From NCBI GenBank assembly GCA_035472495.1, contig DATIPD010000006.1, forward strand, positions 37,312-101,311: DNA of 64,000 nucleotides, given 5' to 3'. The position numbers and the translations under genes were made by a program. This stretch comes from Pyrinomonadaceae bacterium. Lineage in GTDB: Bacteria; Acidobacteriota; Blastocatellia; Pyrinomonadales; Pyrinomonadaceae. The notes below the pieces were generated by a model. It did not search any database, had not been told where the DNA came from, and was given only the letters and a program-made list of their open reading frames with translations. Shown here piece by piece: positions 1-64,000 of this stretch (positions within the stretch are counted from its first letter, which is position 1; every line of letters begins with the position of its first letter).

Positions 1-50
1 ACCTCTCCCCGGGCGACACGATGCTTGATTCCCAAGTCCATCGAACCTCC

Positions 51-602
51 TTACTGAGTTTGGCTCGCTGCCTCAAGGCAAGCAGCAACTAGTTCTCCCG
101 GATCGGCGTTCTGCAAAACCCTTGCGCCTGTTTTTTTCGAAAACTTTCCGAGCAGGTAATCAACTTCATCCGCAACGCCTCCAGTTCCAGTGAGACATCC
201 GATGACCTTGCCCTCATCGTGCGCAATTGTGAATTCGTTGAGCGAACCCATCGCTCCGGCGATGAATAAGACGATTTCGCAGGAGCGGACGAGAACTACG
301 TTACGTCCTTTCAACCCGAAGCCGGTGTAAACAATTAGATCGCAGGCGTCGAGTGGCAGTTTGAATTGTTCGACGTGTTCGCGCTGATTGCTGGCCGGAG
401 AAATACCGACGTGCAATGCTCCGGCGTCATGTGCCGCTTTACCGACGACGTAAATGATTCCTGTCGTCGCCCCGGTTAAGAGCAGCAGCTTGCGTTCAGC
501 GATCGCCAAAGCCAACGCGTTTGCCTTGTCGGCGAGAGTCTCTTTGTTGATTGGTCCGGGTGAGTCGCCCGCCGAGCCCATGACTCCGACAGCGATGTTC
601 AT
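51..602 (-). CDS. TIGR00725/LOG-like (SLOG superfamily) Rossmann-fold protein
   Basis: 183-aa ORF. Glycine-rich N-terminus (GVMGSAGD), GATTGIIY and C-terminal GTGGVADE motifs typical of the lysine-decarboxylase-like/LOG fold. 4-nt overlap with the upstream membrane ORF. Confidence 0.6.
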   Translation of the reverse strand: MNIAVGVMGSAGDSPGPINKETLADKANALALAIAERKLLLLTGATTGIIYVVGKAAHDAGALHVGISPASNQREHVEQFKLPLDACDLIVYTGFGLKGRNVVLVRSCEIVLFIAGAMGSLNEFTIAHDEGKVIGCLTGTGGVADEVDYLLGKFSKKTGARVLQNADPGELVAACLEAASQTQ

Positions 603-1039
603 CTGCGCGTTCTAAACCACTGATTAGAATTCCTGGTGAAGAGTTGGTAAGTACCGAGTATTTGCAACACAGAGATGACAATGCCCAGCGTCCCCAAAAA
701 CTTATTGGTCTTGAGATCCTGTAGGTACGCCGGGAGGGCAGAAGGAAACAGAATCAGCGTTACCGGGATGGAAAGAATAAGTATCGCGACAATCACCAGG
801 ATCGTAATCCTGGCCCAGTTGCGGCCTGCCAGGACTTGCGTGACCCCGAAAAACAAAACCGCAAAGAATGCAATGACCACGATGCTGGCAACGATTAGCG
901 TGGTGCCTGAAGTTCTTTGCGTCAGGTTAACAATTCCCCTGACCACCCCCAGCCCCAACGAAGCGCTGAGGAATAGAGCTCCTCTGGTGACTTCTTTCGG
1001 GCGAGGGGCATTTGTTTGGGGATCAATTGTGGCTTCCAT
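599..1039 (-). CDS. small integral membrane protein, function unknown
   Basis: 146-aa ORF with about 4 hydrophobic helices. Its stop overlaps the start of the downstream LOG-like ORF. Confidence 0.45.
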   Translation of the reverse strand: MEATIDPQTNAPRPKEVTRGALFLSASLGLGVVRGIVNLTQRTSGTTLIVASIVVIAFFAVLFFGVTQVLAGRNWARITILVIVAILILSIPVTLILFPSALPAYLQDLKTNKFLGTLGIVISVLQILGTYQLFTRNSNQWFRTRR

Positions 1040-1061
1040 TTCGTAACTCCTTCAGCAAAGT

Positions 1062-2417
1062 TCAATCGCTCGGCGCAATGACACTGACGGCTTCGGTGAT
1101 TTGCTCGTTTTGTTCTTTGTCCCACCACTTCTGCGTAAAGAACCAGGTCAAACCCGGTAACAGGAAAAACGATCCGATCGCTATCGCGACAGTACGCGGC
1201 GAGAATTTAAAACGATCCAGTAGTTCGCCGGTGACATAATTTGAAATGGCCATCGTCAGTGTAAGCAATGCCAGCTCGGCAGCAAAGACGCGCCCGCGAA
1301 AGTTGTCTTCTACGCCGCGCTGCAACAATACCGTCGAGAAGACCCAAAGAATGCTGCCGCCTGTATGGGCTAACCCCAGGACTACGAGGGCGAGAACGAA
1401 GCTGGTGGCTGCGCCAAACGCGATGTAAAAGGCGCCGCCGATCAGGAAAGCAATTCCGATCGAGGCTTGCATGCGCTGCTTACCTTCGCCTGCGATTCGT
1501 CTGGCCACGATTGGACCAACGGCCGTCCCGATACCACGTGCCGCGAAGAGCACGCCTATTCCTGTTGCCGGGCTCTTGCCTACCGGAAAAATGTTTCCGC
1601 CGAAAACAGCCAGCAACGTCAAGATTCCGCCACCTAATCCCCACGCGGGCTTAACCAGTAGTAGCGCCAAGACGCGCGTTCGTCGCTTCACATAGCGCAC
1701 GCCGTCGATTGTTTCCCGAATTCCCAGGGCCCGGTTAATCGTAAGTTTTACTTTCTCGTTTCGCGGGCGTTTGGGCATATGCACGCTACTTATCAAAGCA
1801 GCCGAGACGAGGTAGGTAAGCGCGTCGAGAATGAATGCGACATCGGTCCCAAACCAACCTGTGATTACCCCACCGATTGCGGCGCCGAGCGTGAGCATGG
1901 CAGACCAGGTTACTGAGGAAAGCGCGTTTGCGGGAACCAGCTCGCGATCCGAAACAATCGAAGGGATCACCGCGGTTTTGGCCGGCTCGAAAAAAGTGGA
2001 AAAGGCCAGTTGGAAAACTGTCAAAACATAGATTAGCCACAACTGATTCGCACTCCGCACAAACAAGAAGCCAAGCACTACTGCGGCGCGTAACAGGTCG
2101 GAAACGATCATGATTGATCGTCGACTGAAGCGATCGGCGATCACGCCGGAAAGCGGACCAAAGACAAAGCTCGGCACAAAACGCGTTACCAGCAAGAGTC
2201 CGATGGCGCGCTTCGAATCAGTCAGATTCTGAATGATTGTGTAAAGGGCAATCGTGTTGAACCAGTCACCCATCTGGCTGACAACTTGTCCCAACCAGAT
2301 CTGGCGGAAGCTGCGATTATTTTTTAGCAGCTCAATGTATCCAGCCGAGCGCGTTGGTTCTAAAGGTTTGGCGACTGTTTCTGCCACTAGTTCACCGAAG
2401 TGGGTTGCGATCTGCAA
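1062..2417 (-). CDS. MFS transporter
   Basis: 451-aa ORF with about 12 predicted TM helices. MFS-type loop motifs (GVIADRFSRR) and EntS/MFS_3-like organisation. Confidence 0.8.
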   Translation of the reverse strand: MQIATHFGELVAETVAKPLEPTRSAGYIELLKNNRSFRQIWLGQVVSQMGDWFNTIALYTIIQNLTDSKRAIGLLLVTRFVPSFVFGPLSGVIADRFSRRSIMIVSDLLRAAVVLGFLFVRSANQLWLIYVLTVFQLAFSTFFEPAKTAVIPSIVSDRELVPANALSSVTWSAMLTLGAAIGGVITGWFGTDVAFILDALTYLVSAALISSVHMPKRPRNEKVKLTINRALGIRETIDGVRYVKRRTRVLALLLVKPAWGLGGGILTLLAVFGGNIFPVGKSPATGIGVLFAARGIGTAVGPIVARRIAGEGKQRMQASIGIAFLIGGAFYIAFGAATSFVLALVVLGLAHTGGSILWVFSTVLLQRGVEDNFRGRVFAAELALLTLTMAISNYVTGELLDRFKFSPRTVAIAIGSFFLLPGLTWFFTQKWWDKEQNEQITEAVSVIAPSD

Positions 2418-3005
2418 CCGCTACAAAACTTCTCTGATTGTCGGGTCGTGATAAAGATGAGGGTGCCCGCTGGCGCAAACGTTTGTCAACCAGCGTGAAC
2501 TTGTCCAAAACATGTCGATCTAAAATGCAGATTGACTGAAGTTTCAATCTGACCTGTCAGAATGATTTTGTTTTCATTGAAGTAGCGCACACCTTTGCGA
2601 CCATTGCATTCATTCTCGCGACAATGTGCGTCATTTCACTTCCAGGAAACGCGCGGCACGGCAATTGAAAAAGAGAATCGCGCGGTTTGGAAGCTCACGC
2701 TTCACGGGCTCTCCGCACGGAGCTCGGCGCCGCCAAAAATTTTCCGAGATCGAATGACAGAACGTGAATGACATTCGATTTTGAAAGGACTCTCACCCAG
2801 CCAGGCAGGCCACAGGGCTTGCCCGCTTGCCCCGAACTAAGCCGGAAGTAAAGCTGATTGCCCCAGCTTTGCTTCCGGCTCAGACTTTTCTGGAGTCTAA
2901 AATCGGTGGCGCGCGAGAAAAATTGGAAGTGAGGCCCGACTAGTTTTTTAGACCCAGCAGTAAGTTGAGCAGTGTGCGCGAGGGCCCACTCAACCGAACG
3001 AAAAT

Positions 3006-4958
3006 ATGGAACGGGACATCCACTTCAAACCGCAGCGGCTTTTTGTACTGGCTGGCTTAGGACTCATCGCCGCGCTGCTGACTTATCAGGCGTTTGCTTT
3101 GGCTCTGTTCAGCTTGCTGACATTGGCAATTGCGCAGGGGCTGTATATTTCCTGGCTGCGTATTAACGCCAAGAACGGTGAGATCGAAGAGATAAGCCGG
3201 ATTCATTTCGCCACTGCCGAGGCGTTGGCGACCGCGATCGATGCCAAAGATCAAACAACGCATTGTCATGTGCGACGCGTGCAAATCTATGCTGCTGGTT
3301 TGGGAGAGGTCATTGGACTCCCCAGCTCTGAGATAGCGGCCTTGAGAGCTGGCGCACTGCTTCATGACATTGGCAAGTTGGCGGTGCCTGCGCACATCAT
3401 CAACAAACCCGGCAGGCTGACTCAGGCTGAGTTCGAAAAAATCAAGATACATACTACGGTTGGCGCGCAAATTCTCAGTCGCGTCGAATTTCCTTATCCC
3501 GTCACTCCGATTGTCCGCCATCATCATGAGCAGTGGGACGGCATGGGTTACCCTGACGGCTTAAAGGGCGAACAGATTCCGATTACTGCCCGTATCATTT
3601 CAGTGGTCGACTGTTTTGACTCCGTCAGAGAAGATCGCCCTTTTCGCCGCGGCATGACACGAGATGAGGCGATCGCTCTTCTGTGGCGCGGCTCTGGAAA
3701 TCATTTCGACCCGAACATAGTCGATTTATTCATTGAACACTTACCAAAGTTCGAGGAACAAATTAGGGCCGCGAGTCTGCAGCAACAGTCGCCGGCAAAC
3801 GAAGACCACGAACCTCTGTCGCTTGCCGAGATGGATCTGGCTCAGACTCGAGAACGCGGCTCTTTCATGGCCTACGATCAAATCAAGAGCGCGCATCAAG
3901 AGGTCCATGCTCTTTACGAAATCGCGCGCACCTTCGGCTCGTCCCTCGACGTGCGCAATACCGTCGAGATTCTGGTTGATAAAGTTGGACACGTCGTTCC
4001 GTTTCAAACGTGCGTAGTTTATCTGTTTGACGATCGGAAAGGTTACGCGAGCCCCGCTCACGTTGCCGGACTGAACGCCCAAACATTGGCGACCAGGCAT
4101 GTAGCTCTGGGTGAGGGCGTGACCGGATTTGCGCTGGCAAATCGCTGCGCAGTTAATCAACTTCACCCCAGCCTCGATTTCCCCGGCCTGGATTGCGCCA
4201 CGGAATATCGCTCGATGGCGTCACTGCCTTTGTTCAAGGACGAAATCCTGCTCGGTGCTCTGTCGGTCTATTCAACAGAACTCAGTCAGTATTCAGACGA
4301 CCACATGCGTTTGCTCGAAACGGTCACCCGTCTGGCCTCAGATGCATTGTCCAATGCGGTCCAGCATGCGCAGGCTGAATCAAACGCCCTGACTGATCCG
4401 CTAACAGGATTACCAAATGCGCGTTACCTCGCGTTGCGCTTCGACGAAGAAGCTGCCCGAGCGCGCCGCAATTCGCGACCGTTCCAGGTAGTGATGCTTG
4501 ATCTGGACGACTTCAAGATAGTTAACGACACTTTCGGACACAAAGTGGGCGATAAGATGTTGCGCGAGATGGGCCGGATTATTCAGACACAGCTCCGTGA
4601 GTACGATTTTCTCGCGCGTTACGCGGGTGATGAATTCGTGGCTATCGTGCAGGAGCTGGTTGGCAATCAGGTGGAGGATCTGCGTCAGCGCATTGAGACT
4701 GCCGTATCGCAGTTTTCATTGCGCGTGCGCAAGGGTGATCGGGCTCGCGTCGGCATTAGCGTGGGCACGGCTACTTTCGATAGCGATGGCGATACTCTCG
4801 ATCAACTCTTGGTGGCTGCAGATCAGGCGATGTACCGCGCGAAGTCGGAGCACAAGATCGCGAAACTATCCCCCGGAGCCGGCAAGGCTGCTTCCTCGTT
4901 CGATGGCGACAAGCTGGTAGAAGTCGACCACGACAATCTCCTCGTCTCCGTCAATTAA
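3006..4958 (+). CDS. membrane-anchored HD-GYP / GAF / GGDEF composite c-di-GMP signalling protein
   Basis: 650 aa with two N-terminal TM helices. HD-GYP motifs (HDIGKLAVP, HHHEQWDGMGYPDGL), a GAF-like middle region, and a C-terminal GGDEF domain with an AGDEF variant and an RxxD I-site (REYD) 5 residues upstream. Confidence 0.85.
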   Translation: MERDIHFKPQRLFVLAGLGLIAALLTYQAFALALFSLLTLAIAQGLYISWLRINAKNGEIEEISRIHFATAEALATAIDAKDQTTHCHVRRVQIYAAGLGEVIGLPSSEIAALRAGALLHDIGKLAVPAHIINKPGRLTQAEFEKIKIHTTVGAQILSRVEFPYPVTPIVRHHHEQWDGMGYPDGLKGEQIPITARIISVVDCFDSVREDRPFRRGMTRDEAIALLWRGSGNHFDPNIVDLFIEHLPKFEEQIRAASLQQQSPANEDHEPLSLAEMDLAQTRERGSFMAYDQIKSAHQEVHALYEIARTFGSSLDVRNTVEILVDKVGHVVPFQTCVVYLFDDRKGYASPAHVAGLNAQTLATRHVALGEGVTGFALANRCAVNQLHPSLDFPGLDCATEYRSMASLPLFKDEILLGALSVYSTELSQYSDDHMRLLETVTRLASDALSNAVQHAQAESNALTDPLTGLPNARYLALRFDEEAARARRNSRPFQVVMLDLDDFKIVNDTFGHKVGDKMLREMGRIIQTQLREYDFLARYAGDEFVAIVQELVGNQVEDLRQRIETAVSQFSLRVRKGDRARVGISVGTATFDSDGDTLDQLLVAADQAMYRAKSEHKIAKLSPGAGKAASSFDGDKLVEVDHDNLLVSVN

Positions 4959-4984
4959 GTCTCTAAAGTATCGAATGTATGAAG

Positions 4985-5014
4985 GGTGCACCTCGGGGTG
5001 CGCCTTTTTGTTTT
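4985..5014 (+). terminator. Rho-independent terminator after the HD-GYP/GGDEF gene
   Basis: 8-bp GC-rich stem GGTGCACC/GGTGCGCC (one G:U), loop TCGG, followed by TTTTTGTTTT. Confidence 0.75.
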
Positions 5015-5157
5015 CGCGCGGCGCCGATTCACTATCTTGACATTCCTTTTCGCATCGCTTTCAATCGAGGATAGTGTTCTGCCTCCGCTGGTCGAAGCAG
5101 AGCAACGTTCTGCGGCTGAAAGCCTCCCGACGAAGCCAGCGTGTTTCAGGATTGAGC

Positions 5158-7212
5158 ATGCCATCTCCTACTAACCCCCAAACAAGTCCTGCAGTTCTCG
5201 TAATTCAGGAGGACACCGTCGAGAGAGAGCAACTTCTCAAGGCTTTCGCAAACGCCGGTTATCGTGCCTTCAGCGTCGCTGACTCTACCAGCGCCTTCCG
5301 TTTGCTGCAGAAGGAACCATGCGATCTAGTGGTGATCGATCTGGCGCTGCCCGGAGTCGATGGACTCGCACTTTGCAAACTCCTTCGCGCCCAGGAAGCG
5401 ACTAACAAACTTCCCGTAATCATCCTGTCGGAAAAAGACGTTGATCAGCAGAGGCTGGCTGCTTTTGAAGCTGGCGCGGATGACTGCATGCCGCGGGCTT
5501 CTTCGGCTGCTGAAGTTCTATCGCGATCCACATCACATTTGAGAGCGGCGCAAAGAGCGTGGGAGTTGATCGGCAGCAATCGCGAGTTGCGATTCCTGGC
5601 TGACCTCGGGCGTGGACTTTTGCGCACCCTGGAACCCGATCAGTTAGTGCGGCGGGTTGCCGGCGCCACCTACGAAGGAACGAGTGCCGCGATGTGCGCG
5701 GCCGTCGTCAACCCGGGTTTGAAGGGTGAGGCTGTGTGCGTCTTCGATCGCGAAGGAAGTGCCGAAGGCGCCGCGCTTCTGCGGCTCGATCGTTTAGAGA
5801 GTTGGTTGACGGCATCGTCATCATCGAGCGTTTCACCTTTGCTAATCAGCGACGCGTCGAAGTTCATGTTATGCGATGAGCACCATTCAGTGGAATACAC
5901 CTCGCCGCTTAACTTCGGCGGTCGGTCTCAGGGTGCGTTGGTCGTGGCGTTTGATAAACGAGAAGACTGTGACGATACAGTGCGACGTCTGGTGGATGCC
6001 GCGGCTCAACAGGCGGCTTTGGCCGTGCACATTTCCAATCTTTACCAGGCGGCGCGAGACGCTTCCGCAAATTTGACGATCGAAGTTGAGCGACGCACGG
6101 CGGAAGTGCGTGCTCAGGAGCGGTTCATTGAAGCAATTGTGGATAGTCTCCCGTTATCGCTTTACGCCATCGATCGGAAGTTCGAAATTGTTGCCTGGAA
6201 CCGCAACCGTGAACAGGGCGAACTGGGTATCCCGCGTGGATCGGTACTGGGAAAGAACATTTTTCGCGTCTTGACGCGGCAAAAACGCGAACTCCTGGAA
6301 GGCGAATTCAAACGGGTTTTCGAAAGCGGCGAGATCCAGCGTTTGGAACATGCCACAGCGTCGCCTAACGGAGAAGTGAAGCATTGGCTGATCAGTAAGA
6401 TCCCAATGTGGATTGACAAAAGCGGTGAGGTCTCGCACGTGATTGCGATCGGCGAAGACATCACCGCTCGCGTTGAAGCAAATCGAGCGGTGGCACGCGC
6501 AGAGAAGCTGGCGGCAATTGGCCGGTTGGCCGCCGGCGTAGTTCACGAAATCAACAATCCGCTGGCGACTATTTCAGCGTGCGCGGAGGCTCTGGAATCA
6601 CGAGTTAGTGGTGGTGAGTTTCAGCAATCGCCGGCCCTCGATGATCTACGCGAGTATCTTGGGTTGATCCGCAACGAAGCCTTTCGCTGTAAGACGATCA
6701 CCAACGGCCTGCTCGACTTCAGTCGCACGCGTGCTACTGAGCACAGCGCGGTGAATCTCGGGGACGTCATTGCTTCGGCTGCGCGTTTGTTGTCGCACCA
6801 GCAGCGTGCTGACGATGTCAAAATAGAAATTGAAACTGCCGCTAACATCCCCGCAGTGTCGGGCGATGCGGGGCAATTGCAACAGGCGGTGATCGCGCTG
6901 GCGACTAATGGGATCGACGCTATGCCCGATGGCGGCGTTTTGAAAATTGCCAGTCGCGTCGATGATCTCACCGTGTTGATTGAAGTGAGCGATACCGGCG
7001 TTGGCATCCCGCAGGCGAACATCACCAGAATCTTCGAGCCGTTCTTCACCACCAAAGAAATTGGGAAAGGCACGGGTCTTGGACTAGCAGTTTGTTATGG
7101 TATCTTAACGGAGCACGGCGGTAGCCTTGATGTGCAATCGACACCGGGAGCCGGCACAGTTTTTACTATCTCGCTTCCGGCAATTAGCAACGACGGAGAA
7201 CCGCAAATTTGA
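5158..7212 (+). CDS. hybrid sensor histidine kinase (REC-GAF/PAS-HisKA-HATPase)
   Basis: N-terminal receiver (DLVVIDLALPG), PAS-like region, H-box VHEINNPLA, and N/G boxes (DTGVGIP, GTGLGLAV). The ATG at 5158 is preferred over the track start at 5074. Confidence 0.85.
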   Translation: MPSPTNPQTSPAVLVIQEDTVEREQLLKAFANAGYRAFSVADSTSAFRLLQKEPCDLVVIDLALPGVDGLALCKLLRAQEATNKLPVIILSEKDVDQQRLAAFEAGADDCMPRASSAAEVLSRSTSHLRAAQRAWELIGSNRELRFLADLGRGLLRTLEPDQLVRRVAGATYEGTSAAMCAAVVNPGLKGEAVCVFDREGSAEGAALLRLDRLESWLTASSSSSVSPLLISDASKFMLCDEHHSVEYTSPLNFGGRSQGALVVAFDKREDCDDTVRRLVDAAAQQAALAVHISNLYQAARDASANLTIEVERRTAEVRAQERFIEAIVDSLPLSLYAIDRKFEIVAWNRNREQGELGIPRGSVLGKNIFRVLTRQKRELLEGEFKRVFESGEIQRLEHATASPNGEVKHWLISKIPMWIDKSGEVSHVIAIGEDITARVEANRAVARAEKLAAIGRLAAGVVHEINNPLATISACAEALESRVSGGEFQQSPALDDLREYLGLIRNEAFRCKTITNGLLDFSRTRATEHSAVNLGDVIASAARLLSHQQRADDVKIEIETAANIPAVSGDAGQLQQAVIALATNGIDAMPDGGVLKIASRVDDLTVLIEVSDTGVGIPQANITRIFEPFFTTKEIGKGTGLGLAVCYGILTEHGGSLDVQSTPGAGTVFTISLPAISNDGEPQI

Positions 7213-8636
7213 GCGAGCAAAAAGCAGCGCGAATTCTGATAGCCGAAGACGAAGCGAATCTTCGTCTCGTGTTGGAGAAAGAATTGGAGCGGCTTGGCTA
7301 TCGCGTGCAGGCAGCGCCGGACGGTGAGGCCGCACTCCGGAAATTGGAAGAGAGTAATGTGGATGTCTTGCTGTGCGACATCAACATGCCGCGCATCGAT
7401 GGCATGGAAGTTTTGCGGCGCGTCCACGAGCGTCCCAACCCTCCTGAAGTGATCATGCTTACCGGGCAGGCAACTGTGGAAACCGCAGTTGAGGCGATGA
7501 AGCTCGGCGCCTACGACTACTTAACCAAACCCTACAGCATTACTGAACTTGACGTGCGCGTGAAACAGGCGGCGGAGAAGCGCCGTCTGCGCGTAGATAA
7601 CCTGCGCCTCCGTGAACAACTTGCACGACAGTCGGGCTTGCCGGAAATTGTTTCGGTATCAGCGGCGATGCGAGAAGTGGTGCGGCTCATTGAACGTGTG
7701 GCGCCGTCGGAAGCGTCGGTATTGATAACCGGAGAATCGGGGACTGGCAAAGAACTGGTCGCCCACGCGATTCATCGCTTGTCGTCGCGTGCGGATGGTT
7801 CGTTCATCGATATTAACTGCGCTGCTTTTCAGGAGTCGCTACTGGAGTCGGAACTTTTTGGCTACGAGGCGGGAGCATTTTCGGGAGCCAAAGGTCGCAA
7901 ACTTGGACTGATTGAACTTGCAGACGGCGGTACGTTGTTCCTCGACGAAGTCACCGAACTGCCGGCGCAATTGCAGGCGAAGTTATTGCGTGCAATTGAA
8001 ACCAGAACGTTCTTCAGAGTTGGTGGCGTACGCAAGGTCGAAGTGAACGTGCGAATCGTCGCCGCTACGAATCGCAACCTCGAGTCAGTAGTTTCGAATG
8101 AATCCTTCCGCTCAGATTTGCTCTACCGCATTAACGGTTTTCAGATCGATCTGGCGCCACTGCGCGAACGACCTGAAGACATTGAGCCGTTGGCGCGTCA
8201 TCTTTTAGGCAGAGTTGGTGGCACGACGCCAACTGAATTAGATGAAACGGCATTGGCCGCGTTGCAAACTTACGCTTGGCCAGGAAACGTAAGACAACTA
8301 AAGAATTGTCTTGAGCGTGCGGTAATCCTTTCGAACAACGGGCGTATCACCGTTAGCGAATTGCCACCAGAAGTGGTGCGCCCAGTGATGCCGGCAGCCG
8401 CATTTTCTCCGGCGGCAAATCAGACGGGCGCCGAGGCGGGGGCAACTTCATCCGCGTTTGTTCCAGGCAGTGCGTCTTCACCGACGTCATTGCGCGATGT
8501 CGAACGACAACAGATTCTCTCGGCACTCGAACAAACCGGTTGGCATCGCGGCAAGACTGCCGAAATTCTCGGCATCTCACCTTCAACACTCTACCGCCGT
8601 CTCCGTGATTACGACCTCGAACGCAGGAACGGATAA
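7209..8636 (+). CDS. sigma-54-dependent response regulator (NtrC family)
   Basis: REC domain, AAA+ Walker A GESGTGKE, GAFSGA (GAFTGA-like) sigma54 contact loop, and a C-terminal Fis-type HTH. 4-nt overlap with the kinase gene. Confidence 0.9.
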   Translation: MSEQKAARILIAEDEANLRLVLEKELERLGYRVQAAPDGEAALRKLEESNVDVLLCDINMPRIDGMEVLRRVHERPNPPEVIMLTGQATVETAVEAMKLGAYDYLTKPYSITELDVRVKQAAEKRRLRVDNLRLREQLARQSGLPEIVSVSAAMREVVRLIERVAPSEASVLITGESGTGKELVAHAIHRLSSRADGSFIDINCAAFQESLLESELFGYEAGAFSGAKGRKLGLIELADGGTLFLDEVTELPAQLQAKLLRAIETRTFFRVGGVRKVEVNVRIVAATNRNLESVVSNESFRSDLLYRINGFQIDLAPLRERPEDIEPLARHLLGRVGGTTPTELDETALAALQTYAWPGNVRQLKNCLERAVILSNNGRITVSELPPEVVRPVMPAAAFSPAANQTGAEAGATSSAFVPGSASSPTSLRDVERQQILSALEQTGWHRGKTAEILGISPSTLYRRLRDYDLERRNG

Positions 8637-8703
8637 GAAAAAAGCCGCGGAGCGACGCGGATAAGCGCAGATCTGAACCTTAACTAATTAAAAGCAGTCA
8701 ATA

Positions 8704-8732
8704 AAAAGGCGGCCCCTCCGAGGCTGCCTTTT
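8704..8732. terminator. bidirectional intrinsic terminator between convergent genes
   Basis: 10-bp stem AAAGGCGGCC/GGCTGCCTTT with loop CCTCCGA. An A-run lies upstream and a T-run downstream, between the NtrC-like (+) and peptidase (-) gene ends. Confidence 0.6.
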
Positions 8733-8777
8733 CAGATTCGAGTATCCGCGAAATCCCCGGCTATTAATTACCTTTCC

Positions 8778-10496
8778 TCAATTTCCGGATAGCTGCTTCA
8801 CTGCGTTTCGTTGGTAAGGCGATGTTGGTAACCATGCCGGCATCGCTTCCGTGTTGGCAACGCGCAGACCAATCACCATCCCCACCTTCGCCAGTGTTTG
8901 TGGCCCAGTCCAGTTCCAGTCAGGTTTGATCGTGTCGCTGGGCGAGTGGTAATCCGTTTGCAACCACTTTTGTGCGCGCGGAATCCAGACCGAAACATCT
9001 CCTTCCGGTCCGCCAAGCAGCATCAACGCCGGCACGCCCTTCCGCACAAACGAATAATGATCGGAACGCGTGAAGGCTTTTTCCTCCGGCATCGGATCGG
9101 GCGTGACGATAGTTCCGGTAGCGGCGGCGACATCGTCAAATACTGCTCCCAAATCTGAAAACTCGGCGCCAAAACCCACGACGCGTTTTACCGGACCATA
9201 GATTTCCGTACCGATGCCATCGAAGTTGATATCGGCAGCGATTTTGTCCAGCGGCCAGGTTGGATGGGCCACGAAACTCTCAGCGCCGAGTAGTCCATAC
9301 TCTTCACCGGTAACGGCCAAGAAAATAATCGAACGTTTCGGACGTAACGCGGGTTTAGGGAAAGTTTTCTGCAAGGCCTCGGCGATTGCGGTGATCGTAC
9401 CGACGCCGAGCGCGTTATCTGCAGCGCCGGGAAAGATGCGCCCATCGCTTTCAATTCCGTAAGCGTCATAGTGAGCGGAAAAAACGACAGCTTCTTCTTT
9501 CAACTTCGGATCGGAACCCTCAAACACCCCGGCCACGTTGCTGCTGGTTGTTTCTTCGCGCTTGATTCGCAGCGCGACGTTTGCAGTCTTTCCTAAATCA
9601 CGCGAAACAACCGCGCCGGACTTCGCCTTCGTGAAAGTGTCCGCGTAAGTTTGCCCGGTGCCGGTAAAGATTTTTTCCATAGCCGCATCGCTAACAAGCA
9701 GAACGGGCGGCAATGTAAACGGCATCCCCGATGGAGCAGCCGCAAGGCTAACGCGGCGTCGGGAAAGATAATTAGCGATCATGGAATATGGTTGCGCAGC
9801 CGAACCCGCGTTCCCCACAATCATCGCCGCTGCGCCTTTACCGAAAATGTTCATGCCGCGCACCTGTGGACTGGTAGCCCGTTTCCAGGCAGTTGCATCA
9901 ACGCCGTCGGGTTGACCATTAATGAGCACCACCACCTTGCCCTTCAAATCGAGTCCGGCGAGGTCGTCGCGTTTAAGATCGGGTGACACGACGCCATACC
10001 CGACAAAGACAATGCCGCCGTTCGCGTTAGCTTGATCGTAATTGAATGGCGGTAAGATGACGTAGTCAGAGCCGTGCTTAAGCGAGGTGTCGCCAACAGT
10101 CACTGAAGTTTCCGCCGAAACCTGCGAGGCCTTGAACTTGATCGCTTGCAGGAAGGTGCCGTTTTCACCAGCCGGCTTCAGGCCAATCTTGGCAAATTGT
10201 TCGGCAATATACTGGGCTGCTCTATCCGCGCCTGGCTGTCCCGTGCCCCTGCCTTCAAACTGCGGAGAACTCAACGAAGCGGTCGTGTCGCGGATGGTTT
10301 CAAGTTTGATGCGACCGGCTGCTTTGGTTTCAGTGGGAGTTAGGGTCGCAGAACTTTTAGCTGGGACGGGCGCGGTCTTCGTGCCCTGTTGGGCGAACGC
10401 AGACGACGACAACAATGCTGTTGAAAGAAAAAGTGCGATTAGCGCAGATGAAACGCCGCGTGGCCGATCAGAATTACGGGAAAATGGATGCATCAA
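8778..10496 (-). CDS. secreted M28-family aminopeptidase with PA domain
   Basis: Signal peptide plus M28 metal-ligand motifs (HYDAYG, GAADNALG, GEEYGLLG, DYHSPSD). Confidence 0.8.
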   Translation of the reverse strand: MMHPFSRNSDRPRGVSSALIALFLSTALLSSSAFAQQGTKTAPVPAKSSATLTPTETKAAGRIKLETIRDTTASLSSPQFEGRGTGQPGADRAAQYIAEQFAKIGLKPAGENGTFLQAIKFKASQVSAETSVTVGDTSLKHGSDYVILPPFNYDQANANGGIVFVGYGVVSPDLKRDDLAGLDLKGKVVVLINGQPDGVDATAWKRATSPQVRGMNIFGKGAAAMIVGNAGSAAQPYSMIANYLSRRRVSLAAAPSGMPFTLPPVLLVSDAAMEKIFTGTGQTYADTFTKAKSGAVVSRDLGKTANVALRIKREETTSSNVAGVFEGSDPKLKEEAVVFSAHYDAYGIESDGRIFPGAADNALGVGTITAIAEALQKTFPKPALRPKRSIIFLAVTGEEYGLLGAESFVAHPTWPLDKIAADINFDGIGTEIYGPVKRVVGFGAEFSDLGAVFDDVAAATGTIVTPDPMPEEKAFTRSDHYSFVRKGVPALMLLGGPEGDVSVWIPRAQKWLQTDYHSPSDTIKPDWNWTGPQTLAKVGMVIGLRVANTEAMPAWLPTSPYQRNAVKQLSGN

Positions 10497-10660
10497 GTTG
10501 GCTCCTAAGTTGATTCGTCTAAACGTGGGAAGAGTATACGCTGCGAAGCGGAAGATGGTTTAACCGTGCAACAGAAGACTCAAGCAGTTTAGAGTTTAAT
10601 CTTTAGCTTGTCCGTACCTAACGACACAACCTGAAGGTTGAACCCCGAACTCTTTGACGA

Positions 10661-12364
10661 TTATTCCTGCTTGAGTTGTTTACGGTCGATTTTGCCGCGG
10701 TCGTTTTTCGGCAGCGACTCAACGAATTCGAACCAGCGTGGGTATTTGTAAGGCGCAAGGCGAGCTTTTACAAAATTCCTAAGATCCTCAGCCAATCCCT
10801 CGCCCTCGATGGCCCCACTATCGACACCACTCGAACTTTGGACTTTGGACATTGGACTTTGGACACTTTTTCGTAAGACAACGAAGGCCTTCGGCTTAAC
10901 CAGTCCGTCGCCGCCGTCATGTCCGATGACGGCGCACTCAAGTACAGCATCGTGTTGCAGCAAACAGTTTTCGATCTCCGCTGGCGCGACAAAAATTCCC
11001 GAGACCTTCAACATGTCGTCGGTGCGGCCGTGATACCAGTAGTAACCTTCTTCATCTACATGAAACTGATCTCCAGTGGTGCACCAATCGCCTGCGAAAG
11101 TCTCCTTCGATTTTTCCTGAGCATTCCAGTAACACAGCGCCGCTGAGTCGCCTTTGATTTTCAATGTGCCCATGTCGTTGACTGCAACCTGGTTTCCGTC
11201 AGCAGCAACGATGCGCGCTTCGTAGCCTTCAACAAGTCGACCGAGGCTTCCCGGTTTCACATCACCCGGCCGATTTGTAATGTAGATGTGAAACATTTCG
11301 GCGGAGCCAATGCCATCACAAATCTCCACCGCCAAACTTTTCTTCCAGCGTTCGTATAACTCGACCGGTAACGCTTCGCCGGCTGAATAACAAAAGCGCA
11401 GGCTTGACAAATCGCGAGCCGCAGCGTCTGGTGCATTCAGCATCGAATTGATCATGGTTGGCACCGTGGTAAGGATCGTCGGGCGATAACGCTCAATCAC
11501 TTCGAAAAGCTTTTCCGGCGTCGAGCGCTCGGAAAAGAGTGCGGTGGCTCCGCCGACCGCGAAAGGGAACAACAAATTCGTTCCAGTGGCATAGCCGAAG
11601 AAGAGCTTGGGAACCGAAACTGTCAAATCGTTTTCATTCACGCCCATGGTTCGCTTGGCGAATACTTCGGTGTTGAAAGGCAGATCATGTTGCAGATGGA
11701 CCGCGCCCTTCGGATGGCCGGTAGACCCGGACGTGAATAACCAGATCGCGATGTCGTCACGATGAGTGTCGGCGGGCGAGCATTCATCATCGGCGGAAAG
11801 AAGGGCACCGGCGAATGATTCCCAGATCAATGAGTCATTGGTGAAGGTTTTTGTCCTCTCCCTTTGGGAGGGGATTGAGGGCAGGGCCTGTCGTCGTCCA
11901 CTAAAACCCTCTCCCCGGCCCTCTCCCAGAGGGAAAGAGGGGTCCTTTTCACCAACGAACACGACAGCGGTTAAATAACGCGCCTCACTTGCTGCCTCAC
12001 TGAATGTGTTCAGCAGCGACTCGTGCACAACAGCCACCTTCGCACGCGTGTACTCGAGGTAGTACTTGTAATCTTCCGCGGGCAGCAGCGGGTTGACCAT
12101 CGTGATGACAGCCCCAATCCGTGCTGCGCCGAACCAGCTCCACACGAACTCCGGACAGTCTGGCAACACCAACAGAACGCGATCCTCGATCTCCACGCCA
12201 AGTTCGCGCAACGTGTTGCCGACGCGGTTAGACATTCGCGCCGTCTGGCCGTAGGTAAAAGTCTGATCTTGAAAGTAAAGGCAGGTTTTGTTTTCGCGCC
12301 CTTCCTCCAGGTTGTGGTAGAGGAAGTAGTCCGCCATGTTGAAGCGCTCTGGAAAGTCAGTCAC
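10661..12364 (-). CDS. benzoate/2-aminobenzoate-CoA ligase family (aryl-CoA ligase)
   Basis: AMP-binding motif TSGSTGHPKG, benzoate-CoA-ligase-like N-terminus, C-terminal PKNDRGKIDRK. Sits next to kynA/kynU. Carries two in-frame repeat-derived inserts. Confidence 0.8.
   Translation of the reverse strand: MTDFPERFNMADYFLYHNLEEGRENKTCLYFQDQTFTYGQTARMSNRVGNTLRELGVEIEDRVLLVLPDCPEFVWSWFGAARIGAVITMVNPLLPAEDYKYYLEYTRAKVAVVHESLLNTFSEAASEARYLTAVVFVGEKDPSFPLGEGRGEGFSGRRQALPSIPSQRERTKTFTNDSLIWESFAGALLSADDECSPADTHRDDIAIWLFTSGSTGHPKGAVHLQHDLPFNTEVFAKRTMGVNENDLTVSVPKLFFGYATGTNLLFPFAVGGATALFSERSTPEKLFEVIERYRPTILTTVPTMINSMLNAPDAAARDLSSLRFCYSAGEALPVELYERWKKSLAVEICDGIGSAEMFHIYITNRPGDVKPGSLGRLVEGYEARIVAADGNQVAVNDMGTLKIKGDSAALCYWNAQEKSKETFAGDWCTTGDQFHVDEEGYYWYHGRTDDMLKVSGIFVAPAEIENCLLQHDAVLECAVIGHDGGDGLVKPKAFVVLRKSVQSPMSKVQSSSGVDSGAIEGEGLAEDLRNFVKARLAPYKYPRWFEFVESLPKNDRGKIDRKQLKQE
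10835..10866. repeat. Fam-A (GTCCAAAG-type) half element inside the CoA-ligase CDS
   Basis: Tandem ACTTTGG/ACATTGG units, the same word family as the hairpins in the tRNA array. Translated in frame as ...SPMSKVQSS... Confidence 0.7.
11855..11942. repeat. Fam-B (CCCTCTCCC...GGGAGAGGG) element inside the CoA-ligase CDS
   Basis: About 88 nt, collinear with the copy at 19231-19316 and with the inverted copy at 58540-58616. Translated in frame as FPLGEGRGEGFSGRRQALPSIPSQRE. Confidence 0.75.
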
Positions 12365-12506
12365 TCGGAGTAAAGACTCCTCTTAGCTCAGTCGTAAAAT
12401 TCACTTCGATGGGCTATCGTTATTATCGTACTTCTTGAGCGACGTCGTCGATTTCGTAGCCTATCCGCCAATCACCGGCACGAATGACGACTAAGCGATC
12501 AGATTC

Positions 12507-12899
12507 CTAAGCGCCCTCAGCTGCCAGACGTTCTTCAATGAAGCGTGTCAAAAGCAACTCGTCAGCGACTTCCATAAAAACAAACAGCGCCGCAAAACCG
12601 ATCTCGTTGGCAAAATCAACTACCTCAGCCACGATAGTAATTGTTTCGTTGTTGGGCAAGGTAACCTGCAGGCGGACTGGCTCTTTGAGTTTTACGCGGC
12701 CACCACTCAGCACGAAGCATCCGTTAAGACTGAGGCTCGTGATCGTAGCTGCACGATTAGTACGATTGCGTTCCCAGCGAACCGGGAGATTCACTTTGAC
12801 GCGCGCCGCTTCTCGGCGGTCTTTGAATGATACAGTTTTGCTCTTGTCGTCCAGCTTCATGGCCGCCAGCTTCTCGAGGCAGTTTTTGAGGATCGTCAC
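12507..12899 (-). CDS. PilZ-domain protein (c-di-GMP receptor candidate)
   Basis: 130 aa with an RRxxxR-like motif (RREAARVKV) followed by D/NxSxxG-like SLSLNG. Confidence 0.6.
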   Translation of the reverse strand: MTILKNCLEKLAAMKLDDKSKTVSFKDRREAARVKVNLPVRWERNRTNRAATITSLSLNGCFVLSGGRVKLKEPVRLQVTLPNNETITIVAEVVDFANEIGFAALFVFMEVADELLLTRFIEERLAAEGA

Positions 12900-12940
12900 T
12901 CACACGAACGAAGTAACTTTGCCGCCGCGGTTCAGCCGAT

Positions 12941-13798
12941 TCACTCCCCCGCGAACGGGCAACCAGCTGCGCCGTGGTTGAAGTCAAGATAGGTTCGCGC
13001 TTCCCACAGCTCCGGAAAAAACTTTTTATCTAAGGTCGTGCGCAGGTAACCCACACCTTCTGATCCGCCGGTGCCCCGTTTTGTGCCGACCATGCGTTCC
13101 ACCATCTTGATGTGATGCGAGCGCCAAAGCGAAAAATACTCATCATGTTCGAGTAGGGCTTCGGTCAACTGAAACTCTTCGAAACGTGCTTCAAAATGCG
13201 TGAGGATTTCAACTATAGCCTGAGTGCGTTTTCCATAGGCCTTTAGTTGCTCGCGTTCCGCGGCTGAACTTTCAACGACTGGCGCATCGAGCCCGCGACG
13301 TCGGAGTGCTGCGTAGTAGGCATCGTTCAACGAGGGAGCGGAAAACCGTTTTTGCAACCGTTCATGGGCAAACTCATCTTGCTTAAACTCGCGCAACAAA
13401 CCTTCGTGCTTGAGACCGGAAACAAACTCGATCTCGCGAAACTGCATGGATTGAAATCCGCTAGCCGGATTTAGCTGATCCCGAAAGCCCAGGAAACTGA
13501 TGGGCGACATAGTTTCCAGAATGTGAATTTGATTGACGAGCAGTTTTTCGATTTCGACGACGCGGCGCAAAGTGCGTGACGCTTGTCTGAGCTGGTCGTT
13601 ATCAAGGAAGTCGACTGCCGCATCCAGCTCGTGAAGTATTTGTTTGAACCAGAGCTCGTAAGCCTGGTGGATGGTGATGAACAGCAGTTCGTCATGGTGC
13701 ACTGGATCGGAAAGACAGTCTTGCAACGCGATCAGATCGGCGACCCGCAGGTATTTGTTGTAAGAAAGCAGGGAGTTTTTGCCGTAATCGTTGGTCAT
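12941..13798 (-). CDS. kynA: tryptophan 2,3-dioxygenase
   Basis: 285 aa with typical TDO motifs: YNKYLRVADLIALQ..., HDELLFITIHQAYELWFKQILHELD, and a GTGGS C-terminal region. Confidence 0.9.
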   Translation of the reverse strand: MTNDYGKNSLLSYNKYLRVADLIALQDCLSDPVHHDELLFITIHQAYELWFKQILHELDAAVDFLDNDQLRQASRTLRRVVEIEKLLVNQIHILETMSPISFLGFRDQLNPASGFQSMQFREIEFVSGLKHEGLLREFKQDEFAHERLQKRFSAPSLNDAYYAALRRRGLDAPVVESSAAEREQLKAYGKRTQAIVEILTHFEARFEEFQLTEALLEHDEYFSLWRSHHIKMVERMVGTKRGTGGSEGVGYLRTTLDKKFFPELWEARTYLDFNHGAAGCPFAGE

Positions 13799-13804
13799 AA
13801 GCCT

Positions 13805-13875
13805 AAGGATAAAGGATGAGGCATGAAGGATGAGCAGAAGACGTTTTCATCCCTCCGCCTTCATCCTTCAGCCTT
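13805..13875. repeat. Fam-C (GGATGAAG-type) palindromic hairpin
   Basis: Arm AAGGATAAAGGATGAGGCATGAAGGATGAGC and inverted arm TCATCCCTCCGCCTTCATCCTTCAGCC, filling the kynA-kynU spacer. Confidence 0.7.
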
Positions 13876-13876
13876 T

Positions 13877-15064
13877 TCAGAATGCCGCCCCAGCGGTCTC
13901 ATGCACTGCGAAAGCGCGTGTGTCTCTGATCGTTTTCATTTCCTGGATCACGAGTTCCAGTTCTTCGTCGGTCGTGTAAAAGTGGGGCGAGATGCGTACG
14001 CCGGCGCCAGGGCGAAAGTCTACGATGAACTCGCGCCTGATCAACTCGCTGGTGATCGCAGCCGCGTCAGGATGTCCCACAGTGATGGTGCCGCCGCGAT
14101 TGCCTGCGTCCTTCGGACTTGTCACTTCGAAACCCGCGGCTTCGGCAAGTTCGATCAAACGCGTGGTCTGCCGCACGCTCTTGTCACGAATTCTTTCGAC
14201 GCCGATCTCATTGATTATTCGGTAACCCGACTGGGCGGCGTAGAGCGCGGGAATCGCGGGTGAACCGTGCAGAAAACGGGTGATGCCAGCGGCGTAACGC
14301 AACTCAGTCTCGAAGGCGAAAGGCGCGTCGTGCGCCATCCAGCCGGTAGTCTTTGGCTGCAGTTGTTGTTGCAGATCGGGCCGCACGTAAAGATAACCAG
14401 CACCGGGCCCGCCGCACAGCCACTTCACCGAGCCACCGGTCGCAAAATCGACATTCAGCTCGGTTACGTCAAAGGGAACAGTGCCCGCTGATTGATAAGC
14501 ATCGAGCACCACAATGGCGCCAACTTCGTGCGCGCGTTCCGTAATTGCTTTGGCGTTTTGCAAAAAGCCACTCTTGAAGAGAACGTGCGAAAAGGGAACC
14601 AGTAACGTCTCTTCATCAATCGCCGCGAGAAAGCGCTCGAGTGGAATCGTTATGCCGTCGTCTGAGGCAACGGTCTCGATTCTTAGCTTGCCATCGCGCG
14701 CATGCGCTTCGTAAACATACATGACCGACGGGAAGTTCAGTTCTGAATAAACGATTTTGTTTCGCTTGGGCGTCGGCTCGAAGCAGGAAAGAATCAGCGA
14801 CTGGCAGATGGAAACATTTTGGTGCATCACGACGCTGCCGGGCGGCGCCCCGATGATGCGGCCGACCTCGTCGCCGACGGTCACGGGCATGTTCCACCAG
14901 CCTTCCGCCCAGGCGCGCACACCGCGCGTGGCCCATGTTTCAGCGTAATCGTTAAGGCGTGAAAAAGTTTCCCGGGGCATCGCGCCAAGACTATGTGAAA
15001 TCAAGTAAACAGTCTTGTCCAGAATAGGAAACTCGCTACGCCACTTAAGAAGCTCGTCAGTCAA
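13877..15064 (-). CDS. kynU: kynureninase-like class-V PLP enzyme
   Basis: 395 aa with a class-V aminotransferase fold and a kynureninase-like SVKWLCGGPGAGYLYV segment. Lies immediately downstream of kynA. Confidence 0.65.
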   Translation of the reverse strand: MTDELLKWRSEFPILDKTVYLISHSLGAMPRETFSRLNDYAETWATRGVRAWAEGWWNMPVTVGDEVGRIIGAPPGSVVMHQNVSICQSLILSCFEPTPKRNKIVYSELNFPSVMYVYEAHARDGKLRIETVASDDGITIPLERFLAAIDEETLLVPFSHVLFKSGFLQNAKAITERAHEVGAIVVLDAYQSAGTVPFDVTELNVDFATGGSVKWLCGGPGAGYLYVRPDLQQQLQPKTTGWMAHDAPFAFETELRYAAGITRFLHGSPAIPALYAAQSGYRIINEIGVERIRDKSVRQTTRLIELAEAAGFEVTSPKDAGNRGGTITVGHPDAAAITSELIRREFIVDFRPGAGVRISPHFYTTDEELELVIQEMKTIRDTRAFAVHETAGAAF

Positions 15065-15302
15065 AAAGGTTTCTCCGCTCAGTTCCTAAGATTGCTTTAA
15101 TCTATCATACCAACTGACGATCTTTCTTGCTCATCAAAGCCATCCGCAGATTACGGAGAAGACGAAACAAAAGGCAGGAGACAAGGCGAAATATGTCTCC
15201 GTTAAACTCCGAGCGTTTCTGTGTAATCGGCGTAATCTGTGGATGCCTGTTACTACTAGTCAGTGGCTGAACATTGAGGCATGGTAAAGTTAGTCCCGCC
15301 AC

Positions 15303-16775
15303 ATGTGGAAATTTAAGAACCCAATTCGCCATTCGATTCCTGAAACGGCCTGGCCCTCATCAGCCGAAGCGTCGCAGTCGTTGCTTTATCAATCAATCAA
15401 TATTGGCAATTTGCGGGCAAGCAGCCGCACCTGGGTCCCGGCAATGGTGCCCTGGCGCGCCACTGAAGATGGGTTCGTTACGCAGGAGAATCTCGATTGG
15501 TATCGGCGGTTTGCCGCCGGGCACCCGGGAGTTCTGGTAGTCGAAGCGACGGGCGTTCGCGACATACCGAGTGGGCCGCTGTTGCGCATTGGACACGATC
15601 GGTTTGTTCCGGGTTTGAAAAAACTGGTGCAGGCAGTGCGCGAAGCCAGCGACGGCGAGACGAAACTCTTCATTCAAATCATTGACTTCCTCGCGGTGAA
15701 ACGCCGGCCGGAGCCGGAGAAGTTTTTCACGCGCTTCCTGCAAATAAGCGATCGCCAGCGCGACGCGCTCGCGAGTCTCACCAGCGATCCGACCTGGCGA
15801 GAGCGTGACGAAGTTGACATCAGAGAGTTCCTTACCAAGACAAATGACGAGACACTCGATCAAGTGCTAGATCAGCGCGAGTTGGAATCGCTGCGTTTCG
15901 GTTATCGCGAGCACGTGACTGATGTACACCTGCCGCACGTGCAGGAGTTGCCTCAAGTCTTGCCAAACATTTTTGCGGAAGCTGCAGGTCGCGCTCGCGC
16001 TGCGGGTTTCGACGGCGTCGAGTTGCACTACGCCCATGCCTACACGATGGCCGGTTTCCTCAGTGCGCTCAACAACCGTGAAGACGGCTACGGCGGATCG
16101 CGCGAGAACAGAATTCGCTTGCCGCTCGAAGTGTTTCAGTCAGTGCGATCGGTGGTGGGCGATGACTACGTTGTGGGTGTGCGGTTTCTGGCGGACGAAG
16201 TAATTGCCGGTGGAAGTCGCGTGGCTGATGCGAATTACTTCGGAGTTGAATTTGCGCGCGCGGGTTTCGATTTTCTCTCGCTTTCCAAAGGCGGAAAATT
16301 TGAAGACGCGCAGCAGCCAAAGATCGGTCAGGCAGTTTATCCCTACACCGGACAAAGCGGTTATGAATGCATGCCGACGGTGCTTTCGGATGCAACCGGG
16401 CCGTTTGGTCGTAGCGTTCCTCTGGTTTCGAAAATCAAACGAGCTGTAACTGAAGCCGGATTCACCACGCCAGTGGTCGCGACCGGAGGGATTACAACTT
16501 TCGAACAGGCCGAAGCGATCTTGCAGGAAAAACAGGCCGACATCGTGGGTCTAGCGCGTCAGGCACTCGCCGATCCGGATTGGTTCATCAAAGTGAAATT
16601 AGGCCGCGGCGCTGATGTGAGACGCTGCACTTACACGAACTATTGTGAAGCACTCGATCAGGCGCATCGCGCCGTTACCTGCAAGCTCTGGGACCGACTT
16701 GATTTGCAGGAGCCAGGAATTGCGACGGTGGATGAAGGACGACGACGATTGCTCGCACCGGAATGGCAGCGCTAG
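15303..16775 (+). CDS. Old-Yellow-Enzyme-family NADH:flavin oxidoreductase (candidate reductase half of anthraniloyl-CoA monooxygenase/reductase)
   Basis: 490 aa with an OYE TIM-barrel signature (VPAMVPW...EDG, VVEATGV, GFDGVELHYAHAY, ATGGI). The start is uncertain. Confidence 0.8.
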   Translation: MWKFKNPIRHSIPETAWPSSAEASQSLLYQSINIGNLRASSRTWVPAMVPWRATEDGFVTQENLDWYRRFAAGHPGVLVVEATGVRDIPSGPLLRIGHDRFVPGLKKLVQAVREASDGETKLFIQIIDFLAVKRRPEPEKFFTRFLQISDRQRDALASLTSDPTWRERDEVDIREFLTKTNDETLDQVLDQRELESLRFGYREHVTDVHLPHVQELPQVLPNIFAEAAGRARAAGFDGVELHYAHAYTMAGFLSALNNREDGYGGSRENRIRLPLEVFQSVRSVVGDDYVVGVRFLADEVIAGGSRVADANYFGVEFARAGFDFLSLSKGGKFEDAQQPKIGQAVYPYTGQSGYECMPTVLSDATGPFGRSVPLVSKIKRAVTEAGFTTPVVATGGITTFEQAEAILQEKQADIVGLARQALADPDWFIKVKLGRGADVRRCTYTNYCEALDQAHRAVTCKLWDRLDLQEPGIATVDEGRRRLLAPEWQR

Positions 16776-17899
16776 ACCTTCGCCGCCTCATACTCTGCCA
16801 TAAATGCCGGATCTCTCCGCCGCAGATCATCATCACTAACGCGCCCACTTCTGGTCATTAGCACATAAGCAAGCTGCAGCGGCGAGAGGTTCATGTAGTC
16901 TTTTGCATTTTCAAACCACAGCATGCTGTCGTACGCCGCAGACTGATACTCTGCAATCACTGGTTTGCGAGTTGTCTCGAATGCCGGCAGCGCGTCCGTG
17001 ACCGCTGAGTTCTTCTGGAAGCACTCAAAGAGCGCGATGGAATCTTCCAGCGCCAGCTTAGTTCCTGAGCCAATAGAAAAGTGCGCGGTGTGCAGTGCGT
17101 CACCGAGCATGACGGTCTGATCAAAAAACCAGTTGTCGTTTTTTACCAGCAGGAAGTTAATCCATTTCGAATTATTTGAGCGCAGTTGGTGGCCTTCGAG
17201 GTCTAGCGCAAAAACTTCTTCGAGATACCTGCGAGTATCCGCCTCATTCATCTCAGCAAAGCCGGCCGCCTCCCACGTGTTTTGATCGCATTCAATAATG
17301 AATGTGCTGGTGGTTTGGTTGAACTTGTAAGAGTGCGCGGCGAACACACCGGCAGCGCTTTCGCGGAAAGTCAGTGTCAGACCATGGAAGAGTTTGTTGG
17401 TCCCGAACCAGATGTAACGGTTCGGGCGAACATCAAGAGTTGGGTGAAAGTTGTCCGCATACTGTTTCCGGGCCGTGCTATTGACGCCGTCGGCGGCCAC
17501 AAATAGATCGCAGTCGACCCGCAACTGCTCAAGATCGTTTACTTCTGTTTTGAAAAGCAGCCGCGCGCCCAGTTCTTCGCAACGTCGCTGCAGTATCTTG
17601 AGCAACTGCAGGCGCGAGATGCCAGAAAAGCTGTTGCCACGAATAGAAATCTTGCTGTCACGATGAACTACATCGACGTTGTCCCACGCTGCGAATGATG
17701 AGGTGATCGCAGCGTGTGACTCTTCATCCGCCGCGCGCAGATTTGCCAGGGTCTTTCCCGAAAAGACCACGCCCCAACCGAACGTATCATCGGGGCCATT
17801 GCGCTCGTAGACTGTAATGTCATGCGCGGGGTTCGCCCGTCGCATGAGAATGGCGAAATACATTCCCGCCGGCCCGCCACCGATGATGTTGATCTTCAT
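16772..17899 (-). CDS. FAD-dependent aromatic monooxygenase (candidate monooxygenase half of anthraniloyl-CoA monooxygenase/reductase)
   Basis: 375 aa with the dinucleotide fold MKINIIGGGPAGMYFA, DTFGWGVVFS and a GDALHTAHFSIGSG motif. Convergent with the OYE gene, with a 4-nt overlap. Confidence 0.8.
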   Translation of the reverse strand: MKINIIGGGPAGMYFAILMRRANPAHDITVYERNGPDDTFGWGVVFSGKTLANLRAADEESHAAITSSFAAWDNVDVVHRDSKISIRGNSFSGISRLQLLKILQRRCEELGARLLFKTEVNDLEQLRVDCDLFVAADGVNSTARKQYADNFHPTLDVRPNRYIWFGTNKLFHGLTLTFRESAAGVFAAHSYKFNQTTSTFIIECDQNTWEAAGFAEMNEADTRRYLEEVFALDLEGHQLRSNNSKWINFLLVKNDNWFFDQTVMLGDALHTAHFSIGSGTKLALEDSIALFECFQKNSAVTDALPAFETTRKPVIAEYQSAAYDSMLWFENAKDYMNLSPLQLAYVLMTRSGRVSDDDLRRRDPAFMAEYEAAKV

Positions 17900-18031
17900 T
17901 TCTTACTTACGTGTCTTCGCCGGCCCCCTTCCTTTGCATCAGTTCAAATTGAATTCGTTGAGCACCGATTGAGGTGTTTGCTGACAATGGCTTCATGTAT
18001 CACCTTCTAAGATGACAACGGTGTGTTCAGG

Positions 18032-19228
18032 TCAGTCCTTCAGTAGTTGGTTGGCAATAATTAGTTTCTGTATCTCGGAAGTGCCTTCGTAGATTCTGAG
18101 GGCGCGGACGTCACGATAAAGTCGCTCAACGACACTGCCGCGGACGAGTCCTGCACCGCCGTGAATCTGCACTGCCTGATCGACAATGCGGCAGGCTGCT
18201 TCCGTCGCGAAGAGTTTTGCTTCGCTGGCCTCGCGCGTCACGCGCCCGTTGCCGGTGTCCCTCAAGTGCGCGGCACGGTAAACCAGCAGCCGAGCCGCAT
18301 CGAGTTCCGTGATCATGTCGGCAAGTTTTTCCTGGACCAGCTGATGTTCGGCAAGGAAGCGACCAAACTGTTTTCGGGTCACCGCGTGACGCACCGACTC
18401 GTCCAGCGCGCGGCGCGCCATGCCACAGGCCGCCGCGCCCACGCTTGCGCGGAAAGTGTCCATCGTCCGCATGGCCAGCACAAATCCATCGCCTTCAGCT
18501 CCAACCATGTTCTCCGCGGGCACGCGACAACTCTGAAACTCAATTTCGCCGATCGGGTGCGCGGCAATCATCGCCGTTCGCTCAAGCACATTGAAGCCCG
18601 GCATCTTTGCCCCAACGATAAACGCCGACAAAGCCGCGCGCCCGTTGGCATCAGTTCCGGTGCGCGCAAACACGGTGTAGAAATCTGCCACGCCGGCGTT
18701 AGAGATAAACCGCTTCCGGCCGTCGATTACGTAAGCATCGCCGTCTAACTTTGCCGTGGTTTTGATAGCAGCGACGTCAGAACCGGCGTCTGGTTCGGTC
18801 AGGGCAAACGCGGCGATTGCTTTGCCCTCAACCGCGCGCGCCAGCCAAAAATCGCGCACGTGTTCCGGGGCCGCCTGACTAATTGCATACGTTCCCAGAC
18901 CCTGCATAACGAACGCCAAGTCAGCGAGCGCAGAAGAGTAGGAAAGCGCTTCACGCACCAGACAAAGCGCGCGCACGTCCAGCTTTGAACCGGGCGAAGC
19001 AACGGCGTAGCGCAACGCATCGGCATTCGCGAGCGTCGTTACAAACTCGCGCAGTTGGGCTTCGACGTCGCGTTCCTCGGCTGCGCGTGACTCGATGTCG
19101 CTTTCGATCAGCGTTTGTAAATCGGCTGCCAGCTCGCGATGCTCGGCAGTGAAGAAGGGAAGTTGTTCTATAAACTTGTCCATAATCATAAAGACGAACG
19201 TTGGATCTCGTACCTCATTTGTTTTCAC
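18032..19228 (-). CDS. acyl-CoA dehydrogenase
   Basis: 398 aa with ACAD motifs ([10 protein letters not shown], the [10 protein letters not shown]-terminal signature). Confidence 0.9.
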
Positions 19229-19230
19229 TT

Positions 19231-19316
19231 TCCCGTCCCTTTGGGAAGGGGATTGAGGGGAAGGGTTTGGTGCGTGCTAAACCCTCTCCCCCACTCTCTC
19301 CCAGGGGGAGAGGGAG
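19231..19316. repeat. Fam-B (CCCTCTCCC...GGGAGAGGG) intergenic element
   Basis: CCCGTCCCTTTGGGAAGGGGATTGAGGGG...AAACCCTCTCCCCCACTCTCTCCCAGGGGGAGAGGG, between the ACAD start and the hydratase stop. Confidence 0.75.
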
Positions 19317-19322
19317 CAAGGT

Positions 19323-20117
19323 CTACTTGAATTTGGCGGCACGTTTAGCAACAAACGCCTCGTACGCTTCGCGATAATCGGAATGCTGCATACAGATCGC
19401 CTGGGCTTGTGCTTCGCATTCCAGCGCTGCCTCCAGGCCCATATCTGCTTCGCGGTCTAACATCTCTTTTGTTTTGGCGAGCGCAAAGCCCGGACCCTTT
19501 GCGAGTCGCTCGGCAAACTCTCGAGTGGTTGCCGCCAGTTGATCGCCAGGAACCACGCGGTTGTAAAGTCCGATTCGCTCAGCCTCTGCAGCAGAAATGA
19601 AGTCGCCGGTATAGAGCAACTCGGTTGCCTTGGCTAGCCCGACGGTGCGCGGCAACAGGTAGGCGGCGCCCATGTCCGCACCGGAAAGCCCAACTTTCAC
19701 AAAGAGAAAAGCAATCTTTGCCGTGTCAGACGCGATGCGAATGTCAGAGGCCAGCGCAATACAGGCACCGGCGCCGGCGGTCGTACCGTTAAGACTGGCG
19801 ATGACCGGCTTTCGCAAAGCGCGCATGTTCTGGATGAGCTCGCAAGTCATGCGTGTGAACTCAAGCAAACCTGACATGTCACACTTGAATAGTTCGCCGA
19901 TGATGTCGTGCACGTCGCCGCCAGAACAAAAAGCCCGTCCTGCTCCCGTCAGCACAACTACCCGCGCGCCGGCTTCCTCTCGCAACGCCGCAAACGTGTC
20001 GGTGAGTTCGCGATAAACTTCAAACGTTAAGGCGTTAAGCCGGTCGGGACGGTTGAGCGTGATGGTGACCACGCCGTCTTCGCTCTGTTCGTACAGAAAA
20101 CTTTTCGGTTTGTTCAT
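19323..20117 (-). CDS. enoyl-CoA hydratase/isomerase family protein
   Basis: 264 aa with the crotonase fold (VVVLTGAGRAFCSGGD, NGTTAGAGA). Confidence 0.9.
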   Translation of the reverse strand: MNKPKSFLYEQSEDGVVTITLNRPDRLNALTFEVYRELTDTFAALREEAGARVVVLTGAGRAFCSGGDVHDIIGELFKCDMSGLLEFTRMTCELIQNMRALRKPVIASLNGTTAGAGACIALASDIRIASDTAKIAFLFVKVGLSGADMGAAYLLPRTVGLAKATELLYTGDFISAAEAERIGLYNRVVPGDQLAATTREFAERLAKGPGFALAKTKEMLDREADMGLEAALECEAQAQAICMQHSDYREAYEAFVAKRAAKFK

Positions 20118-20127
20118 GCGCGAACGA

Positions 20128-20928
20128 CTAGTTGTTGCCTTCTTCGATTATTTTAACTTTAGGGAGCGCACCAGATTTCAAGATCAAAGCAATATCTTCC
20201 GCTGACTGCCTGGTGAAGCGTCCGGAGATCTCGCCCTGATCGTTTATTTGGCTTTTGATAAAGGCGACGGATTTGATCTCGCCGTTGTAGATCACCGCGA
20301 CATATTCACTAATGTGCGCGCCGGTCCAGGCGCCAAACTTTTCCGCTCCTTCTGGTCTTAACGAAAACGCGATGGTGTACTCGTCGGGATTGGAACCAGC
20401 AACGGCAGTGGCGTTGCGCAAGTCGCCGCTCGCAACAATTGCGGGAGCTTCAACAACTCCCCAACGCCGTTCTCTGGCGTCGGCCGGCGCGTGCTGTCGT
20501 TCAGTGTAGGGCAGTACTAGCCGATTCGGGAGAGGCTTGCCACCGAACGAAGCGAGTGCCGCTTCTTTCGAGTCATACAATTTGGCCGGCGCTGGACTTG
20601 GAGGACTTACCAGATGACTGATTTCCAGCTGTCCCTCAGAACTCAACAGGCTTTTCAAACGTTCGCGGTCTGAAACGTTGGGAAGGCTAACTAATATCCG
20701 CCCGTTCGGGAGCGGCTTCACGTCATAATTAGAAAGACCAAGCGCGCTCAAACGGCTATCCAGTGTTGTGACCGCGTGATTTGTTGCCGCCTCACGATCT
20801 GGAACTTCCTGGTCGATCTCCAGAGTGACGTGCCAATCAAACGGTTGATGACGGTGTAACAACGTGCAGGCCATAACCGGGACGGCCAGGAATACGAGCG
20901 CCGCATGAGTGAGCGGTCTGAGCTTCAT
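20128..20928 (-). CDS. secreted protein resembling the SecD periplasmic P1-head domain (no TM core)
   Basis: Signal/anchor helix, then LDSRLSALGLSNYDVKPLPNGRILVSLPNV and VAVIYNGEIKSVAFIKSQINDQGEISGRFTRQSAEDIALILKSGALP. Both mirror SecD P1 motifs. Confidence 0.5.
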   Translation of the reverse strand: MKLRPLTHAALVFLAVPVMACTLLHRHQPFDWHVTLEIDQEVPDREAATNHAVTTLDSRLSALGLSNYDVKPLPNGRILVSLPNVSDRERLKSLLSSEGQLEISHLVSPPSPAPAKLYDSKEAALASFGGKPLPNRLVLPYTERQHAPADARERRWGVVEAPAIVASGDLRNATAVAGSNPDEYTIAFSLRPEGAEKFGAWTGAHISEYVAVIYNGEIKSVAFIKSQINDQGEISGRFTRQSAEDIALILKSGALPKVKIIEEGNN

Positions 20929-21329
20929 CAGTCGAGTACAGCCACTGCTTCAATTTCCACTTGAGCGTTGTCGTCCACCAAAGCTTTCACTTCAACCAGC
21001 GCCATGGCGGGAAAGTGTTTTCCCATGTGCGCGCGATAACACTGGCCCACTTCATCGCGTCGGGACACGTAAGCCTGTTTGTTTGTCACATAGATAGTCA
21101 GGCGCGCAATCTGATCAGGACGACCGCCGGCGGCGGTTACCACGGTGACGACGTTAGCAAGCGTGCGATCGAATTGCGCGACAAAATCGTTACTGACAAC
21201 GATGCGGTTTTCATCCCACGCGATTTGGCCGGCTACGAAAAGCAGCTTGCCGCCTGGCTCAGCTAGCACGCCGTTGGAGTAACCGCGTGGTGCGCCCAGC
21301 GACTCCGGGTTGATTAGTTTGAAAGTCAT
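20928..21329 (-). CDS. RidA (YjgF/L-PSP) family enamine/imine deaminase
   Basis: 133 aa with a RidA-family pattern (GYSNGV, VAGQIAWD, PAMALVEV). Confidence 0.85.
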   Translation of the reverse strand: MTFKLINPESLGAPRGYSNGVLAEPGGKLLFVAGQIAWDENRIVVSNDFVAQFDRTLANVVTVVTAAGGRPDQIARLTIYVTNKQAYVSRRDEVGQCYRAHMGKHFPAMALVEVKALVDDNAQVEIEAVAVLD

Positions 21330-21361
21330 TTTGATTTGAGAAGTAGATTACTTCCGAAACC

Positions 21362-21532
21362 GCCAAGACGCCAAGAACGCCAAGAGATTATCCGCAGATT
21401 ACACCGATTATAGGAATTTCAAACAGCAAAGGAGCTAGCGGAAAACCAGGCCGCAAGAATACCGGCAAGATTAACTTTGCTGTCGATCTGAGTAATCTGC
21501 GAATAATCTCCTGGCGCTGATGGCGTCTTGGC
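21362..21532. repeat. Fam-J large inverted repeat (GCCAAGA/GCAGATTA words)
   Basis: Arm GCCAAGACGCCAAGAACGCCAAGAGATTATCCGCAGATTAC and inverted arm GTAATCTGCGAATAATCTCCTGGCGCTGATGGCGTCTTGGC, separated by about 90 nt. Confidence 0.65.
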
Positions 21533-21540
21533 AATTAGCA

Positions 21541-21574
21541 AAACAAAAAGGGCCGCCGTCAGCAACGGTGGCCC
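21541..21574 (-). terminator. Rho-independent terminator of the TlpA-like gene
   Basis: 10-bp stem GGGCCGCCGT/ACGGTGGCCC. On the minus strand it is followed by TTTTTGTTT. Confidence 0.7.
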
Positions 21575-21598
21575 TTTGAGTCAAGCTTGAGTCAAGAA

Positions 21599-22129
21599 TT
21601 AATCAAGCACCTGGTCGAGTCGAGAAGCGAGCTGGCCGGCCAGGTTGCCGTTCGGATCGAGCCCGCCAATTGCGTCGCCGGCGTTGCCATGTTTGTCGAT
21701 GATGATGAAGGAGGGCAGCTGGTCGACGCCAAGTTTTTTGGAAGTCGTACCATCCGGATCGCGAAGCACGGTCACCTTCAGACCATACTTAGTGGCGAAC
21801 GCCCGCAGCTGGTCGTCACTCGCAAAGTTCTTCGACTTCGCGTCTTCCGATTCAGTGCTCACCCAGTAGACGACAACGCCGCGGTCGCTGTATTCGTCGG
21901 CCAATTTCCGCACGCCTTGCAACTGGGTTTTCGACAGCGGCAGCCAGGAGGCGCCAAATGCCAGCACCACAACTTCGCCGCGCAGGCTGTCAGAAGTGAT
22001 GTGCTGACCGTCGATTGAGCGCAGGGAAAACTCGACCGGCACTCCGCCGCGGTTCTGGGCCAACGCCATCGAAGTGCCCAGCAAAACCAGTAGGAACATT
22101 GCCAATAGGGATTTGGAATTTCTCAGCAT
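21599..22129 (-). CDS. TlpA/redoxin-like thioredoxin-fold protein lacking the CxxC motif
   Basis: Signal peptide and redoxin fold. The position of the usual WCxPC motif reads ASWLPLS, with no cysteines. Confidence 0.65.
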   Translation of the reverse strand: MLRNSKSLLAMFLLVLLGTSMALAQNRGGVPVEFSLRSIDGQHITSDSLRGEVVVLAFGASWLPLSKTQLQGVRKLADEYSDRGVVVYWVSTESEDAKSKNFASDDQLRAFATKYGLKVTVLRDPDGTTSKKLGVDQLPSFIIIDKHGNAGDAIGGLDPNGNLAGQLASRLDQVLD

Positions 22130-22238
22130 TTACTCTCCTTTGCCCAGATTCAAAGAACCGGGCACTGCGTTAGATGAGTGGGGCAGTGTTTTAGTTGGTC
22201 ACAGTTGCGACCGTTTCGAGGCCACCCTCGACACGTTC

Positions 22239-22928
22239 TTACGCGCTCTGAAAAGGGGAATTCGGCGGTGAAACGCCGAAAACTTCCCGGTGCAAAGCGG
22301 CGTAATCATCCCACGTGTCCATGTCGCGTGCAATCAAATTCGTTTTCACTTCAACGCGACGGACCAGCGCCTGGTGCTGGTTGAAAAAAGCTTTCAGGCC
22401 GGTATTTGGATCGAGCTGAAGCAGCTCTTCGCGGAAGCTCAGATCGACTAGCACCGGATGCCCGCCGCGTTGGTTGCACGTTGGCTTCACTAATAGCGCG
22501 CCGTTTTTCCATTCGGCAATAACTTGACGGACCACGTCTCCCGGCACTGCAGCATGGTCAACCGGATTGATGACTACGACTTTGCTCACCGCTGAAAGTG
22601 CATCGACCCCGCAGGCAATCGACGCATTCATCTCGCTGTGAGGGTCAGGATTGACGGCGAACGTCAGATCAAGATTGCGCAGTCGTTCTTTCAGTTCGGC
22701 AGCTCGCTTGTCCTGCCCGATGACGATTACGAATTGCTCAACTCCGCCGGCGCGTAGATTGTCGATGCAAGTTTCGACGACTGTTTTTGAACCAAAGGGA
22801 AGGAGGGGCTTGAACGCACCCATGCGGGACGAACGACCGGCGGCAAGGATGATGGCGGCAACGCTAAAGTCTGGAGTCGTGAGTCTGGAGTCTGGAGTCC
22901 GCGGATTTGGCAAAGGACTTTCACTCAT
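22239..22928 (-). CDS. MobA/MocA-like molybdenum cofactor nucleotidyltransferase
   Basis: AAIILAAGRSSRMGAFKPLLPFG motif (NTP_transf_3). Lies downstream of the molybdenum hydroxylase genes. Confidence 0.75.
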   Translation of the reverse strand: MSESPLPNPRTPDSRLTTPDFSVAAIILAAGRSSRMGAFKPLLPFGSKTVVETCIDNLRAGGVEQFVIVIGQDKRAAELKERLRNLDLTFAVNPDPHSEMNASIACGVDALSAVSKVVVINPVDHAAVPGDVVRQVIAEWKNGALLVKPTCNQRGGHPVLVDLSFREELLQLDPNTGLKAFFNQHQALVRRVEVKTNLIARDMDTWDDYAALHREVFGVSPPNSPFQSA

Positions 22929-22967
22929 CTTGGAAACGCTTGAACTCCATACTGGAGACTCACGACG

Positions 22968-23957
22968 CTAGACTAGTTCTTGCAGTGCTTTGATCGTGTA
23001 CTGTCTGGCCATTTGCTTGCGCCAGTTCATCACGAAGTCAGTGTTGTCGAGCGGGCGGGCTTTGATGTAGGCGGCTTCGGCGGCGGCTTGAATGTGATCA
23101 GTATCGAACGGCTGACCGATCAATGCCTGGTTCGCCTCGATGATGTTGAGCGGCGAAGGCGCAATGCCGCCGAGGATGATTTTTGCATCAGCGACGACGC
23201 GGTCGCTTCCGGTTCCGACATCCTTGATCCATGCCGCCACGCCCAGCACGGGAAAATCAAAGGCGCCCCGGCGACGCAGTTTTTGATACGACGCACGCCA
23301 GCCGTTGAGCGCGGGCAGATGAATATCGACTAGCAACTCGTCGGGTCGCTTCTTCAGGTAGTCGATCCCGTCGTCGTTGTAGAAACCGGCGGCATCGATC
23401 ATGCGTTCACCCAGAGTGGACAGCAGACGAAACTTCGCGCCAATCGCCACCATCACGGGGACTAAATCAGACGATTGCACTGCCCAGCATTTCGAGCTGC
23501 CCGGTGCTACCCAACAAACATCGCCGTCTTTTTTCAAACAGAAGTTAATGCCTTTGCGCCATTCGTAGTTCTGATCGTAGTAGTTACAGCGCGTATCGAG
23601 CAGCAGATTGCCGCCGATAGTGCCCATGTTGCGGAGGATGGGCGTCGAGATTGTGCGCGCTGCTTGAGCGATGACCGGATAGTCGCGCAGGATGATTGGG
23701 TGTTCGACGATGTCGGTGAGCGTTACGGAAGCGCCGATCCGAATTCCCGATTTGCCATCGCCAGTTATCTGGTTCAACTCCGGAACGCGCATCACGGAAA
23801 TCACTGTGCGCGGCGTCTGCTGCCGGCGCTTCATGTTGGGATAGAGATCGGTTCCCCCGGCGACAAACTGTGCGGTCGGCCCAACGTCGCCGACAATCTT
23901 CACCGCTTCCGCGATGGTGCGCGGCACGCGGTATTCAAATTTGGGCAGACGCATCAT
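22968..23957 (-). CDS. molybdenum-hydroxylase FAD-binding subunit with four-Cys insertion (4-hydroxybenzoyl-CoA reductase beta-like)
   Basis: CoxM/XdhB-type FAD domain (AGGTDLYPNMK) plus the insertion C-x15-C-x7-C-x8-C (CNYYDQNYEWRKGINFCLKKDGDVCWVAPGSSKC). Confidence 0.85.
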   Translation of the reverse strand: MMRLPKFEYRVPRTIAEAVKIVGDVGPTAQFVAGGTDLYPNMKRRQQTPRTVISVMRVPELNQITGDGKSGIRIGASVTLTDIVEHPIILRDYPVIAQAARTISTPILRNMGTIGGNLLLDTRCNYYDQNYEWRKGINFCLKKDGDVCWVAPGSSKCWAVQSSDLVPVMVAIGAKFRLLSTLGERMIDAAGFYNDDGIDYLKKRPDELLVDIHLPALNGWRASYQKLRRRGAFDFPVLGVAAWIKDVGTGSDRVVADAKIILGGIAPSPLNIIEANQALIGQPFDTDHIQAAAEAAYIKARPLDNTDFVMNWRKQMARQYTIKALQELV

Positions 23958-23990
23958 AAAGATTTTGTTTGTTCAGGACACCGACACGCG

Positions 23991-24446
23991 CTAGAGCGTT
24001 TTGTAAACTCTGCTCAGCTCGCCAAAGAATTCGGTACGGCGCATTTCGAGATCACCTTTGTAAGACTCCATTTTCTCCAAACTAATTGCCCGCGCAAGGA
24101 TCAGATCAGTTTTGTAACAGAGGATGTTCTCTCCATATTCTCTTAGAAGCTTTCGACCTGTTTCGTCCCCCAGAAGAATCAGTTTTGGTTCAGCGCTCGA
24201 CAATTGGTTGAATCCATCAGTTAGTTCTTCTCTTAGTTGCTCAAGCTTGTTATTTGCGGTTTCTTTAGTTTCCGTCGGCCATGCACGCTCGGTCCAGTTG
24301 AAGGCATATGCCCAATGCCTGAGAGCAAGTTGATGAAAAGTGGCCACTTCTAGCGACACGAGCTCCAACATTTCTCGCTGTCGCTGAAGACGCTCCTTTT
24401 CTATCGTCTGACGGTGATTGGCTCGGGTTAAGAAATAAGTCGTCAC
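23991..24446 (-). CDS. hypothetical protein
   Basis: 151-aa ORF with a GTG start and a helical, coiled-coil-like sequence. A hydrophobic segment lies just upstream in frame, so the start is uncertain. Confidence 0.35.
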   Translation of the reverse strand: MTTYFLTRANHRQTIEKERLQRQREMLELVSLEVATFHQLALRHWAYAFNWTERAWPTETKETANNKLEQLREELTDGFNQLSSAEPKLILLGDETGRKLLREYGENILCYKTDLILARAISLEKMESYKGDLEMRRTEFFGELSRVYKTL

Positions 24447-24545
24447 GCCACTGATGATCGCCCCGAGGCCAATTTGACTGCCGTGTCCAATATTTCGAGT
24501 TTAGTCACCATGCATTATTCCAAGGTCAGCGCGAAAACTGATGAG

Positions 24546-24712
24546 TCACGAATGCACAGCGACGCAGACCCATATCTTTCCCGTCGCCACCTTCCGTAGG
24601 TGTCAATACACGTAGGGTTCCGCCAGTAAACTGACGGAACAGCGCCTGGTCCAAAACGTCCGTTGCGGCTTTTTTCTGTTTAGGCAATGCAGGTAATCAG
24701 GCATATTCCTGC
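24546..24712 (-). pseudogene. degenerate duplicate of the 3' end of the Mo-subunit gene
   Basis: By eye, about 75% identical to 26040-26210 (e.g. the shared TCTTTCCCGTCGCCACCTTC). Encodes ...LRVLTPTEGGDGKDM..., then loses frame through small indels. Confidence 0.7.
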
Positions 24713-24718
24713 GTTCAT

Positions 24719-25177
24719 TCAGGCTCTTTTCTTCTCGTCAATTTTCAACTCTGGATGTCGCGCGAGAAAGCCCCCACGCTTCATCTTATATCGGCCGGGT
24801 TTGAGCATGTCATCGTCTGTCCAGCCGCGCTTTAAACCTGCGGCGTAGTCCTTTTCCGTAACGACGAGTTCAATCTCTTGCGACTTGGGTTTGGATTTCT
24901 CACTTTTCTTGTTCTTCATATGCCTTTCTTTCTGCAGATGTCGGTGGCCGCGCAGAATTATCCGAATGACGTCGCCGATTCGTTCGGCAAAGACGACGAA
25001 CAACATTCGCCTTGTGGAGTATCCGATAATGAAAAAGCGCCGGTCATTAAATGCATATTTTGCGTCTTGGCCTTCCACGGCGGTCGGGTCGTAGAAGACC
25101 TCTGTCGCCTCGCCGAAACTGACGCGGTGTTTCTTGAAGTTCGCAGTAGCCTTTCTGTCGTCCCATTCAAATCGCAA
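24719..25177 (-). CDS. BrnT-family (DUF497) toxin with about 55-aa Lys-rich C-terminal extension
   Basis: MRFEWDDRKATANFKKHRVSFGEATEVFYDP...VIRII is typical of BrnT. The ORF continues well past the usual end of the domain. Confidence 0.7.
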   Translation of the reverse strand: MRFEWDDRKATANFKKHRVSFGEATEVFYDPTAVEGQDAKYAFNDRRFFIIGYSTRRMLFVVFAERIGDVIRIILRGHRHLQKERHMKNKKSEKSKPKSQEIELVVTEKDYAAGLKRGWTDDDMLKPGRYKMKRGGFLARHPELKIDEKKRA

Positions 25178-25337
25178 ACCTTACACCCTTCATGATCTCT
25201 TCCTCACGAATCCACGGCCACGCTCGGCATGTCCGTCTCAGGCGAACGTGGATCAATCGGCCTTACCATTTATCTGATAATGATCACCACCGTCATCGAG
25301 CCCTTTGTCCGCGTCTCTTTCGTCTAGCAGTGTCAAC

Positions 25338-25451
25338 TTAGCGACGAAACTGTTTTGCGTAGATACCACGCCCGATAAATTTGAGTTTGCTCAGGTCGTA
25401 CTCTGGTCGCATTTCGTCGTCGTCCTCTGCCACCAACCGTTTCTTTTTCAT
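25338..25451 (-). pseudogene. truncated/frameshifted antitoxin-like ORF
   Basis: 37 codons (MKKKRLVAEDDDEMRPEYDLSKLKFIGRGIYAKQFRR). The RPEYDxSKxK..G.Y motif resembles small TA antitoxins. The expected continuation (LLDERDADKG...) lies in another frame. Confidence 0.35.
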
Positions 25452-25453
25452 AG

Positions 25454-26020
25454 CTAAGCGTGAACGGCAATGCCGAAGAATTTGCTTCCAACCAAAGCTT
25501 TAATCTTGATCAGTGGCTGATCGGGATGATCCGGGTTTGGTACCAGGCGAAGATTGGTGCAGTCGACCAGCAGATCGACCGTCTCCAGCACCGTTTGTCC
25601 AATCAAAACTTCCGAACCAAGCACCAGCATCTCTTCCGTGGTGCGACGTCCCATAATGTTGATGCCGACCATTTCCGAGACGCCAACTTCTTCGCGCGAG
25701 TCATTGGCGTAAACAGCACGTGCCGTTCTCACAACTTCCAATCCTAAATGCTGAAGTACCTGAACCGGCAACACGGAGCGAATCGCCCCTGTATCAACTA
25801 GCGCCGTTGTCTCGTAATAACGAATCTGATCCGACGTGAGCAGTCCTCGCCGAACCAATGCTTCGTCGGCGCCGTTGACTAGCTTCACTTGAGCTCTGAC
25901 TTCACCCATGAGCGCGTACACCTCGCTAGCATGCTTCACAATTTCGGGAATGGTCCGAATTGTGCGGACATGGCTCACAGAGCGCAATGTCGAGACTTCT
26001 AATCGCGTTTTCTTTTCCAT
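25454..26020 (-). CDS. retropepsin-like (clan AA) aspartic protease
   Basis: ALVDTGA catalytic motif and an MGEVRAQVKLVN...ALVRRGLL N-terminal pattern. The start is M22 (26020) or M59 (25909) of the track ORF. Confidence 0.6.
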   Translation of the reverse strand: MEKKTRLEVSTLRSVSHVRTIRTIPEIVKHASEVYALMGEVRAQVKLVNGADEALVRRGLLTSDQIRYYETTALVDTGAIRSVLPVQVLQHLGLEVVRTARAVYANDSREEVGVSEMVGINIMGRRTTEEMLVLGSEVLIGQTVLETVDLLVDCTNLRLVPNPDHPDQPLIKIKALVGSKFFGIAVHA

Positions 26021-26039
26021 GCAAATTCTCTGGCAGTGA

Positions 26040-28493
26040 CTACGAATGCACGGCCACGCTGGGCATCTCTTTCCCGTCGCCACCTTCAGCTGGTGTCAAC
26101 ACCCGCAGCGGCTCCGGCCAGTCGACTGACGGCACCGCGCCGGGGCCAAAGCGTCCGTCGCGGCCTTTATCTTTTTCACGTAGCGCTTTCAAAACTTTCT
26201 CAGGTGTAATCGGCACTTCATCAATGCGCACACCGACGGCGTCGTAAACCGCATTAGCCACCGCCGGCGGCACCGGCAACAACGGGCCTTGTCCAACTTC
26301 CTTCGCACCGTAGGGCCCATTCGGATCCGGATCCTCGATCAAGTACGTCTTAACGTCGCACATTTCCATCGTGGTTGGGCTCTTATACTCAAGCATCGAC
26401 GGAAACTTGTGCACTACATTTCGGTTGGCGCGGTACGTCATTTCTTCCATCAGGACTTCGCCGAGACCCATGTACACGCTGCCCTCGACCTGTCCCATCA
26501 CCAGCATCGGATTGATCGACTTGCCGATGTCGTGCGCAATCCAGATTCGTTCGACGACGACGATCCCGGTATCACGATCGACGTCGACTTCCGCGATCGC
26601 TGCCGAGTAACTGTAAGCCGGCGACGGGCCCACGCCGGCGCCTTTGAATCTTCCCGGCGAACGCGGCGGTGAATAGGAACCAACCGTTCCGATCGTGCCA
26701 AACTTTGATTCCGCCAACACAACCGCTTCGGCAAAAGAAACGGCAACTTCCGGGTTTTCGACATCGAACGCGCGGCGTTCAGCAAGGCCTACATTTTCAA
26801 CGGGTACGCCCAGCTTTTCCGCGACTGCCAGCACCAGCAATTCGCGGGCACGCTCAGCGGCCTGGATCGCTGCGTTGCCGGTCATCAGTGTGACCCGACT
26901 GGAATAACTACCAAGGTCAACCGGCGTCAGATCTGTGTCTGCAGTGATCACGCGAATGTCGAACGGATCGATGCCGAGTACTTCGGCGACGATGTAAGCG
27001 AGAATCGAATCCGAACCCTGGCCGATGTCTGTCGAACCGCACATCACACAAACGCCACCCTGACGATCAAGTCGCAACTGAACGCCGGACTGCGGCATGT
27101 TGTTCCAGTAGATCGGCAGTCCCGCGCCGCAAATGTACGAGCTGCAGGCGATGCCGATGCCTTTGCCGTCAGGAAGTTTGCGATTGTTGAAGTCCCAACC
27201 CGAAAACTTACTCTTCCAATCAGAGCCCGCGACGATTTTGTCGAGGCACGCACCCAGACCCATGCTGCCAATGCGTAAATAATTCGCCGTCACGGTATTC
27301 GGTTTGACGAGGTTCGCCCGTCGCATGGCAGCCGGATCGAGTTTTAGTTCTTCCGCGATTTTGTCGAGTTGCACTTCCAGCGCGTAACGAGGCTGCGGCG
27401 TTCCGTGTCCACGCTTTGGCCCGCACGGCGGCTTGTTAGTGAACGCGCGCAGTCCCTGGAATTTGTAGCGAGGCACTTCGTACGTCACCGTTTGCAGCGC
27501 GCCCGTGTAGAAGGTGCTGGCAACGCCGTAACTTCCATAGGCGCCGCCATCGAGGAACGACTGAAAATGCATTCCGGTGATCGCGCCGTCTTTTGTGACG
27601 CCGGTTTTGATGTTCATCAACACCGGATGGCGTCCGCGGTGGCAGTAGAAAACTTCTTCGCGGGTGAGTGTCACCTTCACCGGGCGACCGGTAATCATCG
27701 AGAGTTTGCAAACGATAACTTCGTGATTGAACGGATCGCTCTTGCCGCCAAAGCCGCCACCGTTTGGCGTAGCAATCACGCGGATGTGGCTGGCGGGCAA
27801 CTGCAAAACTTTTGCGAGCGCGCGATGAACGTAATGAGGCGTTTGGGTGGAACTCCAGAGAGTGATCTTGCCGTCGGGATCAAAATTGCCGATGGCGGCG
27901 TGTTGCTCCATCGGCAAGTGAGTGTTGCCTTCGTAGAAAAAGATGTCTTCGCGAATTAGATCGGCGGCGGCGAAACCTTCCTCGATGTTCCCAAATTCCA
28001 GCGAGACTTTCTTGTGGATGTTGGCTTCGTCGCCGTACTCGTGAATCCGTGGTTCGTCAATGAGAATGGCTTCGTCAATTGACGAGATAGTTTGCAGCGG
28101 TTCGTATTCGACTTCGATCAGATTCATCGCGTCGAAAGCGACGTCTTCATCAACGGCTGCGACCGCCGCTACCGGATCACCAATGAACCGAACCTTGTCG
28201 GTGCAGAGTGCGTGTTCGTCCTGGCTGACCGGAAGAATTCCATAGGAGATGGGGAGATCTTTGCCGGTGATAATCGCAAAAACGCCCGGCAAAGCTGCTG
28301 CTTTGGAAACATCGATGTTTTTGATGAGCGCGTGGGGCAGGTGACTGCGCAAGATCTTGCAGGCGAGCATGCGCGGCAGCACGATGTCGTCGGCAAACCT
28401 GGTTTGCCCGGTACACTTCGCGCGCGCGTCAACCTTGCGGAAAGGTTTGCCGACTACGTTAAGCGGTTTCTTGTTGTTTCCGTTCGTGGTCAT
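26040..28493 (-). CDS. molybdopterin-binding large subunit of a xanthine-dehydrogenase-family hydroxylase/reductase (HcrA-like)
   Basis: 817 aa with aldehyde oxidase/XDH a/b-hammerhead and MoCo-binding domains (GGGFGGK, AHDIGKSINP, GAKEVGQGP). Confidence 0.9.
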   Translation of the reverse strand: MTTNGNNKKPLNVVGKPFRKVDARAKCTGQTRFADDIVLPRMLACKILRSHLPHALIKNIDVSKAAALPGVFAIITGKDLPISYGILPVSQDEHALCTDKVRFIGDPVAAVAAVDEDVAFDAMNLIEVEYEPLQTISSIDEAILIDEPRIHEYGDEANIHKKVSLEFGNIEEGFAAADLIREDIFFYEGNTHLPMEQHAAIGNFDPDGKITLWSSTQTPHYVHRALAKVLQLPASHIRVIATPNGGGFGGKSDPFNHEVIVCKLSMITGRPVKVTLTREEVFYCHRGRHPVLMNIKTGVTKDGAITGMHFQSFLDGGAYGSYGVASTFYTGALQTVTYEVPRYKFQGLRAFTNKPPCGPKRGHGTPQPRYALEVQLDKIAEELKLDPAAMRRANLVKPNTVTANYLRIGSMGLGACLDKIVAGSDWKSKFSGWDFNNRKLPDGKGIGIACSSYICGAGLPIYWNNMPQSGVQLRLDRQGGVCVMCGSTDIGQGSDSILAYIVAEVLGIDPFDIRVITADTDLTPVDLGSYSSRVTLMTGNAAIQAAERARELLVLAVAEKLGVPVENVGLAERRAFDVENPEVAVSFAEAVVLAESKFGTIGTVGSYSPPRSPGRFKGAGVGPSPAYSYSAAIAEVDVDRDTGIVVVERIWIAHDIGKSINPMLVMGQVEGSVYMGLGEVLMEEMTYRANRNVVHKFPSMLEYKSPTTMEMCDVKTYLIEDPDPNGPYGAKEVGQGPLLPVPPAVANAVYDAVGVRIDEVPITPEKVLKALREKDKGRDGRFGPGAVPSVDWPEPLRVLTPAEGGDGKEMPSVAVHS

Positions 28494-28502
28494 GAAAAAT
28501 AT

Positions 28503-28592
28503 TAGCCGCGGATTTACGCGGTCAAACGCGGATCTGAAAGCTGCTAGAAAAGATCTGCGGATTCGCGGAGATCCGCGTTAATCCGCGGCTGA
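28503..28592. repeat. Fam-J (CCGCGGAT/GCGGATCT) palindromic element
   Basis: Arms TAGCCGCGGATTTACGCGGTCAAACGCGGATCTG and AGATCTGCGGATTCGCGGAGATCCGCGTTAATCCGCGGCTGA, between the Fe-S and Mo subunit genes. Confidence 0.65.
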
Positions 28593-28593
28593 T

Positions 28594-29130
28594 TTACTCC
28601 AAACCGTAAACGCTCTCGCGCGGCAGTTCGATCTCCTCACCCCGCATGCGCGCGGCGGCGAGTTCGACGGCTTCGTATATTTTTATGTAGCCGGTGCAGC
28701 GACAAAGGTTTCCTGACAACGCTTCTTTGATTACTTCGCGCGAAGGATTTGGGTTCTTTTTCAGCAACTCCTCAGCGACCAGCAAAAACCCGGGCGAACA
28801 ATAACCACACTGCGCCGCGCCGGTGTCAGCAAATGTGTGCTGCAGTGGATGAAGCTCAGCGCCATTCGCCATTCCTTCGATCGTCTTTACTTCCTGTTCC
28901 GCCGCGTCGAGTCCCAGCATCAAACACGAAAGAATTGAGCGACCATTGACCAGCACTGCGCAGGTACCACACTCACCGAGTTCACAGCCGTGCTTGGTTC
29001 CGATCAAACCCAAATCTTCACGCAACACTTCGAGCAGAGTCTTATGCGGCGCGAAGGCTACCTCGGCGGCTTCGCCATTGAGCGTGAATTTGATGAGGGT
29101 CTTTTGTTTTTGCATTTCTTCCTGTGCCAT
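28594..29130 (-). CDS. [2Fe-2S]-binding small subunit of the molybdenum hydroxylase
   Basis: Two 2Fe-2S cysteine clusters (GCELGECGTCAV; CGYCSPGF...CRCTGY). Confidence 0.9.
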   Translation of the reverse strand: MAQEEMQKQKTLIKFTLNGEAAEVAFAPHKTLLEVLREDLGLIGTKHGCELGECGTCAVLVNGRSILSCLMLGLDAAEQEVKTIEGMANGAELHPLQHTFADTGAAQCGYCSPGFLLVAEELLKKNPNPSREVIKEALSGNLCRCTGYIKIYEAVELAAARMRGEEIELPRESVYGLE

Positions 29131-29138
29131 CCTAGCGA

Positions 29139-29447
29139 TTACGAAAGCCCCTCGCGAGTCTCTTGAAATTTCGCCAAGTCCCGGGCGCCATGAATGACTG
29201 CAAGCACTTCAAGTCGATTGTCACCGATCCGATAGATTAGTCGATAGTGTTGATACAACACTTCACGAACGTTCTCGTCATTCTTTTCGGGAGCAACGCG
29301 ACCCGCATTAGGGTATTTTGCTACTCCTTCCGCAGCCAGAATAAGTTGTTGCACGAAACCGCTGGCATACACGTCAGAGTCTCTAGCTATGTAGGCGTAC
29401 AATTCGCGAAGGTCTTCAACGGCGGGTTCGGTCCAGACTATCTTCAT
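29139..29447 (-). CDS. RelE/ParE-family type II toxin
   Basis: 102 aa with a ParE-like pattern (W...A..DL..I..YI, YRLIYRI...LEVLAVIHGARD). Confidence 0.8.
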   Translation of the reverse strand: MKIVWTEPAVEDLRELYAYIARDSDVYASGFVQQLILAAEGVAKYPNAGRVAPEKNDENVREVLYQHYRLIYRIGDNRLEVLAVIHGARDLAKFQETREGLS

Positions 29448-29623
29448 TCGCGTGCAAAGAGCTCTTTCACTTCGTCGTGGGGAACAGTGCGGCTCTCATC
29501 AGCGGCCTTAATACCTTCCTCAATCTTTCGCTTAACGTATAGCCGATACATGATGTCTTCCCAGGTTGCGTCCTCAGGAAGCCGGGAAATCAACTGTAGG
29601 GCTTCGTCTTTGGTGGTACTCAT
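29444..29623 (-). CDS. type II antitoxin partner of the ParE-like toxin (59 aa, below the ORF-track cutoff)
   Basis: Hand-translated as MSTTKDEALQLISRLPEDATWEDIMYRLYVKRKIEEGIKAADESRTVPHDEVKELFARE. Its TGA overlaps the toxin ATG (ATGA). Confidence 0.6.
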   Translation of the reverse strand: MSTTKDEALQLISRLPEDATWEDIMYRLYVKRKIEEGIKAADESRTVPHDEVKELFARE

Positions 29624-29678
29624 AAAGCGTATCTACTGCTCCAAAGTGACAAGAAAAATATAGCATAAACAACTCCGC

Positions 29679-30560
29679 TTACGCCTTTGCACTTCCCGCG
29701 TCCTTCTTGACCTTATTCAACATGATGTTGTCGATCAGACGCGTTTTGCCCACAAATGCCGCAACGGCAATTAACACCTGGCGGTCGTCGATCTTGTCTA
29801 ACTTCTCGAGCGTGTCGGCATCTACGAGACTAACGTAATCCAGCCGCACTCTCGGCTCAGTCTCAATCGTTGTACGGATGACATCGGCGAGCTTGGCGGC
29901 GTGACGCTCACCGCCCTTGTAAGTCTCTTTTGCTTTTTTTAACGCACGATGAATGATCGCGGCCGACTCTTTTTCTTCGTCATCGAGGTAAAGATTCCGC
30001 GAAGAAATTGCCAGCCCGGAATCTTCGCGAACTGTCGGCAAAACGACAATCTCGGTATCAAACGCGAGGTCGCGCACCATGCGTTTTATGATCAGGGCTT
30101 GCTGGGCGTCTTTCTGTCCGAAGAACGCGAAGTCGGGTCGGATCGCGTTGAGCAGGATTGCAACGATGGTGACGACTCCGCGAAAGTGTCCCGGCCGCGA
30201 CTCGCCCTCCAGCAACTTGGAAAGTCCGCCGACGTTTACGTAAGTGGAAAAATCTTTCGGGTAAATCTCTTCCGGGTTGGGTGCGAAAATGTAATCGACG
30301 TTGTAGTCGGTCAACAGGGCAGTGTCTTTAGTGAGATTGCGCGGATAGTGTTCGTAGTCTTCGCTTGGTCCAAATTGAGTTGGATTCACGAATACTGAAA
30401 CGACGACGACATCGCACATGCGGCGAGCTTCGCGCACCAGACTCAGGTGGCCCTCATGCAGCGCCCCCATTGTTGGCACCAGCCCAATTGTTTTGTCCTG
30501 CTCGCGGCGAATTTTGCGCGACACCGAAGTCATTCGCTGCCGCCGATTGATAATTTCCAT
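29679..30560 (-). CDS. panC: pantoate--beta-alanine ligase
   Basis: GLVPTMGALHEGHLSLV and GHFRGV motifs. Confidence 0.9.
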   Translation of the reverse strand: MEIINRRQRMTSVSRKIRREQDKTIGLVPTMGALHEGHLSLVREARRMCDVVVVSVFVNPTQFGPSEDYEHYPRNLTKDTALLTDYNVDYIFAPNPEEIYPKDFSTYVNVGGLSKLLEGESRPGHFRGVVTIVAILLNAIRPDFAFFGQKDAQQALIIKRMVRDLAFDTEIVVLPTVREDSGLAISSRNLYLDDEEKESAAIIHRALKKAKETYKGGERHAAKLADVIRTTIETEPRVRLDYVSLVDADTLEKLDKIDDRQVLIAVAAFVGKTRLIDNIMLNKVKKDAGSAKA

Positions 30561-30564
30561 GACT

Positions 30565-30713
30565 AGTGAATAGTGAAATGTGAAAAGTGAAGAGTTTACG
30601 CCGTTCCTCGGAAGCGTCGTTCGGAAACTCGTATTGGAAAGAGTGATTGGTGAGTTGCCAGCACGGAGTCGTTATCCATGAACTCTTCACTATTTACCAT
30701 TTACTTTTTACTG
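30565..30713. repeat. Fam-H (AGTGAA-type) inverted repeat
   Basis: Arm AGTGAATAGTGAAATGTGAAAAGTGAAGAGTT and inverted arm AACTCTTCACTATTTACCATTTACTTTTTACT, about 85 nt apart. The right arm covers the last codons and the stop of panB. Confidence 0.65.
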
Positions 30714-31576
30714 TTCTTCCCCATTTCAAGTTCTTCTGCGGCCTCCGCCGGTAGCGCATACGACTCATTTTCGGAAGGATAGCTACCATTGCGCACGTCC
30801 TCAGCATAACGGCTGACAGCATCCGTCATCACCTGATGCAGGTTAGCGTAAGGACGAACAAAGCGCGCGAGTTTGCCAAACGACAAACCAAGCATATCGT
30901 GTAACACCAGCACTTGAATGTCGCAGCCCGCCCCGGCGCCAATGCCAATCGTGGGAATGCTGATGCTCTCAGTTATCAAACTCGCAATTTCACGCGGCAC
31001 CACTTCCAACACAATCGCAAACGCGCCCGCATCCTCGAGCGCGCGCGCATCGTCTAACAACTGACGCGCGGCTGCCGCAGTCTTGCCCTGGACACGATAC
31101 GCGCCGAGTTTATTGATCGACTGTGGCGTCAAACCGATGTGGCCCATCACCGCAATTTCTTCGTCGACCAGTCGCTTCACCAGTTGCACGCGTTTGTGAC
31201 CGCCCTCGAGTTTGATCGCCTCAGCGCCGCCTTCTTTGACCAGGCGCAATGCGTTCCTAACCGCGTCGTCAGCCCCGGTGTGAAATGAACCGTATGGCAT
31301 GTCGGCAACCAGTAGTGCCCGCTGCACCGCGCGCCGCACCGCCTTCAAGTGAATCAGAATCTCTTCCAGCGTTACCGGCACAGTATTGCCGTAGCCAAGC
31401 ACGACGTTACCGAGGCTGTCGCCAACGAGGATGATGTCGATGCCCGCCTCGTCAACAATCCGCGCGCTAGGAAAGTCGTATGCCGTCAGGCAAACGAGCT
31501 TTTCTCCGCGTTGTTTGCTGGCTTTCAGTGACGGGGCGTTTACTTTTTCGGGACGTTCAGGTTTGAGATATGGCAT
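30701..31576 (-). CDS. panB: 3-methyl-2-oxobutanoate hydroxymethyltransferase
   Basis: LTAYD, VGDSLG and KLEGG motifs. Confidence 0.9.
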   Translation of the reverse strand: MPYLKPERPEKVNAPSLKASKQRGEKLVCLTAYDFPSARIVDEAGIDIILVGDSLGNVVLGYGNTVPVTLEEILIHLKAVRRAVQRALLVADMPYGSFHTGADDAVRNALRLVKEGGAEAIKLEGGHKRVQLVKRLVDEEIAVMGHIGLTPQSINKLGAYRVQGKTAAAARQLLDDARALEDAGAFAIVLEVVPREIASLITESISIPTIGIGAGAGCDIQVLVLHDMLGLSFGKLARFVRPYANLHQVMTDAVSRYAEDVRNGSYPSENESYALPAEAAEELEMGKNSKK

Positions 31577-31815
31577 AGCTAGCCCTCATTACACGGCCGT
31601 CTTGACCAGGTTGCGCCGCATTTGATCAGGGAAGTTTTCTGATGTCCAAGGGTGTTTGCAAGTGGGGGTCATTATAGGGCGACCCGTTCCGGGTAGCAAC
31701 CAGTTGGTCTGGAGTCACGGAAATGAGAAATTCCGACTATTCTCGCCTGGATCCGGAAGGTGCACACGAGACTCCGGTGCGGAAGGCGTTCAATCTGGGA
31801 TTGTGATGCGACAGT

Positions 31816-34059
31816 TCACTTGAGATTTTGCAGGAGAATAATTTCCTGCATGTTTGCACCCCGCGTGTACGCAAGGCCGCTACCGTCGAATGACCAACCG
31901 AGCTGATGAACTTGAACGTCTTCAAAGCCTTTGATTGGTTGTGGCCCCTTCTCGTCGAGTCGTTGTCGCCAAAGGCCCTGAATCGAATCTTTATAGATCA
32001 GCGCGGTACCGTCCGGCGTCCAGCGCATTTGCTTGGCAAGATTAGTCGGCGGTCTTTGCGGAAGCGGAAATACCTTCTCGGGTTCTCCGCCGGTGAAGGG
32101 AATGATCGCTATGTGAAGTGGAACCGAGTGGGAAGATTCCAGGTAAGCGATTTGTTTTCCATCGGGCGAGACTTGGGGCCCGGTCGAGAAATTTAGTGTG
32201 AGTTGAGTTGAGTGCTCACCGTCAATCGACATACGCCAGAGCGTAGAGGTCCCTAATCGATCAGAAACGTAAAGAATCCACTTACTGTCCGGCGAAACGG
32301 AAGGTTGAGAATTGTTGCCGTTGTTCTGAGTTAACTGTTTAGGCGCGCTCCCGTCCCTGTTCGCTCGCCAGATTTCAAACCGACCTGAACGATTGGACTG
32401 AAATACTATGTAGCGATTATCGCGGGTAACGTTGATTTGACGATCGATAGAGTCTGAATTACCGCTGGTGAGTTGCCGGCGATTACTCCCATCGCTGTTC
32501 ATCTCCCAGATGGCGATGGCATCTCCCACGTATGCCGAATAGAGGAGATGTCCTTCGGGGGTCCAGGTAAGTCCGTCAACCCCTTCATATCTGGGAGCGA
32601 TGCCCTGTAGCACAAGGCGCGTTCGCTGGGGGTCGCCGTCAGGCGCCTGCCAAATCTCGGATTCCATGTGGCCCTGCAAGACTGCCAGTATGCCGTTAGA
32701 CGATAGGCTCAAAGTGTCGATCAGATACTGATTTAGGTCGTTGGTAATTTTCCGCGGCTCGCCGGCCGGGTAAGGTACGAACCATATCTCGCTTCTTCTG
32801 GCAGTCTGGCTGTTTCGCGCTGTCAAGAGCAGGCCGCTGCCATCTGCCTGCCATGCCAGATTGCCCACGGCGCCCCAATCTTGACCACTGATTTTCCTGA
32901 TGTCGCCATCAGCCACGGCGACCGCAAGTATTTCACTGCGCCGATCGTTTGCTTTGTTGGCTGCGACAGCGATGGAAAGTCCGTCGGGTGACCATGATAG
33001 ACCGCTGCTTGAAAAAGTTTCGGGCCGTTTTCGCGTGACGAGTGTGCGCTCGTTCTTGCCGTCTCTGCTATCGGCGATGATGATTGATGTCTCTTCGCCG
33101 TCGCGCCGAAGAAAGGCAAGCTGCTTTCCATCCGGAGAGAAAGTGACCGCACTGTCTACGTGCGACAGCAACTCGCTCATTATTCCGCCCACAATCGGCA
33201 TGCGCACCAGTTTGGTTGCAGAATCGGCAAACAGACCCTCGGTGAGATAGACGCTTTGGCCGTCAGGCGAAAACGTTAGTCCGTTATAGCTACGATCAGA
33301 CTGCTCGGCGATCAACACGCTGCTGTTGCTTTCGATCTGCCCTAACCATAATGACTCTTTGTCACCGATGCGCTGCCGGTAAACGACTGATTTGCCATCA
33401 GGCGAAATCGCCACTCGAAAAGGCACGCCGCCCTGCGTGGCAAATCGGCTGATGGCGACTCTGGCCCACGGGAGCGGCGCCGCTGATGTGTGATTGAGGG
33501 TCCTTGTCCAAACGCTTAAGCCTGCGATTGCCAGCACCGCGGAGCAGGTAATAAGCAGGATCAGCAGCGGCGAATTCAGTCGCTCTACTGCCCTGGCGAT
33601 CTGTGCAGCGAACGACACGAGCGGTGACTCAGTCTCTTCCTGTTCCACGGTGACTCGCGCGAAAGTTTCACGCTCGACTGTCAAACTCTCATCAAACTGG
33701 TGAACATCTGCCGTGAATCGGTAACCGCGTCCTGAGACTGTGGTGATGTAACGAGGATGGCTGGCTCGTTCGCCGAGCGCACGCCTAATCGTTGACATGT
33801 TCACTGTCAGGTTCGACTCTTCAACGATTTGATCCGGCCACACGAGTGCGAATAGCTCGTCTTTGGTCAGCAACCGGCCACGGTTGCGAATCAACACCAG
33901 CAGCATCTCAAACGCTTTTCCGTGCAGCGGGATTACCTTGCCATAGCGTACGAGTCTGCGGTCGTCAGGTTCAAGCTGGAAGTCGTCGAACTCGTAAGTC
34001 AGATGCGTTTGGACCGTCATTATCGACCTGCGGATTATTTCGGAAAATTCCTGGCCCAA
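31816..34059 (-). CDS. CadC/OmpR-type winged-helix regulator fused to a TM helix and TolB-like beta-propeller repeats
   Basis: N-terminal wHTH (LTKDELFALVWPDQIVEESNLTVNMSTIRRAL), one TM helix, then repeated FSPDG/SPDGK propeller blades. Confidence 0.75.
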   Translation of the reverse strand: MGQEFSEIIRRSIMTVQTHLTYEFDDFQLEPDDRRLVRYGKVIPLHGKAFEMLLVLIRNRGRLLTKDELFALVWPDQIVEESNLTVNMSTIRRALGERASHPRYITTVSGRGYRFTADVHQFDESLTVERETFARVTVEQEETESPLVSFAAQIARAVERLNSPLLILLITCSAVLAIAGLSVWTRTLNHTSAAPLPWARVAISRFATQGGVPFRVAISPDGKSVVYRQRIGDKESLWLGQIESNSSVLIAEQSDRSYNGLTFSPDGQSVYLTEGLFADSATKLVRMPIVGGIMSELLSHVDSAVTFSPDGKQLAFLRRDGEETSIIIADSRDGKNERTLVTRKRPETFSSSGLSWSPDGLSIAVAANKANDRRSEILAVAVADGDIRKISGQDWGAVGNLAWQADGSGLLLTARNSQTARRSEIWFVPYPAGEPRKITNDLNQYLIDTLSLSSNGILAVLQGHMESEIWQAPDGDPQRTRLVLQGIAPRYEGVDGLTWTPEGHLLYSAYVGDAIAIWEMNSDGSNRRQLTSGNSDSIDRQINVTRDNRYIVFQSNRSGRFEIWRANRDGSAPKQLTQNNGNNSQPSVSPDSKWILYVSDRLGTSTLWRMSIDGEHSTQLTLNFSTGPQVSPDGKQIAYLESSHSVPLHIAIIPFTGGEPEKVFPLPQRPPTNLAKQMRWTPDGTALIYKDSIQGLWRQRLDEKGPQPIKGFEDVQVHQLGWSFDGSGLAYTRGANMQEIILLQNLK

Positions 34060-34198
34060 TTAAAGATTTTCGGAGTGCTCTGGGCAGAAACTCTCGGCCA
34101 TTCAGGACCGCAAAATCTCCAGGCACAAGGTTTTTGGGGGATGTGACCTGGATTTTAACCCAGGCAGGAAAGAGGCCCCAAGACTTTTCGGGTTAGCC

Positions 34199-34456
34199 GT
34201 GAGACGCAAGAAAAAAACAACAATCACCTTCGAGTCGCGCGAGCGAACGACTATTCGGCACGGTGTCTTACCAGCGACTGCCTGGTGCGAATGGTGTCGA
34301 GCCGACGTTTTGCCGCTCTCGCCCAACGAAGCGGCGGCGCTTGCAGGGAGCGATATGCGCGCCATCCTTCGCGGCATTGAAGTAGGCCGCATTCATTTGA
34401 TTGAAGGCGACGAAAAAGGATTGCGGGTCTGCAGCCAGTCGATTCTTCGAAAGTAG
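34199..34456 (+). CDS. small hypothetical protein (CxxC plus HTH-like segment)
   Basis: 85-aa ORF with WCEWC and a helix-rich LSPNEAAALAGSDMRAILRGIEVGRIHL segment. Lies directly upstream of the beta-helix gene. Confidence 0.35.
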   Translation: MRRKKKTTITFESRERTTIRHGVLPATAWCEWCRADVLPLSPNEAAALAGSDMRAILRGIEVGRIHLIEGDEKGLRVCSQSILRK

Positions 34457-34480
34457 ACGCAAGCATTAAGAGAGGTTGTC

Positions 34481-37369
34481 ATGAAATTCAGAACGAACCG
34501 CATAGGAAAGCTGATCATCCTTTTCGCGCTGTCGATAGCGTGGCTAATACTGCCGCACGAAGTCCGTCGCGCAATCCAGCCAACCGCGCTCGCCGCTGCC
34601 ACAACCTTTACGGTGAACGTTACCGGTGACGGCCAGGATGCGAACCCAGGCGACGGGATTTGTCAGACTAACGTTGCCGGCAATTGTTCGCTGCGCGCCG
34701 CGATTGGAGAGGCAAATGCCAATTCAGGCAAGGACACGATCAACTTCAATATTCCCGGCGCGGGCGTACACACCATCAGTCCGAATACTCCGCTGCCTGC
34801 AATTACTCAGGGCGTGATCATCGACGGTTACAGCCAGCCGGGTGCGAGTCCAAACACTCTTCCCAGTAGTGACAACGCGGTGCTGCTGATTGAGTTGAGC
34901 GGAGCCAATATTGCGCCCGACCCCAACGGAGGGGAGAACGGACTAGAAATACTTGACGGCAACGGAACAACGATTCAGGGACTGGTGGTGAACAGCTTTG
35001 TCACCGTTGGAATTGGCGTGGAATCCGGCGCTGGACGCTCAAGCGAAACCACGATCCAGGGTAACTTCATTGGTACCGATCCTACCGGCAACCTCGCGCG
35101 GCCAAACCGCGTGGACGGAGTTTTTCTGAGTGGGAGCCTTGGCGTACAAAGCAACAACAGGGTTGGCGGCAGCACGCCCGCGGCGCGCAACGTCATATCT
35201 GGAAACGGAGACGGCCAGGCGCCACTTCTTCCGGCTGACGGCATTTTCATTGAAGGCGGTGGCCCCACTTTTGTTGAGAACAATTTCGTTGGCCTCAACG
35301 CGGCCGGGACTGCGGCCCTGCCCAACGAGGGTGATGGAGTACATGCTACTTTCTCAATCGGTGCAATCATTGGTGGCAGCGTCGCGGCGCGCAATATTAT
35401 TTCCGGCAACGGCGGTAACGGCATTTTCTTCGGCGGAGGAAACGAAGGCCACAACTTGGTGCAACAGAATTTTATCGGCACGAATCCTGACGGCACAGCG
35501 GCAATTCCTAACGCTCGGGCCGGTGTTCAGCTTAACGGCTTAACCGATGTTATCGGCAGCCCAAACGCCGGCAATCTGATCTCAGGAAACGGCGAACACG
35601 GGGTCTTTATAGATGGGGGCGAAAGCAATCAGGTTCAGGGTAACTATATCGGCACTGATTTAACCGGCACCACACCGCTGGGCAACACACTGTCCGGCGT
35701 GTCCTTAGCCGACTCCGCGAACGGCAATACGATTGGAGGCGCGATTGGTCTTGGAAATACTATTGCATTCAACGGCGATCGCGGAGTCAACGTTACCGGC
35801 GCTGACACTATCAGCAATGCCATTCTTACGAATTCGATGTTTTCAAACGGCAACCTCGGAATTGATTTGGGCGGCGCCGGGGTGACGCAGAATGATCCCG
35901 CCGACGGCGACGCAGGTCCCAACAATCTGCAGAATTTTCCAGTGCTGAATTCCGCTATCACGAGCAGCGCGACCACAATTGTAAATGGCAGCATAGACGG
36001 CACGCCCAACACCGCTATCACGGTTCAATTCTTCACCAACGCGACCTGCGACCCGTCCGGAAACGGCGAAGGTCAAACGTTTGTCGGCTCTATAAACAAA
36101 ATGACGGGCGCTGACGGGCACTTCATGTTTTCAAGCACGATGATGACAAACGTCGCTGCCGGACAGTTCATCACAACCACCGCGACCGATTCCGGCAACA
36201 ACACTTCAGAGTTTTCTCAATGTGTTCAGGTCACCGGCTCGTCTTCGAGCAAGCTTCAACTCGGCCAATCCTTCTACAGCGTTTTTGAGGATTGCACGGC
36301 CTTGACGATCACCGTCGCGCGCACGGGCGATACTGCCAACGCCGCGTCGGTTGATTACGCGAGTCAACCAGGAACAGCCAGTGATCATTCTGACTTCAAT
36401 ACGGCGGTCGGCACGCTCAACTTCGCTCCAGGCGAGACTGCAAAATCTTTCGATGTGCTAATCACCGAAGACTCTTTCGTCGAACCAACCGAGTCGTTCA
36501 CTGTTGCGCTCTCCAATTCTTCTGGCGCCACCCTTGGATCACCGGCGACTGCGACCGTACAGATCTTCGATGACTCGCCCGAATCCTCCGGCAATCCGAT
36601 CGACGCAGCCGACGATTTTGTCTGCCAGCACTATCACGACTTTCTAAACCGCGAAGATGATTCAGCTGGTCTCGACTTCTGGGCCAATCAGATCGAGGCG
36701 TGCGGCAACGATGTGCAGTGTCGCGAGGCGAAGCGAGTTAGTGTCAGCGCGGCGTTCTTCCTGTCGATTGAGTTTCAGGAGACAGGCGGTTTTGCTATTC
36801 GCGTTCAGCGCGCGGCTTTCGGAAAGAAGTCTGACGATGCTACAAAGCGACTTAATTACCTGGAGTTCATCCACGACGCACGTTTTGTTGGTGATGGTGT
36901 GGTGGTTGGCCAGCCGGGCTTCGCTGCGCACCTCGAAGCGAACAAGCAGGCCTACATCAATCAGATCGTTGCGTCGGCGGCTTTCACGTCGGGTTATCCG
37001 ACAACGATGACGGCTGCTCAATATGTCGATGCATTATTTTCTTCGGCCGCAGTGACACCGACGGCATCCGATCGTCAGGCCGCAATCAATGCATTCGCTG
37101 GTGGCGGAACGGCGGGTCGTGGAGCTGCGCTGCGGTCTGTTTCCGATTCAAATTCACTGCGTACCGCCGAGTTCAGCCCCTCGTTTGTGCTGATGCAATA
37201 CTTCGGTTACCTCCGCCGCAACCCGACTGACGCGCCGGACAACAACGACAACGGCTACCAGTTTTGGCTCACAAAGCTCAACAACTTCAACGGCGATTTT
37301 CAGAAGGCGGAGATGGTAAAGGCTTTTATCCTGTCTGGGGAATATCGCTCGCGGTTTGGTACGCCGTAA
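34481..37369 (+). CDS. large secreted parallel beta-helix protein with Calx-beta-like and DUF4214 domains
   Basis: 962 aa with a signal peptide and many N(V/I)ISGNG / G..I.GN.IG coils. Also a Calx-beta-like FAPGETAKSFDVLITEDSFVEPTESF segment and a C-terminal DFLNREDDSAGLDFWANQI (DUF4214). Confidence 0.7.
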   Translation: MKFRTNRIGKLIILFALSIAWLILPHEVRRAIQPTALAAATTFTVNVTGDGQDANPGDGICQTNVAGNCSLRAAIGEANANSGKDTINFNIPGAGVHTISPNTPLPAITQGVIIDGYSQPGASPNTLPSSDNAVLLIELSGANIAPDPNGGENGLEILDGNGTTIQGLVVNSFVTVGIGVESGAGRSSETTIQGNFIGTDPTGNLARPNRVDGVFLSGSLGVQSNNRVGGSTPAARNVISGNGDGQAPLLPADGIFIEGGGPTFVENNFVGLNAAGTAALPNEGDGVHATFSIGAIIGGSVAARNIISGNGGNGIFFGGGNEGHNLVQQNFIGTNPDGTAAIPNARAGVQLNGLTDVIGSPNAGNLISGNGEHGVFIDGGESNQVQGNYIGTDLTGTTPLGNTLSGVSLADSANGNTIGGAIGLGNTIAFNGDRGVNVTGADTISNAILTNSMFSNGNLGIDLGGAGVTQNDPADGDAGPNNLQNFPVLNSAITSSATTIVNGSIDGTPNTAITVQFFTNATCDPSGNGEGQTFVGSINKMTGADGHFMFSSTMMTNVAAGQFITTTATDSGNNTSEFSQCVQVTGSSSSKLQLGQSFYSVFEDCTALTITVARTGDTANAASVDYASQPGTASDHSDFNTAVGTLNFAPGETAKSFDVLITEDSFVEPTESFTVALSNSSGATLGSPATATVQIFDDSPESSGNPIDAADDFVCQHYHDFLNREDDSAGLDFWANQIEACGNDVQCREAKRVSVSAAFFLSIEFQETGGFAIRVQRAAFGKKSDDATKRLNYLEFIHDARFVGDGVVVGQPGFAAHLEANKQAYINQIVASAAFTSGYPTTMTAAQYVDALFSSAAVTPTASDRQAAINAFAGGGTAGRGAALRSVSDSNSLRTAEFSPSFVLMQYFGYLRRNPTDAPDNNDNGYQFWLTKLNNFNGDFQKAEMVKAFILSGEYRSRFGTP

Positions 37370-37392
37370 TCGCCATGCAGAGAGACGTACGC

Positions 37393-37899
37393 TTAACAGT
37401 CTGCCGGCAGCCAGAGTCTCACTTCGGATTTATCGGTGGATTCATGAAGTAACTCGATAATCGTTCGACGAAGGACGGGGTGCTGTGAGCGTGGGCAGAG
37501 TTCAGCAAGTGGCACGAGCACAAAGCGACGGTTATGAAACCGTGGATGAGGCAAGGTGAGAAGCTCGCTGGCCCTGATTTGCTGGCCGTAGAGAAGCAGA
37601 TCGAGGTCGATTGTCCGCGGACCATTCGGTGAATCTCGAGTGCGCCCCAACGAGTTTTCCACGCGTAGCAGGCGCCTCATCATTTCCTCAGCTCCGCAGG
37701 ATTCATCGATCCTTAACTCTGCAACCATGTTAAGAAACAGTGGCTGTGGGGGAAACGTTTCCACCGGCTCAGTTTCATAGATTTGCGATAGTCGACTAAC
37801 TTTGAGTCCAGCGTCGAGCATGCCACTGACGCCGAGCAGAAGATTACCCGCGCGGTCGCCGAGGTTAGAGCCGAGGCTGATGTAAGCAAAGGCTGGCAT
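37393..37899 (-). CDS. folK: 2-amino-4-hydroxy-6-hydroxymethyldihydropteridine diphosphokinase
   Basis: AYISLGSNLGDR and IDLDLL motifs. The start is moved to M8 (37899) because the first 7 track codons fall in a Fam-G repeat arm. Confidence 0.85.
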   Translation of the reverse strand: MPAFAYISLGSNLGDRAGNLLLGVSGMLDAGLKVSRLSQIYETEPVETFPPQPLFLNMVAELRIDESCGAEEMMRRLLRVENSLGRTRDSPNGPRTIDLDLLLYGQQIRASELLTLPHPRFHNRRFVLVPLAELCPRSQHPVLRRTIIELLHESTDKSEVRLWLPADC

Positions 37900-37907
37900 C
37901 GAGTAAG

Positions 37908-38036
37908 CAGTAATCAGCAATCAGAAATCAGCAGTCAGCGATCAGCAATCAGCAAGAATACGTTCGCGGCCGGAGAAATATCCATTCTATACTGAGACAT
38001 CCTCCAACTGATTGCTGATTGCTGATTGCTGACTGC
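37908..38036. repeat. Fam-G (AATCAGC-type) inverted repeat
   Basis: Arm of tandem (A/G)ATCAGC units and inverted arm CTGATTGCTGATTGCTGATTGCTGACTGC, in the divergent folK/membrane-gene spacer. Confidence 0.7.
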
Positions 38037-38041
38037 CACCA

Positions 38042-39736
38042 ATGTCACAACTCTTAACTCTTCTCTGGCTTAAGTGGGCGCTCTTTCGGAATTCACTCCG
38101 CAGTTCGAAAGCGATAGTCAATCGAATCGCATCGCTCCTTGGCATAGTCGTGGCGCTGGTCCTGGCGTTGTCGATCGCTTTTGGCTTAGGCATCGGGGCT
38201 TACGCCCTGACGTCGCCTGAGGTTGGTTTTCAAAAAGCGTTTGAAGCTCAACGCGCGCACGGCGAGGCAAGTATGCCGTCGGCCGAATTCATATTTTTTT
38301 CGATCTTCGCTCTGGTGTACCTCATCTGGTCGACCGTACCGCTTAGCATCGGCAGCAATCGCACTTTTGATCCGGGAAATCTGCTGCTTTACCCGATCAG
38401 TCTGCGAAAGCTTTTCGCGATCGACTTCATCAGTGAGGTTGCCGGTCTGCAGGCAATATTCGCAATACCGGCAATAATTTTTGTTGGGATAGGCGCCGGG
38501 CTGGGGAGTGGTCACCTCGTTGCCGGGATACTGCTTTCGCTGACGGCAGTATTTTTTGGGATTGCGCTTTCGAAATGGATCTCGACTTCAGTCGGATCGC
38601 TCTTGCGCAGAAAAAGAACGCGCGGAGAAACGTTACTGGCGTTAGTCGGCGCCGTGGCTGGTTTGGGTGGCGCGTTGTTTGGTCAGATCGCGCCCGTGAT
38701 TTTTCGCCACGCGGAAACAATTACTTATCTTCGCTGGACTCCGCCAGGCGCGATTGCCTATGCGCTCGCCTTTGGATTGAAAGGGAATTGGTTTGGCTAC
38801 GCGCTCGCCCTGTTGGCCATGGTCGCGTACTCGTTCCTTTTAGTTTTCGTTACCTACCGGCTGGCGCAACGCGCCCTGACCGGAAGCGGTCGAAAGCGTC
38901 GCGAACCGGCAAAGACAGCGCCGCAAACAAACGAAAGCTACACTGGGTGGGAACTCCCCCTCCTTTCACCGGCGCTGTCTGCCGTCGTTGAAAAAGAGTT
39001 GCGTTACCTGATGCGCAACGCGCAAATCAGAATGATGACAATGACGCCCTTGATTCTCATCGTGGTGCGATTCATGAACCGGCGACGATTTGGTAGTGCT
39101 GGCCCAGCGGCCCATGGCTTCGGGCATGGATTTTTTCACTACGGTGAAGGATTGATGGTGACGACCGGACTGCTTTACGTTTTTCTGATTCTTTCAGGTC
39201 TTTTCTGCAATCAGTTCGCCTTCGAAAAAGGCGGGATGCGAGCGTTGGTTCTTTCTCCGGTTTCCCGTAAGACTTTTCTACTGGGAAAGAACATCGCCAT
39301 CTCGATCGTCGCGCTAATCTTTGGCGCGGGACTGCTGATTATCAATGAACTGGTCTTTCGTGACCTGACCCCGAACGCTTTGTTGTTTGCCGTTCTCAGT
39401 TTTTTTACCTTCCTGTCGTTGATGTTAGTCATGGGGAATTCTTTTTCGTTGCGCTTTCCCAAGCGCTTGAAATTCGGCAAGCGACTTAACCTCAGCGGCG
39501 TAGTCGGCTTGCTCTTGATACCCGCGCTTATTGTGCTGGCGTTGCCACCTTTGGCCGCAACCGCAGCTGGTTACGTCGCGCAGAGTTTGCTGGTTGAGTA
39601 TGCTACACTCGGTGTTCTAGCGGCTCTGACGTTTGGACTTTACTTGTTGCTGGTTGGCCATCAAGGGGAGACGTTGCAACGACGCGAGTTGGAAATTCTT
39701 GAAGCGGTCAACGACCCGGGTAACAACAGCGATTGA
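38042..39736 (+). CDS. polytopic membrane protein (putative ABC-exporter-like permease family)
   Basis: 564 aa with at least 10 hydrophobic helices. No ATPase partner is present in the window. Confidence 0.55.
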   Translation: MSQLLTLLWLKWALFRNSLRSSKAIVNRIASLLGIVVALVLALSIAFGLGIGAYALTSPEVGFQKAFEAQRAHGEASMPSAEFIFFSIFALVYLIWSTVPLSIGSNRTFDPGNLLLYPISLRKLFAIDFISEVAGLQAIFAIPAIIFVGIGAGLGSGHLVAGILLSLTAVFFGIALSKWISTSVGSLLRRKRTRGETLLALVGAVAGLGGALFGQIAPVIFRHAETITYLRWTPPGAIAYALAFGLKGNWFGYALALLAMVAYSFLLVFVTYRLAQRALTGSGRKRREPAKTAPQTNESYTGWELPLLSPALSAVVEKELRYLMRNAQIRMMTMTPLILIVVRFMNRRRFGSAGPAAHGFGHGFFHYGEGLMVTTGLLYVFLILSGLFCNQFAFEKGGMRALVLSPVSRKTFLLGKNIAISIVALIFGAGLLIINELVFRDLTPNALLFAVLSFFTFLSLMLVMGNSFSLRFPKRLKFGKRLNLSGVVGLLLIPALIVLALPPLAATAAGYVAQSLLVEYATLGVLAALTFGLYLLLVGHQGETLQRRELEILEAVNDPGNNSD

Positions 39737-39828
39737 CGGACGGGCAGTAGTTTTGAAAACGTAATTTTCAATTCCAGTGATGTTCCCTTGCAGGACATCC
39801 GGACGGGTGGAGAACTTGGATATCAAAG

Positions 39829-39847
39829 TTGAGATCTGAGATCTCAA
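39829..39847. repeat. Fam-I near-palindrome TTGAGATCTGAGATCTCAA
   Basis: Same GAGATCT word as the 46.7-kb repeat tract. Lies 26 nt upstream of the AlbA_2-domain gene. Confidence 0.5.
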
Positions 39848-39872
39848 AAACAGCGACCCCGTCAATACACAA

Positions 39873-41180
39873 ATGGCTCGCAGAAGATTTCGCAGCAACC
39901 AGCGGCACGAACCCTCCACCGAGCGTTCTTTCCAGGAGTACTACCTCTCCACGCCCGCCCCGCAAACTTCCAGAACAGAACTTCTCCGACTAATCCGTGG
40001 GGGCGAAGATACGTTCCTCGAACTCAAAGTAAAACTCTCGAACCCCGAGAAGATCGCGCAGGAAATTGTGGCCCTCGCGAACACTGGTGGCGGTGTCATC
40101 GTGTTTGGTGTCAACGACCAACTGCGAATCGAGGGCGTCGATAATCCGGAAAGCGTGCAGGAAGAGTTGGTGCGCATTTGTCGCGAAGATATCGAACCTC
40201 CGCTCGTTCCGTTTATCGATCGCATTGCGTTTGACAGCGGACGTCGCGTAGTCGCGCTTGATATTGAAGGACGACGACGGCCATACCGCACCAGCGACGG
40301 CCGCTTTTTCCTGCGGCTCGGTTCAGAAAAGCGTGAAGCGACGCGCGAAGAACTCTCGAGTTTGATCGATGAATCGCAACCGCTCGGCTTGGAAAACTTT
40401 CCGGTTAGCGACGCGACGATGGCCGACATCGACGAAGGAAATCTGTGGAGTTTTCTGCGCGAATTTGAAGGCGACGTTTTCGAGAAACCTGGTACCAAAG
40501 GCTACCCAACAGCAGAGGTGCTCGAGCGAGATCTGTTACTGGCGACGGAACGCGCCGGCGAGTTAGTGCCAACAGTTGCGGGTCTGTTGCTGTTTGGGCG
40601 CAACGAACGAGTTAAAGAGTTATTGCCACGCGCCGCAGTAACCGCCACGAGGTTTGCCGGCGATACAAACCAGTCGCCAGTCGTTGAACGAATCAGTATC
40701 GAAGGAAATCTGCACACGCTTTACGAGAGCACGCTTCGTTTCATCAAACGCTACTGCGATCTTTGGGAGACCCGGCCGAAGGGTGCGCCCGCGACTGAGA
40801 CGGAAAATAGTCCCGTGGCCGCGCGCTCAAATTATCAGGGCGGCGCAGTCTGCGAGGCCATTGCTAATTTGTTGGTTCATCGTGATCTGGCTCTGCGCGA
40901 GCAAACGTCACGAGTCAACGTGTTTGACCACTCGATTGAGTTCGTCAACCCACGACGCACTTCCGGCTTTGCTCCTATAGCACAAAAGGCGATTCGCTAT
41001 GGCGTGCCGCAGCGTCTCAATCCGCAGACGGCCGGAATCTTTTCCAATCCGGCGTATGGATTGAAATTGCCGCATGGCGGCCTGCCCATGCTGCTGCGCT
41101 CGAGCCGCATTTTTTCTAATCGACGATCGGAGCTGAATGCGATCAACGATGAGTTTCGGCTGCGATTGCATGGGAGCTGA
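39873..41180 (+). CDS. AlbA_2 (Schlafen-like) / HATPase_c_4-type putative DNA-binding regulator
   Basis: GEDTFLELKVKLSNPEKIAQEIVALANTGGGVIVFGV is typical of the AlbA_2 divergent AAA domain. The C-terminal region is ATPase-like. Confidence 0.6.
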   Translation: MARRRFRSNQRHEPSTERSFQEYYLSTPAPQTSRTELLRLIRGGEDTFLELKVKLSNPEKIAQEIVALANTGGGVIVFGVNDQLRIEGVDNPESVQEELVRICREDIEPPLVPFIDRIAFDSGRRVVALDIEGRRRPYRTSDGRFFLRLGSEKREATREELSSLIDESQPLGLENFPVSDATMADIDEGNLWSFLREFEGDVFEKPGTKGYPTAEVLERDLLLATERAGELVPTVAGLLLFGRNERVKELLPRAAVTATRFAGDTNQSPVVERISIEGNLHTLYESTLRFIKRYCDLWETRPKGAPATETENSPVAARSNYQGGAVCEAIANLLVHRDLALREQTSRVNVFDHSIEFVNPRRTSGFAPIAQKAIRYGVPQRLNPQTAGIFSNPAYGLKLPHGGLPMLLRSSRIFSNRRSELNAINDEFRLRLHGS

Positions 41181-41188
41181 TCAGGCGG

Positions 41189-41294
41189 CACGAGCAGGAG
41201 CAGAGGCAGGAATGCGGAAAGCAGATCCGGCATTCTGCTCCAGTGCCTGTAGTTCTCTGAGCAAACAGTTGTAATCTTTGCCTGCTCCTGCCCC
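41189..41294. repeat. Fam-D (CAGGAGCAG-type) inverted repeat
   Basis: GCAGGAGCAG at 41194-41203 pairs with CTGCTCCTGC at 41282-41291, in low-complexity arms. Confidence 0.55.
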
Positions 41295-41298
41295 TTTC

Positions 41299-42480
41299 TT
41301 ACGCGCTCCGTCCTGCTGCGTGCCCCGACGCCCAGGCCCATTGAAAGTTGTAGCCGCCGAGTTGGCCGGTGACGTCAACGACTTCACCAATGAAATACAA
41401 GCCGGGAACTTTTTTGACTTCCATTGTTTGCGAACTTAGCTCGTCAGTAGAAACCCCTCCGGCAGTGACTTCCGCTTTCCTGTAGCCTTCCGTTCCAACC
41501 GGCAACACTTCCCAGTGATTTAGTTTGCGCGCGATGTCAGTGAGCTGACGCGGCGTGTAACGCTTCAACGGCTGAGATGGAAAATGCAGCGCACACCAGG
41601 CGGCGGCAAAGCGACGCGGTAGAAACTGGCTGAGGAAGTTCGCCAAACTCAGTTCCTTATTTTCCTGCTCGCGCAGCAGCTCGTCCGCAGCGACTTCCGG
41701 GAGTAGATTTACGACGATGCTCCGGCCCGGCCCCCAGTAAGAAGAAATCTGCAGAATCGCTGGTCCACTCAACCCGCGATGCGTCACCAGAATGTTTTCG
41801 CGAAACTGTGCGCCCCGACAGCTAACGGAAGCGTCAACGGAGACACCACTCAAAGGCGTCAGTGCTCGCAGTTCCTCCCGCGAAAGAGTGAAGGGAACCA
41901 GTGCCGGCCACGGCTCGCGAATCTCGATGCCGAACTGGCGGGCCAGGCGGTAACCGAAGTCCGTCGCGCCTAGTGGCGGGATCGACAAGCCACCAGTTGC
42001 TACCACAACTGTTTCCGACACAATGCTGCCGCTATTGGTTTTGATTTCGAAGCCGCCTTCGTTCGGGTTGCTTTTGTTGACGCTCTGAACGGTGGAACCA
42101 CAACGAATTTCTACGCCGGTTTCACTCGCTTCCTCTAGCAGCAACGTGATTATTTGTTGCGCGCTGCCATCGCAGAAGAGTTGGCCCAGCTTCTTTTCGT
42201 GGAAGGCGATTCGGTGTTTCTCGACCAGGGAAATGAAATCTGCAGGTGTGTAGCGAGCAAGTGCAGATTTGCAAAAGTGTGGATTGGCGGAGATGAAATT
42301 GTCGGCGCCGGTATTGAGGTTGGTGAAATTGCAGCGGCCACCGCCGGAGATTGCGATCTTTTTGCCGATGGTCGAGTTGTGTTCAAGCACGACCACCCGG
42401 CGTCCGCGTCTCCCGGCTTCGATAGCGCATAACAGACCCGCCGCGCCACCGCCGATTATTACTACGTCTTTCTCGTCCAC
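41299..42480 (-). CDS. HI0933/BaiN-family NAD(P)/FAD-dependent oxidoreductase
   Basis: VVIIGGGAAGL, GGGRCNFTN and a C-terminal GGYNFQWAWASG signature. Confidence 0.8.
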   Translation of the reverse strand: MDEKDVVIIGGGAAGLLCAIEAGRRGRRVVVLEHNSTIGKKIAISGGGRCNFTNLNTGADNFISANPHFCKSALARYTPADFISLVEKHRIAFHEKKLGQLFCDGSAQQIITLLLEEASETGVEIRCGSTVQSVNKSNPNEGGFEIKTNSGSIVSETVVVATGGLSIPPLGATDFGYRLARQFGIEIREPWPALVPFTLSREELRALTPLSGVSVDASVSCRGAQFRENILVTHRGLSGPAILQISSYWGPGRSIVVNLLPEVAADELLREQENKELSLANFLSQFLPRRFAAAWCALHFPSQPLKRYTPRQLTDIARKLNHWEVLPVGTEGYRKAEVTAGGVSTDELSSQTMEVKKVPGLYFIGEVVDVTGQLGGYNFQWAWASGHAAGRSA

Positions 42481-42500
42481 AGGCGAAGCGTAACAGAAAT

Positions 42501-42610
42501 ACAGGAGGCAGGAGCAGGGTCAGGAGGACCGTCGTTTCAAAAAGGTGAAGGGCAGCGAAACGACGCCGTTCGCTGCCCTCACATTTTCTAACTGCCCCTG
42601 CTGCTGCCCC
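42501..42610. repeat. Fam-D (CAGGAGGCAGGAGCAG) inverted repeat enclosing a terminator-like hairpin
   Basis: Arms ACAGGAGGCAGGAGCAGGGTCAGGAGG and CTGCCCCTGCTGCTGCCCC. Confidence 0.55.
42537..42580 (-). terminator. candidate intrinsic terminator of the VWA gene
   Basis: 10-bp stem GGGCAGCGAA/TTCGCTGCCC. On the minus strand a T-run (CCTTTTT) follows after 5 nt. Confidence 0.5.
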
Positions 42611-43854
42611 TACTTTGCTCCCGCCGGCTTAGGCGAGTTGTAAAACTGCCGCGCCTGAATCACATACTCTTTATCATCCACGGTGCCGTCACCATCGATG
42701 TCGACACTGACCTTGATCTTATGTTGTTTCCCATCGTGAACGTCGCCCGGGTTGAACGCCAAACTGTACTGACTCCGCAGCAGTGCGTTAATTGAACCTA
42801 AAACTTTTGGCAGCTCTCCAGGGAAAGTTACCGGGTAATAAGCGCCGCCGGTTTCCTGCGCAAAAGTTTTGAGTGTGTTCTTCGCTTGCAGGAAAGTCAT
42901 GCGACCCGGCATGCCGGTCAAATCATCGGTGGCTGGGAGCTGGCCTTCATACTTTTTGTAGAACAATTCAGCAGTGCCGATTATGTAAATTGGAATGCCC
43001 GCGTTTTGCGTTATCTTGCGTGCATCGCCGTAGTTGATCTTGCTGAAGGTGTCTATCCCGGAGGCGACGAGGATTATGGCGCGCCGGCGACCCTGGACAC
43101 TCACCAGTCCTGAGTAATCAGATTTTTCTGTTTTGGAATCGTCCAGCACTACAGAATCACCACGTCCACCGACGAGTGTGAACTTAAGCGCGTCGAATAG
43201 ATTTGTCTCGCGGAAGGCCGGGTAGTTTCGCAACAACAAATTGACTACTGCACCGATGCGTCCCGGATCGTTTGTAAAGTCGGTGAGCGTAGTCGGTCGA
43301 ATGTCGAAGGCTACGACTGAAACATAATCATCGGGTGGTTTCACAAACTGAGTAAGAAACATCGCCACCGGCCGGATCACTTCGTAAGTCCCGGGATCGT
43401 AGCCGCCCGCTCCGTAAGCGCCGAATATTTCTGACCACTTGCTGTATTCCACAACCATGGCCACGGTGATGGGCGCCTCGGGAGTTGAAAAGTTGGTTAT
43501 GTTTTGCGGCGCGCCATCAGCGAAGATCTGAAAGTTACCCTTTTTCAGACCGGTAATTATCTGGCCGCTCTTCTTGTTGTAGACCACCGCATCCACGTTC
43601 ACGATTTGCGTGCTAACGGTGATCTTCTCCGAATCCTGAGCCTTGTTGATTACATCATCCGGCACTGGTTCTTCCGGAGTCTGACCAGGTTGGGCTGGAT
43701 CGCCGGGGCGCTTGTTCTTCTTCTCCGTGGCTGGTGGTGGCACGCGTCGCGATTGGCCCAACGTGAAGTCGAGGCCAAAACTGATCAGTAGACCAAAAAC
43801 GATAGCGAGCGGAAAAACTGCGCGCGCCAACTTGGAGAGTTTCATGGAAATCAC
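42610..43854 (-). CDS. VWA-domain protein (VWFA-related acidobacterial-type)
   Basis: 414 aa with an N-terminal anchor, a VWA fold, and FAQETGGAYYPVTF and SQYSLAFNP motifs. Confidence 0.7.
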   Translation of the reverse strand: MISMKLSKLARAVFPLAIVFGLLISFGLDFTLGQSRRVPPPATEKKNKRPGDPAQPGQTPEEPVPDDVINKAQDSEKITVSTQIVNVDAVVYNKKSGQIITGLKKGNFQIFADGAPQNITNFSTPEAPITVAMVVEYSKWSEIFGAYGAGGYDPGTYEVIRPVAMFLTQFVKPPDDYVSVVAFDIRPTTLTDFTNDPGRIGAVVNLLLRNYPAFRETNLFDALKFTLVGGRGDSVVLDDSKTEKSDYSGLVSVQGRRRAIILVASGIDTFSKINYGDARKITQNAGIPIYIIGTAELFYKKYEGQLPATDDLTGMPGRMTFLQAKNTLKTFAQETGGAYYPVTFPGELPKVLGSINALLRSQYSLAFNPGDVHDGKQHKIKVSVDIDGDGTVDDKEYVIQARQFYNSPKPAGAK

Positions 43855-43985
43855 CTGTTTGAGAGAACGTTAAAACGGAGGAAGGAGTCTACTTCCGGTC
43901 CGCCCTTCAACTGCTAAACGGGCTGCTTTTGTGTGATGCTGAAAGCAAAACCCGAGTTTGCCCAGTTTCACTTTGCCCAGTTTCA

Positions 43986-44810
43986 TTAGGGGCGCGGCCC
44001 GCCAGCTTCGGCCTCAATAACAACATCATACGTTCCCGTGTTGTCTGTCAGATTGCCCTCATTTACTCCCAAAAACAGCACACCATCGCGTTGCGCGACA
44101 AAATCCCGGCGGGTGCCAATCAACAGAAAATCGTCATTGTCGTCGCCTATGACGGCGATTAGCGCCCCGGTCGCTTCGTTACGCATGAGTTTTTCGCTGT
44201 CAGCCGATCCGGTCATGCCAGATGGCGTGGAGAACCTGCCACCACCGAGCGAAACCCGTCCGGTAGCACTAATGCGGAGGCGTTGTCCCTGGCGAACGAC
44301 CAGTCCGGTGTTCGTCCAGCCGTTTGGCGCACATAATTCACCGCGTACTGCGGGCGCCGAACATTGCTTCGCATTGACGCCGACTTTGATAGTGAAAAAT
44401 GTTGGCGAAGTGCTGGGTGCAGACTGCGGGTTTGGATTCGTGCGGGGCGGAACCCGGTTCGTGTCGGCCGGCGGCTGATTGGAACGAGGGGGTTGATACG
44501 TCGGCTGCGTGTTTGAAATTGGAGGGTTGTCGTTTGCCAGGCTAGCCGCTGCTGCAGTTGTCGCCGAATCAAACTCGATCGACTCGACGTCCTCGACATA
44601 AACGATAGTCCGACTGCGGCGACCCTGCGCGCCGGAACCGACGAGCACTGTAAACTGCTGGTCCCTAAAACCAATTACCTGCCCACGAATCACATTGCCG
44701 TCCTTCAAGCGGATCGTGTCGGCAAACGTAGGGGCAAACAGAGCAAGCATCAAGGCGACGGTGCTCAGGGGGCGTAGACTTTTCTTCATAGGATTCTCCC
44801 AGGCCATCAA
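43986..44810 (-). CDS. secreted protein with C-terminal PA-IL/LecA-like beta-sandwich
   Basis: Signal peptide and a Pro-rich linker. The C-terminal segment GALIAVIGDD...GVLFLGVNEGNLTDNTGTYDVVIE resembles LecA-type lectins. Confidence 0.45.
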   Translation of the reverse strand: MMAWENPMKKSLRPLSTVALMLALFAPTFADTIRLKDGNVIRGQVIGFRDQQFTVLVGSGAQGRRSRTIVYVEDVESIEFDSATTAAAASLANDNPPISNTQPTYQPPRSNQPPADTNRVPPRTNPNPQSAPSTSPTFFTIKVGVNAKQCSAPAVRGELCAPNGWTNTGLVVRQGQRLRISATGRVSLGGGRFSTPSGMTGSADSEKLMRNEATGALIAVIGDDNDDFLLIGTRRDFVAQRDGVLFLGVNEGNLTDNTGTYDVVIEAEAGGPRP

Positions 44811-44969
44811 TTCATGCTGAGTTTTGCAAGAGTCGAATGCTTTTGCAAGCGGGAGAGGCTAACGGTAATCCATCGGATGCCCTTCTATCTGAAAAGGTTG
44901 TGGCCGTAGCCTTGTCGGCGCTTGGAGCTACTTGTAAACTCGCCAGAAAAACGATTGTGAGTCGCGGAC

Positions 44970-45374
44970 ATGCTACCGATCAAAGGTCTTTATGAAATCG
45001 CCATTCGCGTGAAAAACTTGTCTCGGGCGGAAGCGTTTTATCGGAATGTTCTGGGACTTGAAGTGGGCCTTCGTGACGAACGCAGAAACTGGCTTTTCCT
45101 TTACGCGGGAGGCACTTCCGGAATGGTCGTCCTGCAGGAAGATGATGGCGATTGGCCCAAACAGCATTTCGCATTCACCGTTGCCGATTCGGATATCAAG
45201 CAGGCTGCTGCCGACTTACAAGAAAAAGGAGTCAACGTTTCAGAGTCGGTCTTTCACGATTGGATGAATTCCGTCTCGGTTTACTTTAACGACCCTGATG
45301 GTCACAATCTTGAGCTAATCGCGCTGTGCGAAACCAAACCAAATGAGGGTGCTGCTCGCGATGCTGAAACTTAA
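44970..45374 (+). CDS. VOC (glyoxalase/bleomycin-resistance) family protein
   Basis: 134 aa with a VOC beta-alpha-beta-beta-beta pattern (YEIAIRVKNL..A..FY..VLGL, HFAF, DPDGHNLEL). Confidence 0.75.
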   Translation: MLPIKGLYEIAIRVKNLSRAEAFYRNVLGLEVGLRDERRNWLFLYAGGTSGMVVLQEDDGDWPKQHFAFTVADSDIKQAAADLQEKGVNVSESVFHDWMNSVSVYFNDPDGHNLELIALCETKPNEGAARDAET

Positions 45375-45801
45375 GCTCCTAACGTTTCCCATTTTGTTCC
45401 TCGCACTTAGCGCAGTGGCTGTTGGACAAACGACGCTTCGCGCTACCACGCCCGGCAAGAGTGTGACGGGTCATTACACGATGCGTCGGGAAGAATTTCG
45501 TAACCGGATCTTTGTGCAGCAGCTTCCCGGAGGGAAAATCAAGTTTGACCTACTCGCATTGTGGGTGAGTGCGAACAATCCCGAGAATATTCATAACGGA
45601 ACCGCCCAGGGAATCGTTGATTTAAGAGACGGCGTGGCGGTTTATGAAAACAGCAGCTGCAAGCTGACGCTGAAGTTCACCTCAGGCAAGATTCGAATTG
45701 TGCAAAGTGACGAAATAGGTGATTGCGAATTCGGCTTCAACGTCACAGCAAGTGGCTCCTACCGGAAGATTAGCAGCAGGAAACCCAGGTTTGACTTTTG
45801 A
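45343..45801 (+). CDS. hypothetical secreted protein
   Basis: 152-aa ORF with a signal-like N-terminus (LKLKLLTFPILFLALSAVAVG). An alternative start lies at 45361. Confidence 0.4.
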   Translation: MRVLLAMLKLKLLTFPILFLALSAVAVGQTTLRATTPGKSVTGHYTMRREEFRNRIFVQQLPGGKIKFDLLALWVSANNPENIHNGTAQGIVDLRDGVAVYENSSCKLTLKFTSGKIRIVQSDEIGDCEFGFNVTASGSYRKISSRKPRFDF

Positions 45802-46155
45802 AAAACGCGGAATCTGGTCCGTCTAAACTGAAAATATGTTGGCCAGTTGCGATCCGGCGAAACGCAAGTTATTATGTCGCCAACTAGATGGTTGGTGAAT
45901 CCTTCCATCCAAGTGGTTGCTGGGGTGAGGACAGTGACCACAACTAGAATAGGCGCGACGGCCCAAAAACCGTTGCGCCTTTTCGCTTTTCTGGATTTGC
46001 GCGATCGCGGGCCGGAGCCGAGCGGCCGCGGGCAATGTGATTCGTGGATCTGGAGGACCATTCGTAGTTTCTTAACTCGCGCAAAGCGAGGGCAACCAGA
46101 AACACGCTTCGCACAATCGAAGCTGCTGGGTCGCGAACTTTTTTCCAGAAAGGCC

Positions 46156-46184
46156 TTGACAGGTTCGCTGGTCTACTTTATACA
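46156..46184 (+). promoter_or_regulatory. sigma70-like promoter candidate
   Basis: TTGACA (46156-46161), 17-nt spacer, TATACA (46179-46184). Lies in ORF-poor DNA upstream of the tRNA array. Confidence 0.3.
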
Positions 46185-46458
46185 AGACAGGCTGCGCGCT
46201 GACAGTAACTGCGCACCGTGAGGACAAAACTTCAATGTTGACGAACTGGACAAATATTAAACACACCGCGAGACGGCAGAGATCCGCCGCCATGCGTGGC
46301 GTGTGTTTAAAAGTCGGTCTGGGCTTGTCACCTGTCAATAGTATTTACGGCAAACTCGGAGAACCGACGCGGTTCATAGATAGCCGTCAAATCAAGTACT
46401 AGTTAGCGGGAGCGGACTCCCGCTCCCAAATCTCAAAGAAAAATCGCGAGAATAGTAG

Positions 46459-46507
46459 GAGCGGGCAGCTTCCCTGGGAGGCCTAAAGCCCGCTCTTATT
46501 GTTTTTT
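46459..46507 (+). terminator. intrinsic-terminator-like hairpin
   Basis: Outer stem GAGCGGGC/GCCCGCTC around an inner CTTCC/GGAGG helix, followed by TTATTGTTTTTT. Confidence 0.5.
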
Positions 46508-46675
46508 GACAATCGAAATATCTTTTGCGAGAGATGAAGGCAGGGAGCCTTCGCCGGATGACGACGCTGTTGCGTTGCGAGCGTGTCGAGCGTCGCCATC
46601 CTCAGGAGAAGTGTGCCTCGAAGTGTGTTCGCGGAACGTTTCTCTCTGCCTTCATCTATTTTTTAGCACAACGAG

Positions 46676-46816
46676 ATCGGAAATCTGAAATCGCAAGTTT
46701 TGAGTTCGAGTTTTGAGATCGAGTATTGAGATTCTGATGCTTGTGATCTGAGATTGGAGATCTGAGGTTGAAATTTGAGATCTGAGATACCTGAGATCTG
46801 AGATCTGAGATCTGAA
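46676..46816. repeat. Fam-I tract of GAGATCT(G) words (tandem and inverted)
   Basis: Includes ...GATCTGAGATTGGAGATCTGAGG... and CTGAGATCTGAGATCTGAGATCTGAAG, ending 10 nt before the first tRNA. Confidence 0.65.
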
Positions 46817-46825
46817 GTTTCACTC

Positions 46826-46911
46826 GCATGCGTGGCCGAGCAGCAAAAGCACCTGACTGTAAATCAGGCGTCATCACGACTTCGTAGGTGCGAGTCCTAC
46901 CGCATGCGCCA
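46826..46911 (+). tRNA. tRNA-Tyr (GTA), long variable arm
   Basis: Acceptor GCATGCG/CGCATGC, anticodon arm CCTGA-CTGTAAA-TCAGG, T arm GTAGG-TGCGAGT-CCTAC (atypical G55), G73 and CCA encoded. The D stem is weak. Confidence 0.75.
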
Positions 46912-46917
46912 ACGGTA

Positions 46918-46993
46918 GTCCAAAGTTCAACGTCGAAAGTCCAAAGTCCGTTTGGGTTACAAGACTTTGGACTTTGGACTCGAGACATTGGAC
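46918..46993. repeat. Fam-A (GTCCAAAG) palindromic hairpin
   Basis: Arm GTCCAAAGTTCAACGTCGAAAGTCCAAAGTC and inverted arm GACTTTGGACTTTGGACTCGAGACATTGGAC, between tRNA-Tyr and tRNA-Trp. Confidence 0.8.
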
Positions 46994-47001
46994 TGGCTTT
47001 G

Positions 47002-47076
47002 AGGGATGTAGGCTAACTGGCAAACCGTCGGTCTCCAAAATCGACTTTCTCGGTTCAAATCCGGGCGTCCCTGCCA
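47002..47076 (+). tRNA. tRNA-Trp (CCA)
   Basis: Acceptor AGGGATG/CGTCCCT (one G:U), anticodon arm TCGGT-CTCCAAA-ATCGA, T arm CTCGG-TTCAAAT-CCGGG, G73 and CCA. One D-stem mismatch. Confidence 0.7.
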
Positions 47077-47089
47077 AATAAACTTTCCT

Positions 47090-47178
47090 GGAAGGCCCGA
47101 CAGTAGAGTGCGTCAAGCAGTCCCGAAAACTGCGGCGGCCAAAAGCCGTGTACGGTTCGACTCCGTAGCCTTCCGCCA
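47090..47178 (+). tRNA. tRNA-Ser (CGA), long variable arm, C33
   Basis: Acceptor GGAAGGC/GCCTTCC, anticodon arm GCAGT-CCCGAAA-ACTGC, long variable arm, T-loop TTCGACT, G73 and CCA. The D arm is atypical. Confidence 0.6.
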
Positions 47179-47181
47179 TTT

Positions 47182-47267
47182 GGAGATGTCGCCTAACTGG
47201 TAAGGCAGCGCCCCGCTAAGGCGCCGGGAGCAATCCTGTGAGCGTTCGAATCGCTCCGTCTCCGCCA
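47182..47267 (+). tRNA. tRNA-Ser (GCT), long variable arm, C33
   Basis: Acceptor GGAGATG/CGTCTCC, D stem GCCT/AGGC, anticodon arm GCGCC-CCGCTAA-GGCGC, T arm GAGCG-TTCGAAT-CGCTC, G73 and CCA. Confidence 0.7.
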
Positions 47268-47271
47268 AAAC

Positions 47272-47347
47272 GGGGTTGTAGCTCAACGTATAGAGCGCCG
47301 GTCTGCGAAGCCGGAGGCTGATGGTTAGAATCCATCCAATCCCACCA
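47272..47347 (+). tRNA. tRNA-Arg (GCG)
   Basis: Acceptor GGGGTTG/CAATCCC, D stem GCTC/GAGC, anticodon arm CCGGT-CTGCGAA-GCCGG, T arm GATGG-TTAGAAT-CCATC (A56), A73 and CCA. Confidence 0.7.
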
Positions 47348-47352
47348 CTTCT

Positions 47353-47426
47353 TCCGAGTTCGTCCAATGGCAGGACGGGTGACTTTGAATCACTAAATCG
47401 GAGTTCGAATCTCTGACTCGGAACCA
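47353..47426 (+). tRNA. tRNA-Gln (TTG)
   Basis: U1:A72 acceptor TCCGAGT/ACTCGGA, D stem GTCC/GGAC, anticodon arm GGTGA-CTTTGAA-TCACT, T arm CGGAG-TTCGAAT-CTCTG, A73 and CCA. Confidence 0.8.
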
Positions 47427-47430
47427 ATAC

Positions 47431-47546
47431 GATTGCGGATTGCAGAATGCTGGTGGATCTTCAATCCAGCTGACGACTGGTTGCTGCCCGACTATTCAAC
47501 AAGAATCGAGTCGACTGAAACAAAATCCGCATCAGCAATCACCAAT
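47431..47546. repeat. Fam-E (GATTGCGG-type) imperfect inverted repeat
   Basis: Left arm GATTGCGGATTGCAGAATGC..., right arm ...AAAATCCGCATCAGCAATCACCAATC. Confidence 0.55.
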
Positions 47547-47620
47547 CCTAAATCGCCAGCTAGAAGAGCGATCGCTTTCTAAGCGGTAGGTCAACAGTTC
47601 GAATCTGTTTAGGGTCTCCA
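47545..47620 (+). pseudogene. degenerate tRNA-Arg (TCT)-like unit
   Basis: 76 nt with good anticodon arm ATCGC-TTTCTAA-GCGGT, T arm AACAG-TTCGAAT-CTGTT and a terminal TCCA. The acceptor and D stems do not pair in the canonical register. Confidence 0.3.
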
Positions 47621-47625
47621 TCTAT

Positions 47626-47703
47626 GGCCACGTAGCCCAATCGGCATGAGGCGCCAGTCTTAGAAACTGGTCAGTGAGAGTTCGAATCTCTCCGTGGCTA
47701 CCA
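47626..47703 (+). tRNA. tRNA with Leu anticodon TAG on a short-variable-arm scaffold
   Basis: Acceptor GGCCACG/CGTGGCT, anticodon arm CCAGT-CTTAGAA-ACTGG, 5-nt variable loop, T arm GAGAG-TTCGAAT-CTCTC, A73 and CCA. Confidence 0.6.
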
Positions 47704-47707
47704 CCAT

Positions 47708-47784
47708 GCTCGCGTGATGCAATCGGCAGACATCGGAGTTTCAAAAACTCTGTTTTCTCCGTTCGAATCGGAGCGCGAGTACCA
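47708..47784 (+). tRNA. tRNA with Leu anticodon CAA on a short-variable-arm scaffold
   Basis: Acceptor GCTCGCG/CGCGAGT, anticodon arm GGAGT-TTCAAAA-ACTCT, 5-nt variable loop, T arm CTCCG-TTCGAAT-CGGAG, A73 and CCA. Confidence 0.6.
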
Positions 47785-47789
47785 ACTGC

Positions 47790-47869
47790 GGCGCGGTACG
47801 CAAATCAAGGCAAAGCGGTCTGACTTAAAATCAGATGTTATGAGAGTTCAATTCTCTCCCGCGCCACCA
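47790..47869 (+). tRNA. tRNA with Leu anticodon TAA on a short-variable-arm scaffold
   Basis: Acceptor GGCGCGG/CCGCGCC, anticodon arm TCTGA-CTTAAAA-TCAGA, 6-nt variable loop, T arm GAGAG-TTCAATT-CTCTC, A73 and CCA. Confidence 0.6.
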
Positions 47870-47875
47870 GGCTCT

Positions 47876-47952
47876 GGCGATGAATGCGAAATGGAAAGCA
47901 GGCTGATTTTCAATCAGTTGATTTGCGGGTTCGAGTCCCGTCATCGCTGCCA
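47876..47952 (+). tRNA. tRNA-Glu (TTC)
   Basis: Acceptor GGCGATG/CATCGCT, anticodon arm GCTGA-TTTTCAA-TCAGT, T arm GCGGG-TTCGAGT-CCCGT, G73 and CCA. Confidence 0.75.
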
Positions 47953-47967
47953 GTAAGCTGGCCGGGC

Positions 47968-47994
47968 GCCCGTGGTCTGGCCGAGCGGTTCTAT
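47968..47994 (+). other. orphan tRNA 5' fragment (acceptor plus class-II-type D arm)
   Basis: GTGGTCTGGCCGAGCGGTTCTA resembles the 5' third of a Ser/Leu-type tRNA. It abuts tRNA-His with no anticodon or T arm. Confidence 0.4.
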
Positions 47995-48070
47995 GTTGGC
48001 CGTGGCCGAGTGGCTGAGGCGCGTGACTGTGACTCACGCTACGAGAGTTCGATTCTCTCCGGTCAACCCA
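47995..48070 (+). tRNA. tRNA-His (GTG) with encoded G-1
   Basis: G-1 opposite C73, acceptor TTGGCCG/CGGTCAA, anticodon arm CGTGA-CTGTGAC-TCACG, T arm GAGAG-TTCGATT-CTCTC, CCA. Confidence 0.75.
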
Positions 48071-48076
48071 ATACCT

Positions 48077-48154
48077 TAGTTTCGAGTTTCAAGTTCCAGG
48101 TTTCAAGGCACAAAGTTTCTGCACTTTGAACCTCCAACTTGGAACTCGAAACTA
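48077..48154. repeat. Fam-K palindromic hairpin (GTTTCGAG/CAAGTTCC words)
   Basis: Arm TAGTTTCGAGTTTCAAGTTCCAGGTTTCAAGGC and inverted arm GCACTTTGAACCTCCAACTTGGAACTCGAAACTA. Confidence 0.7.
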
Positions 48155-48159
48155 TTCCT

Positions 48160-48234
48160 GGAACTGTGGCCGAGAGGTGAGGCACTTGGTTGTCAACCAA
48201 GCCGATGACGGTTCGAGTCCGTTCAGTTCCGCCA
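48160..48234 (+). tRNA. tRNA-Asp (GTC)
   Basis: Acceptor GGAACTG/CAGTTCC, anticodon arm CTTGG-TTGTCAA-CCAAG, T arm GACGG-TTCGAGT-CCGTT, G73 and CCA. Confidence 0.8.
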
Positions 48235-48244
48235 TCTGTCTGGA

Positions 48245-48301
48245 GAGACATTCCTGTCTGTCCGCCGTTTTTTGCGGGACAGGCAAGAATGCCTGTCCTA
48301 C
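48245..48301. repeat. Fam-F (GACAGGAATG/CCTGTCCTAC) hairpin
   Basis: CATTCCTGTCTGTCCGC pairs with GCGGGACAGGCAAGAATG. A second copy lies at 51052-51112. Confidence 0.7.
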
Positions 48302-48304
48302 CTC

Positions 48305-48380
48305 GCTTCCGTAACTTAACTGGCAAAGTGTTGGTCTCTTAAACCAGAAGATGTCGGTTCGACGCCGACCGGAAGCACCA
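48305..48380 (+). tRNA. tRNA-Lys (CTT)
   Basis: Acceptor GCTTCCG/CGGAAGC, D stem ACTT/AAGT, anticodon arm TTGGT-CTCTTAA-ACCAG, T arm GTCGG-TTCGACG-CCGAC, A73 and CCA. Confidence 0.85.
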
Positions 48381-48387
48381 AATTTTT

Positions 48388-48460
48388 TGCGGAGAGAATG
48401 GGTATTCAAGTAGGTCTCATAAACCTTCCTTCGTCAGTTCAACTCTGGCCTCCGCAACCA
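48388..48460 (+). tRNA. tRNA with CAT anticodon (elongator Met or Ile2-type), atypical D arm
   Basis: U1:A72 acceptor TGCGGAG/CTCCGCA, anticodon loop CTCATAA on a 4-bp stem, T arm GTCAG-TTCAACT-CTGGC, A73 and CCA. The D arm is non-canonical. Confidence 0.5.
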
Positions 48461-48527
48461 ATCTCGTAGCGCTGAATCCCCTCCAACGACAACGCAAATT
48501 ATCAGTTTGCGTTACAGAACGTTTTAT

Positions 48528-48604
48528 TCAAGCGACCGATGTGGGCTGTCGGTGTCCGCCTGTTAAGCGGAACGTCGTGGGTTCGAGTCCCACCGCTTGA
48601 GCCA
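48528..48604 (+). tRNA. tRNA-Asn (GTT)
   Basis: Acceptor TCAAGCG/CGCTTGA, anticodon arm TCCGC-CTGTTAA-GCGGA, T arm GTGGG-TTCGAGT-CCCAC, G73 and CCA. Two extra nt lie between the D and anticodon arms. Confidence 0.65.
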
Positions 48605-48619
48605 AAACTCCTTGTTCTT

Positions 48620-48697
48620 GCTCGCGTACCGGTCTCCGCTTCTAACGGAGTAGCCGTAACTGGAAAGATGCGGGTTCAACTCCTGCCGCGAGCACCA
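48620..48697 (+). tRNA. aberrant tRNA-Arg (TCT)-like gene with D-arm-like sequence after the anticodon arm
   Basis: Acceptor GCTCGCG/CGCGAGC, A73 and CCA, anticodon arm CTCCG-CTTCTAA-CGGAG, T arm GCGGG-TTCAACT-CCTGC. No D arm is in the normal place; TAGCCGTAACTGGAAAG sits in the variable position. Confidence 0.35.
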
Positions 48698-48701
48698 CTT
48701 T

Positions 48702-48794
48702 CTTGGCGTAGCACAAATGGCAGTGCGGCAGGCTTATACCCTGTGAGCTCCAGATTAGAGCGCGATCCAGGTTCGAATCCTGGCGCCAAGACCA
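48702..48794 (+). tRNA. tRNA with TAT anticodon (AUA reader) on a long-variable-arm scaffold
   Basis: Acceptor CTTGGCG/CGCCAAG, D stem GCAC/GTGC, anticodon arm GCAGG-CTTATAC-CCTGT, 22-nt variable arm, T arm CCAGG-TTCGAAT-CCTGG, A73 and CCA. Confidence 0.55.
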
Positions 48795-48798
48795 CAAC

Positions 48799-48877
48799 CG
48801 ATTTCGGATTGACGATTGCAGATTGCGGATTGAGGCAACTGATTAATCGGAGATCCGCGATCGCCAATTCCCAATCG
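48799..48877. repeat. Fam-E (GATTGCGG-type) palindromic hairpin
   Basis: Arm GATTTCGGATTGACGATTGCAGATTGCGGATTG and inverted arm AATCGGAGATCCGCGATCGCCAATTCCCAATCG. Confidence 0.7.
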
Positions 48878-48882
48878 TTTCG

Positions 48883-48957
48883 GCTCCTATGGCGTAACTG
48901 GCAACGTAGCGGACTTTTAATCCGCGGTTCAGAGTTCGAGTCTCTGTGGGAGCACCA
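48883..48957 (+). tRNA. tRNA-Lys (TTT)
   Basis: Acceptor GCTCCTA/TGGGAGC, anticodon arm GCGGA-CTTTTAA-TCCGC, T arm CAGAG-TTCGAGT-CTCTG, A73 and CCA. Confidence 0.85.
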
Positions 48958-49059
48958 ATTGATTGCGGCTTTCGGAATGCGGATTTCGGATTTGAAAACA
49001 AGCGAAAACTATTAAGTCTTCAACTTCGCAATCCGAGTCCCAGCAATCCGCAATCGAAA
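48958..49059. repeat. Fam-E palindromic hairpin
   Basis: Arm AATTGATTGCGGCTTTCGGAATGCGGATTTCGGATTT and inverted arm CTTCGCAATCCGAGTCCCAGCAATCCGCAATCGAAA. Confidence 0.7.
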
Positions 49060-49060
49060 C

Positions 49061-49133
49061 GGCCGCGTGATGTAACGCAACATGCTCGCCCGATTAGCGA
49101 GTCTTCCGGGTTCAAATCCTGGCGCGGCTACCA
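49061..49133 (+). tRNA. tRNA-Ile (GAT), C33
   Basis: Acceptor GGCCGCG/CGCGGCT, D stem ATGT/ACAT with a 6-nt loop, anticodon arm CTCGC-CCGATTA-GCGAG, T arm CCGGG-TTCAAAT-CCTGG, A73 and CCA. Confidence 0.6.
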
Positions 49134-49184
49134 ACAATTCGAATTCCCCAACTTTTCAACTATTCTTAAGAAAGGAGAAAGCAA

Positions 49185-50363
49185 ATGCCTTACGAAAAGC
49201 TACCTATCGGTGGCGCCCGCAACGAGATTCTCTCGTGGGCCAACCACGACTTCAGCATCGAGGAACAGTCGATGTTGCGCAACGTTTCGCGATTGCCTTG
49301 TCTGTTCAAACATGTGGCGCTGATGCCTGATGCACACTTGGGCAAAGGCAGCATGGTTGGTTCAGTCATCGCTACGAAACAAGCGGTGATTCCGGCAACG
49401 GTCGGCGTCGACATCGGCTGCGGCATGATGGCGGTGAAGACACCGTTCAAGAGCGGCATCCTCGACGGAAAGTTGAAGGAGCTGCGCCTCGCGATCGAAG
49501 AAACAATTCCGGTCGGCTTCAACGCGTACAAAGAATCGGTTGACGAGTCTTCGTACTGGGACGGCTGGAAGGAATTTGGTGAACTGCATCAGGGCGTGCA
49601 AAGTCGGAAAGTGAAAGCGATGACGCAGCTGGGCACGCTTGGTGGCGGCAATCATTTCATCGAAGTTTGTCTGGACACAGAAAACTTCGTTTGGTTGATG
49701 CTCCACTCAGGTTCACGCAATATCGGCAAGGAGTTGGCAGAACGTCACATCTCGACAGCCAAGGGCTTGTGGCAACTGAATGAACTGCCTTCACCCGATC
49801 TTGCTTACTTCGTGCAGGGCACGCCGGAATTTGCGGCGTACTGGAAAGACTTGAAGTGGGCCCAGGGTTACGCGATGAAGAATCGCGAAATCATGATGAC
49901 GCGACTGTTACAGGTCTTCAACAAGTTGTTCAATCATCGTCAGCCCTTCAAGCCGGAACTTCAGGTTAACTGCCATCACAATTACGTTGCGCTCGAGGAG
50001 CATTACGGCGAGAAAGTTTTCGTCACCCGCAAGGGCGCAATCAATGCGGACAAAGACGCATTCGGCATTATTCCCGGCTCGATGGGCGCGAAATCGTTCA
50101 TCGTGCAAGGCCGCGGACTGGCGGAGAGTTTTAATTCCTGCTCTCACGGCGCTGGTCGCAAGATGTCGCGCGGTGCAGCCAAGCGAACTTTTAATAAGGA
50201 CGACCTGGCTCGACAAACTGCGGGCGTCGAATGTCGCAAAGACGTAGGCGTGCTGGATGAAATTCCTGGCGCTTACAAAGACATCAAAGCGGTGATGCGC
50301 AACCAGAGCGATCTGGTAAAGATCATTGCCGAGATCAAACAAGTGGTGTGTGTGAAAGGCTAG
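49185..50363 (+). CDS. rtcB: RNA-splicing/repair ligase RtcB
   Basis: 392 aa with RtcB motifs GVDIGCGM, GGGNHFIE, HSGSRNIG, NCHHNY, PGSMG and SCSHGAGR. RBS AAAGGAGAAA lies upstream. Confidence 0.92.
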   Translation: MPYEKLPIGGARNEILSWANHDFSIEEQSMLRNVSRLPCLFKHVALMPDAHLGKGSMVGSVIATKQAVIPATVGVDIGCGMMAVKTPFKSGILDGKLKELRLAIEETIPVGFNAYKESVDESSYWDGWKEFGELHQGVQSRKVKAMTQLGTLGGGNHFIEVCLDTENFVWLMLHSGSRNIGKELAERHISTAKGLWQLNELPSPDLAYFVQGTPEFAAYWKDLKWAQGYAMKNREIMMTRLLQVFNKLFNHRQPFKPELQVNCHHNYVALEEHYGEKVFVTRKGAINADKDAFGIIPGSMGAKSFIVQGRGLAESFNSCSHGAGRKMSRGAAKRTFNKDDLARQTAGVECRKDVGVLDEIPGAYKDIKAVMRNQSDLVKIIAEIKQVVCVKG

Positions 50364-50430
50364 TCCAAAGTCCAACGTCCAAAGTCAGGAATCGTCAAAC
50401 AGACTTTGGACATTGGACTCGAGACTTTGG
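50363..50430. repeat. Fam-A palindromic hairpin
   Basis: Arm GTCCAAAGTCCAACGTCCAAAGTC and inverted arm GACTTTGGACATTGGACTCGAGACTTTGG. Starts at the rtcB stop codon. Confidence 0.8.
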
Positions 50431-50441
50431 GGTCTGTCTTC

Positions 50442-50515
50442 CGGGGTGTGGTGTAACGTGAGCATCCGAGTCCTGGGAACTCGTGGCGACAGTTCAATTC
50501 TGTCCTCCCCGACCA
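50442..50515 (+). tRNA. tRNA-Pro (TGG), C33
   Basis: C1:G72 acceptor CGGGGTG/CTCCCCG (one mismatch), anticodon arm CGAGT-CCTGGGA-ACTCG, T arm GACAG-TTCAATT-CTGTC, A73 and CCA. Confidence 0.65.
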
Positions 50516-50521
50516 AATCCA

Positions 50522-50579
50522 GTCCAAAGTCCAACGTCCAAAGTCAGGATCATCAAACAGATATTGGACCTTGGACTTT
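50522..50579. repeat. Fam-A palindromic hairpin
   Basis: Arm GTCCAAAGTCCAACGTCCAAAGTC and a shorter inverted arm ATATTGGACCTTGGACTTT. Confidence 0.75.
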
Positions 50580-50585
50580 CCTCCC

Positions 50586-50662
50586 GCATCGTTGGTCCAG
50601 AGGGTTCAAGACACGGCGTTGCCAACGCTGAGACACCGGTTCGAATCCGGTACGATGCTCCA
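50586..50662 (+). tRNA. tRNA-Gly (GCC)
   Basis: Acceptor GCATCGT/ACGATGC, anticodon arm CGGCG-TTGCCAA-CGCTG, T arm ACCGG-TTCGAAT-CCGGT, U73 and CCA. Confidence 0.85.
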
Positions 50663-50672
50663 ATCAATCCTC

Positions 50673-50749
50673 GTCCAAAGTCCAACGTCCAAGGTCCAAA
50701 GCCAAGAATCGATGAACAGACTTTGGACCTTGGACGTTGGACATCGGAC
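50673..50749. repeat. Fam-A palindromic hairpin
   Basis: Arm GTCCAAAGTCCAACGTCCAAGGTCCAAAGCC and inverted arm GACTTTGGACCTTGGACGTTGGACATCGGAC. Confidence 0.8.
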
Positions 50750-50755
50750 TAAGAC

Positions 50756-50832
50756 GCTTCCGTAGCTCAATTTGGAAGAGCGCGACGCTTCGAACGTCGA
50801 GGTTGTGGGTTCAAGTCCCGCCGGGAGCCCCA
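50756..50832 (+). tRNA. tRNA-Arg (TCG)
   Basis: Acceptor GCTTCCG/CGGGAGC, D stem GCTC/GAGC, anticodon arm CGACG-CTTCGAA-CGTCG, T arm GTGGG-TTCAAGT-CCCGC, C73 and CCA. Confidence 0.85.
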
Positions 50833-50836
50833 ATCC

Positions 50837-50970
50837 ATTGGCGATTTCCGATTGCCAATTGCCGATTTTCCTCACTTCAAACTTGCGTGTCCCAAAAGAA
50901 CAGCCTCACTGTTCAAACCAAAAAGAACATACACGCTAATCGGCAATTGCCAATCGGCAATCGACAATTT
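50837..50970. repeat. Fam-E (GATTGCCAATTGCCG) inverted repeat with about 65-nt loop
   Basis: Arm ATTGGCGATTTCCGATTGCCAATTGCCGATTTT and inverted arm CTAATCGGCAATTGCCAATCGGCAATCGACAATTT. Confidence 0.7.
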
Positions 50971-50973
50971 CCT

Positions 50974-51048
50974 GCGGGAGTGATGTAGCTGGCAACATGC
51001 AAGTCTTCCAAACTTGCTTCGAGAGTTCGAATCTCTCCTTCCGCTCCA
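50974..51048 (+). tRNA. tRNA-Gly (TCC)
   Basis: Acceptor GCGGGAG/CTTCCGC, anticodon arm CAAGT-CTTCCAA-ACTTG, T arm GAGAG-TTCGAAT-CTCTC, U73 and CCA. Confidence 0.85.
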
Positions 51049-51051
51049 AAT

Positions 51052-51112
51052 GTAGGACAAGCATTCCTGCCTGTCCTCTCTAACCAAAGAAGGACAGGAA
51101 TGTCTGTCCTAC
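51052..51112. repeat. Fam-F hairpin
   Basis: GTAGGACAAGCATTCCTGCCTGTCCT ... AGGACAGGAATGTCTGTCCTAC. Confidence 0.7.
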
Positions 51113-51115
51113 CTC

Positions 51116-51191
51116 GCGCGCGTCGCCAAGCGGCTAAGGCGCTGGATTGCAAATCCAGTATTCGTGAGTTCGAGTCTCACCGCGCGCTCCA
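51116..51191 (+). tRNA. tRNA-Cys (GCA)
   Basis: Acceptor GCGCGCG/CGCGCGC, anticodon arm CTGGA-TTGCAAA-TCCAG, T arm GTGAG-TTCGAGT-CTCAC, U73 and CCA. Confidence 0.85.
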
Positions 51192-51198
51192 CACTCCA

Positions 51199-51275
51199 GT
51201 CCAAAGTCCAAGGTCCAAAGTCCAAGGTCAAGAACCGCAAGACAGACTTTGGACGTTGGACGTTGGACCTTGGAC
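51199..51275. repeat. Fam-A palindromic hairpin
   Basis: Arm GTCCAAAGTCCAAGGTCCAAAGTCCAAGGTC and inverted arm GACTTTGGACGTTGGACGTTGGACCTTGGAC. Confidence 0.8.
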
Positions 51276-51299
51276 TACTCTACGAAGGGAGGTGCCGTG

Positions 51300-51878
51300 A
51301 TGGCACTTGATGGCAGAGTTCTGCTGCTAAATCAAACCTACGAGCCGCTCGGCACCGTCAGTGTGGCCCGAGCAATAGTAATGACTTTCAAGAACAGCGT
51401 CTTCGTCGAGGAATGGGACGGCGATCGCGTTCTTCATTCGGCCCGGGAGGAATTCCCGGTGCCTTCAGTAATTCGCCGACGCACTTACATCAACGTGCGG
51501 CGCCGGCGTGAACAGTCAGGGATGAAGCGACTCCGCATCTACATGCGTGACAAGTTTCGTTGTCAGTATTGCGGCGACAAGAAGACCCTGGCTGAACTAA
51601 CGCTCGATCACATTCTGCCGCGTTCGCGTGGCGGCGATAACTCGCCGCTCAACGTAGTGACAGCATGCACCGCGTGCAACAACCGCAAGTCTAACCGGAC
51701 ACCGGCGGAGGCACGCATGCCTTTGCTGACGTCGCAGTCGGCGTTGCGGGTAAAGCTCGAACGCGTTGTGCTTTGTCACTACGCCGAGGCGCGCGCTGAG
51801 TGGCGCAAGTACCTGTTCATGGACGTGCATGACGATCGCGACGTGATGGACAGGGTGGAGCGCGAAAGACGCGCGTAA
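51300..51878 (+). CDS. HNH endonuclease
   Basis: 192 aa from the ATG at 51300, with RBS GAAGGGAGG upstream. HNH motif CQYCG...LTLDHILPRSRGGDNSPLNVVTACTACNNRKSNRTP. The track start at 51249 lies inside a repeat. Confidence 0.8.
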   Translation: MALDGRVLLLNQTYEPLGTVSVARAIVMTFKNSVFVEEWDGDRVLHSAREEFPVPSVIRRRTYINVRRRREQSGMKRLRIYMRDKFRCQYCGDKKTLAELTLDHILPRSRGGDNSPLNVVTACTACNNRKSNRTPAEARMPLLTSQSALRVKLERVVLCHYAEARAEWRKYLFMDVHDDRDVMDRVERERRA

Positions 51879-51882
51879 ATTC

Positions 51883-51988
51883 ATTGCCGATTGCTGAGCG
51901 GATTGCCGATTGCCAATTGCCGGTTTCCGATTGCCTTCAATCGAACAGGCTTTTTCAAATCGGCATTTTGTACCGGGAATCGGCAATG
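51883..51988. repeat. Fam-E inverted repeat
   Basis: Arm ATTGCCGATTGCTGAGCGGATTGCCGATTGCCAATTGCCGG... and inverted arm AAATCGGCATTTTGTACCGGGAATCGGCAATG. Confidence 0.65.
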
Positions 51989-51993
51989 CGTTC

Positions 51994-52065
51994 GGTCGGA
52001 TAGCTGAGAAGGATTAGCGTGGGTCTGAAAAACCCGAGAGGTTGGTTCGATTCCAACTCCGACCG
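51994..52065 (+). tRNA. tRNA-Phe (GAA), no encoded CCA
   Basis: Acceptor GGTCGGA/TCCGACC, anticodon arm TGGGT-CTGAAAA-ACCCG, T arm GTTGG-TTCGATT-CCAAC, G73, followed by CCG. Confidence 0.75.
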
Positions 52066-52072
52066 CCGAACC

Positions 52073-52150
52073 GAAGGATGAAGGATGAAGGATGAAGGCT
52101 GAAATGAAGTGTTTTGTTTCATCCTTCATCCTTCCGCCCTCATCCTTGAT
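52073..52150. repeat. Fam-C (GGATGAAG) palindromic hairpin
   Basis: Arm GAAGGATGAAGGATGAAGGATGAAGGCTGAAATGAAG and inverted arm TTTCATCCTTCATCCTTCCGCCCTCATCCTTGAT. Confidence 0.8.
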
Positions 52151-52155
52151 TTCCC

Positions 52156-52231
52156 GCCCGAGTAGCTCAATTGATGGAGCGCTGGTCCTACAAACCAGAG
52201 GTTGAAGGTTTAAGTCCTTCCTTGGGCACCA
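52156..52231 (+). tRNA. tRNA-Val (TAC), C33
   Basis: Acceptor GCCCGAG/CTTGGGC, D stem GCTC/GAGC, anticodon arm CTGGT-CCTACAA-ACCAG, T arm GAAGG-TTTAAGT-CCTTC (T56), A73 and CCA. Confidence 0.7.
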
Positions 52232-52235
52232 AATG

Positions 52236-52304
52236 ACAGGAGGCAGGCGGCAAAGCAGGAGGCAGTAGGTTTTGCCTGTCCCTGCACCTGCCTCCTGCTC
52301 CTGA
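52236..52304. repeat. Fam-D (CAGGAGGCAG) palindromic hairpin
   Basis: GACAGGAGGCAGGCGGCAAAGCAGGAGGCAGTAGG ... CCTGTCCCTGCACCTGCCTCCTGCTCCTG. Confidence 0.7.
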
Positions 52305-52309
52305 TCTTC

Positions 52310-52392
52310 CGGGGCGTGACTCATCTCAGCAGAACGTGGACTGCCTGGGAGCGTGGAGTTAGGAGAGGCGCGCCAGCCTCACGCCCCGACCA
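52310..52392 (+). ncRNA. tRNA-sized structured element ending in A-CCA (not a canonical cloverleaf)
   Basis: 10-bp terminal helix CGGGGCGTGA/TCACGCCCCG followed by ACCA. Internal hairpins TCTCAGCAG-AACGTGGA-CTGCCTGGGA and GAGGC-GCGCCA-GCCTC. Occupies a tRNA slot between two hairpin repeats. Confidence 0.3.
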
Positions 52393-52397
52393 GTACT

Positions 52398-52478
52398 GAA
52401 GGATGAGGGATGAAGGATGAGGGATGAACCTCCAATTCCCGTACCTTCATCCCTCCGCCCTCATCCTTCATCCCTCAT
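52398..52478. repeat. Fam-C palindromic hairpin
   Basis: GAAGGATGAGGGATGAAGGATGAGGGATGAA ... TTCATCCCTCCGCCCTCATCCTTCATCCCTCAT. Confidence 0.8.
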
Positions 52479-52482
52479 TTCT

Positions 52483-52557
52483 GGGGCTATGATCTAACGG
52501 CCATGATGCCTGCCTTGCAAGCAGGACGTAGAGGTTCGACTCCTCTTAGCTCCACCA
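52483..52557 (+). tRNA. tRNA-Ala (TGC)
   Basis: Acceptor GGGGCTA/TAGCTCC with the G3:U70 identity pair, anticodon arm CCTGC-CTTGCAA-GCAGG, T arm AGAGG-TTCGACT-CCTCT, A73 and CCA. Confidence 0.85.
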
Positions 52558-52568
52558 AAATACAGAAA

Positions 52569-52656
52569 GCAGCAGGCAGGAGCAGTAGGCAGCAGTTGAG
52601 AGTCACGGTCTAGAACCAGGAACTCCCCTGCCGACTGCCGCTGCCTCCTGCTCCTG
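52569..52656. repeat. Fam-D palindromic hairpin
   Basis: GCAGCAGGCAGGAGCAGTAGGCAGCAG ... CTGCCGACTGCCGCTGCCTCCTGCTCCTG. Confidence 0.7.
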
Positions 52657-52663
52657 ACTTTTC

Positions 52664-52743
52664 GGCGATGTAGCTCAACTGGATAACAGAGCACCGGTCT
52701 TGTAAACCGAACGATAAGGGTTCGACTCCCTTCATCGCCTCCA
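52664..52743 (+). tRNA. tRNA-Thr (TGT)
   Basis: Acceptor GGCGATG/CATCGCC, D stem GCTC/GAGC with a 12-nt loop, anticodon loop CTTGTAA (first stem pair C-A mismatch), T arm AAGGG-TTCGACT-CCCTT, U73 and CCA. Confidence 0.75.
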
Positions 52744-52787
52744 CAACCGGACCTGAAGACACGGAGACGGGAGACACGTAGACGAGC

Positions 52788-53237
52788 ATGCAGCAAAAGA
52801 TATTTCGGTTGTCGTTCGACGGGCGAAGAATGCAAATCGTAAATTCATGTTCATTCGGTTTGTCAGCGGCGAAATTGATCAGGCTTCTCGTTTCGGCGGG
52901 TCTTTTCCAGGCTGCCTCCGAACTCAGGTGGCGCGACGGCCTACCTGACTACGAATTCGACGCGCTCATCGGACTGAGAGATTGGTTCAACGCTAATCTC
53001 GAATCGCCCTTTGACCACCTGCCGCGAGCGAAATGCTATGACCGAGCAATTTGCTGGTTTAAGCCTGCGGCTCGCGAACACTTGGTTCGAGCGAGAGAAC
53101 TAGTCACAATTCTTGAAAGAAACGATGTCTTGATTTGGACAATCAGATCCCGAAGGGTTGGCTACATTTATTACGAAGACGAAACACAGGTTTTGGCAGA
53201 ACCATTTAGTGATGTCAGACCAATTTGCAGGAGGTAA
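52788..53237 (+). CDS. hypothetical protein
   Basis: 149-aa ORF directly after the last tRNA. I recognise no motif. Closely followed by the DIP1984-family ORF. Confidence 0.4.
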   Translation: MQQKIFRLSFDGRRMQIVNSCSFGLSAAKLIRLLVSAGLFQAASELRWRDGLPDYEFDALIGLRDWFNANLESPFDHLPRAKCYDRAICWFKPAAREHLVRARELVTILERNDVLIWTIRSRRVGYIYYEDETQVLAEPFSDVRPICRR

Positions 53238-53242
53238 TAGAA

Positions 53243-53698
53243 ATGAAACTAGCAGAAGCTCTAATTCTACGAGCTGATTGTCAGAAGCGTTTTGCGCAAG
53301 TAAAAGCTAGGCTGCTGCTTAACGCGCGCGTCCAGGAAGGCGACCAGCCGGCAGAAGATCCGCAGAAGTTGATTACCGAAACGGAACGCCTGGCCGATGA
53401 GCTGGTTGATTTGATCAAGCGTATCAATCGCACCAACTCTGCAACAGTCGTTGACGTTGGCAAAACAATTTCTGACGTGCTTGCTGACCGTGACGTGCTC
53501 GGCTTGCGTCGTAGCGCGTACAACGAACTGGCGCAGAACGCGTCGATTGCCTACGCGCGAGTGACGCGAACGGAAATCAAATACGTTTCGACGGTGAAGG
53601 TAGTTGAGATTCAGAAGCGGGCGGATGAGCTGGCGAAGAACTATCGCGAGCTCGACGCGCAAATTCAGGAGCTCAACTGGAAGACTGAACTGCTCTAA
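53243..53698 (+). CDS. DIP1984-family (septicolysin-like) protein
   Basis: MKLAEALILRADCQKR..., INRTN and ...ELNW..EL match the DIP1984 family pattern as I recall it. RBS AGGAGG lies upstream of the ATG at 53243. Confidence 0.6.
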   Translation: MKLAEALILRADCQKRFAQVKARLLLNARVQEGDQPAEDPQKLITETERLADELVDLIKRINRTNSATVVDVGKTISDVLADRDVLGLRRSAYNELAQNASIAYARVTRTEIKYVSTVKVVEIQKRADELAKNYRELDAQIQELNWKTELL

Positions 53699-53950
53699 AC
53701 GTTCAGCGCTTGATTTAATGCAGTCGGTAGCCTGATGAACAAAAGCGAGCACAACCCGCCAACTGGGCAAGTTGGAAAAGCGCGAAAGCGCTCCACTGGT
53801 GATGTGCAGGGGCGTACATCAGCGGGTTCGATCCCCGCCGTACAACTCATGCCCAGCAAAGTGACAAGCGCAATGAGCAAAGTAAAAGTAACTACCGCGT
53901 GCTGATTTGTTTGTTTGGTGAGGGTGGGTAAGGGGAACTGCATTGCATTA

Positions 53951-54022
53951 CCAAATCCAAAGTTCAGGCCAACGTCCGAAGTTGAAAATAAGCAAACAGA
54001 CTTTGGACCCTGGACGTTGGAC
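53951..54022. repeat. Fam-A palindromic hairpin (last copy, outside the array)
   Basis: CCAAATCCAAAGTTCAGGCCAACGTCCGAAG ... GACTTTGGACCCTGGACGTTGGAC, 12 nt upstream of the AAA+ gene start. Confidence 0.7.
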
Positions 54023-54033
54023 TGAGTTTAGTT

Positions 54034-55305
54034 ATGGGCAAAGAAGATTTCATCAAGGATGCGCACTACAAACCGAACGAATACATCGCGTATTACGTTG
54101 GTCGGGAATTGTCGCGGCGACATCCGGAAAAAGCAGTTCTCGAAGGCGAAACCGGGTACTTCGACCTGGAGGCATTCGTGCGCGCCGAGAAATGCGCTGT
54201 CGTTAGCGAAGCCTCAGTCTTCAACCAAATCAAAACAGACTGGACCACGCCAGAAAAAGAGCTGCGAACCAGGATCCCAAACTCGTGGCTGAACGTTCTC
54301 TGGAAGGGCCAACTTCTTGACGTCATCTTTCTTACGTTCTCCGAAGGTTGCTACCCCACCCGTCATCATTGGATCGTTGCGGACAGCGCTGAAGTCGCCG
54401 CATCGTTTTTCACAGCGGTTTGTGAATGGTCGGCAGAGGTGCGCGGTGAAGTGCTCGTCTATGAACACGGCTTTTGGAACAAGAGCGAGGAACTTTTCAA
54501 GACGATCAAGAGTGCAACCTTTGACACTCTAATCCTGCCTGATCGTCTGAAACAGGAAATCCGGAACGACTTTGTGCAGTTTCTCGCGTCACGCGAAGTT
54601 TATGAACGCTACGGTATTCCCTGGAAACGTGGCGTTCTTCTTATTGGTCCGCCAGGAAACGGCAAGACTCACACAGTTAAAGCACTGGTGAACCAACTCG
54701 CCCAACCATGCCTTTATGTTCGCGGGTTCAAGTCGGAATATTCGACCGATCAAGAAAACATCAAGGAGGTTTTCGAACGGGCGCGCATGACAACTCCATG
54801 CATCGTGGTCCTGGAAGATCTCGACTCAATGATTGACGAAAACAGCCGCGCGTTCTTTCTAAACGAGCTCGACGGTTTTGAAACCAACAAAGGAATCGTC
54901 GTGCTCGCGACCACAAACCACCCGGAGCGTCTCGATCCGGCTATTCTTGATCGCCCCAGCCGTTTCGATCGCAAGTACTACTTCCAGCTGCCGGGAAACA
55001 ACGAACGGACTGCGTATGTCGCGCACTGGAACGAAAAGCTAAACGCGGAACTGCAACTCTCAGCGCACACCATCGAGCATGTTGTCGGAGTGACTGAGGG
55101 TTTCTCCTTCGCTTATCTGAAGGAACTGTTTTTGTCTTCGATGATGCGCTGGACCTCGACTGATCGCGTCGAATCCATGGATGAAATTGTCCGCGCACAA
55201 GTGCAGCAGCTGCGCGGCCAGATGACCAACGAGAGACGCGACGAGTCGCAGTCAGGGAAACCGAGCGGTAAGGCGGCAAAGGTGCTGCGGTTCTTGAAGC
55301 GCTAG
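54034..55305 (+). CDS. Bcs1-like AAA+ ATPase with uncharacterised N-terminal domain
   Basis: Walker A GPPGNGKTH, Walker B IVVLEDLD, SRH ATTNHPERLDPAILDRPSRFDRKYYF. The pre-ATPase segment ILPDRLKQEIRNDFVQFL...YGIPWKRGVLL resembles Bcs1. Confidence 0.8.
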   Translation: MGKEDFIKDAHYKPNEYIAYYVGRELSRRHPEKAVLEGETGYFDLEAFVRAEKCAVVSEASVFNQIKTDWTTPEKELRTRIPNSWLNVLWKGQLLDVIFLTFSEGCYPTRHHWIVADSAEVAASFFTAVCEWSAEVRGEVLVYEHGFWNKSEELFKTIKSATFDTLILPDRLKQEIRNDFVQFLASREVYERYGIPWKRGVLLIGPPGNGKTHTVKALVNQLAQPCLYVRGFKSEYSTDQENIKEVFERARMTTPCIVVLEDLDSMIDENSRAFFLNELDGFETNKGIVVLATTNHPERLDPAILDRPSRFDRKYYFQLPGNNERTAYVAHWNEKLNAELQLSAHTIEHVVGVTEGFSFAYLKELFLSSMMRWTSTDRVESMDEIVRAQVQQLRGQMTNERRDESQSGKPSGKAAKVLRFLKR

Positions 55306-55359
55306 ACCCAGCTGTACCGAATCGCATCATCGATAACCCTGCTACTGAATCGCTTCGAG

Positions 55360-55400
55360 AAAAGGCCAGTGAATGTAGTCAACGCAAAGTGGCCTTTTTT
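55360..55400 (+). terminator. candidate terminator after the AAA+ gene
   Basis: Stem AAAAGGCCA/TGGCCTTTT with a large (21-nt) loop, followed by a T-run. Confidence 0.4.
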
Positions 55401-55478
55401 CATTACTCGATGATCTCCAACCTCTTCCGGCACAATCATTGCTCAGTCTCAAGGAAATCGGGATTGAGGAGAACGAAC

Positions 55479-55745
55479 ATGGGAGTTTTTAAGAGGCTGG
55501 TTAATCCAAACGCGGAGGACAGCAGGGCAGAAGACCGTACCGACGTCAGCGAAAGAGGAGCAGCCAATGGCAGAGCAGTAGTTGACAGTGCTGATACGTA
55601 CGCAGTCAAATCCCCTGACGAAATTTCCAGAATAAGCCAGCGTTATCAAGATCCTTATGAGTATATGAGGAACTTCTTACGCGAAGTCCGACAAGTGAAG
55701 GACGCGGATAAATTTCAAGCGCGTCCGCAGTTAAGGTTTCGTTAA
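55479..55745 (+). CDS. small hypothetical protein
   Basis: 88 aa from the internal ATG, with RBS GAGGAG 8 nt upstream. The sequence is charged and low-complexity. Confidence 0.35.
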   Translation: MGVFKRLVNPNAEDSRAEDRTDVSERGAANGRAVVDSADTYAVKSPDEISRISQRYQDPYEYMRNFLREVRQVKDADKFQARPQLRFR

Positions 55746-55760
55746 AGAGAGCAAATAACT

Positions 55761-56609
55761 ATGCGATGGGCGGACCAGCGTGAAAGCGACAATGTTGAGG
55801 ATCGGCGTGGCATATCGACAGGCAGAGTCGCTGTAGGTGGCGGCCTCGGAACGCTTGTCATCGTAATCATTGCGTTGCTCCTTGGCGCTGATCCGCGCCA
55901 GCTGCTGCAGCAAGCACCCAACACTCCGGGTACTGACGTTCGCTCCGAACGCACGGTCAACCCTGAGCAGGACCAGCTCAAAAAATTTGTCTCGGTGGTG
56001 CTGGCCAAGTCGGAAGACACCTGGCAGGAAGTTTTTCGCAAAAACGGAAAGCAGTACCGTGAGCCGACGTTAGTTCTTTTTACGGATCAGGTGCAGTCGG
56101 CTTGTGGAATGAGTGGAGCGGCGGTTGGCCCGTTCTATTGTCCGGGCGACGAAAAGGTCTACATCGATCTTGCCTTTTATGAAGAGCTCCGCCGGCGTTT
56201 CAACGCGCCGGGAGATTTTGCGCAAGCCTACGTCATCGCGCACGAAGTGGGCCATCACGTCCAGAAGCTTTTGGGGATTTCCGATCGCGTCGAAGCATTG
56301 GAACGCAGGTCCAGCGAAGCAGAGGCTAATCGACTTTCAGTGCGGCTGGAGCTACAGGCAGATTTTTTTGCGGGCATCTTTGCCCGCTACGTGAAGGACC
56401 AGGGTCTGCTCGAACCCGGCGACATTGAAGAAGCGTTGCAAGCGGCGAGCGCGGTTGGCGACGACAATATTCAGCGCCAGTCGACAGGATATGTCGTGCC
56501 CGACTCCTTTACTCACGGCACGTCGGAACAGCGACTACGCTGGTTTCGCAAAGGCTACGAGACCGGTGACATGAGACAAGGCGATACTTTTAACGCAAGT
56601 GATCTCTGA
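55761..56609 (+). CDS. YpfJ-family neutral zinc metallopeptidase
   Basis: MRWADQRESDNVEDRRG N-terminus, one TM helix, and the HEVGHHVQ zinc motif. Confidence 0.85.
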   Translation: MRWADQRESDNVEDRRGISTGRVAVGGGLGTLVIVIIALLLGADPRQLLQQAPNTPGTDVRSERTVNPEQDQLKKFVSVVLAKSEDTWQEVFRKNGKQYREPTLVLFTDQVQSACGMSGAAVGPFYCPGDEKVYIDLAFYEELRRRFNAPGDFAQAYVIAHEVGHHVQKLLGISDRVEALERRSSEAEANRLSVRLELQADFFAGIFARYVKDQGLLEPGDIEEALQAASAVGDDNIQRQSTGYVVPDSFTHGTSEQRLRWFRKGYETGDMRQGDTFNASDL

Positions 56610-56833
56610 CGAACTTTCACTTATTTAGGCCACACTGCGCCACCCGTCGATAAACATCTTAATTTAGTATCTCTCGAAATCCTTCCGTTCCATTCACTCG
56701 GACTCTTCTGTCCCTCTCTAATCAACTTGAGCCCGCCGAGGGCTTTCGTGCAACCGTTATGCAAAATTTATTTACTTGTCATAAGAATGAAATGTTTGAA
56801 GGCAATTCTTGACGTAACGAAAGGAAGGATTTC

Positions 56834-57250
56834 ATGCAGAGTCAATCGTCAGCAGTTGCAGATGTGAAGAAGAGCGATAAACAGGCAATTCGACGGTTGG
56901 TCGACACCTGGCTGGAAGCAAGCAAGAAAGGCGACGTCGCATCTTTAAATAGCCTGATGGCCGACGACGTTATCTTTATCACGCCGGGCAGGGAACCCTT
57001 TGGCAAAGAGGAGTTCAGCTCAAATAGCGAGCAGATGAAGAACATCACGATGGAAACGGACATCGATATCAAGGAAATAGAAGTCGCCGGCGCCTGGGCC
57101 TGGATGCGCAGTTTTCTGAAGCTCACCATGACGCCGGCTGCTGGAAATCCGACGAAACTGTCAGGTCACATTCTTACCGTCCTGCGGAAGAATCCTGATG
57201 GAAGGTGGGTCATTGCGCGCGACGCAAATTTTGTAACGCCGGAGAAGTAA
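56834..57250 (+). CDS. SnoaL-like / DUF4440 (SgcJ/EcaC-type) NTF2-fold protein
   Basis: 138 aa with a pattern typical of DUF4440 (IRRLVDTWLEASKKGDVASLNSLMADDVIFITPG...). Confidence 0.7.
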   Translation: MQSQSSAVADVKKSDKQAIRRLVDTWLEASKKGDVASLNSLMADDVIFITPGREPFGKEEFSSNSEQMKNITMETDIDIKEIEVAGAWAWMRSFLKLTMTPAAGNPTKLSGHILTVLRKNPDGRWVIARDANFVTPEK

Positions 57251-57307
57251 TCATGATCGGGCAGGAGCGTTCTCATTCGTTATTTTCATTGAGGTTAGGA
57301 GGAAGTC

Positions 57308-58510
57308 ATGAAACGATTTATTAATTTGAAAAGTCTGGGGGGCGCGTTGTCACTAGTGCTCACGCTGGTGTTCGCCTTCGGGGCGTGCAATCGGCGCGGC
57401 AATTCGAGTTTCAAACTGGCATCAACGTCAGACCCGGGCGTCAACAATGCTCCAATCACCAACGGAGCTCCGGGAAATTCAACTGGGCCGTTCGTGTCCT
57501 ATGCGGATGTTGTAAGTCGGGTCTCGCCGGCAGTAATCACCATTCACTCAGAAATGCGGGTGCGCGCGCCGCAACAGTTTCCGTTTATGGATGACCCAAT
57601 GTTCCGGCAGTTCTTTGGAGATCGCGCGCCCCAACAGATGCCGGAACAACGTCGCAGCGGTCTTGGATCTGGCGTCATCATCAGCGCGGACGGTTACATA
57701 CTAACGAACCATCACGTAATCGACGGCGCCGAACAGATCAAAGTTGACTTGAACGACAATCGCACGCTTGACGCCAAAGTAGTCGGCTCGGATCCGCCAA
57801 GCGACCTGGCAGTCTTGAAGATCGATGCCACGAATCTACCGGTGCTAACGCTCGGCGACTCGGACAAAGTGCGCGTCGGTGATGTTGTGCTGGCGATTGG
57901 AAATCCGCTGGGCATTGGTCAAACCGTGACCATGGGAATCATTAGTGCGAAAGGCCGCCAAACGCGCTTAAGCAGCGGCAGCTTCGAAGACTTCCTACAA
58001 ACTGACGCGCCGATCAACCAGGGTAATTCCGGCGGCGCATTAGTGAGCACCAACAGCGAACTGATCGGTATCAACTCACAAATTCTTTCGCCGTCGGGAG
58101 GCAGTATCGGCATCGGCTTCGCGATTCCCTCGAACATGGCGCGCACCATTACCGAGACTCTCGTTAAAACCGGAAAAGTGCATCGGGGCCAGCTGGGAAT
58201 TACGGTCGTCAAACTTAACACCGAACCCGCAAAGCAACTTGGTATCGATGAAACCAAAGGCGTCGGTGTGGCCCAGGTACAACCTGGCAGCGCCGCTGAG
58301 CGCGCTGGCTTGAAAAAGGGCGACGTCATCACCAATTTCAACGGGACGGAAGTTACCGACCCGAACGCATTCCGCAACCTCGTGGCGAGTACCGCGCCTG
58401 ATACAGACGTAACACTCACGGTTATTCGAGACGGTCGTGAACAGCAGGTGCGTGCGAGGCTTGGTGAGTTTACTCCGCAAGTTGATCGCGAGGTGGAAGG
58501 ACAACGATAA
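57308..58510 (+). CDS. HtrA/DegP-family serine endopeptidase with one PDZ domain
   Basis: Catalytic-triad context (TNHHV, DLAVLKI, GNSGGAL) and a C-terminal PDZ domain. Confidence 0.9.
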   Translation: MKRFINLKSLGGALSLVLTLVFAFGACNRRGNSSFKLASTSDPGVNNAPITNGAPGNSTGPFVSYADVVSRVSPAVITIHSEMRVRAPQQFPFMDDPMFRQFFGDRAPQQMPEQRRSGLGSGVIISADGYILTNHHVIDGAEQIKVDLNDNRTLDAKVVGSDPPSDLAVLKIDATNLPVLTLGDSDKVRVGDVVLAIGNPLGIGQTVTMGIISAKGRQTRLSSGSFEDFLQTDAPINQGNSGGALVSTNSELIGINSQILSPSGGSIGIGFAIPSNMARTITETLVKTGKVHRGQLGITVVKLNTEPAKQLGIDETKGVGVAQVQPGSAAERAGLKKGDVITNFNGTEVTDPNAFRNLVASTAPDTDVTLTVIRDGREQQVRARLGEFTPQVDREVEGQR

Positions 58511-58539
58511 GTATCGCCCGGATCGCCTTCGTCAAATTT

Positions 58540-58616
58540 CCCTCTCCGCCTGGGAGAGGGTGGGGAGGGTTTAGCGGACTAGACCCTCTCCTTTTGTTCC
58601 TCCCATGGCGAGGGAT
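58540..58616. repeat. Fam-B element in inverted orientation
   Basis: CCCTCTCCGCCTGGGAGAGGGTGGGGAGGGTTTAGCGG...CCCTCTCC...CCCATGGCGAGGG. Its reverse complement is collinear with the 11855 and 19231 copies. Confidence 0.7.
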
Positions 58617-58789
58617 AGATTGCGCGAAAGCTGAGCCACCTTTCTCGCATACCACACGACTTTCTTGCATCACAGCGCAACTCTTTCGCATCTCACCCGT
58701 TTACACTGCTGGTCAAAAATTCCGAGCACCGGCATCCGATAATTCGGAACGTCATTAGTCATTCACCTCAAACTGGAACGGAGAAGAAC

Positions 58790-59563
58790 ATGTCAACTGC
58801 CACGTTGAAGTTCGCAACTATCGCTGCGCTGTTAGCGGTTACTTTCACGGTTACCTCGAAAGCGCAACAGGCCCAATGGTCGTGGCCGGAGAAACCGCAG
58901 AATCTGCAGGTGCTCAATAAAGACTGGCCCGGGTCCCGTTTGCGGCCGGTGATGACCGGCTTTACCAGGGCGCTCGGCGTGCGTTGCAGTTACTGCCACG
59001 TCGGGAAAGAGGGCCAACCTCTCACTACCTATGATTTTGTTTCAGATGAAAATCCCAACAAGAATCGCGCTCGTGAGATGTTGCGGATGCTGGGCGACAT
59101 CAACGTTCATTTAAAGAAACTCGAACCCAGTGGCGACCAGCGAGTAAACATGTGGTGCAACACGTGTCATCGGGGGCGGCCCAGACCGATGACACTCGAG
59201 GAAGAATTAGGAGAGCAGTATCGTTTGAAGGGAATCGATACCGCGCTGCTTCATTACCAGGATTTGAAAAAGAATTACGCTGAGAAAGGTGCTTACGATT
59301 TCTCAGAACAGTCGTTGAATAATTTTGGTTATCTGGTGTTGGAAAAGAAGGACACGCCAGCAGCGTTGCGAGTATTCACTATGAACGCGCAGGCGTTTCC
59401 CAAGTCAGCGAACGTATGGGACAGCCTGGCGGATGCTTACCTGAGGGCCGGTGACCTGAAGTCAGCAAAACGCTACTACGAAAGATCGCTGAAGCTTGAC
59501 CCGAAAAGCGAGAGCGCCCAGGAGAATCTAAAGAAGATTGCGGAACTAACGAAAAAGAAATGA
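58790..59563 (+). CDS. secreted c-type cytochrome (two CxxCH, reaction-centre cytochrome-c-like) fused to TPR repeats
   Basis: Signal peptide, CSYCH and CNTCH haem motifs in an NLQVL...LGVRCSYCH...AREMLRM...CNTCHRGRPRP context, and a C-terminal TPR-like region. Confidence 0.65.
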   Translation: MSTATLKFATIAALLAVTFTVTSKAQQAQWSWPEKPQNLQVLNKDWPGSRLRPVMTGFTRALGVRCSYCHVGKEGQPLTTYDFVSDENPNKNRAREMLRMLGDINVHLKKLEPSGDQRVNMWCNTCHRGRPRPMTLEEELGEQYRLKGIDTALLHYQDLKKNYAEKGAYDFSEQSLNNFGYLVLEKKDTPAALRVFTMNAQAFPKSANVWDSLADAYLRAGDLKSAKRYYERSLKLDPKSESAQENLKKIAELTKKK

Positions 59564-59984
59564 TCGCTTCGAACGGTGTTGCCGGGGAGCGCCACCGCTG
59601 CTGGTGCGCGCTCCACGCGGTCCGGTCCTTCCTTACCAATTTCCAGCACAACAAACGGTCCCGGTTCGTAGGCTACTTTTCCTGGAGGGGTTGGCCCGGA
59701 TGAAGCTTCGTCCGGAACACTTCTTCGTGGAGCTGGCGCGCCTTATTGGGCTTCCGAATCATGGCCGCGGCTGGCCCCCAAACTTGATTTGAAATAAATG
59801 AGTCTTTCGAGGCGAACGTCTTACCAGACTGCGTTAATCCTGCTGTTATCTAACTTCTGTTAGGCTGAAATCAAGCTGGAAAATCGACATTTGGCCGTTG
59901 CTGCGGCTCGAGCACCGAAACGCAGAGCATTGGGTGGTCTTTTGGTTAAGTTCAGATTAACCAGGAGAACCACCCCTATGTTAA

Positions 59985-61562
59985 GTGACAAGAAGAGCAA
60001 TGAAACGCAACATGATTTCGGTAGGAGTAACTATCAATAGGACCAGGTCTTTGTCTTTAGCCAGTCGCTCGGGATCAGGGATGGAAGCTGCAACGAATTT
60101 GAATCGCTGGCGACAGCAGTTAGTTGGGTTCGGGCTTAGTCTCGTATTGGGCCTTGCCGTTGTCTTTAACGATCGACACTGCGCGTACGCTCAACAGCCG
60201 GTGGCGTCACCCCAGGCGACGCCTTTTGCCGGTCCGAGTCCCGCAGTGGCTGTCCCTTCGCCGGTAACACCGGCTCCTACGGCTGCACCACCCTCGCTTC
60301 CGTTATCTATGCAAAGCGCTTCCGCTTCGGGGCTGTTAACCCTGGATGAAGCCTTACGACTTGCTAACGCAGCGTCATCAGGTTTTCAGCAGGCCGCGCT
60401 CAACGAACAAATAGCGAGCGAAGATATCAAGCAAGCACGCGCCGCCTTTCTGCCGCGCGTTTCTGCTCCGCTTAGTTACCTATACACATCTCCTGCGATG
60501 GGCTTGCCGCCGGGCACGCCACGAGCCCCGAGCTTTATCGCTAACAACGCCATCAGCGAGTACCAGGCCTATTTAGAGGTTGCTGGTGATCTCGATATCG
60601 CCGGACGTTTGCGCGCAACGCTCGCGAAGAATCAGGCCCTTTTGGAAGCAGCACATGCCGGCACCGAGGTCGCGAAGCGTGCTTTGAGACTTGCTGTGGT
60701 CGACGCTTACTACGGCCTGGCTCTGGCAACTGCGCAGCGCGAAGCCGCCGAAAAGAACCTGGTCGCGGCCGAGGAGTTTGAACGAATCACCGCATTGCTC
60801 TTTAACGGCGGCGAAGTAGCGGAAGTAGATCTGACTCGGGCACAACTGCAATCGATCGGGCGGCGCGACGAATTGGAGCGAGCTAAAGCAAGTGAAGCAG
60901 TTGCTGCTGGGTCTTTGCGCGTCCTGGTAGGTTATGAATTTACACAACCGATTAATACGACGGAACTGGCCCAGGGAGTGCCCGCTCTTTCGGCGTTCCA
61001 ACAGTTCCGGGCAGACACGATTTCCCAGCGGCCTGAGTTCACGCAATTTGAAGCTCAGCTGCGCGCGGCAAAGCAGGACATAAAAATCGCGCGCGCCGAT
61101 CGGTTGCCGCAACTGGCTTACTCGATTCTCGGCGGCTTCGATACAGACTCTTTGCGGCCAGCGCCACTCAGGGAACATACCGGAGTATCTGGTGCGATTA
61201 GTTTGACCATCCCGATATTCGATTGGGGTGCGAGCAGGAGTAAAGAACGTCAGGCGCGGTTGCGGGCCCAGGTTGCGGAGAACGAACAGAAAATTGCGCT
61301 GCGCGGTTTCACTCAGGAGTTTTACGCCGCGCAGGCACAAGTGGCTTCAGCCGCCGAGCGCATTCGTTTGGCGAATACCGGTATTACAAAAGCTGAAAGC
61401 AATCTGAGCGCGTCCATCGCGCGTTATCGCGCGGGCGAGGCCCAGATCATTGAAGTGACCGATGCAATGACGACCCTCGCTGCGCAAAGATTCGCGCTTT
61501 TCCAGGCGGTCTTCGACTATCAAACGGCCCTCGCGCGCCTGCGGCAGGCATCAGGGCGATGA
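59985..61562 (+). CDS. TolC-family outer-membrane efflux protein
   Basis: 525-aa ORF with an OEP repeat structure. The true start is probably internal (M at 60000 or 60081, before the signal-like segment). Confidence 0.8.
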   Translation: MTRRAMKRNMISVGVTINRTRSLSLASRSGSGMEAATNLNRWRQQLVGFGLSLVLGLAVVFNDRHCAYAQQPVASPQATPFAGPSPAVAVPSPVTPAPTAAPPSLPLSMQSASASGLLTLDEALRLANAASSGFQQAALNEQIASEDIKQARAAFLPRVSAPLSYLYTSPAMGLPPGTPRAPSFIANNAISEYQAYLEVAGDLDIAGRLRATLAKNQALLEAAHAGTEVAKRALRLAVVDAYYGLALATAQREAAEKNLVAAEEFERITALLFNGGEVAEVDLTRAQLQSIGRRDELERAKASEAVAAGSLRVLVGYEFTQPINTTELAQGVPALSAFQQFRADTISQRPEFTQFEAQLRAAKQDIKIARADRLPQLAYSILGGFDTDSLRPAPLREHTGVSGAISLTIPIFDWGASRSKERQARLRAQVAENEQKIALRGFTQEFYAAQAQVASAAERIRLANTGITKAESNLSASIARYRAGEAQIIEVTDAMTTLAAQRFALFQAVFDYQTALARLRQASGR

Positions 61563-61582
61563 AACAAAACCGATGAACGATC

Positions 61583-62989
61583 ATGAGTGACCTGGACAAA
61601 ACAAACCACACGCAGGATCCGCCGGAGAACGAAGCGGAGCAAAAAGTCTGGCTAGCGGTGCGATCGGAACGACTGGCCCGTGAGCGACGGCGCAATCTAA
61701 TACTCGTCGTCGCTTCAGTGGCGTTGGTCGCTTTGGTTTTGCTGGTGCTGGTGATTTGGTTGTGGCGCCGTAGTGCGACGACCACTGAGCAAGCCGCTGA
61801 AGTAGTGGTTAGCGTGAAGGTGGCAAAGGCCGAGAAAGAAACAATTTCCGCTCCGGTTTCGGCGCTAGGCACGATTTTCCCCCGTGACAAAGCAACGGTC
61901 GCAGCGAAGATCGGGGCGCAGATCAAGTCGATGGCGCTCTTGAAAAACAAGCTGGTCAGGGCGGGCGAGGTGATCGCCGTGCTCGAATCGCGCGACCTGG
62001 TGGCCCAACGCAACGAAGCCATAGCAGCGCTAAATCAGGAGCGAGCAAGCGAGCGCAGCGTGGCCACCGGTACGATTCCGCAAACAAACGCGCAGGACCA
62101 AAAGGCCTTGCGCGACGCGCAAGCCAAAGTGAACACCGCACGCGCTACCTTTGAACGCCGACAAGTGCTCTTCAATCAAGGCGGCATTTCCAAAAAAGAT
62201 CTGGAAAGTTCACAACTGGAGCTGACGACCGCCGAAACGGAATTGCGTCTGGCCGAGCAGACGGTGTCGCTACGGACAAAGTTTATTAATCCAAACGATC
62301 GTGCGCTGGCGCAAGCACGAGTTCAAGCGGCCCAGCAGCGGGTGGCCACGCTTGACGCGCAGCTGGGTTACGCCACCATCCGGGCGCCCATCACGGGCAT
62401 CGTTACGGATCAATTTCAGTACGAGGGTGAATTTGCCGCAGCCGGCGGCCAACTGGTCAGTATCGCCGATGTTAGCCAGGTGATCGTTAAGGCCCCGTTC
62501 GCCGACAACGTTACAGCGCAACTGAAGGTAGGCGACGTCGCTAAAGTTTTACCGACAGATACGACCTCTGAAGAGATGACGGGACAGGTATCGCTGATAA
62601 GCCGATCCAGCGATCCCCTTAATCGCACTGTGGAAGTGTGGGTCACGCTCGCCAATGGAGCTGGCAAACTGCGCGTCAATGGCGCGGCCCAGGTTACTGC
62701 GGAAACTCTGACGAAGGAGGACGCGATCGTAGTGCCGTTGGCCGCGGTCACGCTGGATGCGAGCAACGCCGCCGAAGGAACCGTGATGGTAGTCGACGCA
62801 ACAAATGTCGCTCGCGAGACCAAGGTGGTTATCGGGATTCGCACCCAGGACAAAGTTGAAATAACCGAGGGCCTCAAAGGTGGAGAAACCGTTGTGATTG
62901 AAGGGAACTATTCTTTGCCTGACGGCACCAGGATCGCAGTGAGTGAAGACAAGAACGACAACGAAGAAAAGAAAGCTGATGAAAAGTAA
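61583..62989 (+). CDS. RND efflux periplasmic adaptor (HlyD/MFP family)
   Basis: N-terminal TM helix, coiled-coil hairpin, lipoyl and beta-barrel motifs (IRAPITGIV). Confidence 0.85.
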   Translation: MSDLDKTNHTQDPPENEAEQKVWLAVRSERLARERRRNLILVVASVALVALVLLVLVIWLWRRSATTTEQAAEVVVSVKVAKAEKETISAPVSALGTIFPRDKATVAAKIGAQIKSMALLKNKLVRAGEVIAVLESRDLVAQRNEAIAALNQERASERSVATGTIPQTNAQDQKALRDAQAKVNTARATFERRQVLFNQGGISKKDLESSQLELTTAETELRLAEQTVSLRTKFINPNDRALAQARVQAAQQRVATLDAQLGYATIRAPITGIVTDQFQYEGEFAAAGGQLVSIADVSQVIVKAPFADNVTAQLKVGDVAKVLPTDTTSEEMTGQVSLISRSSDPLNRTVEVWVTLANGAGKLRVNGAAQVTAETLTKEDAIVVPLAAVTLDASNAAEGTVMVVDATNVARETKVVIGIRTQDKVEITEGLKGGETVVIEGNYSLPDGTRIAVSEDKNDNEEKKADEK

Positions 62990-63030
62990 ACGTGACCAGT
63001 AGTGCACGCGGTCCGAGGATGAACTGACCA

Positions 63031-64000
63031 TTGAATCTCGCTCGCTTCATTTCACAACAATCGCGCGCGGTAGTTGTCTTAATCCTGCTTCTCTCAGTCG
63101 CCGGGTTATACGCAGCCTGGCAGCTTCCGACGGCCATCTTTCCGCAAACTGACTTTCCCCGGATTGTTATCATCGTAGACGATGGCGTGGTGCCGGCGCC
63201 GCAGATGCTCGCGTCTGTTACCCGGCCGCTGGAAGAAGCGATGAACGGTATCCCCGGAATCGTGCGCATCAAGTCGACGACCTCTCGTGGCGCCTGCGAA
63301 GTCAACTTGTTTTTCGATTGGCGTGTGGACGTGATGCAGTCGATGCAGCTGGTCCAGGCGCGGCTGTCTCAGCTTTCCTCAACGCTCCCTTCAACCGCAG
63401 CCATTCGGAATGTAGACCGGCTGACTTTTGCAGTTTTCCCAGTCGCCGGTTTCAGTTTAGTTTCGGATACGCGCGATCCGGCATCCCTGCGTGACATTGG
63501 AAATTACACGATCAAACCCCGGCTGGCCCGGCTCGCCGGCGTTGCCGATGTAGCGGTTGCCGGCGGCAAGAACCGCGAATATCACGTAACGATCGATCCC
63601 GAGCGCCTGAACGCGCATGGAGTTTCAGTGCAACAGGTTGCAGACGCAGTGCGCAATTCGAATGTGGTTGAATCGCCGGGCTTGATTGAAGAGAACCATC
63701 AGCTCGAACTCACCCTGGTAAGTGGACAAGCGACCGCGCCAGACCAGTTGAATTCCATTGTCGTGGCGGTTGTGAACAATGCGCCCGTTAAAATCGCTGA
63801 AGTGGCCACGGTCGGCTCCGGTGTCGAACCGGAATACACAATCGTCACCGCCGACGGTCATCCGGCAGTACTGCTGAACATCAGACGTCAACCCGATGCA
63901 AACACGGTAACTGTAGATGACGAAGTGAAAGCTGAGTTGGCAGCCATCGCTCCACTGCTTCCCAGGGACGTAAAGATTGCTCCTTTCTACGATCAGTCAT
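63031..64000 (+). CDS. RND efflux permease (AcrB/CzcA family), 5' partial, runs off the window
   Basis: Open frame from the TTG at 63031 (absent from the ORF track). LNLARFISQQSRAVVVLILLLSVAGLYAAWQLPTAIFPQTDFPRIVIIVD... is a typical RND N-terminus. An in-frame TGA lies at 63025. Confidence 0.85.
   Translation, partial: MNLARFISQQSRAVVVLILLLSVAGLYAAWQLPTAIFPQTDFPRIVIIVDDGVVPAPQMLASVTRPLEEAMNGIPGIVRIKSTTSRGACEVNLFFDWRVDVMQSMQLVQARLSQLSSTLPSTAAIRNVDRLTFAVFPVAGFSLVSDTRDPASLRDIGNYTIKPRLARLAGVADVAVAGGKNREYHVTIDPERLNAHGVSVQQVADAVRNSNVVESPGLIEENHQLELTLVSGQATAPDQLNSIVVAVVNNAPVKIAEVATVGSGVEPEYTIVTADGHPAVLLNIRRQPDANTVTVDDEVKAELAAIAPLLPRDVKIAPFYDQS

What the first reader, a model, noticed from the sequence alone, without database searches (positions are those of the whole stretch)
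24546..26210. 1.3-kb toxin/protease cassette inserted into the operon, bracketed by a duplicated gene 3' end
The last about 165 nt of the Mo-subunit gene (26040-26210) recur 1.5 kb downstream at 24546-24712 at roughly 75% identity by eye. For example, TCTTTCCCGTCGCCACCTTC is shared, and both copies encode LRVLTP(A/T)EGGDGK(E/D)M. The downstream copy has lost frame. Between the copies lie a retropepsin-like protease, an antitoxin remnant and a BrnT-like toxin. This is the footprint left by elements that integrate into a gene's 3' end and carry a replacement end. However, no integrase is present, and the cassette splits the Mo and FAD subunit genes.
Basis: seen in the sequence. Interest (0 to 1): 0.65.

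Follow-up and report, generated by a model that had tools for sequence, protein, structure and literature searches.

The report
Displaced gene ends mark stacked cassette insertions
Leftover copies of one enzyme gene's tail show that small toxin-antitoxin and protease genes were stacked, one insertion after another, inside a conserved soil-bacterium operon without any mobility gene of their own; this resembles a known kind of recombination-driven cassette turnover, not a new mobile element.

Summary
The repeat is real. Window 24546-24681 matches the Mo-subunit gene's 3' end (26040-26176) at 80% over 136 nt (E 1e-23), and the downstream copy carries two frameshifts.

There is more than one repeat. 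A 30-nt copy sits at 25204-25233, just before BrnT. The retropepsin ORF's own tail (25454-25486) is probably a fourth, decayed copy.

In about 120 related Pyrinomonadaceae loci the Mo-FAD gap runs from 20 bp to 3.6 kb. It holds same-strand toxin-antitoxin, defence-like and retropepsin genes. I found no integrase or transposase among the ORFs I scanned.

Mo-end fragments recur there: at the retropepsin tail in about half of the carriers, before BrnT in L006, and before DUF6883 in L118 and L019. Each fragment is followed by the stop codon and spacer seen in retropepsin-less genomes.

The retropepsin cassette brings its own Mo end. The Mo stop is TAG in 35 of 43 carriers against 13 of 60 non-carriers. 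The cassette has also moved between lineages.

My best reading is serial 3'-end displacement by homologous or illegitimate recombination, as in Rhs tip displacement, in a hypervariable slot inside the operon. "One 1.3-kb integrative cassette" is not. This is a new variant of a known kind, of moderate interest.

The parts
28594..29130 (-). 2Fe-2S subunit gene of a xanthine-dehydrogenase-family Mo-hydroxylase; first gene of the operon
   Evidence: Pfam Fer2 and Fer2_2; NCBIfam gamma-subunit models
26040..28493 (-). Mo-cofactor subunit gene (817 aa). It is closest to 4-hydroxybenzoyl-CoA reductase alpha but scores below that model's cut-off
   Evidence: Pfam Ald_Xan_dh_C, MoCoBD_1 and MoCoBD_2; TIGR03194 scores 827 bits against a cut-off of 995; 85-92% aa identity to 80 Pyrinomonadaceae orthologues through residue 817
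26040..26176 (-). Copy 1: the functional Mo 3' end. It encodes the C-terminal extension (about residues 772-817) that lies beyond the family models. It ends in TAG
   Evidence: family models end at residues 771-774
26021..26039 (-). 19-nt leader of the retropepsin cassette (TCACTGCCAGAGAATTTGC), conserved in relatives as TTGCCAGAGAAYTTGC
25454..26020 (-). Retropepsin-like (clan AA) aspartic protease gene, 188 aa, with an LVDTGA motif. It is the Mo-proximal, newest layer
   Evidence: Pfam gag-asp_proteas 1.3e-5 and TIGR03698 8e-13, both below cut-off. It is 91% nt identical to L006 while the flanking Mo gene is about 80% identical
25454..25486 (-). Retropepsin tail: probably a decayed Mo-end copy. 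The protein ends ..IAVHA*; the Mo protein ends ..VAVHS*
   Evidence: Weight-matrix score -9.7 against a background 99th percentile of -15.7. Its tail has the same length as those of L085/L092, which end in a near-perfect Mo-end copy (53 bits)
25253..25451 (-). Pseudogene of the 'f3' family, the roughly 94-aa putative antitoxin that follows BrnT in relatives. It has 37 N-terminal codons, then a frameshift, and is truncated at the 3' end
   Evidence: DNA matches to L005 and L008
25204..25233 (-). Copy 2: a 30-nt Mo-end fragment ending in TGA, 26 nt upstream of BrnT. It shares the window-specific AGC and GCC codons with copy 1
   Evidence: Its junction with BrnT is colinear (79%, 75/95) with the Mo-end-to-BrnT junction of the retropepsin-less locus L058
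24719..25177 (-). BrnT-family toxin gene with a 1-nt deletion near codon 75. The canonical ..IISARPPTSAERKAYEEQEK* ending now lies out of frame. The gene is fused to a 66-aa 'f0C' ORF (ATG at 24919) of unknown family
   Evidence: Pfam BrnT_toxin 4.5e-19; frame analysis; f0C relatives
24546..24681 (-). Copy 3: a 136-nt Mo-end pseudocopy with two frameshifts, ending in TGA. This is the oldest displaced end
   Evidence: its closest match is the window's own Mo end
23991..24446 (-). ORF151: an orphan ORF, possibly frameshifted at its N-terminus. It is the FAD-proximal, oldest cargo
   Evidence: It has no homologue among 5.8 billion proteins except itself, no family match and no counterpart in the 80 genome loci; upstream frames
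22968..23957 (-). FAD-binding subunit gene, intact
   Evidence: Pfam FAD_binding_5 and CO_deh_flav_C
22239..22928 (-). MobA/MocA-like nucleotidyltransferase gene; last gene of the operon
   Evidence: Pfam NTP_transf_3 2e-32

Best explanation
The gap between the Mo-subunit and FAD-subunit genes is a hypervariable slot inside the operon in Pyrinomonadaceae (Acidobacteriota). It collects promoter-less genes on the operon's strand: BrnT modules, DUF6883/DUF4926, HicAB, defence-like genes and a retropepsin-like protease.

New cargo arrives attached to a fresh copy of the Mo gene's 3' end and is joined in at the Mo-proximal side. The resident Mo-end fragment, together with the cargo that followed it, is pushed downstream. 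I call this serial 3'-end displacement.

In the window at least three such layers are stacked: Mo | retropepsin + tail fragment | f3 pseudogene | 30-nt fragment | BrnT pseudogene-f0C | 136-nt fragment | ORF151 | FAD.

The joining is most likely ordinary recombination. The left side would be homologous exchange in the Mo gene. The right side would be either an illegitimate join or a short homologous exchange with the resident Mo end. An equivalent route is single-crossover insertion of a circle that carries a Mo-end fragment plus cargo, as proposed for Rhs tips. No recombinase in cis is needed.

Shown: the repeats, the variable slot, the colinearity of displaced junctions, the link between the TAG stop and the retropepsin cassette, and transfer of the cassette between lineages. 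Inferred: the recombination route, co-transcription with the operon, and retention through toxin-antitoxin addiction or a defence benefit.
For: (1) The repeats are significant.

(2) In 65 orthologous loci that carry both genes, the gap is 20-3601 bp. Its cargo is variable and all on the same strand. I found no integrase or transposase among the cargo ORFs scanned.

(3) Mo-end fragments recur in relatives exactly where the model predicts them. Retropepsin tails score above the background 99th percentile in 21 of 42 loci, and the L085/L092 tail is near-perfect. Fragments also lie before BrnT in L006 and before DUF6883 in L118 and L019.

(4) Each displaced fragment is followed by the stop codon and spacer of a junction that exists intact in retropepsin-less genomes: L085 vs L026 86%, L011 vs L003 81%, window copy 2 vs L058 79%.

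(5) The functional Mo end travels with the cassette. The stop is TAG in 35/43 carriers against 13/60 non-carriers. Displaced copies show the non-carrier mix of stop codons.

(6) The cassette moves between lineages. Retropepsin genes are 91-98% nt identical between species whose Mo genes are about 80% identical, and L040/L036 carry it in a different Mo clade.

(7) Copy 3 derives from the window lineage's own Mo end.

(8) No terminator-like signal above chance lies in the insert, and gene spacing is tight.

(9) The insert has lower GC (46-52%) than its flanks (54-59%).

(10) The same logic was proposed for Rhs C-terminal tip displacement (PMC2935791).
Against: I found no co-transferred tract of high identity in the 3' part of Mo next to the cassette, which a homologous left crossover predicts. 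The genes may be too diverged to show one.

Several independent-looking fragments begin at nearly the same place, about -30 to -45 nt from the stop. A circle-inheritance model explains this, but it would also fit a site-specific cut.

Homology of 30 nt is marginal for RecA-dependent exchange.

Most cargo boundaries carry no Mo-end fragment.

No presence/absence polymorphism or excised form was seen in the one run that holds the sequence, although only contigs were available.

The TAG statistic is not corrected for phylogeny.
Confidence: 0.6

Rival explanations
1. Site-specific integration in trans. An unlinked tyrosine or serine recombinase would treat the Mo gene's last 30-45 nt as an att site and insert integrase-less cassettes there, building an integron-like array.
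For: Direct repeats of a gene's 3' end around an insert are the classic att footprint. Fragment starts cluster at about -30 to -45 nt for the retropepsin tails, window copy 2, the L006 copy and L118/L019. The retropepsin cassette sits at the same site in at least four different resident contexts.
Against: I found no recombinase among the gap ORFs scanned across about 120 loci. Fragment length is not fixed, since copy 3 is 136 nt. Third codon positions of the Mo end vary freely, so the sequence is constrained as protein, not as a DNA site. There are no attC-like inverted repeats, and cargo genes often abut within 6-30 nt. Most module boundaries have no repeat.
Confidence: 0.15
2. Local tandem duplication. 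The 136-nt copy, and perhaps the 30-nt one, arose by unequal or illegitimate exchange within this lineage, duplicating the Mo end plus downstream DNA. Cargo between the copies was replaced or decayed later, so the repeats are not insertion footprints.
For: Copy 3 is most similar to the window's own Mo end and shares 14 lineage-specific bases with it. Copy 2 shares the window-specific AGC and GCC codons. Tandem duplication is a common spontaneous event (general knowledge).
Against: No duplicated cargo is left between the copies. Relatives show the same fragment-then-resident-junction pattern with cargo that is clearly foreign to the junction. The link between TAG and the retropepsin cassette shows that ends arrive with cargo.
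Confidence: 0.12
3. The fragments are kept for a function. The retained piece starts just upstream of an in-frame ATG and reads MP(R/S)VAVHS*. As a mini-ORF, or as the tail of the retropepsin ORF, it could end translation at the original stop and keep translational coupling to the next gene. Alternatively, the shared C-terminal peptide could be a recognition tag for the protease. This reading explains the common -30 boundary by selection, and it is compatible with the best explanation.
For: The fragments in the window (copy 2), L006, L011, L012 and L085 all start at GA(G/C)ATG and are followed within 7-26 nt by the next start codon. Retropepsin ORFs read through the fragment in frame in many loci. 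A bacterial retropepsin-like protease is reported to regulate a ribosomal modification system (title and abstract of PMC11957791).
Against: Half of the retropepsin tails have decayed beyond recognition. Copy 3 is out of frame. No expression data are available. Retropepsin paralogues in other operons have no such tail.
Confidence: 0.08
4. Metagenome assembly artefact that joins strain variants through the shared Mo end.
For: The window comes from a soil metagenome.
Against: The copies are only 80% identical and share at most a 20-mer, too short for k-mer bridging. An independent contig spans 23812-28600 at a uniform 63x. Analogous stacked fragments occur in several independent assemblies: L006, L085/L087, L091/L092 and L118.
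Confidence: 0.02

Closest known systems
Rhs (and CdiA) C-terminal tip displacement with arrays of dissociated or orphan tips (Jackson et al. 2009, PMC2935791)
   Same: An intact gene is followed by tandem fragments of its own 3' end. The fragments vary in length and each is attached to different downstream cargo. The newest layer lies nearest the gene. No mobility gene is present. That paper proposes homologous recombination with circles that carry a core fragment plus cargo.
   Different: Here the replaced end encodes the same conserved C-terminal peptide, not an alternative toxin domain. The cargo consists of independent genes (toxin-antitoxin, defence-like, protease). The host gene is a metabolic enzyme subunit inside an operon. 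The fragments are much shorter, 30-136 nt.
Genomic islands or prophages that integrate into the 3' end of a gene and carry a replacement end (attL/attR duplication)
   Same: Direct repeats of the gene's 3' end flank the insert. The incoming DNA supplies the functional end, as the TAG association shows. The displaced end lies distal to the insert.
   Different: There is no integrase in cis in any locus examined. The layers are 0.2-1.5 kb, not many kilobases. Repeat length varies. The target is not conserved at the DNA level.
Minimal mobile elements and core-gene-flanked hotspots (Neisseria concept; my own knowledge, with papers listed)
   Same: Two conserved flanking genes hold different whole-gene cassettes in different genomes. 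Exchange is inferred to occur by homologous recombination, and there are no mobility genes.
   Different: The slot lies inside an operon between two subunits of one enzyme. All cargo is co-oriented. Displaced 3'-end fragments record the order of arrival.
Chromosomal integron cassette arrays and CALINs (my own knowledge)
   Same: A tandem array of small, promoter-less, co-oriented cassettes rich in toxin-antitoxin genes, with the newest next to the entry site.
   Different: There is no IntI and there are no attC hairpin sites. The repeats are pieces of a coding sequence.
BrnT/BrnA type II toxin-antitoxin modules
   Same: The toxin has the BrnT domain (Pfam 4.5e-19), and it comes first in the module, followed by a small partner gene.
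   Different: The window's BrnT is frameshifted. The partner families (f3, f0C) match neither the Pfam BrnA model nor any other family.

Membership tests
Integrase-mediated integrative element at a gene 3' end | Direct repeats derived from the target gene's 3' end flank the insert | tested here: met
Integrase-mediated integrative element at a gene 3' end | A tyrosine or serine recombinase gene inside the element | tested here: not met
   No recombinase domain in the window's insert ORFs or in the representative and larger gap ORFs of relatives. Not every small ORF in every locus was scanned.
Integrase-mediated integrative element at a gene 3' end | A fixed crossover core of constant length and position | tested here: inconclusive
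   Fragment starts cluster at about -30 to -45 nt, but one fragment starts at -136
Integrase-mediated integrative element at a gene 3' end | The incoming DNA supplies the functional replacement end | tested here: met
   TAG stop in 35/43 carriers against 13/60 non-carriers. The displaced copy keeps the resident stop codon and spacer.
Integron / CALIN | attC sites (imperfect inverted repeats of 55-140 nt) between cassettes, and an IntI gene | tested here: not met
   Only weak inverted repeats with 14-19-nt arms set far apart. Inter-gene spacers are often 6-30 nt. No IntI was found in the loci examined. No dedicated attC model was run.
Integron / CALIN | A co-oriented array of promoter-less cassettes | tested here: met
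   All recurrent gap gene families (those found in several loci) lie on the operon strand. No promoter or terminator signal above chance.
Rhs/CDI-type 3'-end (C-terminal) displacement | An intact gene followed by tandem fragments of its own 3' end, each attached to different cargo, with fragments of variable length | tested here: met
   The window has fragments of 136 nt and 30 nt plus a probable decayed one. L006, L118, L019 and L085 show the same pattern.
Rhs/CDI-type 3'-end (C-terminal) displacement | Displaced units encode alternative C-terminal toxin domains of the same protein plus cognate immunity genes | tested here: not met
   All 80 orthologues keep the same ..EMPRVAVHS C-terminus. 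The cargo consists of separate genes.
Rhs/CDI-type 3'-end (C-terminal) displacement | Insertion by homologous recombination through a circular intermediate | not testable with these tools
   Only contigs were available, and no excision joint was seen
Minimal mobile element / core-flanked hotspot | The same two conserved flanking genes with different cassettes, or none, in different genomes, and no mobility genes | tested here: met
BrnT/BrnA type II toxin-antitoxin system | An intact BrnT toxin ORF | tested here: not met
   The domain is present, but a 1-nt deletion shifts the frame before the conserved ..IISARP.. C-terminus
BrnT/BrnA type II toxin-antitoxin system | An adjacent BrnA-family antitoxin | tested here: not met
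   The partner families f3 and f0C have no Pfam or NCBIfam match. Antitoxin status is inferred from position only.
Clan AA (retropepsin-like) aspartic protease | Family model score above the curated cut-off, and a D-T/S-G active-site motif | tested here: inconclusive
   The LVDTGA motif is present. Pfam scores 26.1 against a cut-off of 28.2, and TIGR03698 scores 48.6 against 57.35. NCBI and JGI name close homologues 'clan AA aspartic protease'.

The most novel reading that the evidence does not exclude
The Mo gene's last 30-45 nt would be the entry site of an unrecognised cassette system driven by a recombinase in trans, or by a site-directed break. In effect this would be an integron-like array built inside a housekeeping operon. 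The retropepsin-like gene, which is also found wedged between nuoG|nuoH, hisC|hisB and sdhC|sdhA in Acidobacteriota, would be a new kind of selfish gene that inserts between the genes of operons.
Probability: 0.1. Interest if true: 0.8.

Novelty: new variant of a known kind. Interest (0 to 1): 0.5.

Why it matters
The locus preserves, as a stack of leftover gene ends, the order in which accessory genes entered a conserved metabolic operon in a poorly studied but abundant soil phylum.

It shows that toxin-antitoxin and defence-like genes can accumulate between the subunit genes of one enzyme without an integrase. It also shows that a short duplicated gene end can act as a portable homology handle, letting a cassette (here the retropepsin gene) spread between species.

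This extends the displacement logic known from Rhs and CDI toxin genes to ordinary operons. It gives a simple sequence signature, namely tandem decaying copies of a gene's 3' end, for finding such slots elsewhere.

If the entry step turns out to be site-specific, this would be a new cassette system.

Tried and rejected
1. A 33-nt Mo-end weight matrix scanned over all gap sequences of the 80 genome loci found strong hits only in L006 and L011. Most module boundaries therefore carry no fragment, and I dropped the idea that every cassette is flanked by a repeat.

2. I looked for the same signature at the ParE-type module between panC and the 2Fe-2S gene (28950-29900) and found no direct repeats.

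3. I thought I saw short duplications of the upstream gene's end beside retropepsin paralogues in the nuo and sdh operons. A pairwise test over 41 non-Mo loci gave an observed mean score of 7.3 against a null of 6.9, which is not significant, so I rejected this.

4. I searched for high-identity tracts co-transferred in the 3' part of Mo next to the cassette, using sliding windows and nearest neighbours per segment. There was no signal.

5. The correlation between retropepsin divergence and Mo divergence was uninformative (Spearman 0.10) because Mo nucleotide identity is saturated at about 80%.

6. Exact look-ups for ORF151 and for the called 118-aa version found no contigs. The homology search returned only the query itself.

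7. Public runs gave one soil metagenome holding the locus, as contigs only. I saw no presence/absence variant and no RNA data.

8. My first family query for the small ORF (protein 3, 25339-25452) was one base out of frame, and so was the 'small38' tblastn query. Both should be ignored. The correct ORF starts at 25451.

9. Literature searches for retropepsin plus toxin-antitoxin, for TIGR03698, and for Pyrinomonadaceae plus toxin-antitoxin found nothing relevant.

10. One script call returned no answer and was repeated.

Full report
**Observation**

On the minus strand the window carries an operon: a 2Fe-2S subunit gene (29130..28594), a Mo-cofactor subunit gene (28493..26040, 817 aa), about 2.1 kb of inserted DNA, a FAD subunit gene (23957..22968) and a MocA-like gene (22928..22239).

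BLASTN of 24546-24700 against the whole window finds 26042-26176 at 80.1% identity over 136 nt with three gaps, E = 1.4e-23. The local alignment score is 76, against 8.9 +/- 1.4 in 1000 dinucleotide shuffles (searches agree). The shared 20-mer and the shared peptide LRVLTP(A/T)EGGDGK(E/D)M are both present. The downstream copy reads in three different frames, so it has two frameshifts. The similarity covers about 136-145 nt, not 165, and identity is about 80%.

An independent contig from the source run spans 23812-28600 at a uniform 63x, which rules out an assembly chimera.

A third copy of the Mo end, 30 nt long, lies at 25204-25233. It sits 26 nt upstream of the BrnT start. It matches the real end at 25 of 28 positions, and the 25-nt degenerate pattern ATGCCSAGCGTGGCCGTGSATTCGT finds only these two sites, with no match expected by chance.

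The retropepsin ORF (26020..25454) ends ..IAVHA*, while the Mo protein ends ..VAVHS*. The ORF's last 33 nt score above the 99th percentile of background on a Mo-end weight matrix. Its tail is also the same length as the tails in relatives that end in an unmistakable Mo-end copy. It is probably an old fourth copy.

The "antitoxin remnant" starts at 25451, has 37 codons, then a frameshift, and is truncated at about 25253. It belongs to a 94-aa family ("f3") that follows BrnT in relatives. BrnT (25177..) carries the Pfam BrnT domain (4.5e-19). A 1-nt deletion puts its conserved ..IISARPPTSAERKAYEEQEK* ending out of frame and fuses the gene to a 66-aa ORF ("f0C", ATG at 24919).

Between the 136-nt copy and the FAD gene lies ORF151, an orphan with no homologue other than itself among 5.8 billion proteins.

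Read in the direction of transcription, the layout is: Mo | retropepsin + tail fragment | f3 pseudogene | 30-nt fragment | BrnT pseudogene-f0C | 136-nt fragment | ORF151 | FAD. The insert has 46-52% GC against 54-59% in the flanks. It contains no terminator-like signal above chance.

**Relatives**

Eighty orthologous loci came from Pyrinomonadaceae genomes, with Mo proteins 85-92% identical through the last residue. More came from metagenomes. Synteny is the same throughout: panB, panC, 2Fe-2S, Mo, FAD, MocA, redoxin, RidA.

The Mo-FAD gap ranges from 20 bp (L030) to 3601 bp (L001). It is 160 bp or less in 13 of the 65 loci that carry both genes.

All the recurrent gap gene families (those found in several loci) lie on the operon strand. 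They include a retropepsin-like gene that is always first after Mo, BrnT with f3 and/or f0C, DUF6883 + DUF4926, HicA/HicB, a polysaccharide deacetylase, a coiled-coil protein, and, next to FAD, assorted defence-like genes (HNH, DUF4062, a nucleotide cyclase, NOV_C). I found no integrase or transposase among the ORFs I scanned.

**Mo-end fragments are a recurring feature of the slot**

- In 21 of 42 retropepsin-bearing loci the ORF tail scores above the 99th percentile of background for the Mo-end matrix. In L085, L087, L091 and L092 the tail is AGCGAGATGCCGCGCGTGGCGGTGCATTCGTGA, and the protease ends ..EMPRVAVHS* exactly as the Mo subunit does.
- L006 has a near-perfect copy 1.5 kb downstream, after retropepsin + HicAB + one ORF and just before BrnT.
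- L118 and L019 have a roughly 40-nt copy after f0C and just before DUF6883.

In each case the fragment is followed by the stop codon, spacer and start of a junction that exists intact in genomes without the retropepsin gene:

| Displaced fragment plus downstream | Intact junction it matches | Identity |
|---|---|---|
| L085 | L026, Mo to DUF6883 | 86% (80/93) |
| L011 | L003, Mo to BrnT | 81% |
| Window copy 2 | L058, Mo to BrnT | 79% (75/95) |

. A fragment is therefore the displaced end of a former Mo-to-cargo junction.

**The incoming DNA brings its own Mo end**

Among non-redundant loci the Mo stop codon is TAG in 35/43 retropepsin carriers and in 13/60 non-carriers (Fisher p = 2e-9, not corrected for phylogeny). 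Within the main clade the figures are 14/20 against 1/15. Displaced copies end in TAA, TGA and TAG in proportions similar to those of non-carriers.

The cassette has also moved between lineages:

- The window and L006 share a retropepsin gene 91% identical in nucleotides, next to Mo genes that are about 80% identical. The high-identity tract starts at the ATG and stops at the last conserved codon.
- L040 and L007 are 93-98% identical over 300 nt, although L040 and L036 sit in a different Mo clade.

**Origin of the 136-nt copy**

The 136-nt copy is closer to the window's own Mo end (76.4% over 144 aligned nt) than to any of 78 other Mo ends (71.5% or less). At the 27 sites where the window's end departs from the family consensus, the copy agrees with the window at 14 and with the consensus at 6. 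It is the lineage's own, older end. It was not imported from a distant donor.

Its start at about -136 nt coincides with the start of a 45-aa C-terminal extension that lies beyond all family models. I cannot say whether this coincidence means anything.

**Mechanism**

The best fit is serial 3'-end displacement by general recombination. On the left there would be a homologous exchange in the Mo gene. On the right there would be an illegitimate join, or a short homologous exchange with the resident Mo end. The equivalent route, proposed for Rhs tips (PMC2935791), is this: recombination between two end copies excises a circle of [end fragment + cargo], and that circle later inserts by a single crossover into a Mo end.

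The circle version explains several observations:

- why the functional end, including its stop codon and leader, travels with the cargo;
- why the displaced copy keeps the resident stop codon and spacer;
- why a given fragment length (about 30-45 nt) is inherited across different cargo types;
- why no recombinase is needed in cis.

Addition rather than replacement would be favoured if the resident toxin-antitoxin modules are addictive. That step is inference. The damaged state of f3, BrnT and perhaps ORF151 shows that the older layers are decaying.

**Weaknesses of this reading**

- I found no co-transferred tract in the 3' part of Mo.
- Homology of 30 nt is marginal for RecA.
- The clustering of fragment starts near -30 to -45 nt would also fit a site-specific cut.
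- The TAG statistic is not phylogenetically corrected.
- No polymorphism or excision product could be seen in contig-only data.

**Rivals**

- A recombinase acting in trans (0.15) is not excluded. Against it: no recombinase in any locus examined, variable fragment length, free variation at third codon positions of the "site", and no attC-like structure.
- A purely local tandem duplication (0.12) fits the lineage-own origin of copy 3. It does not fit the colinearity data or the TAG data from relatives.
- A functional reason for keeping the fragment (0.08), such as a mini-ORF MP(R/S)VAVHS* that preserves translational coupling or a protease recognition tail, is an add-on idea that can be tested. 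It is not a replacement for the main explanation.
- An assembly artefact (0.02) is very unlikely.

**Comparison with known systems**

The locus works like Rhs/CDI tip displacement and like Neisseria-type minimal mobile elements or core-flanked hotspots. It fails defining features of several families:

- integrase-borne islands, because there is no recombinase and no fixed core;
- integrons, because there is no IntI and no attC;
- Rhs/CDI proper, because the cargo is not an alternative C-terminus of the host protein.

I rate it a new variant of a known kind, of moderate interest.

**A side observation that may deserve its own look**

The retropepsin-like domain (55-67% identical to the window's) also occurs in other Acidobacteriota contigs. 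There it is wedged a few nucleotides from both neighbours, between nuoG|nuoH, hisC|hisB, sdhC|sdhA, an M24 peptidase|cyclase pair and Wzy|DegT. Those sites show no significant flanking duplication.

Noticed in passing
L136, L141 (nuoG|nuoH); L135 (hisC|hisB); L145, L170 (sdhC|sdhA); L133, L150, L153, L168 (M24 peptidase|cyclase); L157 (Wzy_C|DegT); L148 (two tandem copies after an AcrB-like gene): A roughly 137-aa retropepsin-like gene, 55-67% identical to the window's, is wedged on the same strand a few nucleotides from both neighbours, between consecutive genes of several conserved operons. Cluster-mates of the neighbouring or retropepsin proteins are named Pyrinomonadaceae (nuo context) and Acidobacteriota (sdh context) by their sources. 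The family looks like a habitual hitch-hiker inside operons. I found no significant flanking duplication at these sites.
   Followed up: partly
window 29139-29623 (minus strand): A ParE/RelE-like toxin (102 aa) and a 59-aa putative antitoxin sit between panC and the 2Fe-2S subunit gene. The pair is present in L085/L086 and absent in L081/L088, so this is a second variable toxin-antitoxin slot at the head of the same operon. It has no flanking direct repeats.
   Followed up: partly
window 26040-26176 (Mo subunit residues about 772-817): The Mo subunit carries a 45-aa C-terminal extension (..GRDGRFGPGAVPSVDWPEPLRVLTPAEGGDGKEMPSVAVHS) beyond the end of every family model. It is conserved to the last residue in 80 orthologues. 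The 136-nt duplicated piece corresponds almost exactly to this extension.
   Followed up: no
L001 13085-13813; L019 12971-13606; L023 12868-13443; L078 11246-11704; L010 11336-12406: The FAD-proximal position of the slot holds a different, defence-like gene in each genome: DUF4062, an HNH endonuclease, a nucleotide cyclase, NOV_C and a weak UDG-like gene.
   Followed up: partly
L090 5001-5765; L097: In L090 the retropepsin ORF runs in frame into f0C, giving a 254-aa fusion protein. f0C (..VELVVTQEDYEAGLKRGWTDDDMLKPGRYKMKRGGFLKRHPELKLEEKKRA) is a conserved small protein with no family match. In different genomes it follows BrnT, f3 or the retropepsin gene.
   Followed up: no
window 20128-20928 (minus strand): A 266-aa ORF lies between the RidA-like and enoyl-CoA hydratase genes. 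L088/L089 have a SecD_1st/SecDF_P1_head-domain gene at that position, while L081 and L085 have nothing there. This may be another variable position in the same neighbourhood.
   Followed up: no
window 24400-24545 (minus strand): Upstream of ORF151, a 22-codon ORF (MVTKLEILDTAVKLASG..) in another frame would join ORF151's frame into a plausible N-terminal transmembrane segment. This suggests that ORF151 is itself frameshifted.
   Followed up: no

What the first reader, a model, noticed from the sequence alone, without database searches (positions are those of the whole stretch)
46676..54022. Array blocks are punctuated by modular palindromic hairpins built from tandem short words
At least 16 hairpins of 55-135 nt separate tRNA blocks. 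Each has arms composed of 2-4 tandem 6-9-nt words, and the second arm is the inverted complement. Five word families alternate: GTCCAAAG (6 copies), GATTGC(C/G)G (5), GGATGAAG (2), CAGGAGCAG (2), GACAGGAATG (2), plus a GTTTCGAG type. The architecture is constant while the sequence differs. They could be RNase III/E processing sites, transcription attenuators insulating tRNA blocks, or recombination or mobility modules. They are not CRISPR repeats.
Basis: seen in the sequence. Interest (0 to 1): 0.65.

Follow-up and report, generated by a model that had tools for sequence, protein, structure and literature searches.

The report
Heptamer-built palindromic repeats filling tRNA-array spacers
The hairpins between the tRNA genes are real, but they are copies of a genome-wide family of small palindromic repeats with arms of tandem 7-base units, which have settled in the array's spacers and are absent from the same spacers in related bacteria.

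Summary
Eighteen hairpins of 51-132 nt, with 18-41 paired bases, plus two direct-repeat tracts lie in the spacers of a 27-tRNA array that also carries rtcB and an HNH gene. The host is a Pyrinomonadaceae (Acidobacteriota) chromosome. One correction: the "6-9 nt words" are all exactly 7 nt, apart from one nested-palindrome family.

The hairpins are not specific to the array. The same families sit between housekeeping genes in this window, in other soil metagenome contigs and in phage contigs. Orthologous arrays in relatives have the same spacers empty (1-10 nt), or filled with a different family.

Families have fixed arm polarity, shared irregular units and non-homologous loops. Variable unit positions do not co-vary, and the sense strand does not fold better than the antisense strand.

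My best reading is a REP/MITE-like, proliferating palindromic repeat class that colonises permissive transcribed spacers. It is strongly enriched in tRNA arrays. Once transcribed, the stems probably act as RNase III targets or exonuclease barriers, but tRNA maturation does not need them.

No mobilising enzyme was found and no RNA data exist. Novelty: a new variant of a known kind.

The parts
46826..52743 (+). tRNA array (host context): 27 tRNA genes, all on the + strand. 26 of 27 encode the 3' CCA.
49185..50363 (+). rtcB (RNA ligase) embedded in the array
   Evidence: PF01139, E 7e-122; homologues 86-94% identical in Pyrinomonadaceae MAGs
51249..51878 (+). HNH endonuclease gene embedded in the array (probable ATG at 51291)
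46700..46820 (.). Direct tandem tract of about 17 degenerate TGAGATC heptamers upstream of tRNA-Tyr. It self-pairs weakly because AGATCT is itself a palindrome.
   Evidence: z -2.6
46916..46995 (.). GTCCAAA-family hairpin, Tyr>Trp spacer
   Evidence: (z -6.3)
47430..47555 (.). GATTGCG-family hairpin with a 66-nt apical insert, Gln>Leu spacer. A degenerate tRNA remnant follows it.
48077..48154 (.). GTTTCGA-family hairpin, His>Asp spacer
   Evidence: (z -8.3)
48242..48298 (.). GGACAGG/GAATG nested-palindrome hairpin (no period 7), Asp>Lys spacer
48799..48877 (.). GATTGCR-family hairpin, Ile(tat)>Lys spacer
48959..49057 (.). GGATTKC/GATTGCG-family hairpin, Lys>Ile(gat) spacer
50362..50430 (.). 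GTCCAAA-family hairpin. It starts inside the rtcB stop codon (TAG|TCCAAAG). rtcB>Pro spacer.
   Evidence: (I14)
50521..50579 (.). GTCCAAA-family hairpin, Pro>Gly spacer
50673..50749 (.). GTCCAAA-family hairpin, Gly>Arg spacer. The orthologous copy is in L009; the site is empty in L016.
   Evidence: (z -8.2)
50837..50968 (.). GATTGCC-family hairpin with a 70-nt apical insert, Arg>Gly spacer
   Evidence: I5; z -7.3; a copy with the same arms and a different loop lies elsewhere in the same sample
51052..51112 (.). GGACAGG/GAATG nested-palindrome hairpin, Gly>Cys spacer. It is absent from related strains, where 3 nt (TTT) stand in its place.
   Evidence: (z -7.2)
51198..51276 (.). GTCCAAR-family hairpin, Cys>HNH spacer
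   Evidence: I4; z -7.0
51882..51988 (.). GATTGCC-family hairpin, HNH>Phe spacer
   Evidence: (z -5.2)
52068..52153 (.). GGATGAA-family hairpin carrying the family's irregular TTCCGCC unit, Phe>Val spacer
   Evidence: I6; z -8.2
52237..52303 (.). CAGGAGG/GGCAGGC-family hairpin, after tRNA-Val
52397..52477 (.). GGATGAR-family hairpin carrying the CTCCGCC irregular unit, before tRNA-Ala
   Evidence: I2; z -5.9
52563..52656 (.). GGCAGSA-family hairpin, Ala>Thr spacer. The site is empty in L005, L011, L013 and L016.
   Evidence: (I19)
52758..52785 (.). Direct GGAGACR heptamer tract after tRNA-Thr, with no hairpin
   Evidence: z -0.13
53956..54021 (.). Decayed GTCCAAA-family hairpin just upstream of the AAA-ATPase gene
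13805..13875 (.). GGATGAA-family hairpin outside the array, between the tryptophan dioxygenase and kynureninase genes
21362..21532 (.). Composite palindrome: GCCAAGA heptamer outer arms and CCGCAGATTAC inner arms. Between the L-PSP and AhpC genes.
22863..22977 (.). GAGTCTG-heptamer hairpin between the MobA-like and FAD-binding subunit genes
28501..28593 (.). CGCGGAT-type hairpin between the molybdopterin and 2Fe-2S subunit genes
30564..30713 (.). AGTGAAA-heptamer hairpin that fills the panC-panB spacer
37894..38038 (.). CAGCAAT-heptamer hairpin between the divergent folK (HPPK) gene and a 564-aa gene
41183..41295 (.). CAGGAGC-type hairpin between the convergent SLFN/AlbA_2 and HI0933-like genes
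42507..42608 (.). GGCAGGA-type hairpin downstream of the 414-aa ORF (42610-43854, - strand), in its spacer with the HI0933-like gene
10833..10865 (-). Solo arm of four GTCCAAN units, lying in frame inside the C-terminal domain of an AMP-binding ligase gene

Best explanation
The hairpins are members of a diverse class of short interspersed palindromic repeats. Each arm is 3-5 tandem heptanucleotide units, and the second arm is the inverted copy of the first. The class is abundant in Pyrinomonadaceae. At least the GGATGAA family also occurs in high-GC environmental contigs and in phage contigs.

They behave like REP/MITE-type non-autonomous repeats:
- Copies of a family share a unit sequence, a fixed arm order and family-specific irregular units.
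- The apical loop turns over freely.
- Copies appear at non-orthologous sites.
- Orthologous sites are occupied in some genomes and empty in others.
- Individual genomes show bursts of particular families.

They survive only in short non-coding gaps where they break nothing. A co-transcribed tRNA array offers about 30 such gaps, so it accumulates them. They typically leave about 5 nt of the original spacer on each side.

Inferred, not shown: once transcribed within the array precursor, the 18-41-bp stems would be cut by RNase III and would block 3' exonucleases, so they would incidentally chop the precursor into blocks. The hairpin directly after the rtcB stop codon may have been kept for mRNA 3'-end protection. 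The spreading mechanism (a transposase acting in trans, or template switching and gene conversion) is not identified.
For: **Period 7 is specific to the lineage**
- The window has 26 period-7 runs and none for periods 4-6 or 8-11.
- In 735 kb of acidobacterial loci there are 243 period-7 runs, against 1-25 for any other period.
- In 714 kb from other taxa there are 24, of which 15 are in one Microcoleus locus.
- About 80% of runs have an inverted partner within 160 nt.

**The hairpins are not confined to the array**
- About ten hairpins of the same kind sit between housekeeping genes in the window. Gene orientations there are tandem, convergent and divergent.
- 51 of 87 GTCCAAA copies in soil metagenome contigs have no tRNA within 120 nt.

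**They are optional in the array**
- 345 tRNA-tRNA spacers are bimodal: 129 are under 20 nt and about 125 are 70-120 nt.
- The Tyr>Trp, Phe>Val, Ala>Thr, Gly>Arg and Lys>Ile spacers are 1-10 nt in some MAGs and 80-125 nt in others.
- L016 has 34 tRNAs and essentially no hairpins.
- Related strains in other soils lack the 51052-51112 hairpin.

**Copies of a family share descent**
- GTCCAAA copies in five different spacers share the loop AGGAATCG..AAACAGAC.
- GGATGAA copies share the irregular unit GGCGGAA/TTCCGCC. It appears in this window, in L010, L014 and L019, and in contigs of GC 0.58-0.68.
- Arm order is fixed within a family: GGATGAA-first 14:1, GTTTCAA 12:0, GATTGCC 10:0, GTCCAAA 8:0.
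- In viral contigs there are 24 GGATGAA..TTCATCC sites and none in the reverse order.

**Families burst within genomes**
- Hairpins in the same array share a family in 21-29% of pairs, against 7% between genomes. L046 is dominated by GGATTTT.

**No sign of sense-strand RNA selection**
- The + strand fold is the more stable in 42 of 99 hairpins and the - strand fold in 57.
- G-U pairs number 175 on the + strand and 248 on the - strand.
- The variable 7th unit position pairs no more often than chance: 24/71 observed, 20.3 expected.

**Other points**
- They are not terminators, REPs or attC sites.
- Other palindromes have inserted into the conserved leader in single lineages.
Against: - No transposase or other mobilising gene was found. 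The only search was a crude motif scan of the fetched loci.
- No target-site duplication is visible at filled versus empty sites.
- Loops of orthologous copies are unrelated. An ordinary MITE would not show that.
- Enrichment in arrays is very strong: 1.23 against 0.09 runs per kb, and 37-41% of GTCCAAA copies lie next to tRNAs. Passive tolerance may not fully explain this.
- In 35 of 36 tRNA-adjacent GTCCAAA copies the loop points the same way as the tRNA.
- A hairpin starts within 11 nt of the rtcB stop codon in roughly 24 of 40 loci, while the family differs. That looks like selection for a hairpin at this position.
- The taxonomy of the high-GC contigs is unknown.
Confidence: 0.58

Rival explanations
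1. The hairpins are selected RNA elements of the array operon. They act as RNase III/E cleavage sites or 3'-exonuclease barriers that cut the long precursor into blocks and stabilise the rtcB and HNH messages. The sequence family is free to change as long as a long stem stays at that place.
For: - Run density is about 14-fold higher in arrays than in flanking DNA.
- 23 of 63 distinct GTCCAAA copies lie next to tRNAs, although an array is well under 1% of a genome.
- Stems never interrupt a tRNA and leave a median 5 nt on each side.
- The post-rtcB and post-HNH positions are almost always occupied while the family differs.
- The loop is co-oriented with the tRNAs in 35 of 36 copies.
- Phage copies sit in intercistronic gaps just ahead of ribosome-binding sites.
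Against: - Orthologous tRNA-tRNA junctions are empty in many relatives, and one 34-tRNA array has almost none.
- The sense strand does not fold better than the antisense strand and has fewer G-U pairs.
- There is no covariation at variable positions.
- The same elements lie between divergent genes and in both orientations in tandem protein-gene contexts, 6:5.
- The GTCCAAA census pattern was derived from array copies and counts orthologous loci repeatedly. This inflates both the enrichment and the orientation bias.
Confidence: 0.2
2. The hairpins arise in place and do not move. Replication slippage, which favours 7-nt units in some lineages, expands a short seed. Fold-back or template-switch synthesis then creates the inverted arm. 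Similar families in different places would be convergent products of the same mutational bias.
For: - Heptamers are the known over-represented long-unit SSR class in bacteria (PMC4692102, citing Mrazek 2007).
- 20% of runs are direct-only tracts.
- Arms still pair at registers shifted by 7 or 14 nt: 0.53-0.56 and 0.45-0.50, against 0.66 in the native register.
- L010 has a minimal GTTTCGAAAC seed where L009 has a full GTTTCAA hairpin.
- In L005 the inserted palindrome's outer stem includes an inverted copy of flanking leader sequence.
- No target-site duplication and no transposase were seen.
Against: - Family-specific irregular units (GGCGGAA/TTCCGCC) and loop motifs are shared between unrelated sites and between genomes of very different GC content.
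- Arm order within a family is fixed, for example 24:0.
- Families burst within single genomes.

Independent slippage would not reproduce these features.
Confidence: 0.12
3. The units are DNA-level or single-strand binding sites for a protein that reads one heptamer per module, for example a nucleoid protein, a replication or segregation protein, or a cold-shock-type protein. The inverted arrangement would reflect dimeric or head-to-head binding rather than hairpin formation.
For: - The six core positions of the GTCCAA unit are conserved across 71 distinct copies. The 7th position varies freely and is not compensated.
- Polarity is fixed.
- Three units span 21 bp, which is two helical turns (inference).
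- CspB binds heptamer repeats with one protein per unit (discussed in PMC4679880).
Against: - There are at least 60 different unit consensus sequences. One protein could not read them all.
- Sites are optional at orthologous positions.
- No candidate gene is linked to them.
Confidence: 0.08

Closest known systems
REP / BIME elements and the 'TIR repeat' families linked to RAYT/TIRYT tyrosine transposases (Di Nocera et al. 2013, PMC3733652)
   Same: - Both are short, interspersed, extragenic palindromes.
- Both lie mostly downstream of genes or between co-directional and convergent genes.
- Abundance differs sharply between related genomes.
- Some copies lie inside genes.
- Both are thought to be transcribed and to act as RNA stem-loops.
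- That paper describes an Acidobacteria-specific TIRYT group with long terminal inverted repeats.
   Different: - REPs are 20-40 bp with 5-13 bp stems and a GTAG or CGTC tag. Here stems are 18-41 bp and arms are tandem 7-nt units.
- The tags are absent: GTAG 0/99; CGTC 4/99 against 3.6 expected.
- No RAYT or TIRYT gene was found near any copy (weak test).
Heptanucleotide tandem repeats of bacteria: cyanobacterial STRR, Xanthomonas GGGAATC and Beggiatoaceae/cyanobacterial TAACTGA (PMC4692102, PMC4679880)
   Same: - The period is exactly 7 nt.
- Location is intergenic.
- Abundance is lineage-specific.
- Length varies between close relatives.
- Occasional inverted arrangements are reported.
- Distribution across phyla is unexplained.
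   Different: - The published cases are mainly long direct arrays of one unit, as in the Microcoleus locus L044. Here about 80% are short inverted pairs, that is hairpins.
- There are dozens of unit families here.
- Each family has fixed polarity.
- They are strongly associated with a tRNA array.
- None of the units found here appears in the searchable literature.
Correia/NEMIS elements of Neisseria and ERIC elements of enterobacteria (recalled from my own knowledge, not checked here)
   Same: Both are MITE-like palindromes inserted in transcribed intergenic regions. Their RNA hairpins are cleaved by RNase III or change mRNA stability. This is the best analogue for what these stems would do in the array transcript.
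   Different: - Correia elements have defined 26-bp terminal repeats, a TA target duplication and a conserved interior.
- Here the arms are modular heptamer arrays, the interior is not conserved and no duplication is visible.
[quoted passage not shown] 2021, PMC8421152)
   Same: The host locus fits. It has 27 co-oriented tRNA genes covering nearly all amino acids, an HNH endonuclease gene and rtcB, all behind one conserved promoter and leader.
   Different: That paper reported Acidobacteria as having only small 'accretive' arrays, and it does not describe palindromic spacer elements.

Membership tests
REP (GTAG/CGTC-tagged repetitive extragenic palindromes) | Size 20-40 bp with a stem of 5-13 bp | tested here: not met
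   Elements are 51-132 nt. The median stem is 28 bp.
REP (GTAG/CGTC-tagged repetitive extragenic palindromes) | An unpaired GTAG or CGTC tetranucleotide at one end | tested here: not met
   GTAG 0/99. CGTC 4/99, against 3.6 expected by chance.
REP (GTAG/CGTC-tagged repetitive extragenic palindromes) | Association with a RAYT (Y1/HUH) transposase gene | tested here: inconclusive
   The motif scan of all fetched loci found none. That regex is crude, and no whole genome could be examined.
MITE (miniature inverted-repeat transposable element) | Terminal inverted repeats shared by the copies of a family | tested here: met
   Arms, their polarity and their irregular units are conserved within families.
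MITE (miniature inverted-repeat transposable element) | Target-site duplication flanking the insert | tested here: not met
   None is visible at filled versus empty orthologous sites. The sequences compared are diverged, so the test is weak.
MITE (miniature inverted-repeat transposable element) | A parent insertion sequence with the same ends | not testable with these tools
   This needs complete genomes. Only 20-kb loci were available.
Heptanucleotide SSR / STRR | Tandem repeats of a 7-nt unit in intergenic DNA | tested here: met
   period 7 only.
Heptanucleotide SSR / STRR | Direct (head-to-tail) arrays of one unit | tested here: not met
   About 80% of runs are paired with an inverted copy within 160 nt.
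CRISPR array | One constant direct repeat alternating with unique spacers, plus cas genes | tested here: not met
   The repeats are inverted, belong to more than six families and alternate with tRNA genes. No cas domains appear in the ORFs scanned.
Integron attC sites | RYYYAAC ... GTTRRRY core sites at the ends of an imperfect palindrome, with an intI gene | tested here: not met
   0 of 99 hairpins have the core pair. No integrase appears among the ORFs scanned.
Intrinsic (Rho-independent) terminator | A GC-rich stem followed directly by a U tract | tested here: not met
   0 of 99 have 6 or more T in the 9 nt after the stem. The scan finds 13 sites against 10.9 +/- 3.5 in shuffles, and none is at a heptamer hairpin on the transcribed (+) strand; two minus-strand candidates fall inside the 51052-51112 nested palindrome.
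Any Rfam RNA family | A score at or above the family's gathering threshold | tested here: not met
   Only tRNA passes. The hairpins give far sub-threshold matches to generic miRNA-precursor models.
tRNA L-array (host locus) | A long co-oriented tRNA gene array with linked HNH and rtcB genes | tested here: met
   definition from PMC8421152.

The most novel reading that the evidence does not exclude
Heptamer-unit palindromes may be an undescribed, cross-phylum class of mobile elements of soil bacteria and their phages. Their modular arms (N x 7 nt, fixed polarity, free 7th base) would be read unit by unit by an unknown machinery, for example an Acidobacteria-type TIRYT tyrosine transposase or another single-strand or hairpin-specific enzyme. 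That machinery would preferentially insert next to structured DNA such as tRNA genes and the tips of existing hairpins. This would explain the extreme enrichment in the array and the nested copies.
Probability: 0.25. Interest if true: 0.75.

Novelty: new variant of a known kind. Interest (0 to 1): 0.55.

Why it matters
Small interspersed palindromes shape operon expression, genome plasticity and assembly quality. They are well studied only in proteobacteria and a few other groups.

This case is a large, diverse class in a dominant but poorly studied soil lineage. Its architecture is simple and easy to search for: inverted arrays of 7-nt units with fixed polarity. It ties two puzzles together: why heptamers are the favoured long repeat unit in bacteria, and how palindromic repeats spread.

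The tRNA array works as a natural trap with about 30 comparable insertion sites across dozens of genomes. That makes gain, loss and replacement rates directly measurable.

The practical lesson is a caution. The punctuation of the array by hairpins should not be read as a designed processing code.

Tried and rejected
- **CRISPR, attC, intrinsic terminator and REP membership:** each failed a defining feature.
- **Rfam:** no family matches the hairpins or the leader.
- **RNA evidence:** no RNA-seq run holds the locus. Only soil DNA metagenomes do.
- **Stop codons in all three frames:** this holds for GGATGAA but not for GTCCAAA or GATTGCG (my reading of the sequences), so I dropped it.
- **Short-range copying between neighbouring spacers:** adjacent hairpins share a family no more often than non-adjacent ones in the same array, 21% against 29%.
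- **Compensatory evolution of stems:**
  - Deviations from the unit consensus are correlated between arms.
  - The clean test on 71 GTCCAAA copies shows no covariation at the variable position.
  - I therefore do not claim selection for pairing.
- **Autonomous element with heptamer arms:** a strict regex search gave only uninformative 'solo arms'. A Y1-transposase motif scan of all loci found nothing.
- **Heptamer repeats in a cyanobacterial L-array:** the Microcoleus rtcB loci hold no tRNA array, so I could not compare.
- **ORF-overlap statistic for the viral contigs:** unreliable in high-GC DNA, so I discarded it.

Full report
**Locus and organism**

The window holds 27 tRNA genes, all on the + strand, between 46826 and 52743. 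Rfam confirms 22 of them at gathering threshold and a 23rd, Ile-gat, in the E-value search. Embedded in the array are rtcB (49185-50363, PF01139, E 7e-122) and an HNH endonuclease gene. A DUF6847 gene and an AAA ATPase gene follow.

The rest of the window is ordinary chromosome. It carries panB, panC, folK, kynureninase, tryptophan dioxygenase and xanthine-dehydrogenase-type subunits.

RtcB has hundreds of homologues at 86-94% identity. The named ones are from Pyrinomonadaceae (Acidobacteriota). A soil-metagenome contig is 100% identical to 45914-50702.

The locus fits the 'L-array' type of tRNA operon, which is linked to HNH and rtcB genes in cyanobacteria (PMC8421152). 26 of 27 tRNAs encode their CCA end.

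**Checking the observation**

The inverted-repeat search finds the hairpins at the stated places. I count 18 hairpins between 46916 and 54021. They are 51-132 nt long with 18-41 paired bases.

Of 20 spacers tested, 19 fold better than dinucleotide-preserving shuffles (z -2.6 to -8.3). The GGAGACR tract after tRNA-Thr does not.

The main correction is the unit length. Every tandem word has period 7. The window has 26 period-7 runs and none for periods 4-6 or 8-11. The GGACAGG type is the exception. It is a nested palindrome with no period 7. Ten junctions in the array have no hairpin at all, with spacers of 3-13 nt.

**The hairpins are not specific to the array**

Elsewhere in the window, hairpins of the same build fill the gaps between housekeeping genes:
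- 13805-13875, a GGATGAA copy with the same irregular unit as the array copies
- 21362-21532
- 22863-22977
- 28501-28593
- 30564-30713, which fills the panC-panB spacer
- 37894-38038, between divergent genes
- 41183-41295, between convergent genes
- 42507-42608

A solo arm of four GTCCAAN units lies in frame inside an AMP-binding ligase gene.

In the source sample, other contigs at the same depth carry copies of the array families. One has the arms of the 50837-50968 hairpin with a different loop.

**Comparison with homologous arrays**

A scan with RtcB returned 80 loci, and about 36 of them are acidobacterial. Many carry the same array in the same gene order.

Period-7 runs are the signature of this lineage. 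The 735 kb of acidobacterial loci hold 243 period-7 runs, against 1-25 for any other period. The 714 kb from other taxa hold 24, of which 15 are in one Microcoleus locus.

The 345 tRNA-tRNA spacers are bimodal. 129 are shorter than 20 nt and about 125 are 70-120 nt. Among the 192 spacers of at least 50 nt, 90 have a period-7 autocorrelation of 0.45 or more, against 0-5 for every other period.

Orthologous spacers differ between genomes:
- Tyr>Trp is 90 nt here (GTCCAAA) and 114 nt in L005 (GATTGC). It is 6-9 nt in six other arrays.
- Phe>Val is 88-174 nt in six arrays. Five of them carry GGATGAA and L012 carries GTTTCGA. It is 6-7 nt in three arrays.
- Lys>Ile(gat) holds six different fillings, or a single base.
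- L016 has 34 tRNAs, and most of its tRNA-tRNA junctions are 1-16 nt. The whole locus holds one period-7 run.
- L002 and L003 have lost almost all the tRNAs. They keep the leader, rtcB and a heptamer hairpin after rtcB.

At tRNA-tRNA junctions, positions are not conserved. After the rtcB stop codon, and after the HNH gene, a hairpin is nearly always present while its family changes.

**Anatomy across 99 array hairpins**

- The median stem is 28 bp, with a median 5 nt of unpaired spacer on each side.
- About 80% of period-7 runs have an inverted partner within 160 nt.
- Arms still pair, less well, when shifted by one or two units. The Watson-Crick fraction is 0.66 in register, 0.53-0.56 at a shift of 7, 0.45-0.50 at a shift of 14, and about 0.2-0.3 at other shifts.
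- The sense strand is not favoured. The + strand fold is the more stable in 42 hairpins and the - strand fold in 57. G-U pairs number 175 on the + strand and 248 on the - strand.
- In 71 distinct GTCCAAA copies the six core positions are conserved. The variable 7th position pairs no more often than chance: 24/71 against 20.3 expected, 23/71 against 27.1, and 31/71 against 27.7.

What is conserved is therefore the unit, not the base pair. I see no evidence that pairing itself is under selection.

**Evidence that copies of a family share descent**

- GTCCAAA copies in five different spacers of this array, and the orthologous L009 copy, share a loop motif, AGGAATCG..AAACAGAC.
- GGATGAA copies share an irregular unit, GGCGGAA in the 5' arm and TTCCGCC in the 3' arm. 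It is present in this window, in L010, L014 and L019, and in IMG/VR contigs of GC 0.58-0.68. Loops of the orthologous Phe>Val copies are unrelated.
- Arm order is fixed within families: GGATGAA-first 14:1, GTTTCAA 12:0, GGATTTT 12:3, GATTGCC 10:0, GTCCAAA 8:0. The 5' arm has more G than C in 85 of 96 elements, and in 40 unit classes against 14.
- An independent scan of viral contigs found 24 sites of the form GGATGAA..TTCATCC and none in the opposite order.
- Two of those contigs encode terminase, portal and capsid proteins, so they are phage contigs.
- Within one array, 21-29% of hairpin pairs share a family, against 7% between genomes. L046 shows a burst of GGATTTT.
- Other, non-heptamer palindromes have inserted into the otherwise conserved leader in single lineages.

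**Distribution relative to genes**

Period-7 runs are 14 times denser in arrays than in their flanks, at 1.23 against 0.09 per kb.

A metagenome scan for GTCCAAA hairpins with the family loop end gave 87 hits in contigs of median GC 0.533. 36 lie within 120 nt of a tRNA gene and 51 do not. After removing identical cores, the split is 23 against 40.

In tRNA contexts the loop points the same way as the tRNA in 35 of 36 cases. In protein-gene contexts the hairpins lie in tandem gaps in either orientation (6:5) or in convergent gaps (5). None of the 16 cases with both neighbours called is in a divergent gap.

Enrichment at tRNA junctions is therefore real. Two caveats apply. The search pattern came from array copies, and the same orthologous loci recur across samples.

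**What the hairpins are not**

- No hairpin has a T-rich tail. The terminator scan finds no more sites than shuffles.
- REP tags are absent, as are attC core sites.
- No Rfam family matches.
- The repeats are inverted, belong to many families and alternate with tRNA genes, so this is not a CRISPR array.
- None of the unit sequences appears in the searchable literature.

**Interpretation**

The best-supported reading is a REP/MITE-like class of proliferating palindromic repeats with modular heptamer arms. They settle in any short non-coding gap that tolerates them, and a co-transcribed tRNA array offers many such gaps. Shown here:
- the architecture
- the lineage-specific period 7
- presence or absence at orthologous sites
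- family signatures and fixed polarity
- occurrence outside arrays and in phage contigs
- the lack of sense-strand RNA signatures

Inferred:
- That the transcribed stems are cut by RNase III and hinder 3' exonucleases, as reported for Correia/NEMIS hairpins (my own knowledge).
- That the post-rtcB hairpin has been retained for message stability.
- That spread uses a transposase acting in trans. Di Nocera et al. describe an Acidobacteria-specific group of TIR-associated tyrosine transposases (PMC3733652), which is an obvious candidate, but I found none.

The strength of the tRNA-array enrichment and the conserved post-ORF position keep a functional, exapted role alive as the main rival. In-place slippage plus fold-back synthesis remains possible for the origin of new families, and for the period of 7.

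**Known relatives and novelty**

Heptamers are the known over-represented long SSR unit (PMC4692102). Heptamer direct repeats are described in cyanobacteria, Xanthomonas and Beggiatoaceae (PMC4692102, PMC4679880). Short extragenic palindromes are also well known (PMC3733652).

The following combination does not appear in the literature I could search:
- inverted arrays of 7-nt units
- dozens of families with fixed polarity
- free loops
- presence in phage contigs
- concentration in a tRNA array

I rate it a new variant of a known kind, of moderate interest.

Noticed in passing
window 46140-46680: A promoter-like site (TTGACAG-N17-TATACA) is followed by a non-coding leader of about 500 nt upstream of the array. 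The leader is conserved at 73-89% identity in 18 acidobacterial loci, including loci that have lost the tRNAs and keep only rtcB. It has no Rfam match. It may be a regulatory or structured RNA of the rtcB/tRNA operon.
   Followed up: partly
L005 8570-10144: In one relative a Ro60/TROVE-type gene lies just downstream of the array. Together with rtcB, this recalls the bacterial Rsr-Y RNA-RtcB RNA-repair modules.
   Followed up: no
window 10833-10865 (- strand gene 10661-12364): Four GTCCAAN units lie in frame inside the C-terminal domain of an AMP-binding (acyl-CoA ligase-type) gene. They encode part of an extra ...KSVQSPMSKVQSS... stretch.
   Followed up: partly
window 48702-48794: tRNA-Ile(UAU) is 93 nt long with a long extra arm, which is unusual for an isoleucine tRNA. 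The same long form (88-96 nt) recurs in at least eight related arrays.
   Followed up: no
window 47558-47625; 48619-48694; 52305-52392; 53780-53850: These are degenerate or non-canonical tRNA-like sequences in the longer spacers. 47558-47609 scores 28.9 bits against the tRNA model, just under the threshold of 29. 48619-48694 has an acceptor stem, a T arm and ACCA, which ARAGORN missed.
   Followed up: partly
window 51994-52067: tRNA-Phe is the only array tRNA without an encoded CCA (GCC|G). The GGATGAA hairpin begins 7 nt after its 3' end. L013 shows the same state, while other relatives keep CCA.
   Followed up: no
L177, L210 (IMG/VR contigs): Contigs with terminase, portal and capsid genes (GC about 0.6) carry GGATGAA hairpins in intercistronic gaps. 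In L177 two of them lie directly ahead of ribosome-binding sites.
   Followed up: partly
L012 8595-8682; L005 1101-1186; L011 Lys>Ile spacer; L013 rtcB>Pro spacer; L003 3912-4136: Other palindrome families without period 7 are shared between MAGs, for example GCACAGACTTTAGTCTGTGC and GGTAGCGACCGGG. They insert into the same kinds of gaps, including the conserved leader.
   Followed up: partly
L002 11180-11345: A very large heptamer palindrome with about 12 GTGCTTK units per arm follows rtcB in a 7.49-Mb genome. That genome has lost all but two tRNAs of the array.
   Followed up: no
window 45951-45980: A canonical-looking intrinsic terminator (GC-rich stem followed by TTTCGCTTTT) lies just upstream of the array leader. 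It is conserved in L003.
   Followed up: no
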